Made by a program: the position numbers and the translations under genes. Below the pieces are notes generated by a model. The model saw only the letters and a list, made by a program, of their open reading frames with translations, did no database searches and had not been told where the DNA came from. A stretch of DNA of 64,000 bases from Nemertoderma westbladi (taxonomy: Eukaryota > Animalia > Xenacoelomorpha), in assembly GCA_032718475.1 (NCBI GenBank), contig JAUCBJ010001594.1, forward strand, positions 1 to 64,000, given 5' to 3'. Below are positions 1-64,000 of this stretch, piece by piece (the stretch's first letter is position 1; every line of letters begins with the position of its first letter).

Positions 1-564
1 CAAGGCGTTGCGTTGGTCTAAATGCAAACCGGTATGCATCCCAACAGAGGCCTCTGTCATACCACACCTATCCTTCACCTGTCTCCAAACCCAATAACGG
101 TCCACTTTTAAGCGTCCACAATACTACAGAAGTTAACAAAGCTATAGATAGAACAACGAACCTGCTTGTTATGTTTGTGGCTTTGGATAAGAAGATAAGT
201 CCTTGGGCGTCTAATTATAGCAGTAGATGGATGCAGTTACACTCCCAGATCTTCTGTTATCTTCCACTTACTTAATAAACACACCTTACCGGATATCTCA
301 GAAGTTCCCCCATATGAGACAAGCAGACTATCTATGTTCGCTTCCCACAATGTGATATCTTTAAATACTAATAAAGATCCGGAACTTCAATATCGCGTTT
401 CATCATTTCATACATTTATGGCTGTCTAGTTTAGTTTTCAATTCTGGGTTATTATTAATAATTTCCTGTTTTTCAAAGTTTAAATATCATAATTATTATC
501 ATTAAATTTCCTGTTGATTTTTATAATAAAAATATAAAAGCAAAAGCAAAAAAACAAAGATTCG

Positions 565-628
565 GGCGAAGTCGGAAGCGACCCGAAGGCTCCTCTTTCG
601 ATAGCTGCTACCCAAATGTAAGGGTGGT
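565..628. repeat. Short dispersed repeat fragment (possibly SINE-derived); second copy at ~7582-7652
   Basis: GCGACCCGAAGGCTCCTCTTTCGATAGCTGCTACCC occurs at ~578 and ~7593, each time after an A-rich run. Confidence 0.5.
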
Positions 629-1948
629 TTATCACAAGTTTTGCTCCCGCTATTATACTTGTTATTATTGTATTATCGTGACCTACATAGGTTATCTATA
701 GTAGGTCATGGTATTATCACAATAACAATACATACATCTGATAGTAGTAAAAAGCAACTATAATTTGACAAATTTGACAAGTTGGTCTGGTCAAATAATA
801 ATGTACTATAGTGGATATGTGAGGTCAACTTCATTCAACTAGTTAACACTTGAACATCAGAAACTGAAAATTCTCATTGGAGAAAATTGGCGGAATTCAT
901 ATACTAATTTGCCTGTAACTTTGCACACTGGTCCCTCACCAATAATTGGAGACCTTTTGGTACCAAATGGGCCTCCGGAAAGAATTGGGGGCCCCATTAA
1001 ATTCGAATCTGTCGTGACAGCTTCACATACATTTAAAATCCCATCGTAGGAGTTTATAATTAAACAAAACAAAACTAGGCCAAAGTCTTGGAAAGACAAT
1101 CTGTCGCTTACTAGAGCAGAACGGATCCCTCCACGGCCCCAATCCATACAGCCCAACCGCATAACTACGCAGAGACCTACTGTACAGTAGGCTTGCTATC
1201 TGTCGAAGGACATGGATACGGACAGGCCCTTACTTTTAAAATCAAGCTCAGATTTATTGACGGCTTGTGCTTCCTTTTAATCATCCCAATGTTATCCATA
1301 AACCATCAGCCCATAACTAAGCGTTTTAGCCTTCGATTGTAGTTGGTACCTGCGGGTATGAAACTGGAAAATATTCAAAGGATAGCCGTCGTCACAAAAA
1401 GGATGACTGTAACTCTAGTGGTTTTCTTCTGACTTTCCCGTTCACCCAGAGGTTGATGACGGGAAGTCTGGAGAAGTTTAAGATGATCGTAATTACTCTG
1501 CTTGCTTATCGGCGAACGTGAAATGCGAAAAACGGAGGCAATTCGAAGGCTCCTCTCTCTCTCTCTCTTGGCTGTTTCTTGTAATATCCAGGGAGTTAGA
1601 CCCTATTCAACTATATTTCCCATTACTGGAATACCACTCAGCCACCAGTCAACCTACCCATAATCCTGTTTCTTGCGAGACAGGGATGGCACCACACTAT
1701 CTCTCAAAGTTGAAGCTTTCTTAGATTAACTCTCGGGTCTTTTTTCTAAATCATTTATATATTATTAAATAAAATCTATTTTATATTTTTTATCCAAAGA
1801 ATTATTTTAATTCGTTGTGGAGCTGTTTCAATAGACAAAAAGTTTGAGGATATTTCATCAAAAGTAATCATAGAATGAGCATTGAGCAGAGGAATATACT
1901 CGGTTAAATAAAGGGTCCTTTCATACACCCTGAAAGAGTCGATACATA

Positions 1949-3215
1949 CGATGCATTACAACAGTCGAGGCATTACAACAGTCGAGGCATTACAACAGTC
2001 GAGGCATTACAACAGTCGAGGCATTACAACAGTCGAGGCATTACAACAGTCGATGCATTACAACAGGTGATGCATTACAACAGTCGAGGCATTACAACAG
2101 TCGAGGCATTACAACAGTCGTGGCATTACAACAGTCGAGGCATTACAACAGTCGAGGCATTACAACAGTCGAGGCATTACAACAGTCGAGGCATTACAAC
2201 AGTCGAGGCATTACAACAGTCGAGGCATTACAACAGTCGAGGCATTACAACAGTCGAGGCATTACAACAGTCGAGGCATTACAACAGTCGAGGCATTACA
2301 ACAGTCGAGGCATTACAACAGTCGAGGCATTACAACAACCGAGCCATTACAACAACCGAGCCATTACAACAGTCGAGGCATTACAACATTCGAGGCATTA
2401 CAACAGTCGAGGTATTACAACAGTTGAGGCATTATAACAGTCGAGGCATTACAACAGTCGAGGCATTACAACAGTCGAGGCATTACAACAGTCGAGGCAT
2501 TACAACAGTCGAGGCATTACAACAGTCGAGGCATTACAACAGTCGAGGCATTATAACAGTCGAGGCATTACAACAGTCGAGGCATTACAACAGTCGAGGC
2601 ATTACAACAGTCGAGGCATTACAACAGTCGAGGCATTACAACAGTCGAGGCATTACAACAATCGAGGCATTACAACAGTCGAGGCATTACAACAGTCGAG
2701 GCATTACAACAGTCGAGGCATTACAACAGTCGAGGCATTACAACAGTCGAGGCATTACAACAGTCGAGGCATTACAACAGTCGAGGCATTACAACAGTCG
2801 AGGCATTACAACAGTCGAGGCATTACAACAGTCGAGGCATTACAACAGTCGAGGCATTACAACAGTCGAGGCATTACAACAGTCGAGGCATTACAACAGA
2901 CGAGGCATTACAACAGTCGAGGCATTACAACAGTCGAGGCATTACAACATTCGAGGCATTACAACAGTCGAGGCATTACAACAGTCGAGGCATTACAACA
3001 GTCGAGGCATTACAACATTCGAGGCATTACAACAGTCGAGGCATTACAACAGTCGAGGCATTACAACAGTCGAGGCATTACAACAGTCGAGGCATTACAA
3101 CAGTCGAGGCATTACAACAGTCGAGGCATTACAACAGTCGAGGCATTACAACAGTCGAGGCATTACAACAGTCGAGGCATTACAACAGTCGAGGCATTAC
3201 AACAGTCGAGGCATT
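1949..3215. repeat. 17-bp tandem satellite (GCATTACAACAGTCGAG)n, ~74 copies
   Basis: Near-perfect tandem array seen directly; ORFs 2067-3221 and 2120-2437 are translations of the repeat. Confidence 0.97.
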
Positions 3216-3299
3216 TCTTAAACAATTTTCAAAAGATATATTAACCTTTATGATTATCATATTGAAAACAAAGCCATTATGAGTAATTTGTAAGATTTA

Positions 3300-4005
3300 C
3301 TTACTGTAAGAAAATCGTGTCCGTTTGTCTGTCTGTCTGTTTGTTTGTTTGTCACACGAAAGTCTCCGAAACTATCCGGTCAATTGTGTTGTTTTTAGTA
3401 CCATCCTGTAGTCTATGGTCTGAATGGGTGTATAAAGCAATTTTCAAAAAATACATTCATTAGTTTTTGCAAAAAATGAAATAAACGAAATGTGCAATAG
3501 GCGCAATGATAAAATAACACCAATAACAGCTGGTGTTCATGATGAAAAATGGCTTATGTAATGGATTTCTACACAGGCTTAGTATAAATCAAAGAGGTTG
3601 CCAAGATATTGTACTTAGTAGGCCTACACCCATACTGTTTGCTTAGTTAGGCCCTACTGCCTAAACTCCACTCCCTTACAAACTTGATATTCTTCATAGG
3701 GTAGCATTAGTGTGTGTTAAATATTTTATACAGCTGATAGCCTTCTCAGTCAAGGTATGGGCGAATGTGAATTTCTTACTAATTCCAGGTGAATGAATTT
3801 TAGTAATATTGTAGGCTTTCAACTGTAGTACTACAATAATTGGTGTAATTAGAATCATGAGAGGGAAACGTACAGTAGGTTTAGAAAATTGGATCATTGT
3901 CAGGCCTAAAGGAACAAAGTGATTTAAGAAGTTAAATATTAGTATATTAATTAATTAATAGAAGTGTTCTGAAGATTTACATCCCGCGTGGTTGCACGCC
4001 ACTAG
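3300..4005 (+). mobile_element. Non-autonomous Helitron-like element
   Basis: (GTCT/GTTT)n microsatellite near the 5' end; hairpin GCGTG-gttg-CACGC (3986-3999) followed by CTAG|T at 4002-4006, the canonical Helitron 3' end. 5' boundary uncertain. Confidence 0.5.
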
Positions 4006-7000
4006 TTTATCGAAATAGTCTTATGGCCAGAACGTTGATAGCATGCCATTATTCATTAGATGCCCAGCTTTTATCTGCGACAATATTATCTATACACTTT
4101 ACTTACACCATTCATCTGCCTGGTTTTCCGAGTAATTTCAAGATAAGAGTAACTTCACATTGTTTTTGGCCGGTAGTGTTGGTGATGAATGGGACCCTTT
4201 CTGGGCTCCAATAAGTTTATCCCTTTGGTACAGAATGCGATGCCCTTTGGCAATATATTCAATATCGGCCAGAACAAAACATACTTTTCTATCATTGACT
4301 TCTATGGGAAAAAAATCTGTTGTGATAAAATTGTGAATTTGACATGAAGTTGATGGCGACTTTACAACTATTTCATATTGACTTGAATTGACGTGGAATT
4401 CTTCACGTCGCGTTTTATAATCACCATTTAATAATAATTATTCATAGTCAACATTAAATGTGATGTAAAATTTGATTTGAGTAATCCACGTCACAATTTT
4501 AATAACACATTTTTACACTGTATCAAACGTAAAATATTTGCATTAAAATGACTTGAAAATATGTGTACTTGTGTACTTGTTTCCCGTCATTTTCGCTAAC
4601 TTATTTTAACGTCCCGATATGGGTCACGGATATCCAATGTAGTGTAGTTTTAGAGAGTGTTTGTGGGTGGACCCCGGCATTACGCTTACATCGAATACAT
4701 AAATCAAATCCTGTAGATGGTGTTGACCTGTGGCTCTAGCTCAAGGATGATGGGGGCCGGAGCCTGGACCGGAAGCCATTGCCATTTACCATTAGTGCTG
4801 ACAACTTCAGCTATCATTCACGCAACTGCAGAAGGTTGCTGTTTCTCATTGGTTGATCTTGGCATATAGTTTCTCAGCGGATTCACTGATAGGTTGATTT
4901 TACCTCTCAATGTTTGAATTTACGTGGCTTTATACAGTTATAGCTGTGGGGATGAAGGTTAACGAGTCATAGTAACAGAGTAGGAGTGCAGATGCTATCC
5001 TGTCCTGCAGCAATCAGCTGGAGTTTTGGCTCAGGGCTGCAGCTGCACTACTGCCGGTTACTGACTACGAAGCAACAGTACTGCATACTGCAGTACAGTA
5101 CAGAAACAAATGTGCTACCGGTAGCCCCGCAGTCTATGGCATTACATCACCAGGATATTGCAGTCAGTCTTGCTGTCTTGTACTGGTATTCTGTGGCAGT
5201 ACAGCAGCATTAGGCTTAGGCAACATCAACATTTATCGTACGGACAGCTGGATTACCGCCTAGGCCTATGGCATTACGTCAAATAAACAGACCAGCATAC
5301 CGCATACGTTAGACGTTAGACATTGTGGATTGAGACGCCGTGACAGGTGAGGATTGAAGTGAAGACTGAATGTGAAGGATGGGTAGCCTAGGGCTGTAGC
5401 GCTGTAGGTAATTGGGTAGGTCAGTCTGTAGGTATCTGATCATCATGTTACAAAATGACCAGTTGACTGTCTGAAGGTAAAATCGACTGGTACCTAGCAG
5501 CCTAGATGCCTAGCTAAGCATAATTTAACTGTTTAATTAATAGGCTTAATAATAAATAAATAGGCATAAAATGCTGTATTCGCGAGACAGGTTTTGTGCC
5601 ATTTTTGGTCTGAAAACTGGCACAAAAACGCCAGAGTATTGAGTAATGTTGTACCGTACACCGTACAGACGTACGTCAGTCCGTACGGCAGTCAGGCAGT
5701 CCTAATTAAATCAAAATATGATTATGTTACAAAGTTTGTGTTGATTGTCATAACACCTGAACACTGCTGCACTGTAACCTGGTAACAGGTACAAATATGG
5801 TAAAATAGTACAGTAGGCCTATAGCTGTGTAGGATAAAATAAATACACTAAATAAATAAATATCAAATAATTACGGGTACCAGTACATCGATTTATTAAA
5901 TTTACATTTACAGTAAGGTAGCATTCCTAGCAAGTTGACCCACTAAAGGCTCGAACTCTTTATTGGCGGAGTTAACAATAATGGTTGAATGTAAGTTATT
6001 CCAAACTGAAAAAACTTTAATATCGTGTATACTACAGGTATAGGCTGATAGGCCTATCTACTGATCTAGTATAAGTATATATATGCTGTCTATATCTATT
6101 TCATAATGGCTTAGTAACTTGAGCTTCAAGTTAGATTACGCACTCGCGCTCCTAATCCTTAATCAATACGATAGTTGGAATTTGAATTTGGAATTTTTTA
6201 GAAACAAATTAAACATAAAACAGAACAGTTAAATTTTGATAATTGAATTAATTTCAAAGCACATTAATAAGCACCTATCCAAGCGTATTAAATAAGTACT
6301 TACAGAATTATAATAGACAGTGGGTAGGGATATACTTCATTTTCGTTATTGGGAACCTGCGATTGTGGTGTTCAGAGTTTTTCAGAGAAGATTTGGAAAA
6401 CCCCTGCGATTTAATGAATAAAAAGAAAGTAAATCAATGTTCGAGAATATATTATATTATTTTCTATTATACTTTCACAAACACTTATGTAACTAGCTTA
6501 TTATAATGTGTACTTTAAAGATTGAAGGCTTGCTTTAGCAATTATTAATGGCCATCTAATTCTAAATAAGGGTTTATGGTCAGGTTGTGGTATATCTCAG
6601 TATGTAGGTGGTGTTCCCTTCACGTATAGCCTACTTAATTGTTAATCTTTATTTGCAGTGCCCAGTAAAGAGATGCCAGTTATGGATCGCTAGCCGAGGA
6701 CGTAGAATCAACTTTAATATTGGATTGGTGCAGAATTATTCGTTCTCTTGTGCTTTTAGTTAACATAATATATCAACTACTTCAATGGATGTTTAAATCA
6801 AAATCTCCATTCTTTCTATATGTATATCTATTTATAATTTATATATCGATTTGATAAGGTATGTATGTATAGTATAACAATTGTTTTAATTACCGGTACT
6901 GTTTTCTTTTTATATATTTATATATATTATTTTATTCCGTAAAATTTCAATTATTTTGTTGGTTATTTTTATAAAAATGTTTTTTGTACAAGTGGCACTT

Positions 7001-7737
7001 AACAATTTGCAGATATGAGTATTAGAATACTGTGTATGTTAGTTTTTTTTGTTAAAAATATTTGAAAAAAAAGAATAACAAAATCAGTTTTAAATTTAAT
7101 CAAATTTATTCGCAGATGAAAAAAATTCGATCGATTATTATCGACATTATTTTCGATCGATTATCGATTTTCGATCAATGTTGAACAACCCTACCATACT
7201 TAACTCCTGTTAGTATATTAACAACGATGTATGGTAGTATGAAGGATGAACGAAGATAAATTATGTAGCACAGTATAATAATGCAAGAGTACCGGTACAT
7301 AATAACTTTGGATGAGTTCTTTCCTATGAAACTACCCCTGAAACTTGAAATTGCCTTCGCTAAGTTACAACAGAAAATTCAAGGACGAAAGTTTCTGTTA
7401 AACCTAATGCTCTATCAATATCAATACGTATCAATACGTATTATATAATTACCGGATAAATTCCACCATTAAGTTAACTTTGCAGCAATATAGTTTTTTT
7501 TATAAGACCTTTCGTTTTTAATTTTTTATGTAACATCTCGCGTGTTACAACTTTAAAATAAAAAAAAAAGCAAACAGTCGGCCGAAGCCGGAGGCGACCC
7601 GAAGGCTCCTCTTTCGATAGCTGCTACCCGAGGGTAGGGGTGGGCGCTACTCCTATCTCAAGACTTTAAAATAAAACTACATAATTCGTACTTGTTTCGT
7701 TAACGTGCTCTGGACCTCGTATCTGAATGCATCATGT

Positions 7738-10700
7738 CTATGGGTGCATTCAGTGTAACCCTATGGGTGCAGTCAGTGTAACCCTATTGGTGCAGTCAGT
7801 GTAACCCTATTGGTGCAGTCAGTTTATCCCTATGGGTGCAGTCACTGTAACCCTATTGGTGCAGTCAGTGTAACCCTATGGGTGCATTCAGTGTAACCCT
7901 ATGGCTGCAGTCAGTGTAACCCTATGGGTGCAGTCAATGTAACCCTATGGGTGCATTCAGTGTAACCCTATGGGTCCAGTCAGTGTAACCCTATGGGTGC
8001 AGTCAGTGTAACCCTATGGGTATATAGTCAGTGTAACCCTATGGGTGCAGTCAATGTAACCCTATGGGTGCAGTCAGTGTAACCCTATGGGTGCAGTCAG
8101 TGTAACCCTATTGGTGCAGTCAGTGTATCCCTATGGGTGCAGTCACTGTAACCCTATTGGTGCAGTCAGTGTAACCCTATGTGTGCAGTCAGTGTAACCC
8201 TATGGGTGCAGTCAGTGTAACCCTATGTGTGCAGTCACTGTAACCCTATTGGTGCAGTCAGTGTAACCCTATGGGTGCAGTCAGTGTATCCCTATGGATG
8301 CAGTCAGTGTAACCCTATGTGTGCAGTCATTGTACCCATATGGGTGCAGTCAGTGTATCCCTATGTGTGCAGTCATTGTACCCATATGGGTGCAGTCAGT
8401 GTAACCCTGTGGGTGCAGTCAGTGTAACCATATGTGTGCAGTCAGTGTATCCCTATGTGTGCAGTCAGTGTAACAATATGGGTGCAGTCAGTGTAACCCT
8501 ATTGGTACAGTCAGTGAAACCCTATGGGTGCAGTCAGTGTAACCCTATGTGTGCAGTCATTGTACCCATATGGGTGCAGTCAGTGTATCCCTATGTGTGC
8601 AGTCAGTGTAACCATATGGGTGCAGTCAGTGTAACCCTGTGGGTGCAGTCAGCGTAACCCTATGTGTGCAGTCATTGTACCCATATGGGTGCAGTCAGTG
8701 TATCCCTATGTGTGCAGTCAGTGTAACCATATGGGTGCAGTCAGTGTAACCCTGTGGGTGCAGTCAGTGTAACCATATGGGTGCAGTCAGCGTAACCCTA
8801 TGTGTGCAGTCATTGTACCCATATGGGTGCAGTCAGTGTATCCCTATGTGTGCAGTCAGTGTAACCATATGTGTGCAGTCAGTGTAACCCTGTGGGTGCA
8901 GTCAGTGTAACCCTATGGGTGCAGTCAGCGTAACCCTATGTGTGCAGTCATTGTACCCATATGGGTGCAGTCAGTGTATCCCTATGTACGTGCAGTCAGT
9001 GTAACCATATGGGTGCAGTCAGTGTAACCCTGTGGGTGCAGTCAGTGTAACCCTATGGGTGCAGTCAGCGTAACCCTATGGGTGCAGTCAGTGTAACCCT
9101 ATGGGTGCAGTCAATGTAACCCTATGGGTGCAGTCAGTGTAACCCTATGGGTGCAGTCAGTGCAACCCTATGGGTGCAGTCAGTGTAACCCTATGGGTGC
9201 AGTCAGTGTAACCCTATGGGTGCAGTCAATGTAACCCTATGGGTGCAGTCAGTGTAACCCTATGGGTGCAGTCAGTGTAACCCTATTGGTGCAGTCAGTG
9301 TAACCCTATTGGTGCAGTCAGTGTATCCCTATGGGTGCAGTCAGTGCAACCCTATTGGTGCAGTCAGTGCAACCCTATTGGTGCAGTCAGTGTAACCCTG
9401 TGGGTGCAGTCAGTGTATCCCTATGGGTGCAGTCAGTGTAACCCTATGAGTGCAGTCAGTGTTACACTGTGGGTGCAGTCAGTGTAACCATATGGGTGCA
9501 GTCAGTGTAACGCTAAGGGTGCAGTCAGTGTAACCCTATGGGTGCAGTCAGTGTAACGGTAAGGGTGCAGTCAGTGTAACCCTATGGGTGCAGTCAGTGT
9601 AACCCTATGGGTGCAGTCAGTGTATCCCTATGTGTGCAGTCAGTGTAACCATATGGGTGCAGTCAGTGTAACCATATGGGTACAGTCAGTGTAACGCTAA
9701 GGGTGCAGTCAGTGTAACGCTAAGGGTGCAGTCAGTGTAACCCTATGGGTGCAGTCAGTGTATCCCTATGTGTGCAGTCAGTCTAACCATATGGGTGCAG
9801 TCAGTGTAACCATATGGGTGCAGTCAGTGTAACGCTAAGGGTGCAGTCAGTGTAACCCTATGGGTGCAGTCAGTGTAACCCTATGGGTGCAGTCAGTGTA
9901 ACCCTATGGGTGCAGTCAGTGTAACCCTATGGGTGCAGTCAGTGTATCCCTATGTGTGCAGTCAGTGTAACCATATGGGTGCAGTCAGTGTAACCATATG
10001 TGTGCAGTCAGTGTAACCCTATGGGTGCAGTCAGTGTATCCCTATGGGTGCAGTCAGTGTAACCCTATGGGTGCAGTCAGTGTATCCCTATGTGTGCAGT
10101 CAGTGTAACCATATGGGTGCAGTCAGTGTAACCCTATGGGTGCAGTCAGTGTATCCCTATGGGTGCAGTCAGTGTATCCCTATGGATGCAGTCAGTGTAA
10201 CCCTATTGGTGCAGTCAGTGTAATCCTATGGGTGCAGTCAGTGTATCCCTATGGATGCAGTCAGTGTAACCCTATTGGTGCAGTCAGTGTAACCCCATTG
10301 GTGCAGTCAGTGTAACCCTATGTGTGCAGTCAGTGTAACCCTGTGGGTGCAGTCAGTGTAACCCTATGGGTGCAGTCAGTGTAACCCGATTGGTTCAGTC
10401 AGTGTAACCCTATGAGTGCAGTCAGTGTAACCCTATGTGTGCAGTCATTGTACCCATATGGGTGCAGTCAGTGTAACCCGATTGGTTCAGTCAGTGTAAC
10501 CCTATGGGTGCAGTCAGTGTAACCCTGTGGCGCTATGGGTGCAGTCAGTGTAACCCTATGGGTACAGTCAGTGTTACACTATGAGTGCAGTCAGTGTAAC
10601 CCTATGGGTGCAGTCAGTGTAACCCTATGGGTACAGTCAGTGTTACACTATGAGTGCAGTCAGTGTAACCCTATGGGTGCAGTCAGTGTAACCCCACGTG

Positions 10701-13700
10701 TGCAGTCAGTGTAACCCTATGGGTGCAGTCAGTGTATCCCTATGTGTGCAGTCAGTGTATCCCTATGTGTGCAGTGCAGTCAGTGTAACCATATGGGTGC
10801 AGTCAGTGTAACGCTAAGGGTGCAGTCAGTGTAACCCTATGGGTGCAGTCAGTGTAACCCTATGTGTGCAGTCAGTGTAACGCTATGTGTGCAGTCATTG
10901 TACCCATATGGGTGCAGTCAGTGTATCCCTATGTGTGCAGTCAGTGTAACCATATGGGTGCAGTCAGTGTAACCCTATGGGTGCAGTCAGTGTAACGCTA
11001 AGGGTGCAGTCAGTGTAACCCAATTGGTTCAGTCAGTGTAACCCTATGGGTGCAGTCAGTGTAACGCTAAGGGTGCAGTCAGTGTAACCCTATTGGTGCA
11101 GTCAGTGTAACCATATGGGTGCAGTCAGTGTAACCCTATGTGTGCAGTCAGTGTAACCATATGGGTGCAGTCAGTGTAACCCTATGTGTGCAGTCAGTGT
11201 AACCCTATTGGTGCAGTCAGTGTAACTGTATGGGTGAGGTCAGTGTAACCCTTTGAGTGCAGTCAGTGTAACCCTATGGGTGCAGTCAGTGTAACCCTAT
11301 GGGTGCAGTCAGTGTAACCCTATTGGTGCAGTCAGTGTATCCCTATGGGTGCAGTCACTGTAACCCTATTGGTGCAGTCAGTGTAACCCTATGTGTGCAG
11401 TCAGTGTAACCCTATGGGTGCAGTCAGTGTAACCCTATGTGTGCAGTCACTGTAACCCTATTGGTGCAGTCAGTGTAACCCTATGGGTGCAGTCAGTGTA
11501 TCCCTATGGATGCAGTCAGTGTAACCCTATGTGTGCAGTCATTGTACCCATATGGGTGCAGTCAGTGTATCCCTATGTGTGCAGTCAGTGTAACCATATG
11601 GGTGCAGTCAGTGTAACCCTGTGGGTGCAGTCAGCGTAACCCTATGTGTGCAGTCATTGTACCCATATGGGTGCAGTCAGTGTATCCCTATGTGTGCAGT
11701 CAGTGTAACCATATGGGTGCAGTCAGTGTAACCCTGTGGGTGCAGTCAGTGTAACCATATGGGTGCAGTCAGCGTAACCCTATGTGTGCAGTCATTGTAC
11801 CCATATGGGTGCAGTCAGTGTATCCCTATGTGTGCAGTCAGTGTAACCATATGTGTGCAGTCAGTGTAACCCTGTGGGTGCAGTCAGTGTAACCCTATGG
11901 GTGCAGTCAGCGTAACCCTATGTGTGCAGTCATTGTACCCATATGGGTGCAGTCAGTGTATCCCTATGTGTGCAGTCAGTGTAACCATATGGGTGCAGTC
12001 AGTGTAACCCTGTGGGTGCAGTCAGTGTAACCCTATGGGTGCAGTCAGCGTAACCCTATGGGTGCAGTCAGTGTAACCCTATGGGTGCAGTCAATGTAAC
12101 CCTATGGGTGCAGTCAGTGTAACCCTATGGGTGCAGTCAGTGTAACCCTATGGGTGCAGTCAGTGTAACCCTATGGGTGCAGTCAATGTAACCCTATGGG
12201 TGCAGTCAGTGTAACCCTATGGGTGCAGTCAGTGTAACCCTATTGGTGCAGTCAGTGTAACCCTATTGGTGCAGTCAGTGTATCCCTATGGGTGCAGTCA
12301 GTGCAACCCTATTGGTGCAGTCAGTGCAACCCTATTGGTGCAGTCAGTGTAACCCTGTGGGTGCAGTCAGTGTATCCCTATGGGTGCAGTCAGTGTAACC
12401 CTATGAGTGCAGTCAGTGTTACACTGTGGGTGCAGTCAGTGTAACCATATGGGTGCAGTCAGTGTAACGCTAAGGGTGCAGTCAGTGTAACCCTATGGGT
12501 GCAGTCAGTGTAACGGTAAGGGTGCAGTCAGTGTAACCCTATGGGTGCAGTCAGTGTAACGGTAAGGGTGCAGTCAGTGTAACCCTATGGGTGCAGTCAG
12601 TGTAACCCTATGGGTGCAGTCAGTGTATCAACGCTAAGGGTGCAGTCAGTGTAACGCTAAGGGTGCAGTCAGTGTAACCCTATGGGTGCAGTCAGTGTAT
12701 CCCTATGTGTGCAGTCAGTGTAACCATATGGGTGCAGTCAGTGTAACCATATGGGTGCAGTCAGTGTAACGCTAAGGGTGCAGTCAGTGTAACCCTATGG
12801 GTGCAGTCAGTGTAACCCTATGGGTGCAGTCAGTGTAACCCTATGGGTGCAGTCAGTGTAACCCTATGGGTGCAGTCAGTGTATCCCTATGTGTGCAGTC
12901 AGTGTAACCATATGGGTGCAGTCAGTGTAACCATATGTGTGCAGTCAGTGTAACCCTATGGGTGCAGTCAGTGTATCCCTATGGGTGCAGTCAGTGTAAC
13001 CCTATGGGTGCAGTCAGTGTATCCCTATGTGTGCAGTCAGTGTATCCCTATGTGTGCAGTCAGTGTAACCATATGGGTGCAGTCAGTGTAACCATATGGG
13101 TGCAGTCAGTGTAACGCTAAGGGTGCAGTCAGTGTAACCCTATGGGTGCAGTCAGTGTAACGCTAAGGGTGCAGTCAGTGTAACCCTATGGGTGCAGTCA
13201 GTGTAACCCTATGGGTGCAGTCAGTGTATCCCTATGTGTGCAGTCAGTGTAACCATATGGGTGCAGTCAGTGTAACCCTATGGGTGCAGTCAGTGTATCC
13301 CTATGGGTGCAGTCAGTGTATCCCTATGGATGCAGTCAGTGTAACCCTATTGGTGCAGTCAGTGTAATCCTATGGGTGCAGTCAGTGTATCCCTATGAAT
13401 GCAGTCAGTGTAACCCTATTGGTGCAGTCAGTGTAACCCCATTGGTGCAGTCAGTGTAACCCTATGTGTGCAGTCAGTGTAACCCTGTGGGTGCAGTCAG
13501 TGTAACCCTATGGGTGCAGTCAGTGTAACCCGATTAGTTCAGTCAGTGTAACCCTATGAGTGCAGTCAGTGTAACCCTATGTGTGCAGTCATTGTACCCA
13601 TATGGGTGCAGTCAGTGTAACCCGATTGGTTCAGTCAGTGTAACCCTATGGGTGCAGTCAGTGTAACCCTGTGGCGCTGTGGGTGCAGTCAGTGTAACCC

Positions 13701-15531
13701 TATGGGTACAGTCAGTGTTACACTATGAGTGCAGTCAGTGTAACCCTATGGGTGCAGTCAGTGTAACCCTATGGGTACAGTCAGTGTTACACTATGAGTG
13801 CAGTCAGTGTAACCCTATGGGTGCAGTCAGTGTAACCCCACGTGTGCAGTCAGTGTAACCCTATGGGTGCAGTCAGTGTATCCCTATGTGTGCAGTCAGT
13901 GTATCCCTATGTGTGCAGTGCAGTCAGTGTAACCATATGGGTGCAGTCAGTGTAACGCTAAGGGTGCAGTCAGTGTAACCCTATGGGTGCAGTCAGTGTA
14001 ACCCTATGTGTGCAGTCAGTGTAACGCTATGTCTGCAGTCATTGTACCCATATGGGTGCAGTCAGTGTATCCCTATGTGTGCAGTCAGTGTAACCATATG
14101 GGTGCAGTCAGTGTAACCCTATGGGTGCAGTCAGTGTAACGCTAAGGGTGCAGTCAGTGTAACCCAATTGGTTCAGTCAGTGTAACCCTATGGGTGCAGT
14201 CAGTGTAACGCTAAGGGTGCAGTCAGTGTAACCCTATTGGTGCAGTCAGTGTAACCATATGGGTGCAGTCAGTGTAACCCTATGTGTGCAGTCAGTGTAA
14301 CCATATGGGTGCAGTCAGTGTAACCCTATGTGTGCAGTCAGTGTAACCCTATTGGTGCAGTCAGTGTAACCGTATGGGTGAGGTCAGTGTAACCCTTTGA
14401 GTGCAGTCAGTGTAACCATATGGTTGCAGTCAGTGTAACCCTATGTGTGCAGTCAGTGTAACCATATGGGTGCAGTCAGTGTAACCCTATGTGTGCAGTC
14501 AGTGTAACCCTATTGGTGCAGTCAGTGTAACCGTATGGGTGAGGTCAGTGTAACCCTTTGCGTTCAGTCAGTGTAACCATATGGGTGCAGTCAGTGTAAC
14601 CCTATGTGTGCAGTCAGTGTAACCATATGGGTGCAGTCAGTGTAACCCTATGGGTGCAGTCAGTGAAACCCTATGTGTGCAGTCAGTGTAACCATATGGG
14701 TGCAGTCAGTGTAACCCTATGGGTGCATTCAGTGTAACCCTATGGGTGCATTCAGTGTAACCCTACGTGTGCAGTCAGTGTAACCCTATGTTTGCAGTCA
14801 GTGTAAACTTATGTGTGCAGTCAGTGTAACCCAATTGGTTCAGTCAGTGTAACCCAATTGGTTCAGTCAGTGTAACCCGATTGGTTCAGTCAGTGTAACC
14901 CTATGGGTGCAGTCAGTGTAACCCTATGTGTTCAGTCAGTGTAACCCTATGGGTGCAGTCAGTGTAACCCTGTGGCGCTGTGGGTGCAGTCAGTGTAACC
15001 CTATGTGTGCAGTCAGTGTAACCCTATGTGTGTAATCAGTGTAACCCTATGTGTGCAGTCAGTGTAACCCTATGGGTGCAGTCAGTGTAACCCTATGTGT
15101 GCAGTCAGTGTAAACTTATGTGTGCAGTCAGTGTAACCCAATTGGTGCAGTCAGTGTAACCCGATTGGTTCAGTCAGTGTAACCCTATGGGTGCAGTCAG
15201 TGTATCCCTATGGATGCAGTCAGTGTAACCCTTTGGGTTCAGTCAGTGTAACCCTATGTGTTCAGTCAGTGTAAACTTATGTGTGCAGTCAGTGTACCCA
15301 ATTGGTTCAGTCAGTGTAACCCGATTGGTTCAGTCATTGTAACCCTATGGGTGCAGTCAGTGTAACCCTATGTGTTCAGTCAGTGTAACCCTATGGGTGC
15401 AGTCAGTGTAACCCTGTGGCGCTGTGGGTGCAGTCAGTGTAACCCTATGTGTGCAGTCAGTGTAACCCTATGTATGTGTGTAATCAGTGTAACCCTATGT
15501 GTGCAGTCAGTGTAACCCTATTGGTGCAGTC
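7738..15531. repeat. 23-bp tandem satellite (GGGTGCAGTCAGTGTAACCCTAT)n, ~340 copies, with ~3.1-kb higher-order duplication
   Basis: Tandem array seen directly; rare monomer variants recur in the same order at an offset of ~3.0-3.2 kb. Confidence 0.97.
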
Positions 15532-16366
15532 GGTGGGAGTCTTGAAAATTTATGCATGCGAATTTTCCTTAATATGGGAATTTTTGGAACCAGTGATTTT
15601 CATATTCACCCCACTTTTGCCCTTCATCATAGCAATGTTCATGCTTTTGTAAAATTATATGCATGTTGGCAATTTTTAAAGCATAACAGACTCCACTATA
15701 ACGAATTTTAGTTTTTATGACAACTTTTGGAGTCACTATATCTTCCCAACGGTGCAGAGCGACTAGTGCAATGTACACTTATACTTATTTTAAACGCTTG
15801 TTTCTAACGAATTAAAGCGAACGAAAATTATGGCTCACCCAGCAAGGAGGAGGTGAGAGGGGAAACTATCTGTTTCAAATTTCATGAAATTTTATTAAGA
15901 TTTCTCTACCCACCGTTATTACCGTTATGGAAAATGAACCGGTTATAGTGCAAGTCTATTCTAACAATAAAGAATAAACTTTGATTTTATTTTATTTGAG
16001 GAGAGATAAGTGTGCGGGTTACAGTTTCGATTTTGTTCATATTAGCGGTTTCCGGCTGTGGTTGTCGGCTGACGCGTAAACCCGAGGTATTCTATACGTT
16101 ATATAGGTTATTCTTTACAGGTGCAACAATGTTTAATTTAATTTAATCAATGTGTTATTTTTATATATATTTCAGGAGCCACTTGGGTGAAAGAATTATC
16201 AGGTATCTAATTTCCACGGAAAATCATTATTCTAGAAAACGGAATTCAATTCATTATTAAAACAATCGGAATTCAACAATCCCTTTATTATTATTAATTG
16301 GTCATATAATCTCTGTAATTCGACTTTTAATAAATTCTATGTAGATCAGTTTTATTCGCTACCAAC

Positions 16367-17920
16367 ATGTTACCCAACCCCAATATCGTCGCCATTAAAC
16401 GGAGTCCTCTGGGCGAATCAAACCGTAATTCTTTATCTCCTATGACGAGTCTCGCTATTAATCTCGACAACGTGCTCAACACTTCCGGTGACGTCACCAC
16501 TGGTCCAGTCCCTGACACCCCCAGCCCGTTCCTCTGCAGTAAACTCCGAGGAAGCGGCCGCGGTTTATCCTTAACTCGACGTTTCTCCCTCGACGACTTT
16601 CCCTCGGATTCCGATTCTCCGTCGACCTTTAAGAGACCCCGGTGCCCGCTGGGGGGCGTCGGGACCCGTCTCCAGCGCTACCGCTCGGGCCCAGTTGGTT
16701 TCGCGTCGAACCGCCCGCCGCTGATCCGCTCCGGTGCGGTGGATCTCCCGGACGACTCGCCCTGCTTCGTCGCGGATTGCTCCGGGGATTGTCCCGACAA
16801 GGAGAACCGCAACCCGACCCGTCGCCCCGGGGAGCAAGCCCCCGCCGTTCGGACGACCAAACGATCGCCGCTCAAGTCGATCCCGCTGTTGCCGACCCGT
16901 TCGGCGCCTCCGGATCACGAAACTCCGACGAAATCCTCGGGTTTCGCCTCCGATGGATTCTCGGTAGACGATTTAACCGCGGACGGCGACTCTCCATCCC
17001 CAACCAACCCGAACGTTAAACAACTCTACGACGCCTTCGATAAGAAACCCCTTACCGCTCCCGGAAAGGCGAGATTAAACTTTACGACTTTCGATAAAGA
17101 TAACCAATCGGTTTCTCCCGAAGGGGTAGTTCCCATCCGGAATATCGACGTCGAAGTTGTCAGCTCGGGGGGCTCCTTCCTGCTGAAGAGACCCGCGGTG
17201 AAACCCAAATCGTTAATTCGATCTCCGGCGAATAAACGGAGTAAATACGAGGAGGATGACTCTCGGACCGGTCGTCTACAACCTCTGAAACTCCAGCGGT
17301 CCCAATCGGTGTGTCCGGAGGAGATCAACCGAATCCTCGATCGGATCTCCAACACCGACGTTATCGGGGATGGGAGCGCGAGCCACGCGCTCCCGCTGGT
17401 GGTCGGGAGGCGTCCGGATTGCCGCTCCATCGAGGCGGCCACCCTGGTCGGCCTGCTCGACGGTCGGTTCGCCGACTCGGTTACTCGCTACCTCGTCATC
17501 GACAGCCGCTACCCGTTCGAGTACCGCGGCGGCCACATCCGGGGCGCGGTAAACTTCTACACCCACGAGGACCTCTCCGACGGGTTGTTCCGCTCGGCGC
17601 CCCCCCTCCTCGGGGCGGCTAACGAGTCGCAGCGATTGGTTCTCATCCTGCACTGCGAGTTCTCGTCGGAACGGGCCCCTCGCGGCTATAAGTACATCCG
17701 CGAGCAGGATCGACTGGTCAACTCCACGGTCTTTCCCCATCTACACTACCCCGAGGTTTATTTACTCCAAGGGGGATATAAAGAGTTTTATTCCCGCTAC
17801 CCTGAGTACTGCGAGCCCCGCGGATACGTACCAATGAACCATTCGGAATATAAAGACGACCTCCGCAGGTTTAAATCGAAGGCCAAAAGTTGGCCACCTT
17901 ACAGACCAAGTAGAAAGTAA
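16367..17920 (+). CDS. CDC25: M-phase inducer phosphatase CDC25 (string/twine family), single-exon ORF, 517 aa
   Basis: Rhodanese catalytic domain with VIDSRYPFEYRGGHIRGAVN, active-site HCEFSSERAP (HCX5R) and LHYPEVYLLQGGYKEF; S/P-rich N-terminus with KEN box (DKENR), RxxS sites and a basic NLS-like segment. Confidence 0.96.
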   Translation: MLPNPNIVAIKRSPLGESNRNSLSPMTSLAINLDNVLNTSGDVTTGPVPDTPSPFLCSKLRGSGRGLSLTRRFSLDDFPSDSDSPSTFKRPRCPLGGVGTRLQRYRSGPVGFASNRPPLIRSGAVDLPDDSPCFVADCSGDCPDKENRNPTRRPGEQAPAVRTTKRSPLKSIPLLPTRSAPPDHETPTKSSGFASDGFSVDDLTADGDSPSPTNPNVKQLYDAFDKKPLTAPGKARLNFTTFDKDNQSVSPEGVVPIRNIDVEVVSSGGSFLLKRPAVKPKSLIRSPANKRSKYEEDDSRTGRLQPLKLQRSQSVCPEEINRILDRISNTDVIGDGSASHALPLVVGRRPDCRSIEAATLVGLLDGRFADSVTRYLVIDSRYPFEYRGGHIRGAVNFYTHEDLSDGLFRSAPPLLGAANESQRLVLILHCEFSSERAPRGYKYIREQDRLVNSTVFPHLHYPEVYLLQGGYKEFYSRYPEYCEPRGYVPMNHSEYKDDLRRFKSKAKSWPPYRPSRK

Positions 17921-18426
17921 TTATTGTTTTGTTATTTTGTGTTATTTATAATATTTATACATTAAATTTACGGTGGAAGTTCATAATATTTCATTTTGTG
18001 TTCTTTGCTATTTACTTGCTTTGCTACTAGTGTTGCTATTTTAGGTTTAGGTTTTATTTCCCAGTCTTACATATTTTTCGTTTTGTTTACTTGTTTTTAT
18101 TAATTCGCTTTTACTGGTGACTTGGCATACTTTTTGCTCCTATAGATTTGTTTTTCATATTGTTTTTCTAATTTTATTATTTAGTTTTGAGCCAAATATT
18201 ATTAGTTTTTACTAGGTTGTATCGATCGTTTGCATTAGCTATTCCCATACAAACTACAATTCGTACAAAACCAGCCATATTCAATATCATAATGTACCAC
18301 CCTGTTTGTTTGTTTGGTATAGTTATGAAATAATTTGTATGTTTAATGTGTTTTAGCATGTAACTTATCTTTGCTAGCCTTGCCTAATATACCATTTTTC
18401 CTCAAACCTCTTGTGACAAATATTCT

Positions 18427-20225
18427 ATAACGTCCCCTCCATACTCAATAACGTCACAACCAGACTCAATAACGTCACACCCTTACTAAATAACGTCCCT
18501 CCCGTACTCAATAAAGTAAGGTCCCCTCCATACTCAATAACGTCCCAACCAGACTCAATAACGTCACCTCCATACTCAATAACCTCCCCTCCATACTCAA
18601 TAACGTCCCATCCAGACTCAATAACGTCCCAACCACACTCAATAACATACCACCCAGGGTCAATAACGTTCCCTCACTCAATAACGTCCCTCCCGTACTC
18701 AATAAAGTAAGGTCCCCTCCATACTCAATAACGTCCCAGCCAGACTCAATAACATCCCACACAGACTCAATAACGTCCCCTCCATACTCAATAACGTCAC
18801 AACCAGACTCAATAACGTCACACCCTTACTAAATAACGTCCCTCCCGTACTCAATAAAGTAAGGTCCCCTCCATACTCAATAACGTCCCAACCAGACTCA
18901 ATAACGTCCCCTCCATACTCAATAACGTCCCACACAGACTCAATAACGTCCCCTCCATACTCAATAACGTCACAACCAGACTCAATAACGTCACACCCTT
19001 ACTAAATAACGTCCCTCCCGTACTCAATAAAGTAAGGTCCCCTCCATACTCAATAACGTCCCAACCAGACTCAATAACGTCACCTCCATACTCAATAACG
19101 TCCCCTCCATACTCAATAACGTCCCCTCCATACTCAATAACGTCCCAACCAGACTCAATAACATCCCACTCATACTCAATAACATCCCACCCATACTCAA
19201 TATCATCCCCTCTATACTCAATAACGTCCCAACCATACCCAATAGCAATAACGTCCCCTCCATAATCAATAACATCCCAACCAGACTCAATAACGTGCCA
19301 ACCAGACTCAATAACGTCCCAACCAGACTCAATAACGTGCCAACCATACTCAATAACGTGCCAACCAGACTCAATAACGTCCCAACCAGACTCAATAACG
19401 TGCCAACCAGACTCAATAACGTCCCAACCAGACTCAATAACATCCCACTCATACTCAATAACATCCCACCCATACTCAATATCATCCCCTCTATACTCAA
19501 TAACGTCCCAACCATACCCAATAGCAATAACGTCCCCTCCATACTCAATAACGTCCCAACCAGACTCAATAACGTCCCAACCAGACACAATAACGTCCCA
19601 ACCAGACTCAATAACATCCCACTCATACTCAATAACATCCCACCCATACTCAATATCATCCCCTCTATACTCAATAACGTCCCAACCAGACTCAATAACG
19701 TCCCCTCCATAATCAATAACATACCCATACTCAATAACGTCCCAACCATACTCAATAACGTCCCAACCAGACTCAATAACGTCCCAACCAGACACAATAA
19801 CGTCCCAACCAGACTCAATAACATCCCACTCATACTCAATAACATCCCACCCATACTCAATATCATCCCCTCTATACTCAATAACGTCCCAACCAGACTC
19901 AATAACGTCCCCTCCATAATCAATAACATACCCATACTCAATAACGTCCCAACCAGACTCAATAACGTCCCAACCAGACTCAATAACTGCCCAACGTGCC
20001 AACCAGACTCAATAACGTCCCAACCAGACTCAATAACATCCCACCCATACTCAATAACATCCCCTCTATACTCAATAACGTCCCAACCAGACTCAATAAC
20101 GTCCCCTCCATAATCAATAACATACCCCATACTCAATAACATCCCCTCTATACTCAATAACGTCCCAACCAGACTCAATAACGGCCCCTCCATACTCAAT
20201 AACATACCAACCAGACTCAATAACG
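18427..20225. repeat. 21-bp minisatellite (ACTCAATAACGTCCCAACCAG and variants)
   Basis: Tandem array seen directly; ORFs on both strands are artefacts of a unit divisible by 3. Confidence 0.95.
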
Positions 20226-20283
20226 CTTCACCCAACTCACTACGTATATTCCATTATATAATTAATTATCAGCTACTTTTTTT

Positions 20284-20741
20284 CACCATTGTGAGGCGAG
20301 CCACGAAGTCGTTGCTTACAGATCAGTACGGCCCCAATTGGCATGGTCTGTCTGTCTGTGTTTGTCTACCTGGTTCAATGCTTGAAGACCAATATCTCAG
20401 CAACGGCTTGTACTAATTTATTGAGATTTAGTACTAAGTGTCAGCAGTAGACGAAAAGTGTCGGCTGTAGACGAAACGTTTTGTAAAAAATTGCAGAGAA
20501 TTTCTCTAGGAAGAGCGACTTCCTAAATTCCTTCCAATTTAGGATGTAAAATACAGAATTTTCACACCGTATAATGCCTATTGGGGGTGTACGAAAAACT
20601 TACGCGAAGTTCCACAGACATCGTGCGTGTGAATCACATCAACGTGTACTGCTATATAATGTTAGTTGATTCATGAACGTAGTTTTTATTTTAACTATTT
20701 CCCTTGTGTTGTTGTCTGTAAATAAATTTACCTCAATGGTG
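20284..20741 (+). mobile_element. HINE/DINE-1-like (Helentron-derived) non-autonomous element
   Basis: Begins after a T-run; inverted ends CACCATTGTGAGG / CCTCAATGGTG; internal (GTCT)n microsatellite. Confidence 0.45.
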
Positions 20742-20751
20742 TCTGCGCCTT

Positions 20752-21015
20752 GTGTAATCCCGTATGTAGTGTGACCCACTCCTATTTAGTGTAATCCCGT
20801 ATGTGGTGTGACCCACTCCTATTTAGTGTAATCCCGTATGTGGTGTGACCCACTCCTATTTAGTGTAATCCCGTATGTAGTGTGACCCACTCCTATTTAG
20901 TGTAATCCCGTATGTAGTGTGACCCACTCCTATTTAGTGTAATCCCGTATGTATTGTGACCCACTCCTATTTAGTGTAATCCTGTAGTGTGACCAATCAT
21001 ATTATTTAGTGTAAT
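20752..21015. repeat. 37-bp tandem repeat, ~7 copies
   Basis: TGTAATCCCGTATGTAGTGTGACCCACTCCTATTTAG repeated in tandem. Confidence 0.93.
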
Positions 21016-21764
21016 TCAATAGCCAGACTCGCCTTACGATACCTTTTATTAATCATGGCCGGACTTACTGTAGCTTAGCAACCAGTATACTTACCATCTC
21101 CTGGTAGACCAGAAGTTATCAAATCAAACAACCGAAGCCTCATCATAATTATATATTAAGCTGATTTTTAATTTCGTGTTTGTGTGTTGAACTCTTTTAC
21201 CACTGTCGACTAAATAAAGTTATTGTTTATTTAACTGTTGTAAATAAACCCATCGATTGTCACTCTGTAGTCGTTCATATAAATACTACCTGATTTCATA
21301 TGATTTTTTATCTCAGCTCGTTTTCTTATACTTACCCAAGTTAAATATTTCCAAATTTTTTGTTCGACCTAATAGACAGCAGCCTTACGCCTCCTTATTT
21401 CATTAAATCGGAATGTTACGTCTCCTTCACTTATTCCATAATATATTTTCTCATGTTTTGTTGCAATATTCGAATAATATTTATCATTCTGTGTAAGCCC
21501 TACTTATTAGGGCGTTAAAGAATATGTCACTGAATTTATCTGGATTTCTGACCCCAATTTATTATCTATCGTTAAGTGTCTTTATTTGACACACCACTTT
21601 GTCAAAACATAACACCCCACTCACCCCCCTTAAAATTATACATCAAAGCTTTGCGCTGGGATAAAGATAGACTTCCAAAAATGTCACAAGTTGAAAAGTA
21701 CTGTTTACCCGAATCTTGGTACAAAAACGATAAAAGTGATTACATAGAACTTATATACAAGACT

Positions 21765-22461
21765 TCTAGACGCCCAACCCCCGCCCCCTCATCCTATAAC
21801 CCATCTGTAGACTCCCAACCCCCGCCCCCATTATCCTATAACCCGTCTGTAGACCCCCAACCCCCGCCTCCCTTATCCTATAACCCATCTCTAGACCCCC
21901 AACCCCCGCCCCCTCATCCTATAACCCATCTCTAGACCCCCAACCCCCGCCCCCTCATCCTATAACCCATCTCTAGACCCACAACCCCCGCCCCCCTTAT
22001 CCTATAACCCATCTCTAGACCCCCAACCCCCGCCCCCTCATCCTATAACCCATCTCTAGACCCGCAACCCCCGCCCCCTCATCCTATAACCCATCTCTAG
22101 ACCCCAACCCCCGCCCCCTCATCCTATAACCCATCTGTAGACTCCCAACCCCCGCCCCATCATCCTATAACCCATCTCTAGACCCCAACCCCCGCCCCCT
22201 CATCCTATAACCCATCTGTAGACTCCCAACCCCCGCCCCCTCATCCTATAACCCATCTCTAGACCCCAACCCCCGCCCCCTCATCCTATAACCCATCTGT
22301 AGACTCCCAACCCCCGCCCCATCATCCTATAACCCATCTCTAGACCCCCGCCCCCTTTATCATATGACCCATCTCTAGAAGCCCAACACCCGCCTCCCTT
22401 ATCCTATAACCCATTTCTAGACCCCCAACCCCCGCCCCCTCATCCTATAACCCATCTCTAA
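21765..22461. repeat. 41-42-bp C-rich minisatellite, ~16 copies
   Basis: CTAGACCCCCAACCCCCGCCCCCTCATCCTATAACCCATCT repeated in tandem. Confidence 0.93.
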
Positions 22462-23102
22462 ACCCTCTCTAAAGGTAAGGGTTTACGATTCGGTGGAATC
22501 AACTTTCATTTTAACTTTCTGTGTGACATGTTTTTATAAACGCCGCTGTTGTAATGATGTTTAATTCGGTAGTGGTTCTCTCAATATCTAAGTTCACGTT
22601 CTCTCCATCAATCTGTACAGATAATTAATTTAATTGAAGGCGTAATTAACTTCAGTTTTTAGTATTTTTCTCTTATCAATCATTCGCGCTATATTTTTAT
22701 ATTAATATTTGATAATGTTGACGTACTACTGTAAATGATAAAACCTATTAATCGTTGAATCAACGACCTTTTTTTTCATTATCACCTTATAAATTTGAAG
22801 TAGATAAAGTTTCCATCGGTACATTCAAACCGCTATAATAATGGTGAAGAATAACAGCAGTGCGACCGACTGGGGCAATATCGACTGAGATACATTTTTA
22901 AAACGATCGCAGCTAAAGATTGAACTCAACCAGGTCAAATAACTAGAACGCCAGCAAGCTGGCTAGCTTTAAGAAGACCGTCTATAACACAAAAAAACAG
23001 AAAAAACGAAATTATAATTCCCATCAAATGTAAACATCTCCCTCCAAGCTGTCACGGAGAAAGTAGAATTAATGTCACGCCCAACCAGTTCGCAACCCTG
23101 TA

Positions 23103-23715
23103 CGGTACTTTGTTCCAAAATCGACGTTTGCGAACTTTGTACCAATGGGTAGCGAACTTAGTTCCAATGAATGCGAACTTTGTTCCAATAAATACGAACT
23201 TAGTTCCAATGCTTCTTTGCGAACTTTGTTCCAATAATTGCGAGCTTTGTTCCAATTGGAAGTTTACAAAAATAAACGAATTAAAATTAATCAGGTTTTT
23301 TAATGAGTACCTTAGAATATATATCAAAATATATGCGGTCAACTATTTTTTACTTCAGTGTTGTAGACTAGTTTAGGCTAAACACTCGAATTATTAGATA
23401 TTAGAGTGCGAGGCGAGGCGGAACGTGCGAAGCCACACGGTGGTGTATGGTGTAGAGTAGGCGTCTTGCCTCACAATAGGTTAAATGATAGTTATGGACT
23501 GGAACACTGAAGGAAATTGTTGGTACTGAATCTATTCGTAATCGTAATATCTTGTTGTTATGCCGGTATTCTTATGTTAGTTATTAAAAACCTATGGGGT
23601 GGGATTCATTGGAACAAAGTTCGCATCTATTGGAACAAAGTTCGTAACTATTGGAACAAAGTTCGCATCCCATTGGAGCAAAGTTCGCAAAAGTAGGTTT
23701 TGGAACAAAGTACCG
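23103..23715. mobile_element. MITE with TIRs and arrays of ~21-bp subterminal inverted repeats
   Basis: CGGTACTTTGTTCCAAAA at the left end and its reverse complement at the right; GCGAACTTTGTTCCAAT repeats at left, inverted copies at right. Confidence 0.75.
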
Positions 23716-24303
23716 ACACGCTAACAGTCTTCTAATAATATACCACTTAACTATTCCTAAACCACAGGACACAATAATTTAGCACTTTAAGTAGAAGACC
23801 GTTAGGACTTCTTACTGTAAAAGTATTCACTATGTATCTGTATATAGGGTGAACTCCTCCAAAGCTATAGCTCGTCCGTCAATGAAACTTATATCAATCG
23901 ACGCAGCTCAAACCCAGGATGTGTAAAAAAAAGTTTCGAAAAAAATTATTAAAGTGTCTTTTTTTATTTCGAAAAATAGCCGGAAAACACGAAAATTGCC
24001 ATCAACTCAACGATATAAACACCAGCTGCTGGTGCTCATGGCGGGCCTAGTAAAGCTACTACTATTGATTGAAATGGCTAGGCCCAAACTGCAGAGAAGT
24101 ATATTATTTGCCAATAAGTTTATTACTATCTCACTCTATCCCAGACAGAAAGCAAACATTGTACCTAATGTATTAGCCAGCCAGCTGAATAGCTCTTCCC
24201 AGAGAATCCTATGGGAATATCTAATGGGTTACTCACTGCTATGTTAGGTGGGACACAAGCTGATTGAATTATAAGGACTGGGCCGTTCAAATGTGGGGCG
24301 AGA

Positions 24304-24889
24304 CACGTAGTCGGCGAGCCTTTGCATACGGTTCATATAGGGCAAATGGGGCATGTCCGTCTGTCTGTCTGTCCGTCCGTCCGTCTGTCTGGTAAATGTT
24401 TGAACGCGAATTTCTCGGCATCGCTCGTTCGGAATTGAACCAAACTTAGTAGGTAAGTAGTAGAGAGAAAGTTTAGAAAGTTTGTAAAGTTTGGTCAAAA
24501 ATCATGCAGTCTGACGTCAGCTACGACAGATTATGTGGTTTTTAGAAAATGTTAAATTTCTCGGGAAGGCCTCATTTTCCTGAGCTGAAATTTTGGTGGC
24601 CTGTAGAGAATCATGAGGTCTATCTTTTACGAAATTGAAAAGTTAAGACATTTAATTGGGGATCCGCTAGAGACTCAGAAGTAATGACATAGGCCTACCG
24701 GTACGGTACTGCTGTACAGTGCTGCACTGGTAAGTACGAAATTGCAGAATAACAATTTGACACCACCTAGCGGATTAACATATGATTGTATATCGAATGA
24801 ATACATTTATAGCATGGGATATGGGGTCCAAACTAGACATGCCCCATTTGCTCTATATGAACCGTATGCCAAGGCTTGCCGACTACGTG
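24304..24889. mobile_element. HINE/DINE-1-like or MITE element with 54-bp inverted repeats and a GTCY microsatellite
   Basis: 24304-24357 is the imperfect reverse complement of 24836-24889; (GTCT/GTCC)n follows the left repeat directly. Confidence 0.6.
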
Positions 24890-25529
24890 CTGCGCGAAGT
24901 CCCCACGAACGTGTTTTATAGGTTAATAATAATGACATTTAGGGGGTGGGATATCTCTCTCTTAAACTGTAAGCAAAGCTGTTCGATGGGGTGAGGGACC
25001 CAACTACACTACGTTTGTCTTATTGCCGCCAGCTTGTTGGCTTTTAGTTATATTACAGCCATACCCATACAAGTGTAAAAATTAAGCTCTGTGGCCTGTA
25101 CATTTCCGTATAAAATTATATAAAATAAGCTTCTTGCCGTCAAAAAATATATGTTTGTTTGTTGGTCTGTGTGTGTGCGTGCACATTGATATTGGCTTGG
25201 AAGAGAACGTGTTCCACATGTTGGGATATCAAGTATTCTTGCAGCTTTAACTCCGTCTTCGTTCAATCCAATATTCCACTAACAATCAGTCAGCTATAAT
25301 CACAACAGCTCTGCCGTGCAATGTAAAAAGACTATGTAATGTTATAATCGAGAACACCGTATCTACTCTAGTTCTTAAGATATGCAATGTAGAAAGGCCG
25401 TAAGTCAACAAATGTATAGTGTTACAAAGGTAAAAGACCGTAAGTGCAATACAAAAGACCGCAACTAATTAAATTTATGCAAAAAACCGAAGTCTCAAGA
25501 CTTGCGGTGTTTTGTCATTGCCTACTGGC

Positions 25530-25934
25530 TCCAGAAGTCGAGTCGAGGAAATCCTGCCAAGCACCTAACTGATCTAGACTTTGCTGATGACTTAGTAGTA
25601 CTCTCGAAATCACTAGAGGGAGCCCAACGGCTCCTCAGCTCATTAGAACATGCTGCTTCTAGTGTTGGTCTTTTTATTAACTCCAGAAAGACCAAAATTT
25701 TGACAGTTAACTTTGAAAGTCCTCAGCAAGTCTCTGATCGGATGAGCATAAGCTCAAAGGATGGTATGCTTGAGCATGTGGACGACTTCTGTTACCTGGG
25801 ATCATGGATCCGGAAGTCAGGTGAGGACCTTCGAATACGTAAGGGAAAGGCATGGGCAACCTTGAATAGGCTTTCCAGGATTTGGAAGTCACCGAGAATT
25901 AATCGGAAACTTAAGGTCCGATTATTTAGAACAA
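25530..25934 (+). pseudogene. RTE-type non-LTR retrotransposon reverse transcriptase fragment
   Basis: DLDFADDL, GLFINSRKTK, FCYLGS and RKGKAWA motifs; truncated at both ends. Confidence 0.85.
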
Positions 25935-26090
25935 CTAAACTATGCATTCAACTCCGCCTGCTCAGACCTATACAATAACAACTCTATACAGTTTACCGTA
26001 GACTACTCCAGAAAATCCATAAACTACCTAGATGTTACTATTCAAGCTTCAAACTCAACAAAACTAACAACCAAAATATATAGGAAACCA

Positions 26091-27005
26091 ATGTCTAATA
26101 AACTACCCATCGCATACTCAAGCTTCCACCACAAACCATCCTTGCTAGCCATAGTTCGAGCTGAACTGCTGCGCATTCGCCGACTAACGGATTCAACAAA
26201 TCATTTCAAACAACAAAGGCATTTATATCTCGAAAAGTGTAAACTCAGAGGATACCCCTTGAACTTCCTTTTAAGTTTGTATGCGTGGGACCCACCCCAA
26301 TGTTCAACATTCACTGCCGCCGAACACGATCAGGACTTTCCGCATTCACCAAGCCATACCAATCAACAAAACAACATAAAACCTCCTACCCAACGTTTCT
26401 ATCTGTCAACGACACCACAATTTATCCCTACCCTCAGCAAAGTTGTGCGTCGGCATAACAGACGAGTTCAGCACCTTGGTGTAACATTACAAACTGTCCC
26501 ACGAAATGCACCTACTTTGGGAAAACTTCTAATACGTAAACAGGAACCACAAACAGCTCCAGGTAACCATCCATGTTTGCAACCCCGCTGCCTCACCTGC
26601 TTGGCAATTACGGATATGAAAGAGACACCATGGGGCGAGCCAATCATCGGGAGGTTTGATTGTAAATCCAGCAACATTCTCTATACCATTAAATGTAAAA
26701 CTCACCCCTATCAATACTACCTCGGTCAAACTGAACAACGTCTGCACAAGAGGCTCAATAAACATCGGGAGAACATCAACAGCTACAGGAAAGCTCTGGA
26801 TAAGGCAATAAAGAACAACAAGCCGATATGTACTGTGACAACAACTGACCCGGAGGTGCTATTGCTTCAACATTTCAGTAGCTGTAATAATTACGAAGTA
26901 ACATGCGTCCAGCAATTTCGTAACCACCAGCGTCGTATTCATACTGAAGCATTACTCATTAATTGCCACCGCCCACCCCTCAATAAACTGGTACCACTTC
27001 TATAG
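26091..27005 (+). CDS. Penelope-like RT C-terminus and GIY-YIG endonuclease (partial ORF)
   Basis: In-frame upstream TTKIYRKP; SSFHH..AELLRIRR, LRGYP, CxxPRCxxC linker, NILYTIKC..YYLGQTEQRLHKRLNKH and terminal EALLI..PLN. Confidence 0.88.
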   Translation: MSNKLPIAYSSFHHKPSLLAIVRAELLRIRRLTDSTNHFKQQRHLYLEKCKLRGYPLNFLLSLYAWDPPQCSTFTAAEHDQDFPHSPSHTNQQNNIKPPTQRFYLSTTPQFIPTLSKVVRRHNRRVQHLGVTLQTVPRNAPTLGKLLIRKQEPQTAPGNHPCLQPRCLTCLAITDMKETPWGEPIIGRFDCKSSNILYTIKCKTHPYQYYLGQTEQRLHKRLNKHRENINSYRKALDKAIKNNKPICTVTTTDPEVLLLQHFSSCNNYEVTCVQQFRNHQRRIHTEALLINCHRPPLNKLVPLL

Positions 27006-27755
27006 AATGAAACTTCGACCCGATGGCTCGCCCCCACCTAACATTTGGATGTAACAAACTCACACCACCTCTAATAATTAATTAACTGTGCAGTACGCTC
27101 TACTTGCTGTAATATACATTGTGTCAGCCAGCTGTAATGTACGTACTATAGCCGAACATATTAGTATTCAATAGGAAATACCAAAACAAAAACTTTTTTT
27201 TAAAAATTGTAATACGTAATCTTGTAGGGATTCCCTTTATTTAGTAACAGTAATATGTGTCCTTTTATCCCCCTCTATTTTATGGCTTAGGTATTCTTTC
27301 CCTTCTTTTAAATATATTTTTAAATTATTTTTTATTTCAGAACCAACATTTTTTTTTTTTTTAGAATTTTTTTACCCTTTTACCAGCCTCACTTTTATTT
27401 GTAAATTTGTAACTCAACGACTTAATATTGGAACCAACAATTTTTAACAATTTTTAATCATTTAATGGTTTTAACGTTACCCACCCTTTTTACACCTCTT
27501 CATTTAGCACCCTTTTTTATTTTATTTTTAATTTTTAAATTTAATATTGAACGTCTAATACCTTAACAACACTTGTAGCCTACAATTATATCTCTAGGCC
27601 TACATACAGTATTATGATAAATCTAAATATGTTAATCTAATACATCCTATCATACTGTGTATATCGGAATTTGGTGGCATAATAATTGGTTGTACCGTAC
27701 GTTAAATTTAATATTATGGTTTAGGTTTATAAATTGTGTTTTAATGTTGTTTTAA

Positions 27756-27803
27756 TTTATTTACTGAAGACGTCCGTGAGGATGAAATGGCCATATAAAT
27801 AGA
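27756..27803 (+). ncRNA. Minimal type-I hammerhead ribozyme of the Penelope pLTR
   Basis: Stem I TTTATTTA/TAAATAGA; core CTGAAGA (27764-27770); stem II GTCC-gtga-GGAT; GAAA (27784-27787); palindromic stem III ATGGCCAT; predicted cleavage after AUA at 27795. Confidence 0.85.
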
Positions 27804-28262
27804 AACTGTTTTCGTTAACCGTGGCATTAGACCCTTTCTACAGTCATTATCCCTGAAGTTATAATTATGGATACGCCACGAACGGCATCATTTCGACTTC
27901 TTTCCCATTTAAATATAAATCTCTGGATGGCACATTCACAAGAATGCTACGCCGGGTTCATTGTGTCAAGTACAATGCACACATCTCCAACCAGACACTA
28001 TCTCCAACCAGACAACCGCCCCCCAGTTCTGAGTTTTTAGGAACTTATCGCCCTCGAGTCTTTTCGCCACCGAGTCTTTACCGCCGCTGGTCCTTTATGG
28101 CCCCTGTCATTATATACAGGATACTTTCCCCCAACTTTCTCATACTTCCTCTTGTAGAGGGGTAGGCCTACAGACAGGTATAATACGAATGGAAGTAATT
28201 GGCGAATGTGAAATTATGGCTACATATAAATAAATTATATCAGTTATTTGTTTATTGGTTTA

Positions 28263-28441
28263 GGCCGCGTTCACACTACCGAGTCAAAGTCAAAATAAAA
28301 TAAATATAGCTAGCTAGCAATAATAAATAATAATACATAGGCCTAATATAATACATAAGGGCATTCTAGAAAAAATTAAATTTCTTGTGATGTGTTTTAC
28401 ATGTTGTCTTTTGACTTTGACTCGGTAGTATTAATGCGGTC
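28263..28441. mobile_element. PIF/Harbinger (Tourist-like) MITE
   Basis: ~33-bp TIR GGCCGCGTTCACACTACCGAGTCAAAGTCAAAA with an imperfect inverse at the right end; TTA TSD on both sides. Confidence 0.8.
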
Positions 28442-28556
28442 TTAGACAGAATTGCTAAATTTACGAAATACCTCCAGTTTTACATTTCAGTATAAATAAG
28501 TTTATTGTTATTTGTCAGTGAACGAATTCATATTGATTATCTCTATATCCATTACT

Positions 28557-29720
28557 TTAATCTGAACTGCTTTGAGTGTTTTCGTCAACGTCAAATACTC
28601 GTTCTGGTAAATAAAAATCATCGGAATCTGTTGGCTCTGCATCACAAACACGACGAAATGGTGGTTTCATATCCGTGAAAACTTGTAGATTTTCTAGTAG
28701 ATTTATCATCCCAAAACACCCTCTCTTGGTCCCAGCTAGAGTGTCGAGTATTTTTTCAATGTGGCTCTGAAATAATTTACACACTGCTTGGCATCTATCA
28801 GTAGTGTTTGGCAAACATCTACTACTCTCAACATGATCCCTGAAACATCCAACCACCACATTGCCAACCATGTAACGAAGTTCACTATTGTACGCCGCGA
28901 TGTTAAGCGGCAGGACACTGAAGTCTACTAAATTGTCGATAAACTTCTCTAATAAATCAGGATTGAGCGTAAATTTGTAAGACATCTGATATAAGTCGCT
29001 GTGACCGAATCCGAATGTTTCAACCCAGTTCACTGCAGCCCTAAGTAGGTTGGGAACGTGACTTCCATCATCAGCTGTGTACAATTTATCCAGATCAAAC
29101 ATAAATTTCCTTGCACATAATTTAATTCGACTTGCGTCTTCTCTCGCTTCACTCTCGCTAACACTTCCCGTTGGCGAATATAAATGGGTTTTCTTTGTTT
29201 TAAAGAATTTCCACTCGATTATTCCATGATCCCCAAAAGCTACAACCATTGAGTCTACCTCACTCTCGTTCATAAAATAAAACACAACTTCTACTTCGTA
29301 TGGAAGAGGTTCTTTAACGAAGACTTTAAGCTTCTGTGTTGACATTCGTTGATAACCTATGCCCGTAAACGAAACTTTTTGAATCACTCTTCCACTACTG
29401 TGACTTAACAATTCTAAAACGAGATATTTCTCGTCTTTCAGTATAACTTTCGACAAGAAATAATCTCGTGTCACCTTATCTGAATCCCCGTTATCTTCTT
29501 GAGTAATTTTAACACTAAGTTGTAATACAATTTTATAAAATATTGTAGAAGAGGCGTCTCCTTGTAGTACCTTATCGATTCTTATATTTTTATGAATTTT
29601 CTGTAGTTCCTCTTTTTCGCTGTCGTTTATCCAACCCGACGCTAGATGGCGTTCGTTAGGGTACGCGTCCACAAACGGATTAAGAAAATCCCTTATAGGT
29701 ATTGAATAAATCGATTCCAT
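28557..29720 (-). CDS. Uncharacterised single-exon protein, 387 aa
   Basis: Long non-repetitive ORF in AT-rich DNA, ATG in AATAATGG context, AATAAA ~50 nt past the stop (plus-strand TTTATT at 28501); no motif recognised. Confidence 0.7.
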   Translation of the reverse strand: MESIYSIPIRDFLNPFVDAYPNERHLASGWINDSEKEELQKIHKNIRIDKVLQGDASSTIFYKIVLQLSVKITQEDNGDSDKVTRDYFLSKVILKDEKYLVLELLSHSSGRVIQKVSFTGIGYQRMSTQKLKVFVKEPLPYEVEVVFYFMNESEVDSMVVAFGDHGIIEWKFFKTKKTHLYSPTGSVSESEAREDASRIKLCARKFMFDLDKLYTADDGSHVPNLLRAAVNWVETFGFGHSDLYQMSYKFTLNPDLLEKFIDNLVDFSVLPLNIAAYNSELRYMVGNVVVGCFRDHVESSRCLPNTTDRCQAVCKLFQSHIEKILDTLAGTKRGCFGMINLLENLQVFTDMKPPFRRVCDAEPTDSDDFYLPERVFDVDENTQSSSD

Positions 29721-29918
29721 TATGATAATTTAATTGTTGCCGTAATTTGATACTCAATAATTATATTATTTTCGGGAGGTACGATTATAGGCCTATAATG
29801 ATTATTATTAGATTATATTAAAAACGATATTAAATAAGATTTTATAAAATTGAAGTTAAAATTGAGAGAAAACCATTTTTACTACTCAACTGTTTTCAAA
29901 AATATACCTTATAAAAAC

Positions 29919-30184
29919 GCCTCCGCTTTGCAGGACATTGCTTTCGCCGTGAGGACCAGCCAGTGCACAATCTTGTACTTTGGCAGCCTCATGTAGTGAA
30001 TAAGCATGGTGGACAGCCCATGACTTTCTTGAGACGCATCTTAAAGGACACTGGCCTTGAAGATGCGGATCATCTAGCAAATGTCATTGGTGATAGGGAG
30101 TTGTGGCGGTACAATTTTGTCGATAAGCCGGCACAGCATTCTTAAAAATGCAGCTGCAATGCAGCATGCCGATCCTAGTAGTAG
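29919..30184 (+). mobile_element. 5'-truncated RTE-like LINE 3' end, copy 1
   Basis: LVLWQP..GGQPMTF..KDTGL..DRELWR C-terminus, (GTA)n tail, TSD TTATAAAAAC (29909-29918 / 30185-30194). Confidence 0.75.
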
Positions 30185-30335
30185 TTATAAAAACACTAAC
30201 TGTGGCTGCAACAATAATATCGTAGGTCGTCCAACCATATTCCAGAGAATCAAAACAGCTAAAAATTCAGTAAACAAAAATGCAAAACTAATGCAAACTT
30301 CTTACTCAGCGGATATTGGAGTTTATTCGAGCGAA

Positions 30336-31330
30336 AAAGGTTTTTTTTACACTATTTTGATATTTTGATTAAGGGAGAGTTCTATAAATTTTCATTTGCT
30401 GCAATTTGGTAAACGGTCGTCATTGAAGTTTCTTCGTTAAAGAAAGATACTAAATTTTATGGTACATAGCTAGTGTTTTAGGTAGGTTTAGCTAGTAATT
30501 TCAACACTGATTCCGACAACCTACTTCACTCTATAAATATTTTGTAGTCTAGAACGAATATTTTTTGTTCTAGAACATTTTTTAGAAAAAAATCTATATT
30601 CTATTTAAAACGTATGGAATCTTTCTAAAACGTGTTTAAAATCAATAAAAAAAAATTTTCAAATTTTTTTTTCAAAATATTTTTTTCACAATATTTTTTT
30701 TTCACAATTTTTTTTATTGGTTTTAAACACGTTTTAGAACGATTCCATGCGTTTTAAATAGAATCCAAATTTTTTTCTAAAAAATGTTCTAGAACAAAAA
30801 AATTTGTTCTAGAACATATTTTTATTTAAAAATGAATAGCTAACATGTTCTGGAACATTTTCTATATAAATAGTAATAAGAACTAGCTACTACAAAATAT
30901 TTATAGAGGGAAGTAGGATGTCGGAACTAGTCTAAGACTAGCCTGTCTACGGAACCAGACTATCTAAAACACAGGTGCATAATCTTGTACTTTGGCAGCC
31001 TCATGGAGTGAATAAGCATGGTGGACAGCCCATGACTTTCTTGAGACGCATCTTAAAGGACACTGGCCTTAAAGATGCGGATGATCTAGCAAATGTCATG
31101 GGTGATAGGGAGTTGTGGCGGTGCAATTTTGTTGACAAGCCGGCACAGCATTCTTAAAAATGCAGCTGCAATGCAGCATGCCGATCCTAGTTGTAGTAGT
31201 ATCTAAAACACTAGTTACCATAAAATTTAGTATCTTGCTTAACGAAGAGACTTAAATTACGTCCTTTGACCAAATTGCAGCAAATGAAAATTTATAGAAC
31301 TCTCCCCATATCAAAATAGTGTAAAAAAAA
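30336..31330. mobile_element. Foldback-like ~1-kb imperfect palindrome, with a LINE fragment inserted in the right arm
   Basis: 30340-30480 is inverse to 31203-31330 and 30511-30660 is inverse to 30710-30927; related TTGTTCTAGAACA motifs also occur at 31690-32320. Confidence 0.7.
30973..31199 (+). mobile_element. 5'-truncated RTE-like LINE 3' end, copy 2
   Basis: Near-identical to 29962-30184; TSD TATCTAAAACAC (30961-30972 / 31200-31211). Confidence 0.78.
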
Positions 31331-33559
31331 GTGGCCTCTGTTTTTAAGTCCAAATCGACAACATGTTAGGCCGTATACATACACCATGACCCGTAATATA
31401 GTGAGTGTCATTTTCTGATGACACGGGCTACTTTTGCCAAATCGCACCCTCCGTGTCGTGGCCATTCTTCACATTAGTCGTAATTTTTTTCATATCATTA
31501 GAAAGCTTGCCCTGCAAGGATTCGAAATATGTAACAATATCTGAAATTCGTTGAGAAACAGCTGAGATATACGCTTTCAAAGATTGCAAGAATTATCGTT
31601 CGCAGGAGGCCATTTATTATATTTAATAAATACACAAAATTCTAGAATGTGATATTTATTTTATAAGTTGGTTGGCAACAGCGGTATTTGTTCTAGAACA
31701 ATTTAAAAAATTTTTTAAAAATTAATGTACTATTTTTATTTTTTAATAATGTTCTAGAACATGTTAGCTATTCAGAGCTAGAAAAAAAAAGTTGCAGAAC
31801 AAATAGTTTTTGTTCTAGAACAGTTAAAAAAATCTAAATTGTTTTTTAATTTTATTTAGAATTTGTTTCATATAATTTTTAATCGTTGCTGGCAAGATGG
31901 GTTTGGGGGGGTTAGCTAGTATTTTTTAAATAGCTAATTAAAATTAAAAAATTCGCTGTATTGAGGTCATTATATTTAGATATTAATGATATACTTAGAA
32001 TACGTATACTGTATAATATTTATTATTTAGCAGACAGCAGGTAATATTTTCTGATCAAATCCAACAGAGCAGAAAATGGATTTTCTTTGTGTAGAAGCTT
32101 CCAACGAAACTCAGCTAGTTGTTGGGCGAAAGTCAAATCTTACAGTAGCTGTAGAAATTCGGATATTCTACAAAATTTAATTTCCTTGACATTAAATGAA
32201 ACATAACTAACAAAAAATAAAATTTATAACCTTTTTGTAAAATTTGTTTTAGAACAAAAAATGTTTGTTCTAGAACATTTTATTATTATTTTTTTAAATG
32301 TATCTCATGTTCTAGAACATTTCATAAAAAGAAATAGCAAAAACTAGCTAGTAATAAAAAATTGAGTGGGGGGGGGGGGGGGGGGGGGGGGGGAGGTGCA
32401 TGGCCTACTTATCCGTGTGATCCTTCCTCGTCACATCGAATATGTAGAAAAGTAGATGTCCCCATCCATATTGGACATGTGTAGGAAACATGTGGCACCA
32501 ACTTCGCCCTCCGTATCCATTCATAGGATACCCATTTCTTTAACTCGTTTCTTGAATGTCGTTCACTGCTTACCCGTCGGGTTCTTCGGCGTCTCTCCTT
32601 GATTTAGATGTAGGTGCATCCATGCTTCCACCACCTTCTATTTATTATTTATTATTATTATTCTCCATTATGTGCTAACCAGAACTTCTTCTGTAACGCT
32701 GCTCCATCGTGTTTGACTATCTTCACCAGTTTAGATAAACTGGACTTTTATGCCAATTAATAGGGTGTCCCTCCTTATCAATGAGTTTGTTTGTTATTAT
32801 TATTACCACTCTATAGGGCATCTATTATAATGTTATGTTTCAATACTACTATACTCGAGCGCACGTAGGCGCAAGCATCCAGTCAAACCGGCATTTATTT
32901 ATTTATTTATTTATTTATGGAAATTATACATTCATTAAAAACTTATGTTTAAAATAATTAAAAGCGTCTGTATACAGTAAAATCATAAATTAAAACACGT
33001 ATTCAAAGTTTATAATTCAGCACGGGATGGGGGAGGGTTTCAACCAATATGAAAGTTTGTATTTATTGGGTGCCAAGGAATTCCTGAATGCGGTCGTGTC
33101 GCACAGCAAACGGAATGTTTCTAGATATGAATTCACCATTATTCTTTGTACACCATGATGGTGGTTGGGACTGGAATCGTGAGTATAGAATATTCTTACA
33201 ATAATTAGAGGTTGTCAATGATTTGAGGTCTGGCAGGGGAAAGGTTAGCATGGGATTGCGATACAGACTACGTATCCCATTGTGTTTCGAGTTATCTCGT
33301 GGTTGTTGTAACATAATACTCAAACCTGATTGCAGCGGAATACTCGGGCATTCTTTCACTTTTAATATGAGTCCAACTATTGACTTGTAAGCTTCACTGG
33401 AAAGGGGAAGTGTCTCTGTTACGTAATGTATCATTACAGACATAGTTGCCCAGACAAAGCAGATTTCGAAGTTGCTTCCTATAGTGAATGTCAAGAGTTT
33501 CTATCTGGCTTGAGTTTAATGAGCCATCAATAAATTTAATTCCAAATAATATTGACGGT

Positions 33560-34200
33560 TCTGCAATTGATTTCCACAGAGTCTAGAAATTCGGTTGAAT
33601 TGGATACAAACATAGTAAGTGTAAATCCTCCTCGCGATAGACATTCTTTCGTTCCTTTCGCTAAATTATTTAGCTGTGATTTCTTGGTCCCAAGGTTTGC
33701 CATCTGGCCTATTAAAGTTTATTGATTCCCTCTTACACTGCGTAGAAACACATGGTGGTGATTTCGCTCCAAATATATGGACTAACATTTTATAAATGTC
33801 TACCGTTGGTTGTTTATTTCCCTCTTTATTTCCCTCGTACCATAGAAATCTCAAGCTATCTGTGTCATCCTCTGTGACATAGACCTGATAAAACATAGCT
33901 TGGACGTCGCATGTAAATGCGTATTTCTCTTCTCGAAAATGCCATAGTATATATAATACTGTGTTATAGATATTGGGTCCTTCCACTAGATAATCGTTCA
34001 GACATTTCCATCTGTCTTTGCTCTCGCATCCTGTACTATTCTATATATATCCTTGTGCGGTTCCCATACAGTATGTAGCGGTAGATAATTTGTCTTTACT
34101 GTATCCTTGATTCCTCTTGGCAATTTTACCGCCCATCCCATCAGGGTATATTTATTTATTGCTTCATGTACTTCTCTATGTTGTTTGTCATTCCCCCTTT
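33560..34200 (-). pseudogene. Degenerate BEL/Pao reverse transcriptase fragment (different family from copies A and B)
   Basis: YLPLHTV..RIVQDA, GPN, CDVQAMFYQV..LRFLW and HIFGAKSPP motifs with frameshifts and stops. Confidence 0.75.
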
Positions 34201-34522
34201 ATTTATGCTTTAAATAATATGAAATAATGCCATAATAATATGTATAAACAAATTTAGAAAGAAGAAACGCTGAGTTTTTACGAAACCCTTTAGCTATTAT
34301 TATTTATTTTTTCAAACTGAAATTATTTGATCAATTATGTATTTAATATTATCTAGCTGTTATAACGAACCTGTTGAACCAATCGACGCCTGTGAATGGG
34401 TTTTTATATTAAAGTGTCCCCATTCAGCCATCGCATTATTGCAATTAATATACAAAAATTGCTAGAATTTATTTAGGTGATTTGTGTGGCTTGGAATTTG
34501 TAATGGATTTCTCGTGCCTCTG

Positions 34523-35678
34523 TGTAAAAGCTTTTGCGGACATAACAAGTCATTTTTACGCAATGCGCAGAATACTCTAAAATAGCCCTAAAATTGTTCA
34601 ACTACGCGTCGGACAGAAATTAGAACCAAGATGACGAAATCTGTCAGCTGATTCTTTGTGTACGTGGAGATCCCTTTGTTTGAGCTTATTCGGCCAATCA
34701 GAGCAATCTCCCCGGTTATGCCAGTAGAGACCTACCTGAGGAAACTAGCGCATGCGCATTAGTTATAGTTTTTTCTGAGAATTAGATTCCTCTCAGAATT
34801 CTGTACTAAGTACGGACGTTTCAGACTTTGGCCCAAGAACATCTGATGGCTGGAGTTATAAGGACGTAAATCTATTAACTCATCTCAATACGACCAAACA
34901 AACTTAACATACGCATTGTCATACGCATCACATCGTAACATCAACTCATATGACTGAACACATACTGACTGTTCACCGCACTGTTTTAATGCTGATTTAT
35001 ATTGTGTTAATTGCTGTTTATATTAATGGATGTTATATTTGGAGAATACCGATAAATAATCGTAAACCCCTCAACTTTCTTGATTACTGAGGTAAGCGGA
35101 GGAAGGGTCTACCGGTAGCAACTGTGACTCAAATTATAGTGGTTTTTGTATGAATTAAATGCTATTTCATAATCCCTACGTGTGTCAGTTGCAATCTTCC
35201 ATATATATGATAAAAATCAGTGAAGGTCGGCAAATTAGTGTGAATTAGTGTAAATTAGTGTGAAGTAGTGTGAAGTAGTGTGAAGGTGCGTGAAAGTTAA
35301 TAAAGCATCTCCTAAAGAATGCGCTATTTACGAGATTCCATAACCATCTAGTTGTGATTAGTGTAAGTCATAACTCTGTTTTATACTTAAAGCGCCACGT
35401 CCCAAAGGAACTGTTAATATTTCCCCGAAAGTAAATATAGTTGTCAGAGATTATATAGTAGCGATCAATCGAATAATACAAAGTAGCCTACACCGCAATA
35501 ACTTCCTCTGGAACCCGAATCCAGTCTCCCACACCATGGGTCATACGCCGCGCACGGACTGGCTTCGGCAGATGTAAATTCAGTACACCAGGTAATTGGT
35601 ACGGGCAAAAGTCGATTCATAATTAAAAAGACATTTAAATTGGCAGGCTAAGCTGCTAAAGGTCTAAAAGCGTGAACA
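34523..35678 (+). repeat. 5' LTR of copy A (TGTAAAAG...GTGAACA, 1156 bp)
   Basis: TG...CA ends; homologous to both LTRs of copy B; CCAAT at ~34694, AATAAA at 35299. Confidence 0.9.
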
Positions 35679-35689
35679 TTAATAGATTT
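35679..35689 (+). promoter_or_regulatory. Candidate self-priming PBS of copy A (TTAATAGATTT)
   Basis: Exact reverse complement of AAATCTATTAA at 34868-34878 inside the LTR; no TGG tRNA-type PBS. Confidence 0.7.
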
Positions 35690-36947
35690 CGACTCTTTAT
35701 TGCTTAGTAGGCAATAAAATCAAACGTACTGTTTCGGACGGTAGACTGTAGGCCTATTAACCCGAACCAGTACTTACCCAGTATTATTTGATTGTGAAAT
35801 ATTGTATATTGTAGGCTGTTAGGGGATTAGGGATTGATCACCCCTTACTCCTTTGTATGGTTTACTTATTCCTGTCAGTTTTATTTAGCGGTAAGTGTAA
35901 TATTGAGCAGAAGGCGTGTAAGCCTGCTCAGATTGTATAAATAATTTGTAGGCCGGATTGTTGTCTAACTGTTGTTAGGTCTGAGGCGATTGCAGTGTAT
36001 GTATAGTGTCTTTCCGATAAAGTGCTAGTTAGGAAGGTGGAGGCATCCAGTGCTGTAAGTTAAATCCCCCACGAAAGAATAAGTCGCACACGTAGTTAGA
36101 ACGCTTACAAACTAACCATTTCGGAGATTGCATATACTGTGGTTTATTTAGGCTTGACAGTAGTCTGCCAGCATTTGGTCTGTGTTTTATTTGAATAGTC
36201 TGTACGGGTAGCGTAATATTTATTATTCAGAGTTTATGCAAGTATTTGCAACCTTCATCTCCCCAAGTTTATCCCTTACAGTAATTATGCTTGTTATGCA
36301 TACCGTTATAGTTAAATTAACCCCGGTACTACTTCAGGACTGCTTGGCGTAGGACAGACTGGTAATTTTGTGCTCCAGTCACTCCAGCAGATACCGTGGT
36401 TCTTTTGGCTGTTCACTTATATTTAATTGCTAGTTATATGTTGTATAAGTGCTTGTACCTAATTTAGGGTTTAGAGTAAAGCGCTTTCCTGAAAGTAATT
36501 TAGTGTGTAGGCAGTATATTTGTGTTGTAATGTGGTTAATAGGTCCGTTAGCTCTGGTTGGCTTCGATAATTAACCTCTAGGTATACGACACTCCGGGTA
36601 CATAACGTAGTGCTTATAGTGTAAGACTATAAGCCGTCAGACGGTGGCATTTCCTTATCTGGACAACGCAACGTACTTAATACTACTTTATTGGTTTCAA
36701 ATACCTTAATTTCCTGTCAGTTTGTAAGAACCAGAAATTCTAACTCCTTGTTAGTCTGGTTCGTAAAGTTCTTGTTAAATTACCCTAAAAAAATCTACGT
36801 GTAACTTGTTTATTGTATATTTAGAGATTGTGTAATCTCAACCCGATACGTAAGTAATTTGTAGTGATAAGTAACTTAGTTAAGTAGAATTATCAGTATT
36901 AGTGTCTAACAAGTAGCACACCACTGAGAGCATTCAGCCTCTGTGTA

Positions 36948-37962
36948 CAGTCATTGGTCCATATAAGAGACAGGTTTTGAACTTCGTTGGGTTCTGTGAA
37001 AAAATGTAAACACTGGACTTCCTCAGAAATTATGTAATAAGGGGTTTCCCGGGGCGTAGAATCCATTTTTCCGGGTCTTGAAAGTTGATTTCGCCTAGCA
37101 GTTGCTGATTTTTGAAGAAATGTTGCATGTCTCAAATTTGGCAGCGATTCTCTAATGTGAGACAAGAAATTCAATTGTAATTTTTTTTAATAACTAACAT
37201 GAAATAACCTCATAAATATTACGGAGAATCTTGTTTGGTTCTTACAGCCTTTATTTGAGACAAAAGATCTGTAATTATTTGGCTATAGAAGCCCCTTGAT
37301 GTTGATATTGAATTTGTCTCACGTTTGGGTCCATGTCTCAAATTAGGCAGAACTACCGGTACTACTGTAAGCCTAACCTTACTGAAATCAACAATTTTGA
37401 AGCACTGAAGTAACAGTGTGACTTTTGGAAAGAAGTCAGATGCAATTATAATGTATGTGTATAGGGGGCCTATGGTTTCTATACTTCAGATACTTAGATA
37501 CAAAGGCCTAGCCTACATTTGTGTCTTGTTATGGTTATAATTTCCTTGTCTCAAATTAGGGGAAATTCATGGAAACCGATACCATATTAAAGACAGTAGT
37601 CAAATGTAAAACTATGAAATCTTTACCACATAAAAATAGTTTTATATAAAAATATAGCCTTTTTACTATAAAATGTCATAATTTCGAGAATCAGGTCAAA
37701 GTGGAATGCAAAAATCTCATATCGATTTTAAAACCTTAAAATTTATGAAAAAAAGCTTCGATTTTTGACGGGCCGCTAGAATATTATAAGTATATCCAAT
37801 CCGGTTGAATTATACCTAACGATGTACAGGAATGGTTACAGATCATTATTCAAATTAGTTTTAAGTAGGTTTCTGTAATTATTTGGCTATAGGAGCCCCT
37901 TGAAGTTGATATTGAATTTGTCTCACGTTTGGGTCCATGTCTCAAATTAGGCAGAATGACTG
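36948..37962. mobile_element. Tc1/mariner-superfamily MITE inserted in the leader of copy A
   Basis: CAGTCATT...AATGACTG termini and TA TSD; copy B shows the empty site (ctgtgTAgtgac). Confidence 0.88.
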
Positions 37963-38455
37963 TAGTGACTTCTTACTCAGAAATAATAACATTTATTTCA
38001 AATATTGACAAAACCCATTACGGGTATATATATATATTTATAAATCAACTCAATCAGATTTATAAATTAATAGGCCTGTTATGCATCAATTAGGTCTTTA
38101 TATCAGTTGAACTACTGGTTAATATTAGTAATAAAGTAAAAGGAAGTAATCCCTAAAATTTGGATAATCAGTTATTATTAAATAATTGACATTACCGGTG
38201 TTTACGGTAAGCTTATTATATTTATATAAAATAGGCTAAACTTATATACCGGTATTCTGTGACTAATCATAGTCTGTACTGTAATAATACTGATATATAT
38301 AATATAGGTGTATACCGGTATTTTAATATTAAATATATACCACGTTACATTGAGTAGCAATATCGGTAACTACTAGACTGACAGTTGATACTGATTTCCC
38401 CTAGACAAGCTTTAACTGTTATTATAGTAATAGGCATTCAACTATAAAATAAATT

Positions 38456-41400
38456 ATGTCTGACACAAAACAAGCACTGTCAGATAGTCTCTTGGAATCT
38501 ATTATCGGCACTAGGGCTCAAGTGTAACTCTATTTCCGACACCGAAGAGTTAATGCCCGAGATCGTAACAAGGATGGAAGAAGCGGTTTATCCAGATCCA
38601 CTTCTAATTCTTCCTGGAGCAGTGCTCACTAGATTACTTATAGCTGTAGAAGAAAATCAAGCGGATTGGATGAGAAATAAGAGATCGACCAGGGACAGTT
38701 ACACGGGCTACCCGATGGAAGAACTAAGGTCTATTGTAGAGATTCAATGGAACTTCCACGGACCCGGACTCCCGTTTAACTTATTGGAAGCTGCCTGGGA
38801 AGACTTATACCAAATGGGAGTAGTGAGGGACACCCGAGATCCCACTGTATGAAAGAGGTCAGCAGCAGGATATGTCCAGGGATTCTTCAACTCCTCGGAA
38901 CGAACAGAAACGCGGTTATTTCCACAACCACAGGGACCTCAAGAGCAGGGAGCACTGCTTTACCAAGTAAGATAATGTATATTGAGGATCAGATTAATCC
39001 TTTCAGCCTTTGAAGAAGCCTCGAAGAGAAGTCAAGACACGTCGCTGCAGGTGGCTGTAAAGACTTGGTTCCAACGAGTCAATGTTGAAGTCCAGGGATC
39101 AACACAATGGAAGTGACTAATGGACTAACTGAACGCATAACCCACGGAGAATCAACCGATGCAACCTTTTCTCATGTGGAAGGCGAGGCGGTATCCGAAA
39201 AACCTCAGAATAAGGATGCTATTGACATCTATTTGTCGGATTATCAACAATTTATAGGTGACAAAGAGCTAAGGAGACGTCTAGCTGGACTTCACCCCAA
39301 TAGTGAAGGAGCCAAATTCATACTGGACTCTTTAGATGCGGATACATTAGCTGCGGAGCAGGCTAAATTTGATGAAAGCATTCTCATCGCAATGGACCAA
39401 GAAAAAAATAAAAGGAGGCAAATAGAAGACCAAAAAGCAGCAGCGGCAGCGGCAGCGGCAGCGTCAGCGGCAGAGGCTGAAAGAAAAGAGGCAGCGGCAG
39501 CAGCAGAGGCTGACAGAAAAGCGGCAGCGGCAGCGGCAGTGGCAGAAGCAGAACAGAGGGCATCTGAAGCGACAGTCCAACTAGAGTTGGAGAACCTTCA
39601 GGCGAAACAAGATTACTTAAATAAACAAAGGGCAGCTACTCAGATGCAACTACAGAGTCGATCTACTCCCAGAAGACAGGGATTTACCTCCTCGGATGAA
39701 GGTGATACAACTGATCCTGAAGGTAAAGGTAATAAATCTCGTCAAGCGGACATAGAAGAGCACCTCACAGGCATAAGTTGCCTAACTTACCCCCTGCGGT
39801 GAAAAGGGAGCTAGCTATTGTAGACTTAAGTAATAGATAACCAACAGCCCAAATTATAAGAGTAGAAAGACTCCCTACTATAGTAGATGAGCCAGAAATA
39901 ATTAGGCCTGTTAGCGAAGCCACTCCCTTAATAGAGACACCTTTGCTCCCAGAACCTAACTCTCAATTCCCTATACACAGTACCAAACTACCTGTGCCCA
40001 GTAGACAACTGACAGAATCTCAGACTGTTATCGACACCGAGCAAGAGATAATAAATCGATTGTCTCCTGTCATCCCGATGTGCCATCCACCTACGATGTT
40101 GGCGACTCCCGCCTCCGCGGTGGAGTGGATGGACGAGGGACGACGGGAGATGGAGGAATTGCTCGGGCAATTGGAAGAAAATATTGCGAGATCTTCCAAA
40201 CAAGTCCGAGAATTGGAAGGGACTGTTCAGCTGTTAAAGGTAACAGTAAGAGAGAGTAGGTTAGAGCTGCAAGAAGTACAACAAAATATCGCTCTCGAGC
40301 GCGATAAATTAGTAAATATAAAATGGGTATACCACCACCCTCGGTAACAATGTGTCAGCCAGTTAGGTCTGAAGTATTTCATGCGCAAGGTATGGAGCCT
40401 ACACGCATCTATACTGCTAGCGAAGTAGAAACTCCGATAGCAAACCATATTAAGGGTATTAATAAGCCTGTTGATAATGATATCCCATACCGATCTGATA
40501 ATAATCCGAGAAATTTATATACCGATAATTCGATATTAAATAATATGATGGCTCAAGAAAGTTTTACACGTCAGATGGCTAGAATGGAAGCCCATCAAGC
40601 GGTAAAGAATGAGATGAAATGGTTACCTTTTAATGAATATTACAAAGATAACATACAGAACTCCGTACTATCAAGCGGAGAGAAACTATGATTCCTCATC
40701 GAGTGCTTGGAAGGACCTCCCAAGTTAATGGCGTTAAAGTTTATTGGACATCCAGACGGATTGAGACAAGTTTGGCTATAATGACATAAGCTAACCGACT
40801 AACATAGCTAGATATCTGTATGTGAAATTAGTAGCGCGCCCGAAAGTTTCTTAGCAGCGGGATTATAGAGTTTCCCGATGAGATTCAGGAGATCTGTAGA
40901 CAGCAAGACTGGTTGGGTAAGTCTCAGGAATACCAGGGTTCTATGGTTGTAGGAGCCGTAGCATCAACTTTGCCAAAGGGTGCAAGAGGTACTCGCTGGG
41001 TCAAAAAGGTTCTCTATCTGATGGACCAACAACATAGAGACCCCACCATGGATGACCTCATGTCGTTCTTAAACGGAGAGGTAAGATTACAGCTCCTAAA
41101 ACAGTCTAGAGAGAAGACACCAGAAAGTAAAAATGAAAAAAAAGAAAAGAAAGTGAAAAACCCGTTACTAGGAGAAAGGTAACACCAGTGTGTTAAACAG
41201 ATGATTACGAAAGCCAAACGTCATATGACGAGAACAGTGGCAAGGACACCGAGAGATCTTACTACGTAAACAAAGTTAGGAAAGACGTAAGTAAATCTAA
41301 GGCTCGAACCAGTGGCAAGAGGGAACAGATGACAACTCCCCCTACGTCTCCTAAGAGAATTCATGGAAGGAAGCCCGAAGAAAGAGCTAGCTTACAAAAC
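38456..41400 (+). pseudogene. BEL/Pao gag of copy A (stops, frameshifts, deletions)
   Basis: Colinear with copy B gag: MSDTKQ start, poly-Ala coiled coil, KWLPFNEYY..LSSGEKL capsid-like region. Confidence 0.88.
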
Positions 41401-41404
41401 ACAA

Positions 41405-42213
41405 TATGATATATCATCGTTGTCTGTATGACTTGTAGAGCGATCCATCGAGATATGGTGAATGATCTATCTACCAACAGCTTCATACTGAGTTTACGCC
41501 GACAAATCGCTCATTTTGGGACTAGCAACACTATGAGATCTGTCAAAGGAACTAATTTCATTGGCGCCAATAACGAGATTAAAGCTTACGTAAAGGATTG
41601 GAACCAAAGACAGGTGGACGATCAGCTAAGAGTAACAGCATCTAGCTGGACCTTCAACGCCGCCGACGCCCCTTGGTGGGGAGGAAGTTGGGAGAGACTC
41701 ATACGTAGTGTAAAGACCGCATTTCACTTTATAGTGCCGTGCCGCGCGTATCTCACCGACGAACTTTTGCAGACGTTAATGGAAGAAATTGCCGCATATC
41801 TAAATGAGAGACCGCATATGCCAGTCTCATCTAGTCCCGACTCCCTAGAAGCGCTAACACCCGCGCATTTCCTACTAAAGAAACCTGTAGCCATGCTCCT
41901 GCAATCGGAAATAACAGACGGAGACGAATACTGCCGACAAACTTGGCAATTTATGCAGTTAATATCCCGTCGTTTCGCTGACCATTTCAAAAAACATTAT
42001 CCTACGCTACAACTTCGAACAAAGTGGTTTGCGCAGCAACAAAACGTCAGCGCAGGAGACATGGTCCTTATCGTGGAATCAGATATTCCCCGTAAGAGGT
42101 GGCAGACAGGTCGTATCATCGAGACTCATATATCCGATGATGGTTTAGTGCGATCGGTAGAACTCATCGTCATGCGACGTAACTTTAAGAAACCTGGAAT
42201 TGTGTTCGAAACG
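41405..42213 (+). pseudogene. BEL/Pao integrase core/C-terminus of copy A (continues at 59656-59798)
   Basis: CRAIH, GTNF, APWWGGSWERLIRSVK, LTPAHFL and GDMVLI..WQTGRI motifs. Confidence 0.9.
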
Positions 42214-43293
42214 TTTTCGCGCTTTTAGACCTTTAGCAATTTAACCTGCCAATTTTAGTTGTCCTCTTGTTTATATATCGACTTTAGCCTTTTACCAATT
42301 ACCTAGTGTACTGAAGTTACATCAGCCGAAGCCAGTCCGTGCGCGGCGTATGACCCACGGTGTGGGAGACTGGATTCGGATTCCTTGAGAGTTATTGCAG
42401 TGTAGACCTACTGTATTATTCGATTGATCGCTACTATATAATCTCTGACAACTATATTTACTTTCGGGGAAATATTAACAGTTCCTTTAGGACGTGGCGC
42501 TTTAAGTATAAAAACAGAGTTTTGACTTACTAATCACAACTAGATGGCCACAGAGTTTCGTAAATAGCGCATTCTTTAGGAGATGCTTTATTAACCTTTA
42601 CACTACTTCACACTAGTTCGCACTAATCTGCCGACCATCACTGAATTTGATCATATATAAGGAGGATCGCAACTGACTCATGTAGGGATTATGAAATAGC
42701 ATTTAATTCACACAAAACCACTATAATTTAAGTCGCAGTTGCTACCGGTAAACTCTATTCCGCTTACCTCAGTAATCAAGAAGATGGAGGGGTTTATGAT
42801 TATTTATTGGTATTCTCCAAATATAACATGAATATCCATTAATATAACAACAATTAATAGGTACTATAAATAGAAGTAAAATAATGTGGTGAAATGTTAT
42901 GTGACCAGTATGAAATAAGATAGGTAGGTCAGGATAATAGATTTACATTCTTATAATCAAGGCCATCTGATGTTCCTAGACCAAAGTCTGGAACTTCCAC
43001 ACAGAAGCACAGAAAATTCTGAGTTTGTTCTGATGCTCAGAAAATAGTAAACAAAGACCGTAATGCATTGCGCGAGTTTCCATAGGTTTCTGTTAGACAT
43101 AAAGTGAAAATTGCTCTGATTGGCTGAATAAGACAGAACAAAGAACCTCCACGTCCACAAAGAATCAGCTGACAGATTTCGTCATCTTGGTTCTAATTCC
43201 TTCCCGTCGCGTAGTTGGATAAATTTAGGGCTATTTTAGAGTATTCTGCGCATTGCGTAAAAATGACTTGTTATGTCCACAAAAGCTTTTACA
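42214..43293 (-). repeat. 3' LTR of copy B (1080 bp; terminal CA mutated to AA)
   Basis: Direct repeat of 58531-59655; abuts the TSD. Confidence 0.93.
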
Positions 43294-43371
43294 CCACTCC
43301 CAGAAAATGGGATTTAAGTCTATAAAATATAAAAAATCACAGTTTCTAAAATACAAAAATACTCTAAACTA

Positions 43372-46300
43372 TTAGTCCTTCTTTCGTGAACGGCATTTAC
43401 GAAGTTTTTTGAGGCTAGTAAGAGTCCTTTTCTCTTTGTGGCGAGCCACTTTACTAGGAGGGCTATAACTCCTGGGTGAGGGGTGCAATACAATTGCATT
43501 GGAAGGTTTCGGATTATGGTCGGTGTATCTGCCGGTCGAGGTACCCAGTTGATCGATATCAACCTCAGAGGAATGAGGTCGAACAACCTTTAGAGCGCGT
43601 TTCAGGACAGCAGCTCTTACTGGTCCCTGACGGGTCATTTGCACGAGAGCGGTAGGTTGACTGTGAGTAGTGAGAAATTTTCTCGGTTTGATGGTTCTTT
43701 CCAACTCGCGTTCTCGGGCTTTATATTCATAGGGTCGTCTATGAACTTCCTGTAGCTCTGGATGCGAGTTTATGAACAAGTCACCATATTCCGGCTCTTG
43801 ACGGATGAAGTTGATCAAGTTATAGGAATTAAGATTGTTAGGATTAATATTCCTAAGGTACTTGCGAACAAATTTAGTCGAAATATTCTCGCCAACACGT
43901 TTCATTAGCTCGTAGCTAGGGGTGCAAGATTTTTGCTCAACGGAAGCAAAGAGAAATGGGTGAAACGCATAGACTCCTTCATAGGCACGTCCAGGATAGT
44001 ATCGATGACGTGATTCGCAATGGAGATCCGCGTTAGCTTTCCAGGCTCTGATATAACGCAGGGCAACCATTTCGTCTACGCTTTCTAGATCTCGGTTGAA
44101 AGGGCAATCAAAGCTTGCGTGTCCTTTAAACTGGCAATGATGACATTGAGTCATAAATTGAGGACAGACTGCGAAGATGTGTAGATTATTAAGCCTACAA
44201 TATGCACAATAAATCTCCATATAAGGTTGATCTTTAAAGTAGGAGCAGGGTTCGCTGGAGTCCACCGGGGTAAAGTGATCTCGGGATGCGCATAGTCGGC
44301 AACGTTTCCTAGATACATAATTGGCATGTCGATATTCGTATGCTGTGAGACATTGTGGACCTTGATACCATTCCAGCACATAATCTCTGTCGCTGCTCCT
44401 GGGTGCTGTGGGTTGCATCTCCTCGGACTCCAAGCAAATTGGTTCGTCTTCCAATTGCATAGCTGAGGTAGGTGTAGCTGTCTCCTCAAGCGAACCCACT
44501 GTTTGAACTTCCACGATAGAATAACCTGTGGGGATTCAGGGTCTTTGTATGACAGATGAATGTAGGTTCTGTATACAAACGTCCTTAAAAATGGCGAATC
44601 CAGCGCTGTCTAACTTCTCGGCAGCTGAGTCTCTTAAGGTGAGCTTGGTCAGAGCGCGGTCCTTGAACTGACTATCAACGTTACGGAACGGAGTCAGAAA
44701 GCGCCTAAAGCATTAGAATCAGATGAATTTATTGTGTTCATCTAGCTTGGCGAGTTTGGTTCCAAGTAACAAGGGATGGGCGCGTATAGTGCGACTGCAC
44801 ACATCGGCTAGCCAACCGGCAAGTGTGGCGTTCTCGAAGATAGTGTATATAGCTAATGAGGGATGGAGTGGAACACTCATAAAGCTATACACGATGCCAG
44901 GTGCGGTTAATGGTCCGTCGAAGTATAATCGAGAATAATGATCTCCATATACTTGTTGGTAGCTGACAGGGTTTCTGACTTTGAAATTCCATCCGTATTC
45001 TTGGAAGGCAAGATGTCCGATAGAGGTTCATTGTACTTTATTGATGCCGCTGGATGTATTAGCATACATAGTTCGGAAGAAACCTCGGCCTTCTGCCCAG
45101 GGAGCAATCAGCTGGGTGTCTACGAAAGGATAGGGGATATTCTCCATGTTTCTGAAGTCATTTTGGAGATCTCCATAAACAGCTGAGCCGATTTTAAGGA
45201 TTCTCTCGTCAAACAGCATCTCGAGCACTGGCTGGGGTAGCATCGATCCATCTATACCCATGGCCGGTTTGCGCTCGGTAACGGTAACATAACGCTGCGC
45301 GAGTTCGAATTGTCCATGTCGGAGTTTCTTTTGTATCTCGGTGAGAGTCTCAAAAGAATAATCGACCAGATCGAAGAATAATTTCACCATATAATATTGA
45401 GTTAAATTGACATAATAGGGGTGATCTTTGATTCCATAAAATGAGTTCGGTAAAGGTCTAGCGCGTAGGTTGACCTCGTGTACCAGACGACGGACAAGAT
45501 CCGCTCGATTGTCCAGAGGTTCAACGAGTATACCTTCGACACGAGCGGCCTCGATTGGCGGACGTTGTAACATAGGAGCGTCAGCGATAAGATCTCTAGA
45601 TCTTAAGTTGATATCAACCAGCTGGGGTTGTACCGTGGCGAAGAGTTTGTCTCCAAAATGGGGAACCATCGAAGGATGAATGATGGTTTTGGAATAGAGA
45701 TCAGTCATAAGGATTTGAGATTCTGGTTGGGCTAAAGCTGCTTCTTCTCTCTCGTCCATTTTGATGTGCTTCTCCTCGAGCTGATTTTCCTCCGCTTGTC
45801 GTTGGATGCGTTCGTCCAAAAACTCTTGCAGAGAGTAGGTTCGTCCAAGTTCGATATCTTCTTCGAGATTATGGATTTCCCGATCGAACTGAGGTAAAGC
45901 TAATTCTTTTACTGCTTGGACTTGTTGTTGCAATTTACATTTGTCTAAACAATCGTAGGTTCCTTTTCCAATCTTTTGTCGAATAGCGTCTAATGTGTTT
46001 TGTACAATGCTCTCCTCTACCTTGGTGACGGGTTGTATCGGGGTTAAACTGGGACGATTATATGGGTTGAACGGCGATATTAGATGTCCGCGTCCCAATC
46101 CGGCTAGGTAGGATGGGCGAATATCTAGGGAGCCCACAACCGGAGTGCCACCGACTAATTGTTCGGGTAACACTAGATCTTTGAACAATGAATACAGTTC
46201 AGGAGGATCCGTCATACTACAAGGATCAAGAGTCTGAGGTCTCACCAGGGAATGAGGAGGTCTGACCGAGTATTCCGGAACTCTGATCATAGGTTTGTTT

Positions 46301-47122
46301 AAGGATCGTTTGAGTCGAGTGAGCGTGGGTGTTACGTCGAACAAGTTTCGCTCGAAACTCCTGTAAGTATAGCGAGTAAAACTGTGTTTAGCGCAACGTC
46401 TCCGCGGATGTTTATGTCTTTCCGTTTGTTGGTTGGTTCTAGGGCATTCATCGCAATAATACCAAAGACGCACGTCTTGTAGGGGAAACGCGGGTAATCT
46501 TTCTCCAGTTTTACAATATTCCTCCATCTGTTCGAAGCTATCCGGTACAACAGGTAGCGGTCGATCGGCGGTAAGATACATCATAGTGAAATAGAGTCGC
46601 TTGAGTTCTATCATAGGGTTATGATGTATACCTTGAGGATATCGAGTTTCTAGATTTTGTTGACTGGCTACATTGAAATATGTTTCTCTCAAGAATTCCA
46701 AATATTCGTTGAAGTCACTGCGTTTATCCGGCTCTTCAACGTCTTCTCTTTTGAGTTGGTTTTTGAATAGAATTTTAATGTTCGATTCTCAGTTTATCAT
46801 TCCGACTCCGCTGGGTATGATATTTAAATAGGATCATTTCCCTTTCGGTGTCTACATCGTCCGTGTCGTGTAAATCGATAGGATGACCAGTAGTTAAGAA
46901 GTCCATATACATACCATTACGATGCGTATAGCGAGCGGTGAATTTTCTATAGTCCAATTCACGCATGAGCTGTTCCTTTGACATGGGCGGTTCGATATAA
47001 CGGCCATCGTCCTCCGTAGTATGTTGACTAGCGTCGCCGCTTATTAAACTATCAAAAAACGCTTGCAATAGTAGGGTATATCGCTCCCTGATACCAAGAT
47101 CATCTTCTATCAACTCAGTCAT
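43372..47122 (-). pseudogene. Extra ORF of copy B (~1250 codons reconstructed): DEDDy 3'-5' exonuclease-like domain + three zinc knuckles
   Basis: ORFs 45028-46701 and 43372-44514 are in the same frame, separated by four stops (3 TGA, 1 TAA); 46775-47122 joins through a stop and a 1-nt insertion absent in copy A. Motifs LPQPVLEMLFDERILKIGSAVYGD, FVDTQ, SIGHLAFQEYGWNFK, PLHPSLAIYTIFE; CRLC..H..C, CAYC..H..C, CHHC..H..C. Confidence 0.75.
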
Positions 47123-48539
47123 GGTTGCTATATGAGTTTATCGATATTATAATTAATAATAAATAGGCTAGCGGTCGTCGCTGCCTCCCCTTCAGTACCC
47201 CCGGACAGCGCAAGATCCTCAGTGCTGATGTACTGTCGTCGCTGTGCCTCTCGCCAACGTAGTAGCTACACAACGACAACAATAACCAGCGCGAGTCACT
47301 CCACTGTCCGTCCCAAGGGCTTAGATTTACTGGAGGTTCTTGCTACAGAGGCAGGGTAACTTTCACAACTGCGACTCGCTACTATAAACACACTTTAGTA
47401 GTAATATTCACCTATAAATACATAAATTCCACACTCCTGTCACAATTTGTACATATTCGGGCCATTTGTCCGTTAGTCAAGTGCCTTCCAGAATGCCATG
47501 TTATTATTATGTATCCCTGGATTCTAGCAGGGTGCTATTTATTCCGCATGCTATTCAATGGGACAAGCTTTCTATTGTTCTTTTAACTCGCTTCTAATTC
47601 TAGCGTGGTTGTTGCTATGGTGACATTATGGAAAGCTAGCGGTAGAATGAGGGTAATTCTCATGCATACAGATCTGGGATGCTATTTAATAGTAATTCTT
47701 TAATTGTCAATATTCCCTTTATACATGATTTTATGAATTTTATCGGCTATTGACTGTACACTGGAGATTCTCGCACACTAATATACTTAATAGGGTGAAT
47801 CTCCGCTCCCATGATCTATTAATTAATGGAATTTTGGGAATGTTATAAATTGTATAAAATGACAATTTATCAAATTCATGAGAGGATATGAATTTAAAGT
47901 TTATTCCCGTAAATTTTATTATTTGATATTAAAATAGACACAATTTCATTCCATTCCAGGGTGCCGCGATATCTTAATCGACTAGAATTTCAGATGGTCA
48001 AAGGGTTTAACAGATTTATTTTGCGTTTCAACGCTACTGTTAAATGGACATCATTCTACTATATGTATTATTTAAGATACGGTATGAGAGCAATATTGCA
48101 AGAAGCAATGTCAGTGAGAAGAGGCAAGTCATCTCCAAGGTCTACCCAGAGCTTGGTTTAGCCGAGACACGAGGATCTGAACTTTGCATTCCTAATACTC
48201 TACTTACCAATAATACTTGAGTATAGTAGGGGCGGTATTGTACTTTTAATAAGTACGGACATTTCATCTTACTGTAGTCACGTATTTATAGTATGATACG
48301 GACAGTAAGGAAGGAGAAAATGAATTTTTTCTCGCCGTTAAACTAAGTATATTATGCTAAGTAATTAAGTAATAAACACGAATATATTGCACTAATCTAC
48401 TGAATAATCGTTAAAATATTATTCTACTAAATAAAATTAAAGATAATGATTATAATAAAATTACATAATAATACATACATAAATATAAAAATAATAAAAA
48501 AAATAAAATAATGTAGTCACACACCCACTCCAAATGCTG

Positions 48540-51500
48540 TTACGTTGGGGAGTCCCTAGATGTTTGTTGGATTAGGGAGGTGGTCGTGGGAAGAGTATCT
48601 TGCCTTCCATAGTTCCCGGACAACTCTCGGTCTCTTTCCAGTAAACATAAACGACCAACTGGGCGATTAAGTTGTTGTGTTTCGAATACAATTCCAGGTT
48701 TCTTAAAGTTACATCGCATGACGACGAGTTTTACCGATCGCACTAAACCATCATCGGATATATGAGTCTCGATGATACGACCTGTCTGCCACCGCTTACG
48801 TGGAAGATCTGATTCCATGATAAGGACCATGTCTCCGGCGCTGACGTTTTCTTGCTGCGCAAACCACTTTGTTCGAAGTTGTAGCGTAGGAAGATAATGT
48901 TTTTCGAAATGGTCAGCGAAATGACGGGATAATAACTGCATAATTTGCCAAGTTTGTCGGCAGTATTCGTCTCCGTCCGTGATTTCCGATTGCGGGAGCA
49001 TGGCTACAGGTTTCTTTAGTAGGAAATGCGCGGGTGTTAGCGCTTCTAGGGAGTCGGGACTCGATGAAACTGGCATAAGCGGTCTCTCGTTAAGATAGGC
49101 GGCGATTTCTTCCATTAATGTCCGCAAAAGTTCGTCGGTGAGATACGCGCGGCACGGCACTATAAAGTGAAATGTGGTCTTCACGCTCCATATTAGTCTC
49201 TCCCAACTTCCTCCCCACCAAGGGGCGTCGGCGGCGTTGAAGGTCCAGCTAGATGCTGATTTCTTCCATTAATGTCCGCAAAAGTTCGTCGGTGAGATAC
49301 GCGCGACACGGCACTATAAAGTGAAATGTGGTCTTCACGCTCCGTATTAGTCTCTCCCAACTTCCTCCCCACTAAGGGGCGTCGGCGGCGTTGAAGGTCC
49401 AGCTAGATGCTGTTACCCTTAGCTGATCGTCCACCTGTCTTTGGTTCGAATCTTTCACGTAAGCTTTGATCTCATTATTGGTGCTAATGAAGTTCGTTCC
49501 TTTGTCGGATCTCATAGTGTTGCTAGTCCCAAAACGAGCGATCTGTCGGCGTAAACTCAGTATGAAGCTGTTGGTAGATAGATCATTCACCATATCTAGA
49601 TGGATCGCTCTACAAGTCATACAGACAAAGATGATACACCATCGCTTGACTATAGTCCTAGCATGATATACTTCAATAGGGCCAAATAAATCCATACCAG
49701 TATTAGTAAAGGGTGGTTCATAGAAGCTTACTCGTTCCCTAGGTAATTCTGCCTCTCTCTGTGTTAAAGGCCTACTAAATGCTTTACTACAGGGTATACA
49801 GTTCCTAAGAACTTGGTTTAGAGCTCTACGGGGCTTATGGAAATAATAGCGAGTTCGAATTTCGCTAAGATCTCGTTCTCTACCAGCATGGTAAAGTCTA
49901 CTGTGAACATCTACAATCATCTTGATTTGTATTTCAAGATTTCTAATGAGTATGGGAAACTTAGTGTCAAAGGACAATGGATCATTAGTTAATCTCCCTC
50001 CGACACGTATTAACCCATCTATCATTGTGCTAGAGAAACGATCCCTTAAGCGCATCTGTGGATTTCTCAACAACAGGAAATACTTATCGGAATCTTCGTA
50101 GTATTGCAGGAGTCTCAGTATCTGCTTATTGGTATCCTCATGTTCTTGGTAACTGATCTTCTCAGTCAGGAACCTATCAGACACTTTATATGTGGGAAGG
50201 TCTTTAATAACATGGATCTTTTCGGATATTATTGGAGCGGCATCACTAGCGATCTTCGTCCTGGAATAGTGATGATGGAAACATCTTTTCAGATACACAA
50301 CAGCCTTGCAAAGCCGATTCCAGGAGCTATAATGATTTATTGCTCTCTGTTGGAGAGGGGAGAGTCCTTGCGAGACATCTGGTGTTCCAGATTTCCAGTC
50401 TCTTTCCCTGATGTCTATAACGGATTTAGTCGTGATGGGTGAGTTTAGATCCACAGCGTTGTCCCCGGAGGTGTGTAGTACAGACAGATCTATCATGGGT
50501 TTAAATAACTTTGATTTACTCGTCCAGGTTTTAGGTTTGACTTTCTCCACTCCCTTGGCTTGTCTAATCTCCGCCGTGGTGAGATGAGGGGCCATTCCTC
50601 CTCTTCTTTACTCAGGTCCCACCTAACCAGTCTGGAGTATCTATCAGTTCTTGAGGAGTTGCTCCTCTAGAGGCGATGTCAGCTGGATTAATCGTCCCAG
50701 GGCAATGTCTCCATTGATCTACATTAGAGCAACTGAGTATAATGGCTACTCTGTTGGTAACGAAGACGCTGAACTGACAGACTTCATTTGTTATATACTA
50801 CAGAACAAGTAAAGCATCAGTCCAATAGACAGTTCTCTCTAGTGGATAGTCGATCTGTTCTGTTACATTCTGGCTGATGGCTGTAGTGTATAGAGCCGCT
50901 TTTAACTCCGCTCTAGGAACTCGTAGTTTGTTGTTTATTAGGGCCTTAGAGGCGACCAAGGCAACTTTAATTCCATCCGGAGTTTCAACCCTCAGGTAGG
51001 CTACTATACCTATTCCCATATCGCTGGAGTCTCCAAACACATGGAGTTGATAGGAATACGAGGGTCGGACGTGACCAAAGTATGAACAGGAAATCTTAAA
51101 GTTCTCGATGAATGGTAGAGAATCTTCCCATTTCATCCACTTCTTTAGCAGTTCTCCCTTAAGTGGATCATCCCACGAGTGGTTTTCGAGCCACATTTGT
51201 TGCACTAAGCTCCGAGCAACTAATATAACTGGGCTAATAAATCCTAATGGATCGAAATAAGTGCTCAGGATACTTAGACAAATCCGTTTAGTTCTAACTG
51301 GATTATCTCGTTATTTTAACTGAAAAAACAAGATATCTCTCTCCGTGTCCCATTTTAATCCAAGTGTCTTGGTTTCCGGAAGATCGTCCTTGATGAGGTC
51401 CAGATCTTTAACACCTCGGTCTTCTACCAGAATCGATTCCAGAAACTCACGGGAGTTACTAGTGAATTTGGTTAGCCGAAATCCACCGCGTTGCAAGCAC

Positions 51501-53112
51501 TCTACCGTTCCCTCGGCAACATCAATGGCTTCTTCCACCGATGGGAGGGACTTTAAATTGTCGTCCATGTATATATCCCGTTTGATGTTGTCGATAACCG
51601 CTTTAGAGAAGGCGTCTCGGTTGTCATCGGCAGTGGTACGCACCACCGAACAAGCGTTCGTGGGGCTCGAGATGATCCCGAAAGCCTGGATGGTCATCCA
51701 GTACTCCACCGGTTTTCGGTTGAGGTCTCCTTCGGGCCACCACAGAAATCGTAGGCTGTCTCCATCCCTATCCAGCGCCTTGACTTGTAAGAACCTGCCT
51801 TCGATGTCCGAAGCGAATGCGATAGAATATTGCCGCAGTCTTAGTAATATTCCCAACAAAGATTGGAGTAAGTTGGGTCCCGGCAACAGTTCTGAATTCA
51901 GGGATTGACCCATGTAAAGGGCGGAGCCGTCGAACACTACCCGGACTTCGTTAGGTTTACTGGGCTTGGGAACGTAATGATGTGTTAGATAATACGTTCT
52001 CTCCATTATGGGTGTTTCTTCCGGAACTCGCTCCGCATATCCCTTATCAATAAATTTCTTCAGTTGGGTTTTATATATTTCCCTGGCTTGAACGTTAGCC
52101 GTCAGATGCCGATGTAGTTGTGCGATTCTCTTTTCCGCTAAAGGTCGGTTATTTATGAAGCTGGGTTCTCGCCGTCGGAACGGAAGACCAATCTCATAGC
52201 GACCTTCGTCATTCAGATAATGTGTAGTCGTTTCCTGAATCTGCTTGGCTCTCTCTTCCTTGACAGACAAGGGTTTGTCGTAGGAATTGGGCTCTACGGC
52301 TTCTTAAGTAAAGAATCGTACAGTGTGTTCATCGCGGATTTTGTTATTGTATCGATCTATCACTTCATTTAATTCATCGTTATAGGTAAATTGTTCACCA
52401 GGTTGATTGATAAGATGGCATAGGTTGACTTGGTTTAACCAAATTTGGTTCTCAGTGAGGATCTCGATGACATTTTCCTCATCATACAAGTGGTTGATGT
52501 CGTCGTTGTCTGAGGAGTATGGAGTTTCCTCAGCTGGGATTTCTTCTTCACTGATTTCTTCTTCCCATTCACTCACCTGGTGGATTTGTTCTTTTGGGAG
52601 TCTTTCCATTAAGGTCCTATGGGAAGGTCCAGTGAAGTACTAACCTACTCTCGTTCTTCCCGCATACGTCTGAAGTGGTTGCGGTCGAGCAGGCCGTTTT
52701 TCTAATGTCTCAAGCGCTTCGTGCGCATTTTGTCCGAGTAAGATCTGCATCCCTGGATAATCTGTGTTGAATCTATATGAGGTTGCTGGGTAAAATGATC
52801 TTCATCCCAGTTGTAAGGCTCCACTTGGCTAGTAGCAAAGTTCTTTATTGCCACCATCTTGACCGACCTTACACTATTTTCTCCTAGTTCATCCTGGGGA
52901 GTGGACAACGCACCCACGTAGTAATCTGTAACTACTGTGGATTTCCAAACCTGCATAATTCCGGAAAGGTTCAACTTGGTTCGGAACTTTGGTTGACCTG
53001 CAAAGATGTCTTCGGCTAGTTCTTTATCGATAAAAGTGCCTGTGCTGCCGGAGTCAAGGAGGGCGTTTACTATCAAGCTCTTCCCTATCCCATGGACCCT
53101 CAGCTGCACCAC
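48540..53112 (-). pseudogene. BEL/Pao pol of copy B (protease, RT, RNase H, integrase), disrupted
   Basis: ALLDSGS protease; RVVFDG, GPNL, LRFLW, FG..SSP, YMDD RT; HVFGDSS..VPRAEL..WTDA RNase H; HHCC, DLFGP, SDKGTNF integrase; ~153-bp tandem duplication at 49106-49411. Confidence 0.95.
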
Positions 53113-53163
53113 AGGGAATTCTCGGATACCAACCGATGAAGTTGGTGCTTTCCAAGATGGCTG

Positions 53164-56100
53164 TCAATCCGGAATAGACAGTTGGGCATCTTCTCCTTCC
53201 ATTTCTGTCTCGTACGTAAGTGCTCGATACACAGCGGTGTTGATCATATAACAGGATTCATTTTCGTCGGAGAATTCGTCCGTGTAGAATCCTTCCATCT
53301 CCGAACTGTGGTCAGTATCGTTCACATCACTGAATTGGACATGTAGTTTGGGCTCACTTACCTGACTTGTGCAGGTTCTGTCAAATTCTGTGTGCAGCAA
53401 GATATGATGTTTCACGCCGCACTTAGCACACTTCGCGTCTGAGTAACAGGTTTGTCGTTGATGTCCTTGTCTGAGACAATTATAACACAACCGCTTATCC
53501 CACATGACATCACGTCTATCCTTCAGGGATTTCTTTAAGAGTTCATCACACCCACTCAAGCGATGTGGCCCGTCGCACAATACACATTTGGGTTTGATGT
53601 TACTTACTTTAACCTGTGTTGTGTTGTGCACACTTGTTCTTTCTTCGGGCTTTCTTCCATGAATTCTCTTAGGAGACGTAGGAGGAGTTGTTACCTGTTC
53701 TCTCCTGTCACTGGTTCGAGACTTAGATTTACTTACGTCTTTCCTAACTTTATTGACATAATAAGATCTTTCGGTGTCCTTACCGCTGTTCTCATCGTAT
53801 GAAGTTTGGCTTTCGCCATCGTCCGTATAACACACTGGTGTTACCTTTCTTCTAGTAACGGGTTTTTCACTTACCTTAATTTCCGGTGTCTTCTCTCTGG
53901 ACTGCTTTAGGAGTTGTAATCTTACCTCTCCATTTAAGAATGACATGAGATCAGCCATGGTAGGGTCTCTTTGTTGCTGGTCCATCATATAGAGAACCTT
54001 TTTGTCCCAGCGAGTACCTACTCCACCCTTTGGCAAAGTAGATGCTACGGCTCCAACAACCATAGAACTCTGGTATTCTTGAGACTTACCTAACCAATCT
54101 AACTGTCTACAGATCTCCTGAATCTCATCGGAAAACTCTATAATCCCGCTGCTAAGAAACGTTCGGGGCGCTACTAATTTCGCATACAAATACCTAGCTA
54201 TGTTAGTCCTATTACCATACCTGATGTTTAGCGTATCCCAAACTTGTCTTAATCCGTCTGGATGTCCAATAAACTTTAACGCCATTAACTTGGGAGGTCC
54301 TTCCAAGCACTCGATGAGGAATCGAAGTTTTTCTCCATTGGATAGTACAGAGTTCTGTATGTTATCTTTATAATATTCATTAAAAGGTAACCATTTCATC
54401 TCATCTCCATTGAACTTGATGACCTCTCCCACCTTTACCGCTTGACGGGCTTCGGTTCTAGCTATTTGACGTGTAAAACTTTCTTGAGTCATCATATTAT
54501 TTAATATCGAATTTTCGGTATATAAATTTCTCGGATTATGATCAGATCTGTATGGGATATCAATATCAACAGGCTTATAATTACCCTTAATAGGGTTTAC
54601 TATAGGAGTTTCTACTTCACTAGCAGTATAGATGCGTGTAGGCTCCACACCTTGCGTATGAAATACTTCAGACCTAAATGGGTTGACACATTGTTACAGG
54701 GGGTGGTGGTATACCCATTTGTATATTTACTAATTTATCGCGCTCTAAAGCGATACTTTGTTGTACTTCTTGCAACTCTAACCTACTCTCTCTTACTGTT
54801 CTCTTTAACAGCTGAACAGTCCCTTCAATTCTCGGACTTGCTTGGAAGCCTGGTTTTTGGTGCTTTCCAGCTGTCCAAGCAACTGATTCATCCCCCATCG
54901 TCCCTCGTCCACCCACTCAACCGCAGAGGCGGGAGCTGCCAACATGGTAGCCGGGTGGCACATAGGGACGACGGGAGACAATTCATTTATAATGTCTCGC
55001 TCGGCGTCCAGGACTGGGTGTGATTCCGGGGCTTGTCTACTGGGCACAAGTAGTTTAGTACTGTGCAAAGGGAATTTAGAGTTAGGTTCTTGAAGTACAG
55101 GGGTCTCTATCAAGGGTGTGGCTTCACTAACAGGCCTAATTATTTCGGGCTCATCTACTATAGTAGGGAGTCTTTCTACTCTAATAATTCGGTCTGTAGG
55201 TTCCTGATTACTTATGTCTACATTAGCTAGTTGCCTTCTCACCGCAGGAGGTAAATTAGGTAACTTCTGACGGTATGGTGCTCTTCTACATCCGCTAGAA
55301 CGAGATTTATTACCTTTACCCGCGGGATCCGTTGTATCGCCTTCATCAGAGGAGGTAAATCCCTGTCTTCTGGGAGTAGATCAACTCTGTAGTTGCATCT
55401 GAGTAGCTGCCCTTTGTTTATTCAAGTAATCTTGTTTCGCCTGAAGGTTCTCCAACTCTAGTTGGGCTGTCGCTTCAGATGCTCTCCATTCTGCTTCTGC
55501 CACTTCTGCTGCCGCTGCCGCTGATGCTTTTCTTTCAGCTTCTTCCGCTGCCGCTGCCGCTGCCGCCGCCGCTGCTAACTTTCGGTCTTCTATTTGCCTT
55601 TTCTTTATTTGTTCTTCTTGGTCCATTGCGATGAGGATGCTTTCATCAAATTTAGCCTGCTCCGCAGCTAATATTTCCGCATCTAAAGAGTCCAACACGA
55701 ATTTGGCTCCCTCACTATTGGGATGAAGTCCAGCTAGCCGTATTCTTAGCTCTTTGTAACCTATAAATCGTTGATAATCCGACAGATAGATGTCAATAGC
55801 ATCCTTCTTCTTAGGTCTTTCGGATATTGCTTCGCCTTCCACATGAGAAAAGGTGGCATCTGTTGATTCTCCGTGGGTTATGCGCTCAGTTAGCTGAACT
55901 TTCCATTGTGTCGTTCCCTGGACCTTAACACTCACTCGTTGGAACCAAGTCTTTACAGCCACTTGCAACGATGTGTCTTGGCTTCTCTTCGAGGCCTCCT
56001 CAAAGGCTGAAAGGATTAATCTGATCCGCAAGATTCGTTCTCGCACTTGATAAAGCAGCTCTCCCTGCTCTTGAGGTCCTAGTGATTGTTGAAATAGATG

Positions 56101-56757
56101 TTCTTCTAGTCGTTCCAAGGAGTTAAAGAATCCATGGACATATCCTGCTGCTGACCTCTTCCATACAGCTGGATCTCGAGTGTCCCTCACTATCCCCATT
56201 TCGTATAAGTCCTCCCAAGCAGCTTCCGATAAGTTAAACGGGAGTACGGGTCCGGGGAAGTTCCATTGCGTCTCTACAATAGACCTTAGTTCCTCCATCG
56301 TGTATCCCGCATAACTGTCCCTGGTCGATCTCTTATTTCTCGTCCAATCGGCTTGATGTTCCTCCACAGCGATCAATACTCTAGTGAGTACGGCCCCAGG
56401 AAGAATTAGAAGTGGATCTGGATAAACCGCTTCTGCCATCCTTGCTCTGATCTTGGGCGTTAACTGTTCAGTGTCGGAACTACTAGAGTTATTCTGCTGT
56501 TGAGAAATAAGTTCTCGGCTCGGGTGCTGCTGCTGTTTAACAGCCGTCTCTTGGTCTCGCTTAACTTGAGATCTAGTGCCTATAATAGAGCTAGGGTGCT
56601 TTACTAGCCTAGGGTCTGATACCACTACTGTAGGGATGACCTTTCTCACAGTAGGAGGGGACTTGGACTTCTGTCTGAGATGTTCGATACTTTTATCTGG
56701 GTCACAGATCGTTCTTTCTAGGAGACTATCTGACAGTGTTTGCTTTGTGTCAGACAT
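53164..56757 (-). pseudogene. BEL/Pao gag of copy B with long N-terminal extension
   Basis: FNGDEMKWLPF..EKLRFL..LEG..RYG capsid-like region and the BEL/Pao triple Cys-His array CVLC/CYNC/CAKC..HHILLH. Confidence 0.92.
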
Positions 56758-58519
56758 GATTTATTTTATAGTTGAATGCCTACTACTATAATGACAGTTA
56801 AAGCAAGTCTAGGAATTCAGTATCAACTGTAAGCCTAGTAGTTAGTTACCGATACCGTTACTTAGTGTAATGTGATATATATATAACATTGAAATACCGG
56901 TATACATTTATAGTATATATAAGTATTATTTACAGACTAGGATCGGTCACAGAATACCGGTATATAATTTCAGCCTAAATTTATATAAATATAATAAGAT
57001 TACCGTAAATACCGGTAATGTCAATTATTTAATAATAACTAAATTTCTGAATTTTAGGGTTACTTCCCTTTACTTTATTACTGATATTAAGCAGTAGTTC
57101 AACTGATATTAAGACCTAATTGATGTATGACAGGCCTACTATTTTATAAATCTGATTGAGTTGATTTATAAATATATAGATATATATATACCCGTACAAT
57201 GGGTTTTGACAATATTTGAAATAAATGTTATTATTTCTGGATAAGGAGTCACTACACAGAAGCTGAATGCTCTCAGTGGAGTGCTACTTGTTAGACACTA
57301 ATACAGATAATTCTACTTTACTAAGTTACTTATCACTACAAATTACTTACAATCAGGTTGAAATTACAATCTCTAAATGAACAATAAACAAGTTACACCT
57401 ACAAGTTTTAGGGTAATTTTACAAGAAATCTATGAACCAGCCTAACAAGGAGTTAGAATTTCTGGTTCTTACAAACTGACAGGAAACTACGGTAGTAGAA
57501 ACCAATAAAGTAGTAGTAAGTAAGTTGCGTTGTCCAGATAAGGAAATACCACCGTCTGACGACTTATAGTCTTAAACTCTATAAGTACTACGTTATGTAC
57601 CCGGAGTGTCCTTACCTAGAGGTTAATTATCGAAGCCAACCAGATCTAACGTACCTATTAACCACGTTACAACACAAATACTGCCTACACACTAAATTAC
57701 TTTCAGAATGCACTGTACTCTAAACCCTAAATTAGGTACAAGTACTTATACAACAAATAACCAGCAGTTAAATATACTTGAACAGCCAAAAGAACCACAG
57801 TATCTGCTGGAGTGACCGGAGCACACAATCACCAGTCTTTACCTATGCCAAGCAGCCCTGATGTAGTACCGGGGTTAATTTAACTATAACGGTATGTATA
57901 ACAAGCACAATTACTGTAGGAATAAACTTGGGGAGTTGGAGGTTGCGAATACTCGCATGAACTCTGAATAATAAATATTACGCTACCCATACAGACTATC
58001 TAAATAAAACACAGACCAAATGCTGGCAGACTACTGTCAAGCCTAAATAAACTACAGTATATGCAGACTCCGAAATGGTTAGTTAGTAGGCATTCTAACC
58101 AAGTAGTACGACTTATTCTTTCGGGGGGGGGGGGGGGGGGGGGATTTACCTTACAGCACCCACCTTCCTAACTAGCACTTTATCGGACAGACACTCTACA
58201 CACACTGCAATCGCCTCAGACCTAACAACAGTTAGACAACAATCCGGCCTACAAATTATTTATACAATCTGAGCAGGCTTACACACCTTCTGCTCAATAT
58301 TACACTTACAGATAAATAAAACAGACAGAAATAAGTAAATCATACAAAGGAATAAGGGGTGATCAATCCCTAATCCCCTAACAGCCTACAATATACAATA
58401 TTTCACAATCGAAATAATACTGCTGTACCTGTAAGTACCGGTTCGGATGTTTAGGCCTACAGCTTACAGTCCGACCGGTATATTCAACTTTATTGCCTAC
58501 GGTGCAATAAAGAAACTTA

Positions 58520-58530
58520 AAATCTATTAT
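58520..58530 (-). promoter_or_regulatory. Candidate self-priming PBS of copy B (sense ATAATAGATTT)
   Basis: Exact complement of sense AAATCTATTAT at 59296-59306 in the 5' LTR (also 42934-42944 in the 3' LTR). Confidence 0.7.
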
Positions 58531-59655
58531 TGTTCGCGCTTTTAGACCTTTAGCAGTTTAACCTGCCAATTTTAGTTGTCCTCTTGTTTATATCGACTTT
58601 AGCCTTTTACCAATTACCTAGTGTACTGAAGTTACATCAGCCGAAGCCGGTCCGTGCGCGGCGTATGACCCACGGTGTGGGAGACTAGATTAGGATTCCT
58701 TGAGAGTTATTGCAGTGTAGACCTACTGTATTATTCGATTGATCGCTACTATATAATCTCTGACAACTATATTTACTTTCGGGGAAATATTAACAGTTCC
58801 TTTAGGACGTGGCACTTTAAGTATAAAAACAGAGTTATGACTTATACTAATCACAACTAGATGGCCACAGAGTTTCGTAAATAGCGCATTCTTTAGAAGA
58901 TGCTTAGATAGATGGATGATTAGGAGATTAGGAGATGCTTTATTAACCTTTACACTACTTCACACTACTTCACACTAGTTCGCACTAATCTGCCGACTGT
59001 CACTGAATTTGATCATATATAAGGAGGATCGCAACTGACACACGTAGGGATTATGAAATAGCATTTAATTCACACAAAACCACTATAATTTAAGTTGCAG
59101 TTGCTACCGGTAAACTCTATTCCTCTTACCTCAGTAATCAAGAAGATTGAGGGGTTTATGATTATTTATCGGTATTCTCCAAATATAACATCAATATCCA
59201 TTAATATAACAACAATTAATAGGTACTATAAACAGAAGTAAAATAATGCGGTGAAATGTTATGTGACCAGTATGAAATAAGATAGGTAGGTCAGGATAAT
59301 AGATTTACGTTCTTATAATCAAGGCCGTCTGATGTTCCTAGACCAAAGTCTGAAACTTCCACACAGAAGCACAGAAAATTCTGAGTTTGTTCTGATGCTC
59401 AGAAAATAGTAAAAAATGACCGTAATGCATTGCGCGAGTTTCCATAGGTTTCTGTTAGACATAAAGTGAAAATTGCTCTGATTGGCTGAATAAGACAGAA
59501 CAAAGAACCTCCACGTCCACAAAGAATCAGCTGACAGATTTCGTCATCTTGGTTCTAATTCCTTCCCGTCGCGTAGTTGGATAGATTTAGGGCTATTTTA
59601 GAGTATTCTGCGCATTGCGTAAAAATGACTTGTTATGTCCACAAAAGCTTTTACA
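58531..59655 (-). repeat. 5' LTR of copy B (1125 bp)
   Basis: TG...CA on the minus strand; direct repeat of 42214-43293. Confidence 0.93.
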
Positions 59656-60806
59656 AAACGCAACAACTTAATCGCCCGGTTGGTCGTTTATGTTTACTGG
59701 AAAGAGACCGAGAGTTGTCCGTTAACTATGGAAGGCAAGAGACTCTTCCCACGACCACCTCCCTAATCCAACAAACATCTAGGGACTCCCCAATGTAACA
59801 GCGTTCGGAGTGGGTGTGTGACTACATTATTTTATTTTTATATTTATGTATGTATTATTATGTAATTTCTATTATTATAATCGTTTTCTTTAATTTTACT
59901 TAGTAGAATAATATTTTAATGATTATTCAGTAGATTAGTGCATTATATTTCGTGTTTTATTACTTAATTACTTAGTATAATATATTTCGTTTAACGGCGA
60001 GAAATAATTTCATTTTCTCTTTCCTTACTGTCCGTATCATACTATAAATCCGTGACTACAGTAAGATGAAATGTCAGTACTTTTAAAGTACAATATACCG
60101 CCCCTACTATACTTAAGTATTATTGGTAAAGTAGAGTATTAGGAATGCAAAGTTCAGATCCTCGTGTCTCGGCTAAACCAAGCTCTGGGTAGACCTTGGA
60201 AACGACTTGCCTCTTCTCACTGACATTGCTTCTTGCAATATTGCTCTCATACCGTATATTAAATAATACATATAGTAGAAAGATGTCCATTTAACAGTAG
60301 CATTGAAGCGCGCGCAAAATAAATCTGTTAAACCCTTTGACCATCTGAAATTCTAGTCAATTACGATATCGCGGCACCCACTGATATACTTGAAAGACAA
60401 ATTTCTAGAATCAGTGGTTAACGTCCCCAGACATGTTCTGGAATAAATCGGTGCCCATCCTAAATATTAAATATTTGATAAATATTTACAACGTTTGTTA
60501 TAACAAATGTTAAAATAGAGGAAATGCTAACAAATTAAATCTAAAAATTATAAATTAAATTTGTTAAACCTTTAGATCCTCTAAAATTTTAGTCGATTAA
60601 GATATCGTAGTACTTACCGATACTCTTAAAAGACAAGATTCTGGAAATAAGGATCCTAGTCCCCAGACATGTTCTGGAATAAAACTGTGTCTATTTTAAT
60701 ATCAAATAATAAAATTCACGGGAATAAATTTTAAATTCATATCCTCTCGTGAATTTAATAAATTGTCATTTTATACAATTTATAAACATTCCCAAAATTC
60801 CTTTAA

Positions 60807-60839
60807 CCCTATTAGTACCGGGCTATAAAATGCTGTACA

Positions 60840-60870
<31 letters not shown>

Positions 60871-62387
60871 TCATATTGACCCTTCCCTCTAAAATCTACA
60901 AATATTAAAGAAATCGTGTGATTTTTTGTTTGTACGTAGGTATCACTAGTCTGGTTCCGAAAGAAAAAAATTTTCGAAAAAATGTACTGGGGTGGTAATA
61001 TTGCAGCACCAAAATTACAAGTAGTGCACAATTTTCACAAAATTTGAAAGTTACATTTTTCGGCTAATTGTTTTTCAATACAGGTTTTCTGGGGCGCAAA
61101 ATACATTGGAAAATATTTAAAAATGATATGATTACCATAAATGGCTGTTTAGTCCTCTATGCGTAGGGAAAAAATGAAAAAAACAAGTAACCAGCACTTT
61201 TCAGTTAGAACACAAAATTTTTAATTCACTTATACGATGCTATAAATTCACATTTTCAGGTTTTCTAGGGCGCTGATTCTAATGGAATACATTTCAAATA
61301 TGCCAGATCATTGCTACGTGTATTTTTCGGCGTAATTTGGCAAATTTTGGTGCTAGCACCAAACTTCGTACCCATCACCAAAAAGTACAAGTTTGCGATG
61401 TCCAGTGCTGTTTTTATTGATTCCATCGGATTCAGGACCCTCATAAACCCGCATAATGCAAGAAACAAGATGATACTATCTACTGATCAATTTACTCATT
61501 TTCCAAAATTTGGTGCTGGAACGAACAACAATTTTCACCCACCGGCGAAAAATACAAGTTTGAAAACTCTTATGAAATTTTTACTGATTCCATTGAATTC
61601 AGAACCCTAACAAACCCGTATAACGCAAGAAACAAGATGACACAATCAATTGATATATTTGATGGTTTTCAAAATTTGGTGCTAGCACCACATTTTGCAC
61701 CCACTTCCGAAAAATATAAGTTTGAGATGTCTAGTTCGATAATTATATATTCCATTGAATTCAGAACACCCATAAACCTCTAAAATGCAAGAAATAAATT
61801 GTCACAAGCAATTTTATCTATTGAATGGATTTTCAAAATTTCGTGCTAGCACCAAAATTTGCACACAGCACCGAAAAATACAAGTTTGATACGCTTGGTG
61901 CAACTCGTATATATTTCATCGAAACCAGAACCCTAAAAAACCCCAATTGCGTAAAAAACAAGTTTCAAACAATCAATTTACAAAATTGACATATTTCAAA
62001 ATTTGGTGCTGGCACCAAAATTTGGCAACCGCCGAAAAAAACAAGTTTGAAATTTCTAAATCAATTTATATGAATTCCATCCAATTGCTAACACCAAAAA
62101 ACCGGTGTAAATCAAAAATAGAGATGTTACAATTAATATTTAATGAAATGTAATTTTCAAAAAACGTCTCAAAAAAAGTGCCAAAAGTAGGGTTAAAAAA
62201 TGGTGCTATAACTCGAAAACTACCCAATATTTTTGAAAACGGTTTTCACTACTAGGAAGACAATAGATTTTTAGGAAAAGTCATAATATTTCAGATTCCC
62301 AAATGCGTTTGTTTCAGAATTATAATAAAAAAACCACGGGGGGGGGGGGGGGTCATATTGACCCCCCCCCCCCCGGGTTTAATATGG
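60807..62387. mobile_element. Non-autonomous piggyBac-like element inserted in the 3' spacer of copy A
   Basis: TTAA TSD (60803-60806 / 62388-62391), CCCTATTA..CCGGG-type TIRs, empty site in copy B, internal ~165-bp tandem repeats centred on GGTGCTAGCACC. Confidence 0.85.
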
Positions 62388-63094
62388 TTAATTAATAGAT
62401 CATGGGAGCGGAGATTCACCCTATTAAGTATATCAGTGTGAGAGAATCTCCAGTGTATAGTCAATAGCCGATAAAATTCATAAAATCATGTATAAGGGGA
62501 ATATTGACAATTAAAAGTCACTATTAAATAGCATCCCAGATCTGTATGCATGAGAAATACCCTAATTCTACCGCTAGCTTTGCATAATGTCACCATAGTA
62601 ACAACCACGCTAGAATTAGAAGTGAGTTAAAAGAACAATAGAAAGCTTGGTGCCCCATTGAATAGGATGCGGAATAAATAGCACCTTGCTAGTATCTAGG
62701 GATACATAATAATAACGTGGCATTCTGGAAGGCATTTGACTAACGGACAAATGGCCCTAATTTGTACAAATTGTGGCAGGAATGTGGAATTTGTGTATTT
62801 ATAGGTGAATGTTACTACTAAAGTGTGTTTACAGTAGCGAGTCGCAGTTGTGAAAATTACCCTGCATCTGTAGCAAGTACATCCAGTATACTCAAGCCCT
62901 TGGGACGGACAGTGGAGTGACTCATGCTGGTTATTGTTGTCGCTGTGTAGCTACTACGTTGACGAGAGGCACAGCGACGACAGTACATCAGCGCTGAGGA
63001 TCTCAGGGCTGTCCGGGGGCATAGAGGGGAAGGCAGCGACGCCCACTAGCCTTATTATTATTCACTATAATATCGATAAACTCATGTAGCAGCT

Positions 63095-64000
63095 ATGACT
63101 GAGTTGATAGAAGATGATCTTGGTATCAGGGAGCGATTTACCCTACCACTGCAAGTGTTTGTTGATAGTTTGATAAGCGGCGACGCAAGTCAACACACGA
63201 CGGAAGACAATGGCCATTACATCGAACTGAAAATGTCAAAGGAACAGCTCAAGCGTGAATTGGACTATAGAAAATTCACCGCTCGCTATACGCATCGTAA
63301 TGGTACGTATATGGACTTGTTAACTACTGGTCATCCTATCGATTTACACGATGCGGACGATGTAGACACCGAAAGGGAAATGATTCTATTTAAATATCAT
63401 GCCCAGCAAAGTCGGAATGATAAACTGAGGATTGAACATGAAAATTCTATTAGAAACCGACTCGGAAGAGAAGATGTTGAAGAACCGGAAAAACGTAGTG
63501 ACTTCAACGAATATTTAGAATTCTTGAGAGAAACTTATCTCAATGTAGCTAGTCAACAAAATCTAGAAACTCGATATCCTCAAGGTATACATCATAACCC
63601 TATGATAGAACTCAAACGACTCTATTTTACTATGATGTATCTTACCGCCGATCGACCGCTACCTGTTGTACCGGATAGCTTCGAACAGATGGAGGAATAT
63701 TGTAAAACTGGAGAAAGATCACCAGCGTTTCCCTTACAAGACGTGCGTCTTTGGTATTACTGCGATGAATGCCCTAGACCCAATCAACAAACGGAAAGAC
63801 ATAAACATCCGCGGAGACGTTGCGCTAAACACAGTTTTACTCGCTATACTTATGGGAGTTTTGAGCGAAACTTGTTCGACATATCACCTACACTCGCTCA
63901 ACTCAAACGATCCTTAAATAAACCAATGACCAGAGTTCCGGAATACTCGGTCAGACCTCCTCATTCCCTGGTGCGACCTCAGACTCTTGATCCTAATAGT
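63095..64000 (+). CDS. N-terminal part of the extra ORF of copy A (open for 302 codons to the window edge)
   Basis: Manual translation MTELIEDDLGIRE...QTLDPNS has no stop; homologous to copy B 47122-46216; missing from the ORF track, presumably because it has no stop in the window. Confidence 0.8.
   Translation, partial: MTELIEDDLGIRERFTLPLQVFVDSLISGDASQHTTEDNGHYIELKMSKEQLKRELDYRKFTARYTHRNGTYMDLLTTGHPIDLHDADDVDTEREMILFKYHAQQSRNDKLRIEHENSIRNRLGREDVEEPEKRSDFNEYLEFLRETYLNVASQQNLETRYPQGIHHNPMIELKRLYFTMMYLTADRPLPVVPDSFEQMEEYCKTGERSPAFPLQDVRLWYYCDECPRPNQQTERHKHPRRRCAKHSFTRYTYGSFERNLFDISPTLAQLKRSLNKPMTRVPEYSVRPPHSLVRPQTLDPNS

Follow-up and report, generated by a model that had tools for sequence, protein, structure and literature searches.

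The stretch of DNA analysed here (the window; 64,000 nt from Nemertoderma westbladi, assembly GCA_032718475.1, contig JAUCBJ010001594.1) contains two members of one LTR retrotransposon family, recognised by self-comparison of the window and inspection of the ends and designated copies A and B (Table 1). Copy B is complete, occupies 59655-42214 of the minus strand (17,442 nt), and is inserted in inverted orientation within copy A, where its target was the region coding for the C-terminal part of A's integrase. The insertion is bracketed by a 5-bp target-site duplication (TSD), and the target site is confirmed by B itself, in which the corresponding region reads without a break. Both copies are broken: the gag-pol region of B is fragmented into open pieces, and A is missing about 4 kb of central pol relative to B (41404 matches 53619 and 41406 matches 49642), with its DUF5641 domain recognised by Pfam at 41410-42225. 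The 5' and 3' LTRs of B differ at 24 of 1078 aligned sites and are 97.8% alike over aligned columns, while 11% of aligned sites differ between the LTRs of A and those of B. An earlier note on this DNA had the LTR ends set by the TSD and by LTR-LTR comparison, which holds for B; the TSD fixes B only, and the ends of A's LTR rest on LTR-LTR comparison because A's 3' LTR and TSD lie beyond the window.

Several further features accompany the two copies. A segment of about 1 kb found in A only (36948-37960) carries 85-nt direct repeats, the 3' region of A includes a 164-nt tandem array (60316-62162), and a 154-nt duplication lies in B's integrase (49104-49412). Elsewhere in the window an intron-less ORF of 528 aa (16334-17920, plus strand) has a rhodanese domain (Pfam) and an HCEFSSER motif, and is presumably Cdc25/string-like. 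Tandem arrays are found at 7596-15535 (23-nt unit, about 7.8 kb), 1949-3215 (17 nt), 18420-20225 (21 nt) and 21765-22465 (41 nt). A non-LTR reverse transcriptase (RT) fragment (RVT_1) followed by a second ORF that lacks a Pfam match occupies 25469-27005 (plus strand), and this second ORF has what we take to be a Penelope-like look with a GIY-YIG-type end. An open frame of 390 aa at 28557-29729 (minus strand) likewise has no Pfam match.

Table 1. Features of the two nested retrotransposon copies, in window coordinates
Feature	Position	Strand	Basis or remarks
Copy A 5' LTR	34523..35678	+	TG...CA, 1156 nt; alignment with both B LTRs
CCAAT box	34694..34698	+	in GGCCAATCAG; also present in B; candidate element of an upstream promoter
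TATAAG	34857..34862	+	sole TATA-like hexamer upstream of the 11-mer; kept in B
Candidate self-primer of A	34868..34878	+	AAATCTATTAA
Splice-donor-like GAG/GTAAG in LTR	35092..35097	+	kept in B
Candidate poly(A) signal	35299..35304	+	the only AATAAA in the LTR; also present in B
U5 hairpin	35640..35659	+	TTGGCAG/CTGCTAA; stem the same in all three LTRs, loop variable
PBS position of A	35679..35689	+	TTAATAGATTT, without TGG
Copy A internal region, left part	35679..42208	+	self-comparison
Two leader hairpins past the PBS	35696..35773	+	stems kept in B, the second with one T-A to C-G change
Left target-site copy	42209..42213	+	AAACG, insertion of B into A
Copy B 3' LTR	42214..43293	-	1080 nt, terminus AA rather than CA; AAATCTATTAT at 42944-42934
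Polypurine-tract-like sequence	43294..43301	-	GGGAGTGG; adjoins the B 3' LTR
Extra sense-strand ORFs of B, pol to 3' LTR	43372..47137	-	open stretches of 586 aa and 387 aa
Copy B gag-pol, several open pieces	48540..56760	-	DUF1759, protease (weak), RT with YMDD, Peptidase_A17, integrase H2C2, DUF5641
PBS position of B	58530-58520	-	ATAATAGATTT
Copy B 5' LTR	58531..59655	-	1125 nt; self-comparison, end inspection
Candidate self-primer of B	59306-59296	-	AAATCTATTAT
Right target-site copy	59656..59660	+	AAACG
Copy A internal region, right part (3' region, leaves the window)	59661..64000	+	inverted match to 46216-48682

The family was assigned to BEL/Pao in the earlier note, and the protein evidence agrees. 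Pfam domains follow one another in the gag-PR-RT-RH-IN order of BEL/Pao: DUF1759 (E 4.4e-12), a weak Asp_protease_2 (0.0018), Peptidase_A17 (2.7e-36), Integrase_H2C2 (1e-06) and DUF5641 (1.2e-21). Copy B also shows the LTRs, the polypurine tract (PPT, GGGAGTGG) and the TSD of a BEL/Pao element. At E<=1e-20 the RT piece matches 697 longer proteins; among the 120 listed matches, identity to it is 39-47% and nearly all carry PF05380, and those that are named come from corals, bivalves, echinoderms and fishes. The pol domains are those of BEL/Pao and differ from the pol of Ty3/gypsy chromoviruses.

Between pol and the 3' LTR, copy B carries additional ORFs on the sense strand, and a region of extra sense ORF is also seen in copy A at 63080-64000 (plus strand). 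No homolog of these ORFs was found at E<=0.001 among 7991 candidates of near lengths. The second one (387 aa) is Cys-rich with a weak zinc-knuckle match (E 0.0034), and a PDB search with it gave no match. By a hydrophobicity test the extra ORFs are not env-like, since no hydrophobic segment was found.

The primer-binding site (PBS) of the family is unusual. As the earlier note claimed, no TGG-type PBS is present, TGG being absent from the 8 nt that follow each 5' LTR. Instead, the bases that adjoin the LTR are the exact complement of a stretch inside the LTR of the same copy, and the four 11-mers of A and B were all found where that note had placed them. In both copies the first base to pair is the one that follows the LTR (offset 0), and the pairing ends at exactly 11 nt and encloses a loop of 765-800 nt. 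The B-type 11-mer is present in B's 3' LTR too (42944). Crossed pairs, in which the LTR of A is matched with the PBS of B or the reverse, pair over no more than 5 or 7 nt at offset 0, and the one position at which A and B differ has indeed changed on both sides, this being a single terminal pair compared between two copies. The note's further observation that the LTRs diverge just after the 11-mer was also reproduced, with an ungapped A/B identity of 7/40 after it vs 29/40 before it; similarity falls right after the PBS 11-mer as well (4/10 ungapped).

How often such an arrangement would arise by accident can be judged in several ways. In dinucleotide-shuffled LTRs an 11-nt complement at offset 0 occurred in 42 of 20000 cases for A and 41 of 20000 for B (P ~0.002), and when offsets 0-5 were allowed in 74 and 195 of 20000, respectively. 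Real internal positions with such a complement, the PBS counted, number 2 of 6522 in A and 4 of 15226 in B. Long-range helices of at least 8 bp within the LTR of A plus 150 nt amount to 267, and among the 53 that are kept whole in B the helix of primer and PBS is the only one with a compensatory change. Together with the start of the match exactly at the first post-LTR base, where a primer must bind, this argues against the reading in which the complement is due to chance, or reflects a contact outside priming (packaging, dimer formation, a poly(A) switch) while something else primes. Such a reading has points in its favour: events with P of 0.002-0.01 are expected when very many LTR elements are scanned, the covarying pair is a single one, and the helices kept whole in both copies include others of 12-14 bp. 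A double change by chance is moreover not negligible given 11% LTR divergence and the adjacent diverged block, our estimate being 3-25%. On balance, a non-chance origin of the complement is supported by the sequence comparisons, and we consider the chance or non-priming reading rather unlikely.

RNA folding adds no specific support for a priming contact. The duplex of primer and PBS is weak (-7.9/-8.0 kcal/mol). It appears in the minimum-energy fold of B with a pair probability of ~0.58 at 37 C, and is missing from the predicted fold of A (pair probability 0, cost 2-7 kcal/mol). Folding is uninformative here, as the duplex is also found in loop-shuffled folds (21/40 for A, 28/40 for B). A search modelled on the three-duplex 'pretzel' described around the Tf1 PBS (bioRxiv 10.1101/2022.12.06.519325, partial text) found no shared helix joining the end of U5 to the bases that directly follow the primer. 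Two candidate helices link the LTR and the leader: one pairs 35106-35114 with 35739-35747 and shows 1 compensatory change, 2 one-sided changes and 1 break, and the other pairs 35466-35479 with 35781-35794 over 14 bp and is invariant. In both copies the 5' arm of a leader hairpin (35695-35702) can alternatively pair with the LTR AATAAA (35298-35305), and in the predicted folds this is a possible switch that would mask the 5' poly(A) signal. Rfam gave no match at 34400-36600.

Evidence from beyond the window, stronger than the single covarying pair, comes from distant relatives, for which the best 80 of 582 confirmed BEL/Pao loci in metagenome contigs were taken. Their RTs are 36-45% identical to that of the window, and in a quick tree, built without named references, the window RT sits on a long branch outside the relatives rather than nested among them. 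Comparison of the 5' and 3' copies fixed the 5' LTR end in 14 families; four of these ends were set by eye, 1-9 nt inside the limit of the BLAST match. Of these 14 families, 13 carry a self-complement of 10-15 nt that begins 2-5 nt beyond the LTR, and the same test is positive at 20 of 6678 internal control positions in these elements. TGG is found in only one of the 14. This is the failing family (L035), where it lies at offset 1, with a 10-nt junction match that uses a non-consensus donor. The letters of the PBS vary widely among the relatives and track their own LTRs; there are 10 distinct motifs in all, with one motif shared by four families. The LTRs of three related loci (L003, L055, L060) end in TA, not CA.

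Only three of the 13 positive families have a contiguous complement, and in the other 10 it spans a predicted splice junction within the LTR. These splice-type loci (L003, L009, L014, L017, L029, L041, L050, L052, L058, L060) have putative GTRAG...YAG introns of 76-366 nt in the LTR, and their predicted junctions give PBS complements of 11-15 nt, of which just 4-9 nt come from the upstream exon. The splice rule, GT(A/G)AG...(C/T)AG, was set after first results had been viewed, and the null uses the identical rule. A further 44 loci whose LTR ends are not fixed include 15 with a complement of at least 11 nt, five of these at offset 0; this count, from 901 candidate positions with no null, is kept outside the evidence. 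In the window family itself a splice-built primer was considered and rejected: a loose search gave only weak donor/acceptor pairs, the strict rule gave none, and there is no strong splice acceptor in the window LTR under that rule. The 11-mer starts two bases after a donor-like GT (AC/GTAAAT, 34866-34871) that is kept in all three LTRs.

The relatives bear on the window family in two ways. Since distant elements repeat the trait with different letters, which also counts against a chance or non-priming match, self-priming in some form is likely. Their sequences make self-complementary PBSs a common feature of this part of BEL/Pao without proving the case for the window family, which pairs at offset 0 over a loop of 765-800 nt and differs in both respects from the 13 positive families (offset 2-5). 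The proposal of the earlier note that this BEL/Pao family primes itself therefore stands as regards its classification, the missing TGG and a complement beyond chance, and it lacks support as regards the exact Tf1-like transcription start, as set out below.

Priming at the PBS by a host tRNA fragment (a half-tRNA) or another small RNA is improbable. In its favour, the ICTV gives for Belpaoviridae an 18-nt PBS complementary to the 3' end of tRNA-Arg or tRNA-Gly (PMC8742986), and half-tRNA priming exists in copia lineages (PMC6317226, partial text). Against it, a mature tRNA 3' end does not fit a site that lacks TGG, the match to the LTR would be a coincidence at P ~0.002, and under an invariant host primer the PBSs of A and B would not be expected to differ in step with the LTR, nor those of the relatives to differ widely while tracking their own LTRs. 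ARAGORN found 0 tRNAs in the window.

The position of the 11-mer within the transcript is addressed by the promoter signals of the LTR. TATAAG starts 11 nt before the first base of the 11-mer and is conserved in all three LTRs, and the CCAAT box, which we take to be a candidate NF-Y site, lies at -174/-179 relative to the 11-mer. With ordinary RNA polymerase II spacing, TATAAG would direct initiation to a point directly past the 11-mer and CCAAT to one about 70-110 nt before it, and neither gives 34868. No TATA-like hexamer lies at about -30 from the 11-mer in the window LTRs. Among the relatives, none of 21 examined has one 25-35 nt before the primer, and five of 16 splice-type loci have one 56-167 nt upstream of it. 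Moreover, the complements that span a splice junction (10 of 14 relatives) would not be an RNA 5' end unless the first exon were 4-9 nt long.

These observations bear on a strict Tf1-like reading, in which transcription would start at the first A of the 11-mer and the capped first 11 nt would serve as primer. The earlier note predicted this start (34868), and the promoter spacing and the splice-built complements of the relatives, which indicate internal primers in this branch, do not support it. The reading stays alive because in both copies the pairing breaks off sharply at the 5' boundary of the 11-mer, as it would at an RNA 5' end; length 11 and offset 0 are as in Tf1 (PMC7175516, partial text), and the sequences diverge directly past nucleotide 11. 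We regard it as unlikely. An internal primer released by cleavage fits best with the promoter spacing and with the splice-built primers of the relatives, as far as sequence can tell.

In yet another reading TATAAG is a real TATA box and the 11-mer belongs to U3, so that the primer would come from the 3' LTR part of the RNA, of the same or a partner molecule, or from a second, upstream start that serves genomic RNA only. The conserved position of TATAAG at -11 in all three LTRs agrees with this, as do the alternative starts of Tf2 that include or exclude the self-primer (PMC5341516, partial text), which also make a primer-less transcript from a second start possible. A cut in the 3' U3 would, however, be expected to cut off the R acceptor that the same molecule requires for strand transfer, and a precedent was not found; we consider this origin of the primer very improbable.

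Copies in the host genome were sought in four public DNA runs, in which the family is present as short contigs (3146, 1935, 1233 and 63 contigs placed), and no listed contig spans both the primer and the PBS sites. Contig joints that leave the sequence of A at 34877-34882, the end of the 11-mer, make up 6 of the 15 joints listed (18 total). One contig carries the B-type T at position 11, and in one run (X4) two contigs depart from A at 34850-34852, before TATAAG and the 11-mer. Summed contig depth at 35285-35480 is about 100-200 times that of the primer region in three runs, a measure that is not equivalent to copy number, and this suggests many diverged subfamilies or a derived repeat. Viral contigs yielded no true relative. 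A 20-nt pattern from the LTR end matched once in genome contigs and once in viral contigs, both times by chance.

The sequence of events that we propose for the window family is as follows. Transcription, probably under the control of the CCAAT region, would begin upstream of 34868, and the 11-mer would pair with the PBS over the loop of ~800 nt, the PBS being kept open between the U5 hairpin and the leader hairpins. A nuclease, by analogy with Tf1 the element's own RNase H, would then cut after nucleotide 11 to provide a 3' OH, from which RT would copy U5 and R before jumping to the 3' LTR. Plus-strand synthesis would finally copy the primer into a new PBS. Such copying alone would maintain the complementarity of the two sites and would explain the double change between A and B. 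That the primer comes from the element's own RNA, with the 11-nt LTR stretch lying inside the transcript some tens of bases past its start, is to our judgement about an even prospect. The window family would be the intron-less, zero-offset form, whereas its relatives would mostly build the same trait across an LTR splice junction. There may equally well be, or not be, a large animal branch of BEL/Pao that has dispensed with tRNA priming and excises its primer from an internal part of its own RNA, mostly after splicing, with the window family as an intron-less member that uses an 800-nt loop and no spacer.

If true, this would add a third mode of priming to those by tRNA and by the 5'-terminal primer of Tf1, and would extend self-priming to a third LTR superfamily and to many aquatic animals. 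It would explain why PBS finders fail on these elements, would presumably place such elements beyond control by tRNA fragments, and in the splice-built relatives would tie reverse transcription to host splicing. It also bears on whether self-priming or tRNA priming is older, a question raised in the available part of PMC3601003. No report of self-priming in BEL/Pao was found in the openly available papers searched, and the words 'PBS' and 'tRNA' are absent from the main text of both the Sinbad paper (PMC554778) and a survey of metazoan BEL/Pao elements (PMC3118150).

Belpaoviridae as described by the ICTV share with the window element the gag-PR-RT-RH-IN order, the BEL/Pao-specific Pfam domains, TG...CA LTRs of 1.1-1.2 kb, a PPT and a 5-bp TSD. 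They differ in size (4.2-10 kb vs 17.4 kb for the window element), in lacking extra post-pol ORFs, which in the window element belong to no known family, and in their 18-nt tRNA-Arg/Gly PBS, for which there is no counterpart in the window copies (PMC8742986). That PBS is also missing from 13 of the 14 relatives, so this branch falls outside the description, and the element is filed here by its protein domains. Replication of the family is described as poorly understood (PMC8742986), and insect BEL/Pao elements such as Achilles use tRNA-Tyr (PMC4580426, partial text).

The closest mechanistic parallel is offered by Tf1, Tf2 and Tj1 and the Tf1/sushi group of Ty3/gypsy chromoviruses, which likewise lack a tRNA PBS and have an 11-nt LTR segment that complements the bases after the 5' LTR (PMC7175516, PMC4600332, bioRxiv 10.1101/2022.12.06.519325, each in partial text). 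The window element has the same LTR-adjoining PBS with its complement of ~11 nt in the LTR, yet it belongs to BEL/Pao and has a loop of ~800 nt. In Tf1 the transcript's first 11 nt serve as the primer (PMC7175516) and the PBS is copied into cDNA (PMC11042837), according to the portions of these sources at hand; promoter spacing in the window element argues against a 5'-end primer, and its relatives, unlike Tf1/sushi elements, would mostly build the primer across a splice junction. Self-priming has also been predicted for the gypsy element Tcn1 and for plant TAR copia elements (Houba, Osr-1) (PMC6317226, PMC4600332, partial texts). There the complement is at least 10 nt long and starts 0-5 nt after the LTR, as in the window element; these elements belong to other superfamilies and another kingdom, and the available text of PMC6317226 names no BEL/Pao or splice-built case. 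They show that self-priming has arisen outside Tf1/sushi before, and by analogy the window element would work like Tf1 while standing outside the Tf1/sushi lineage.
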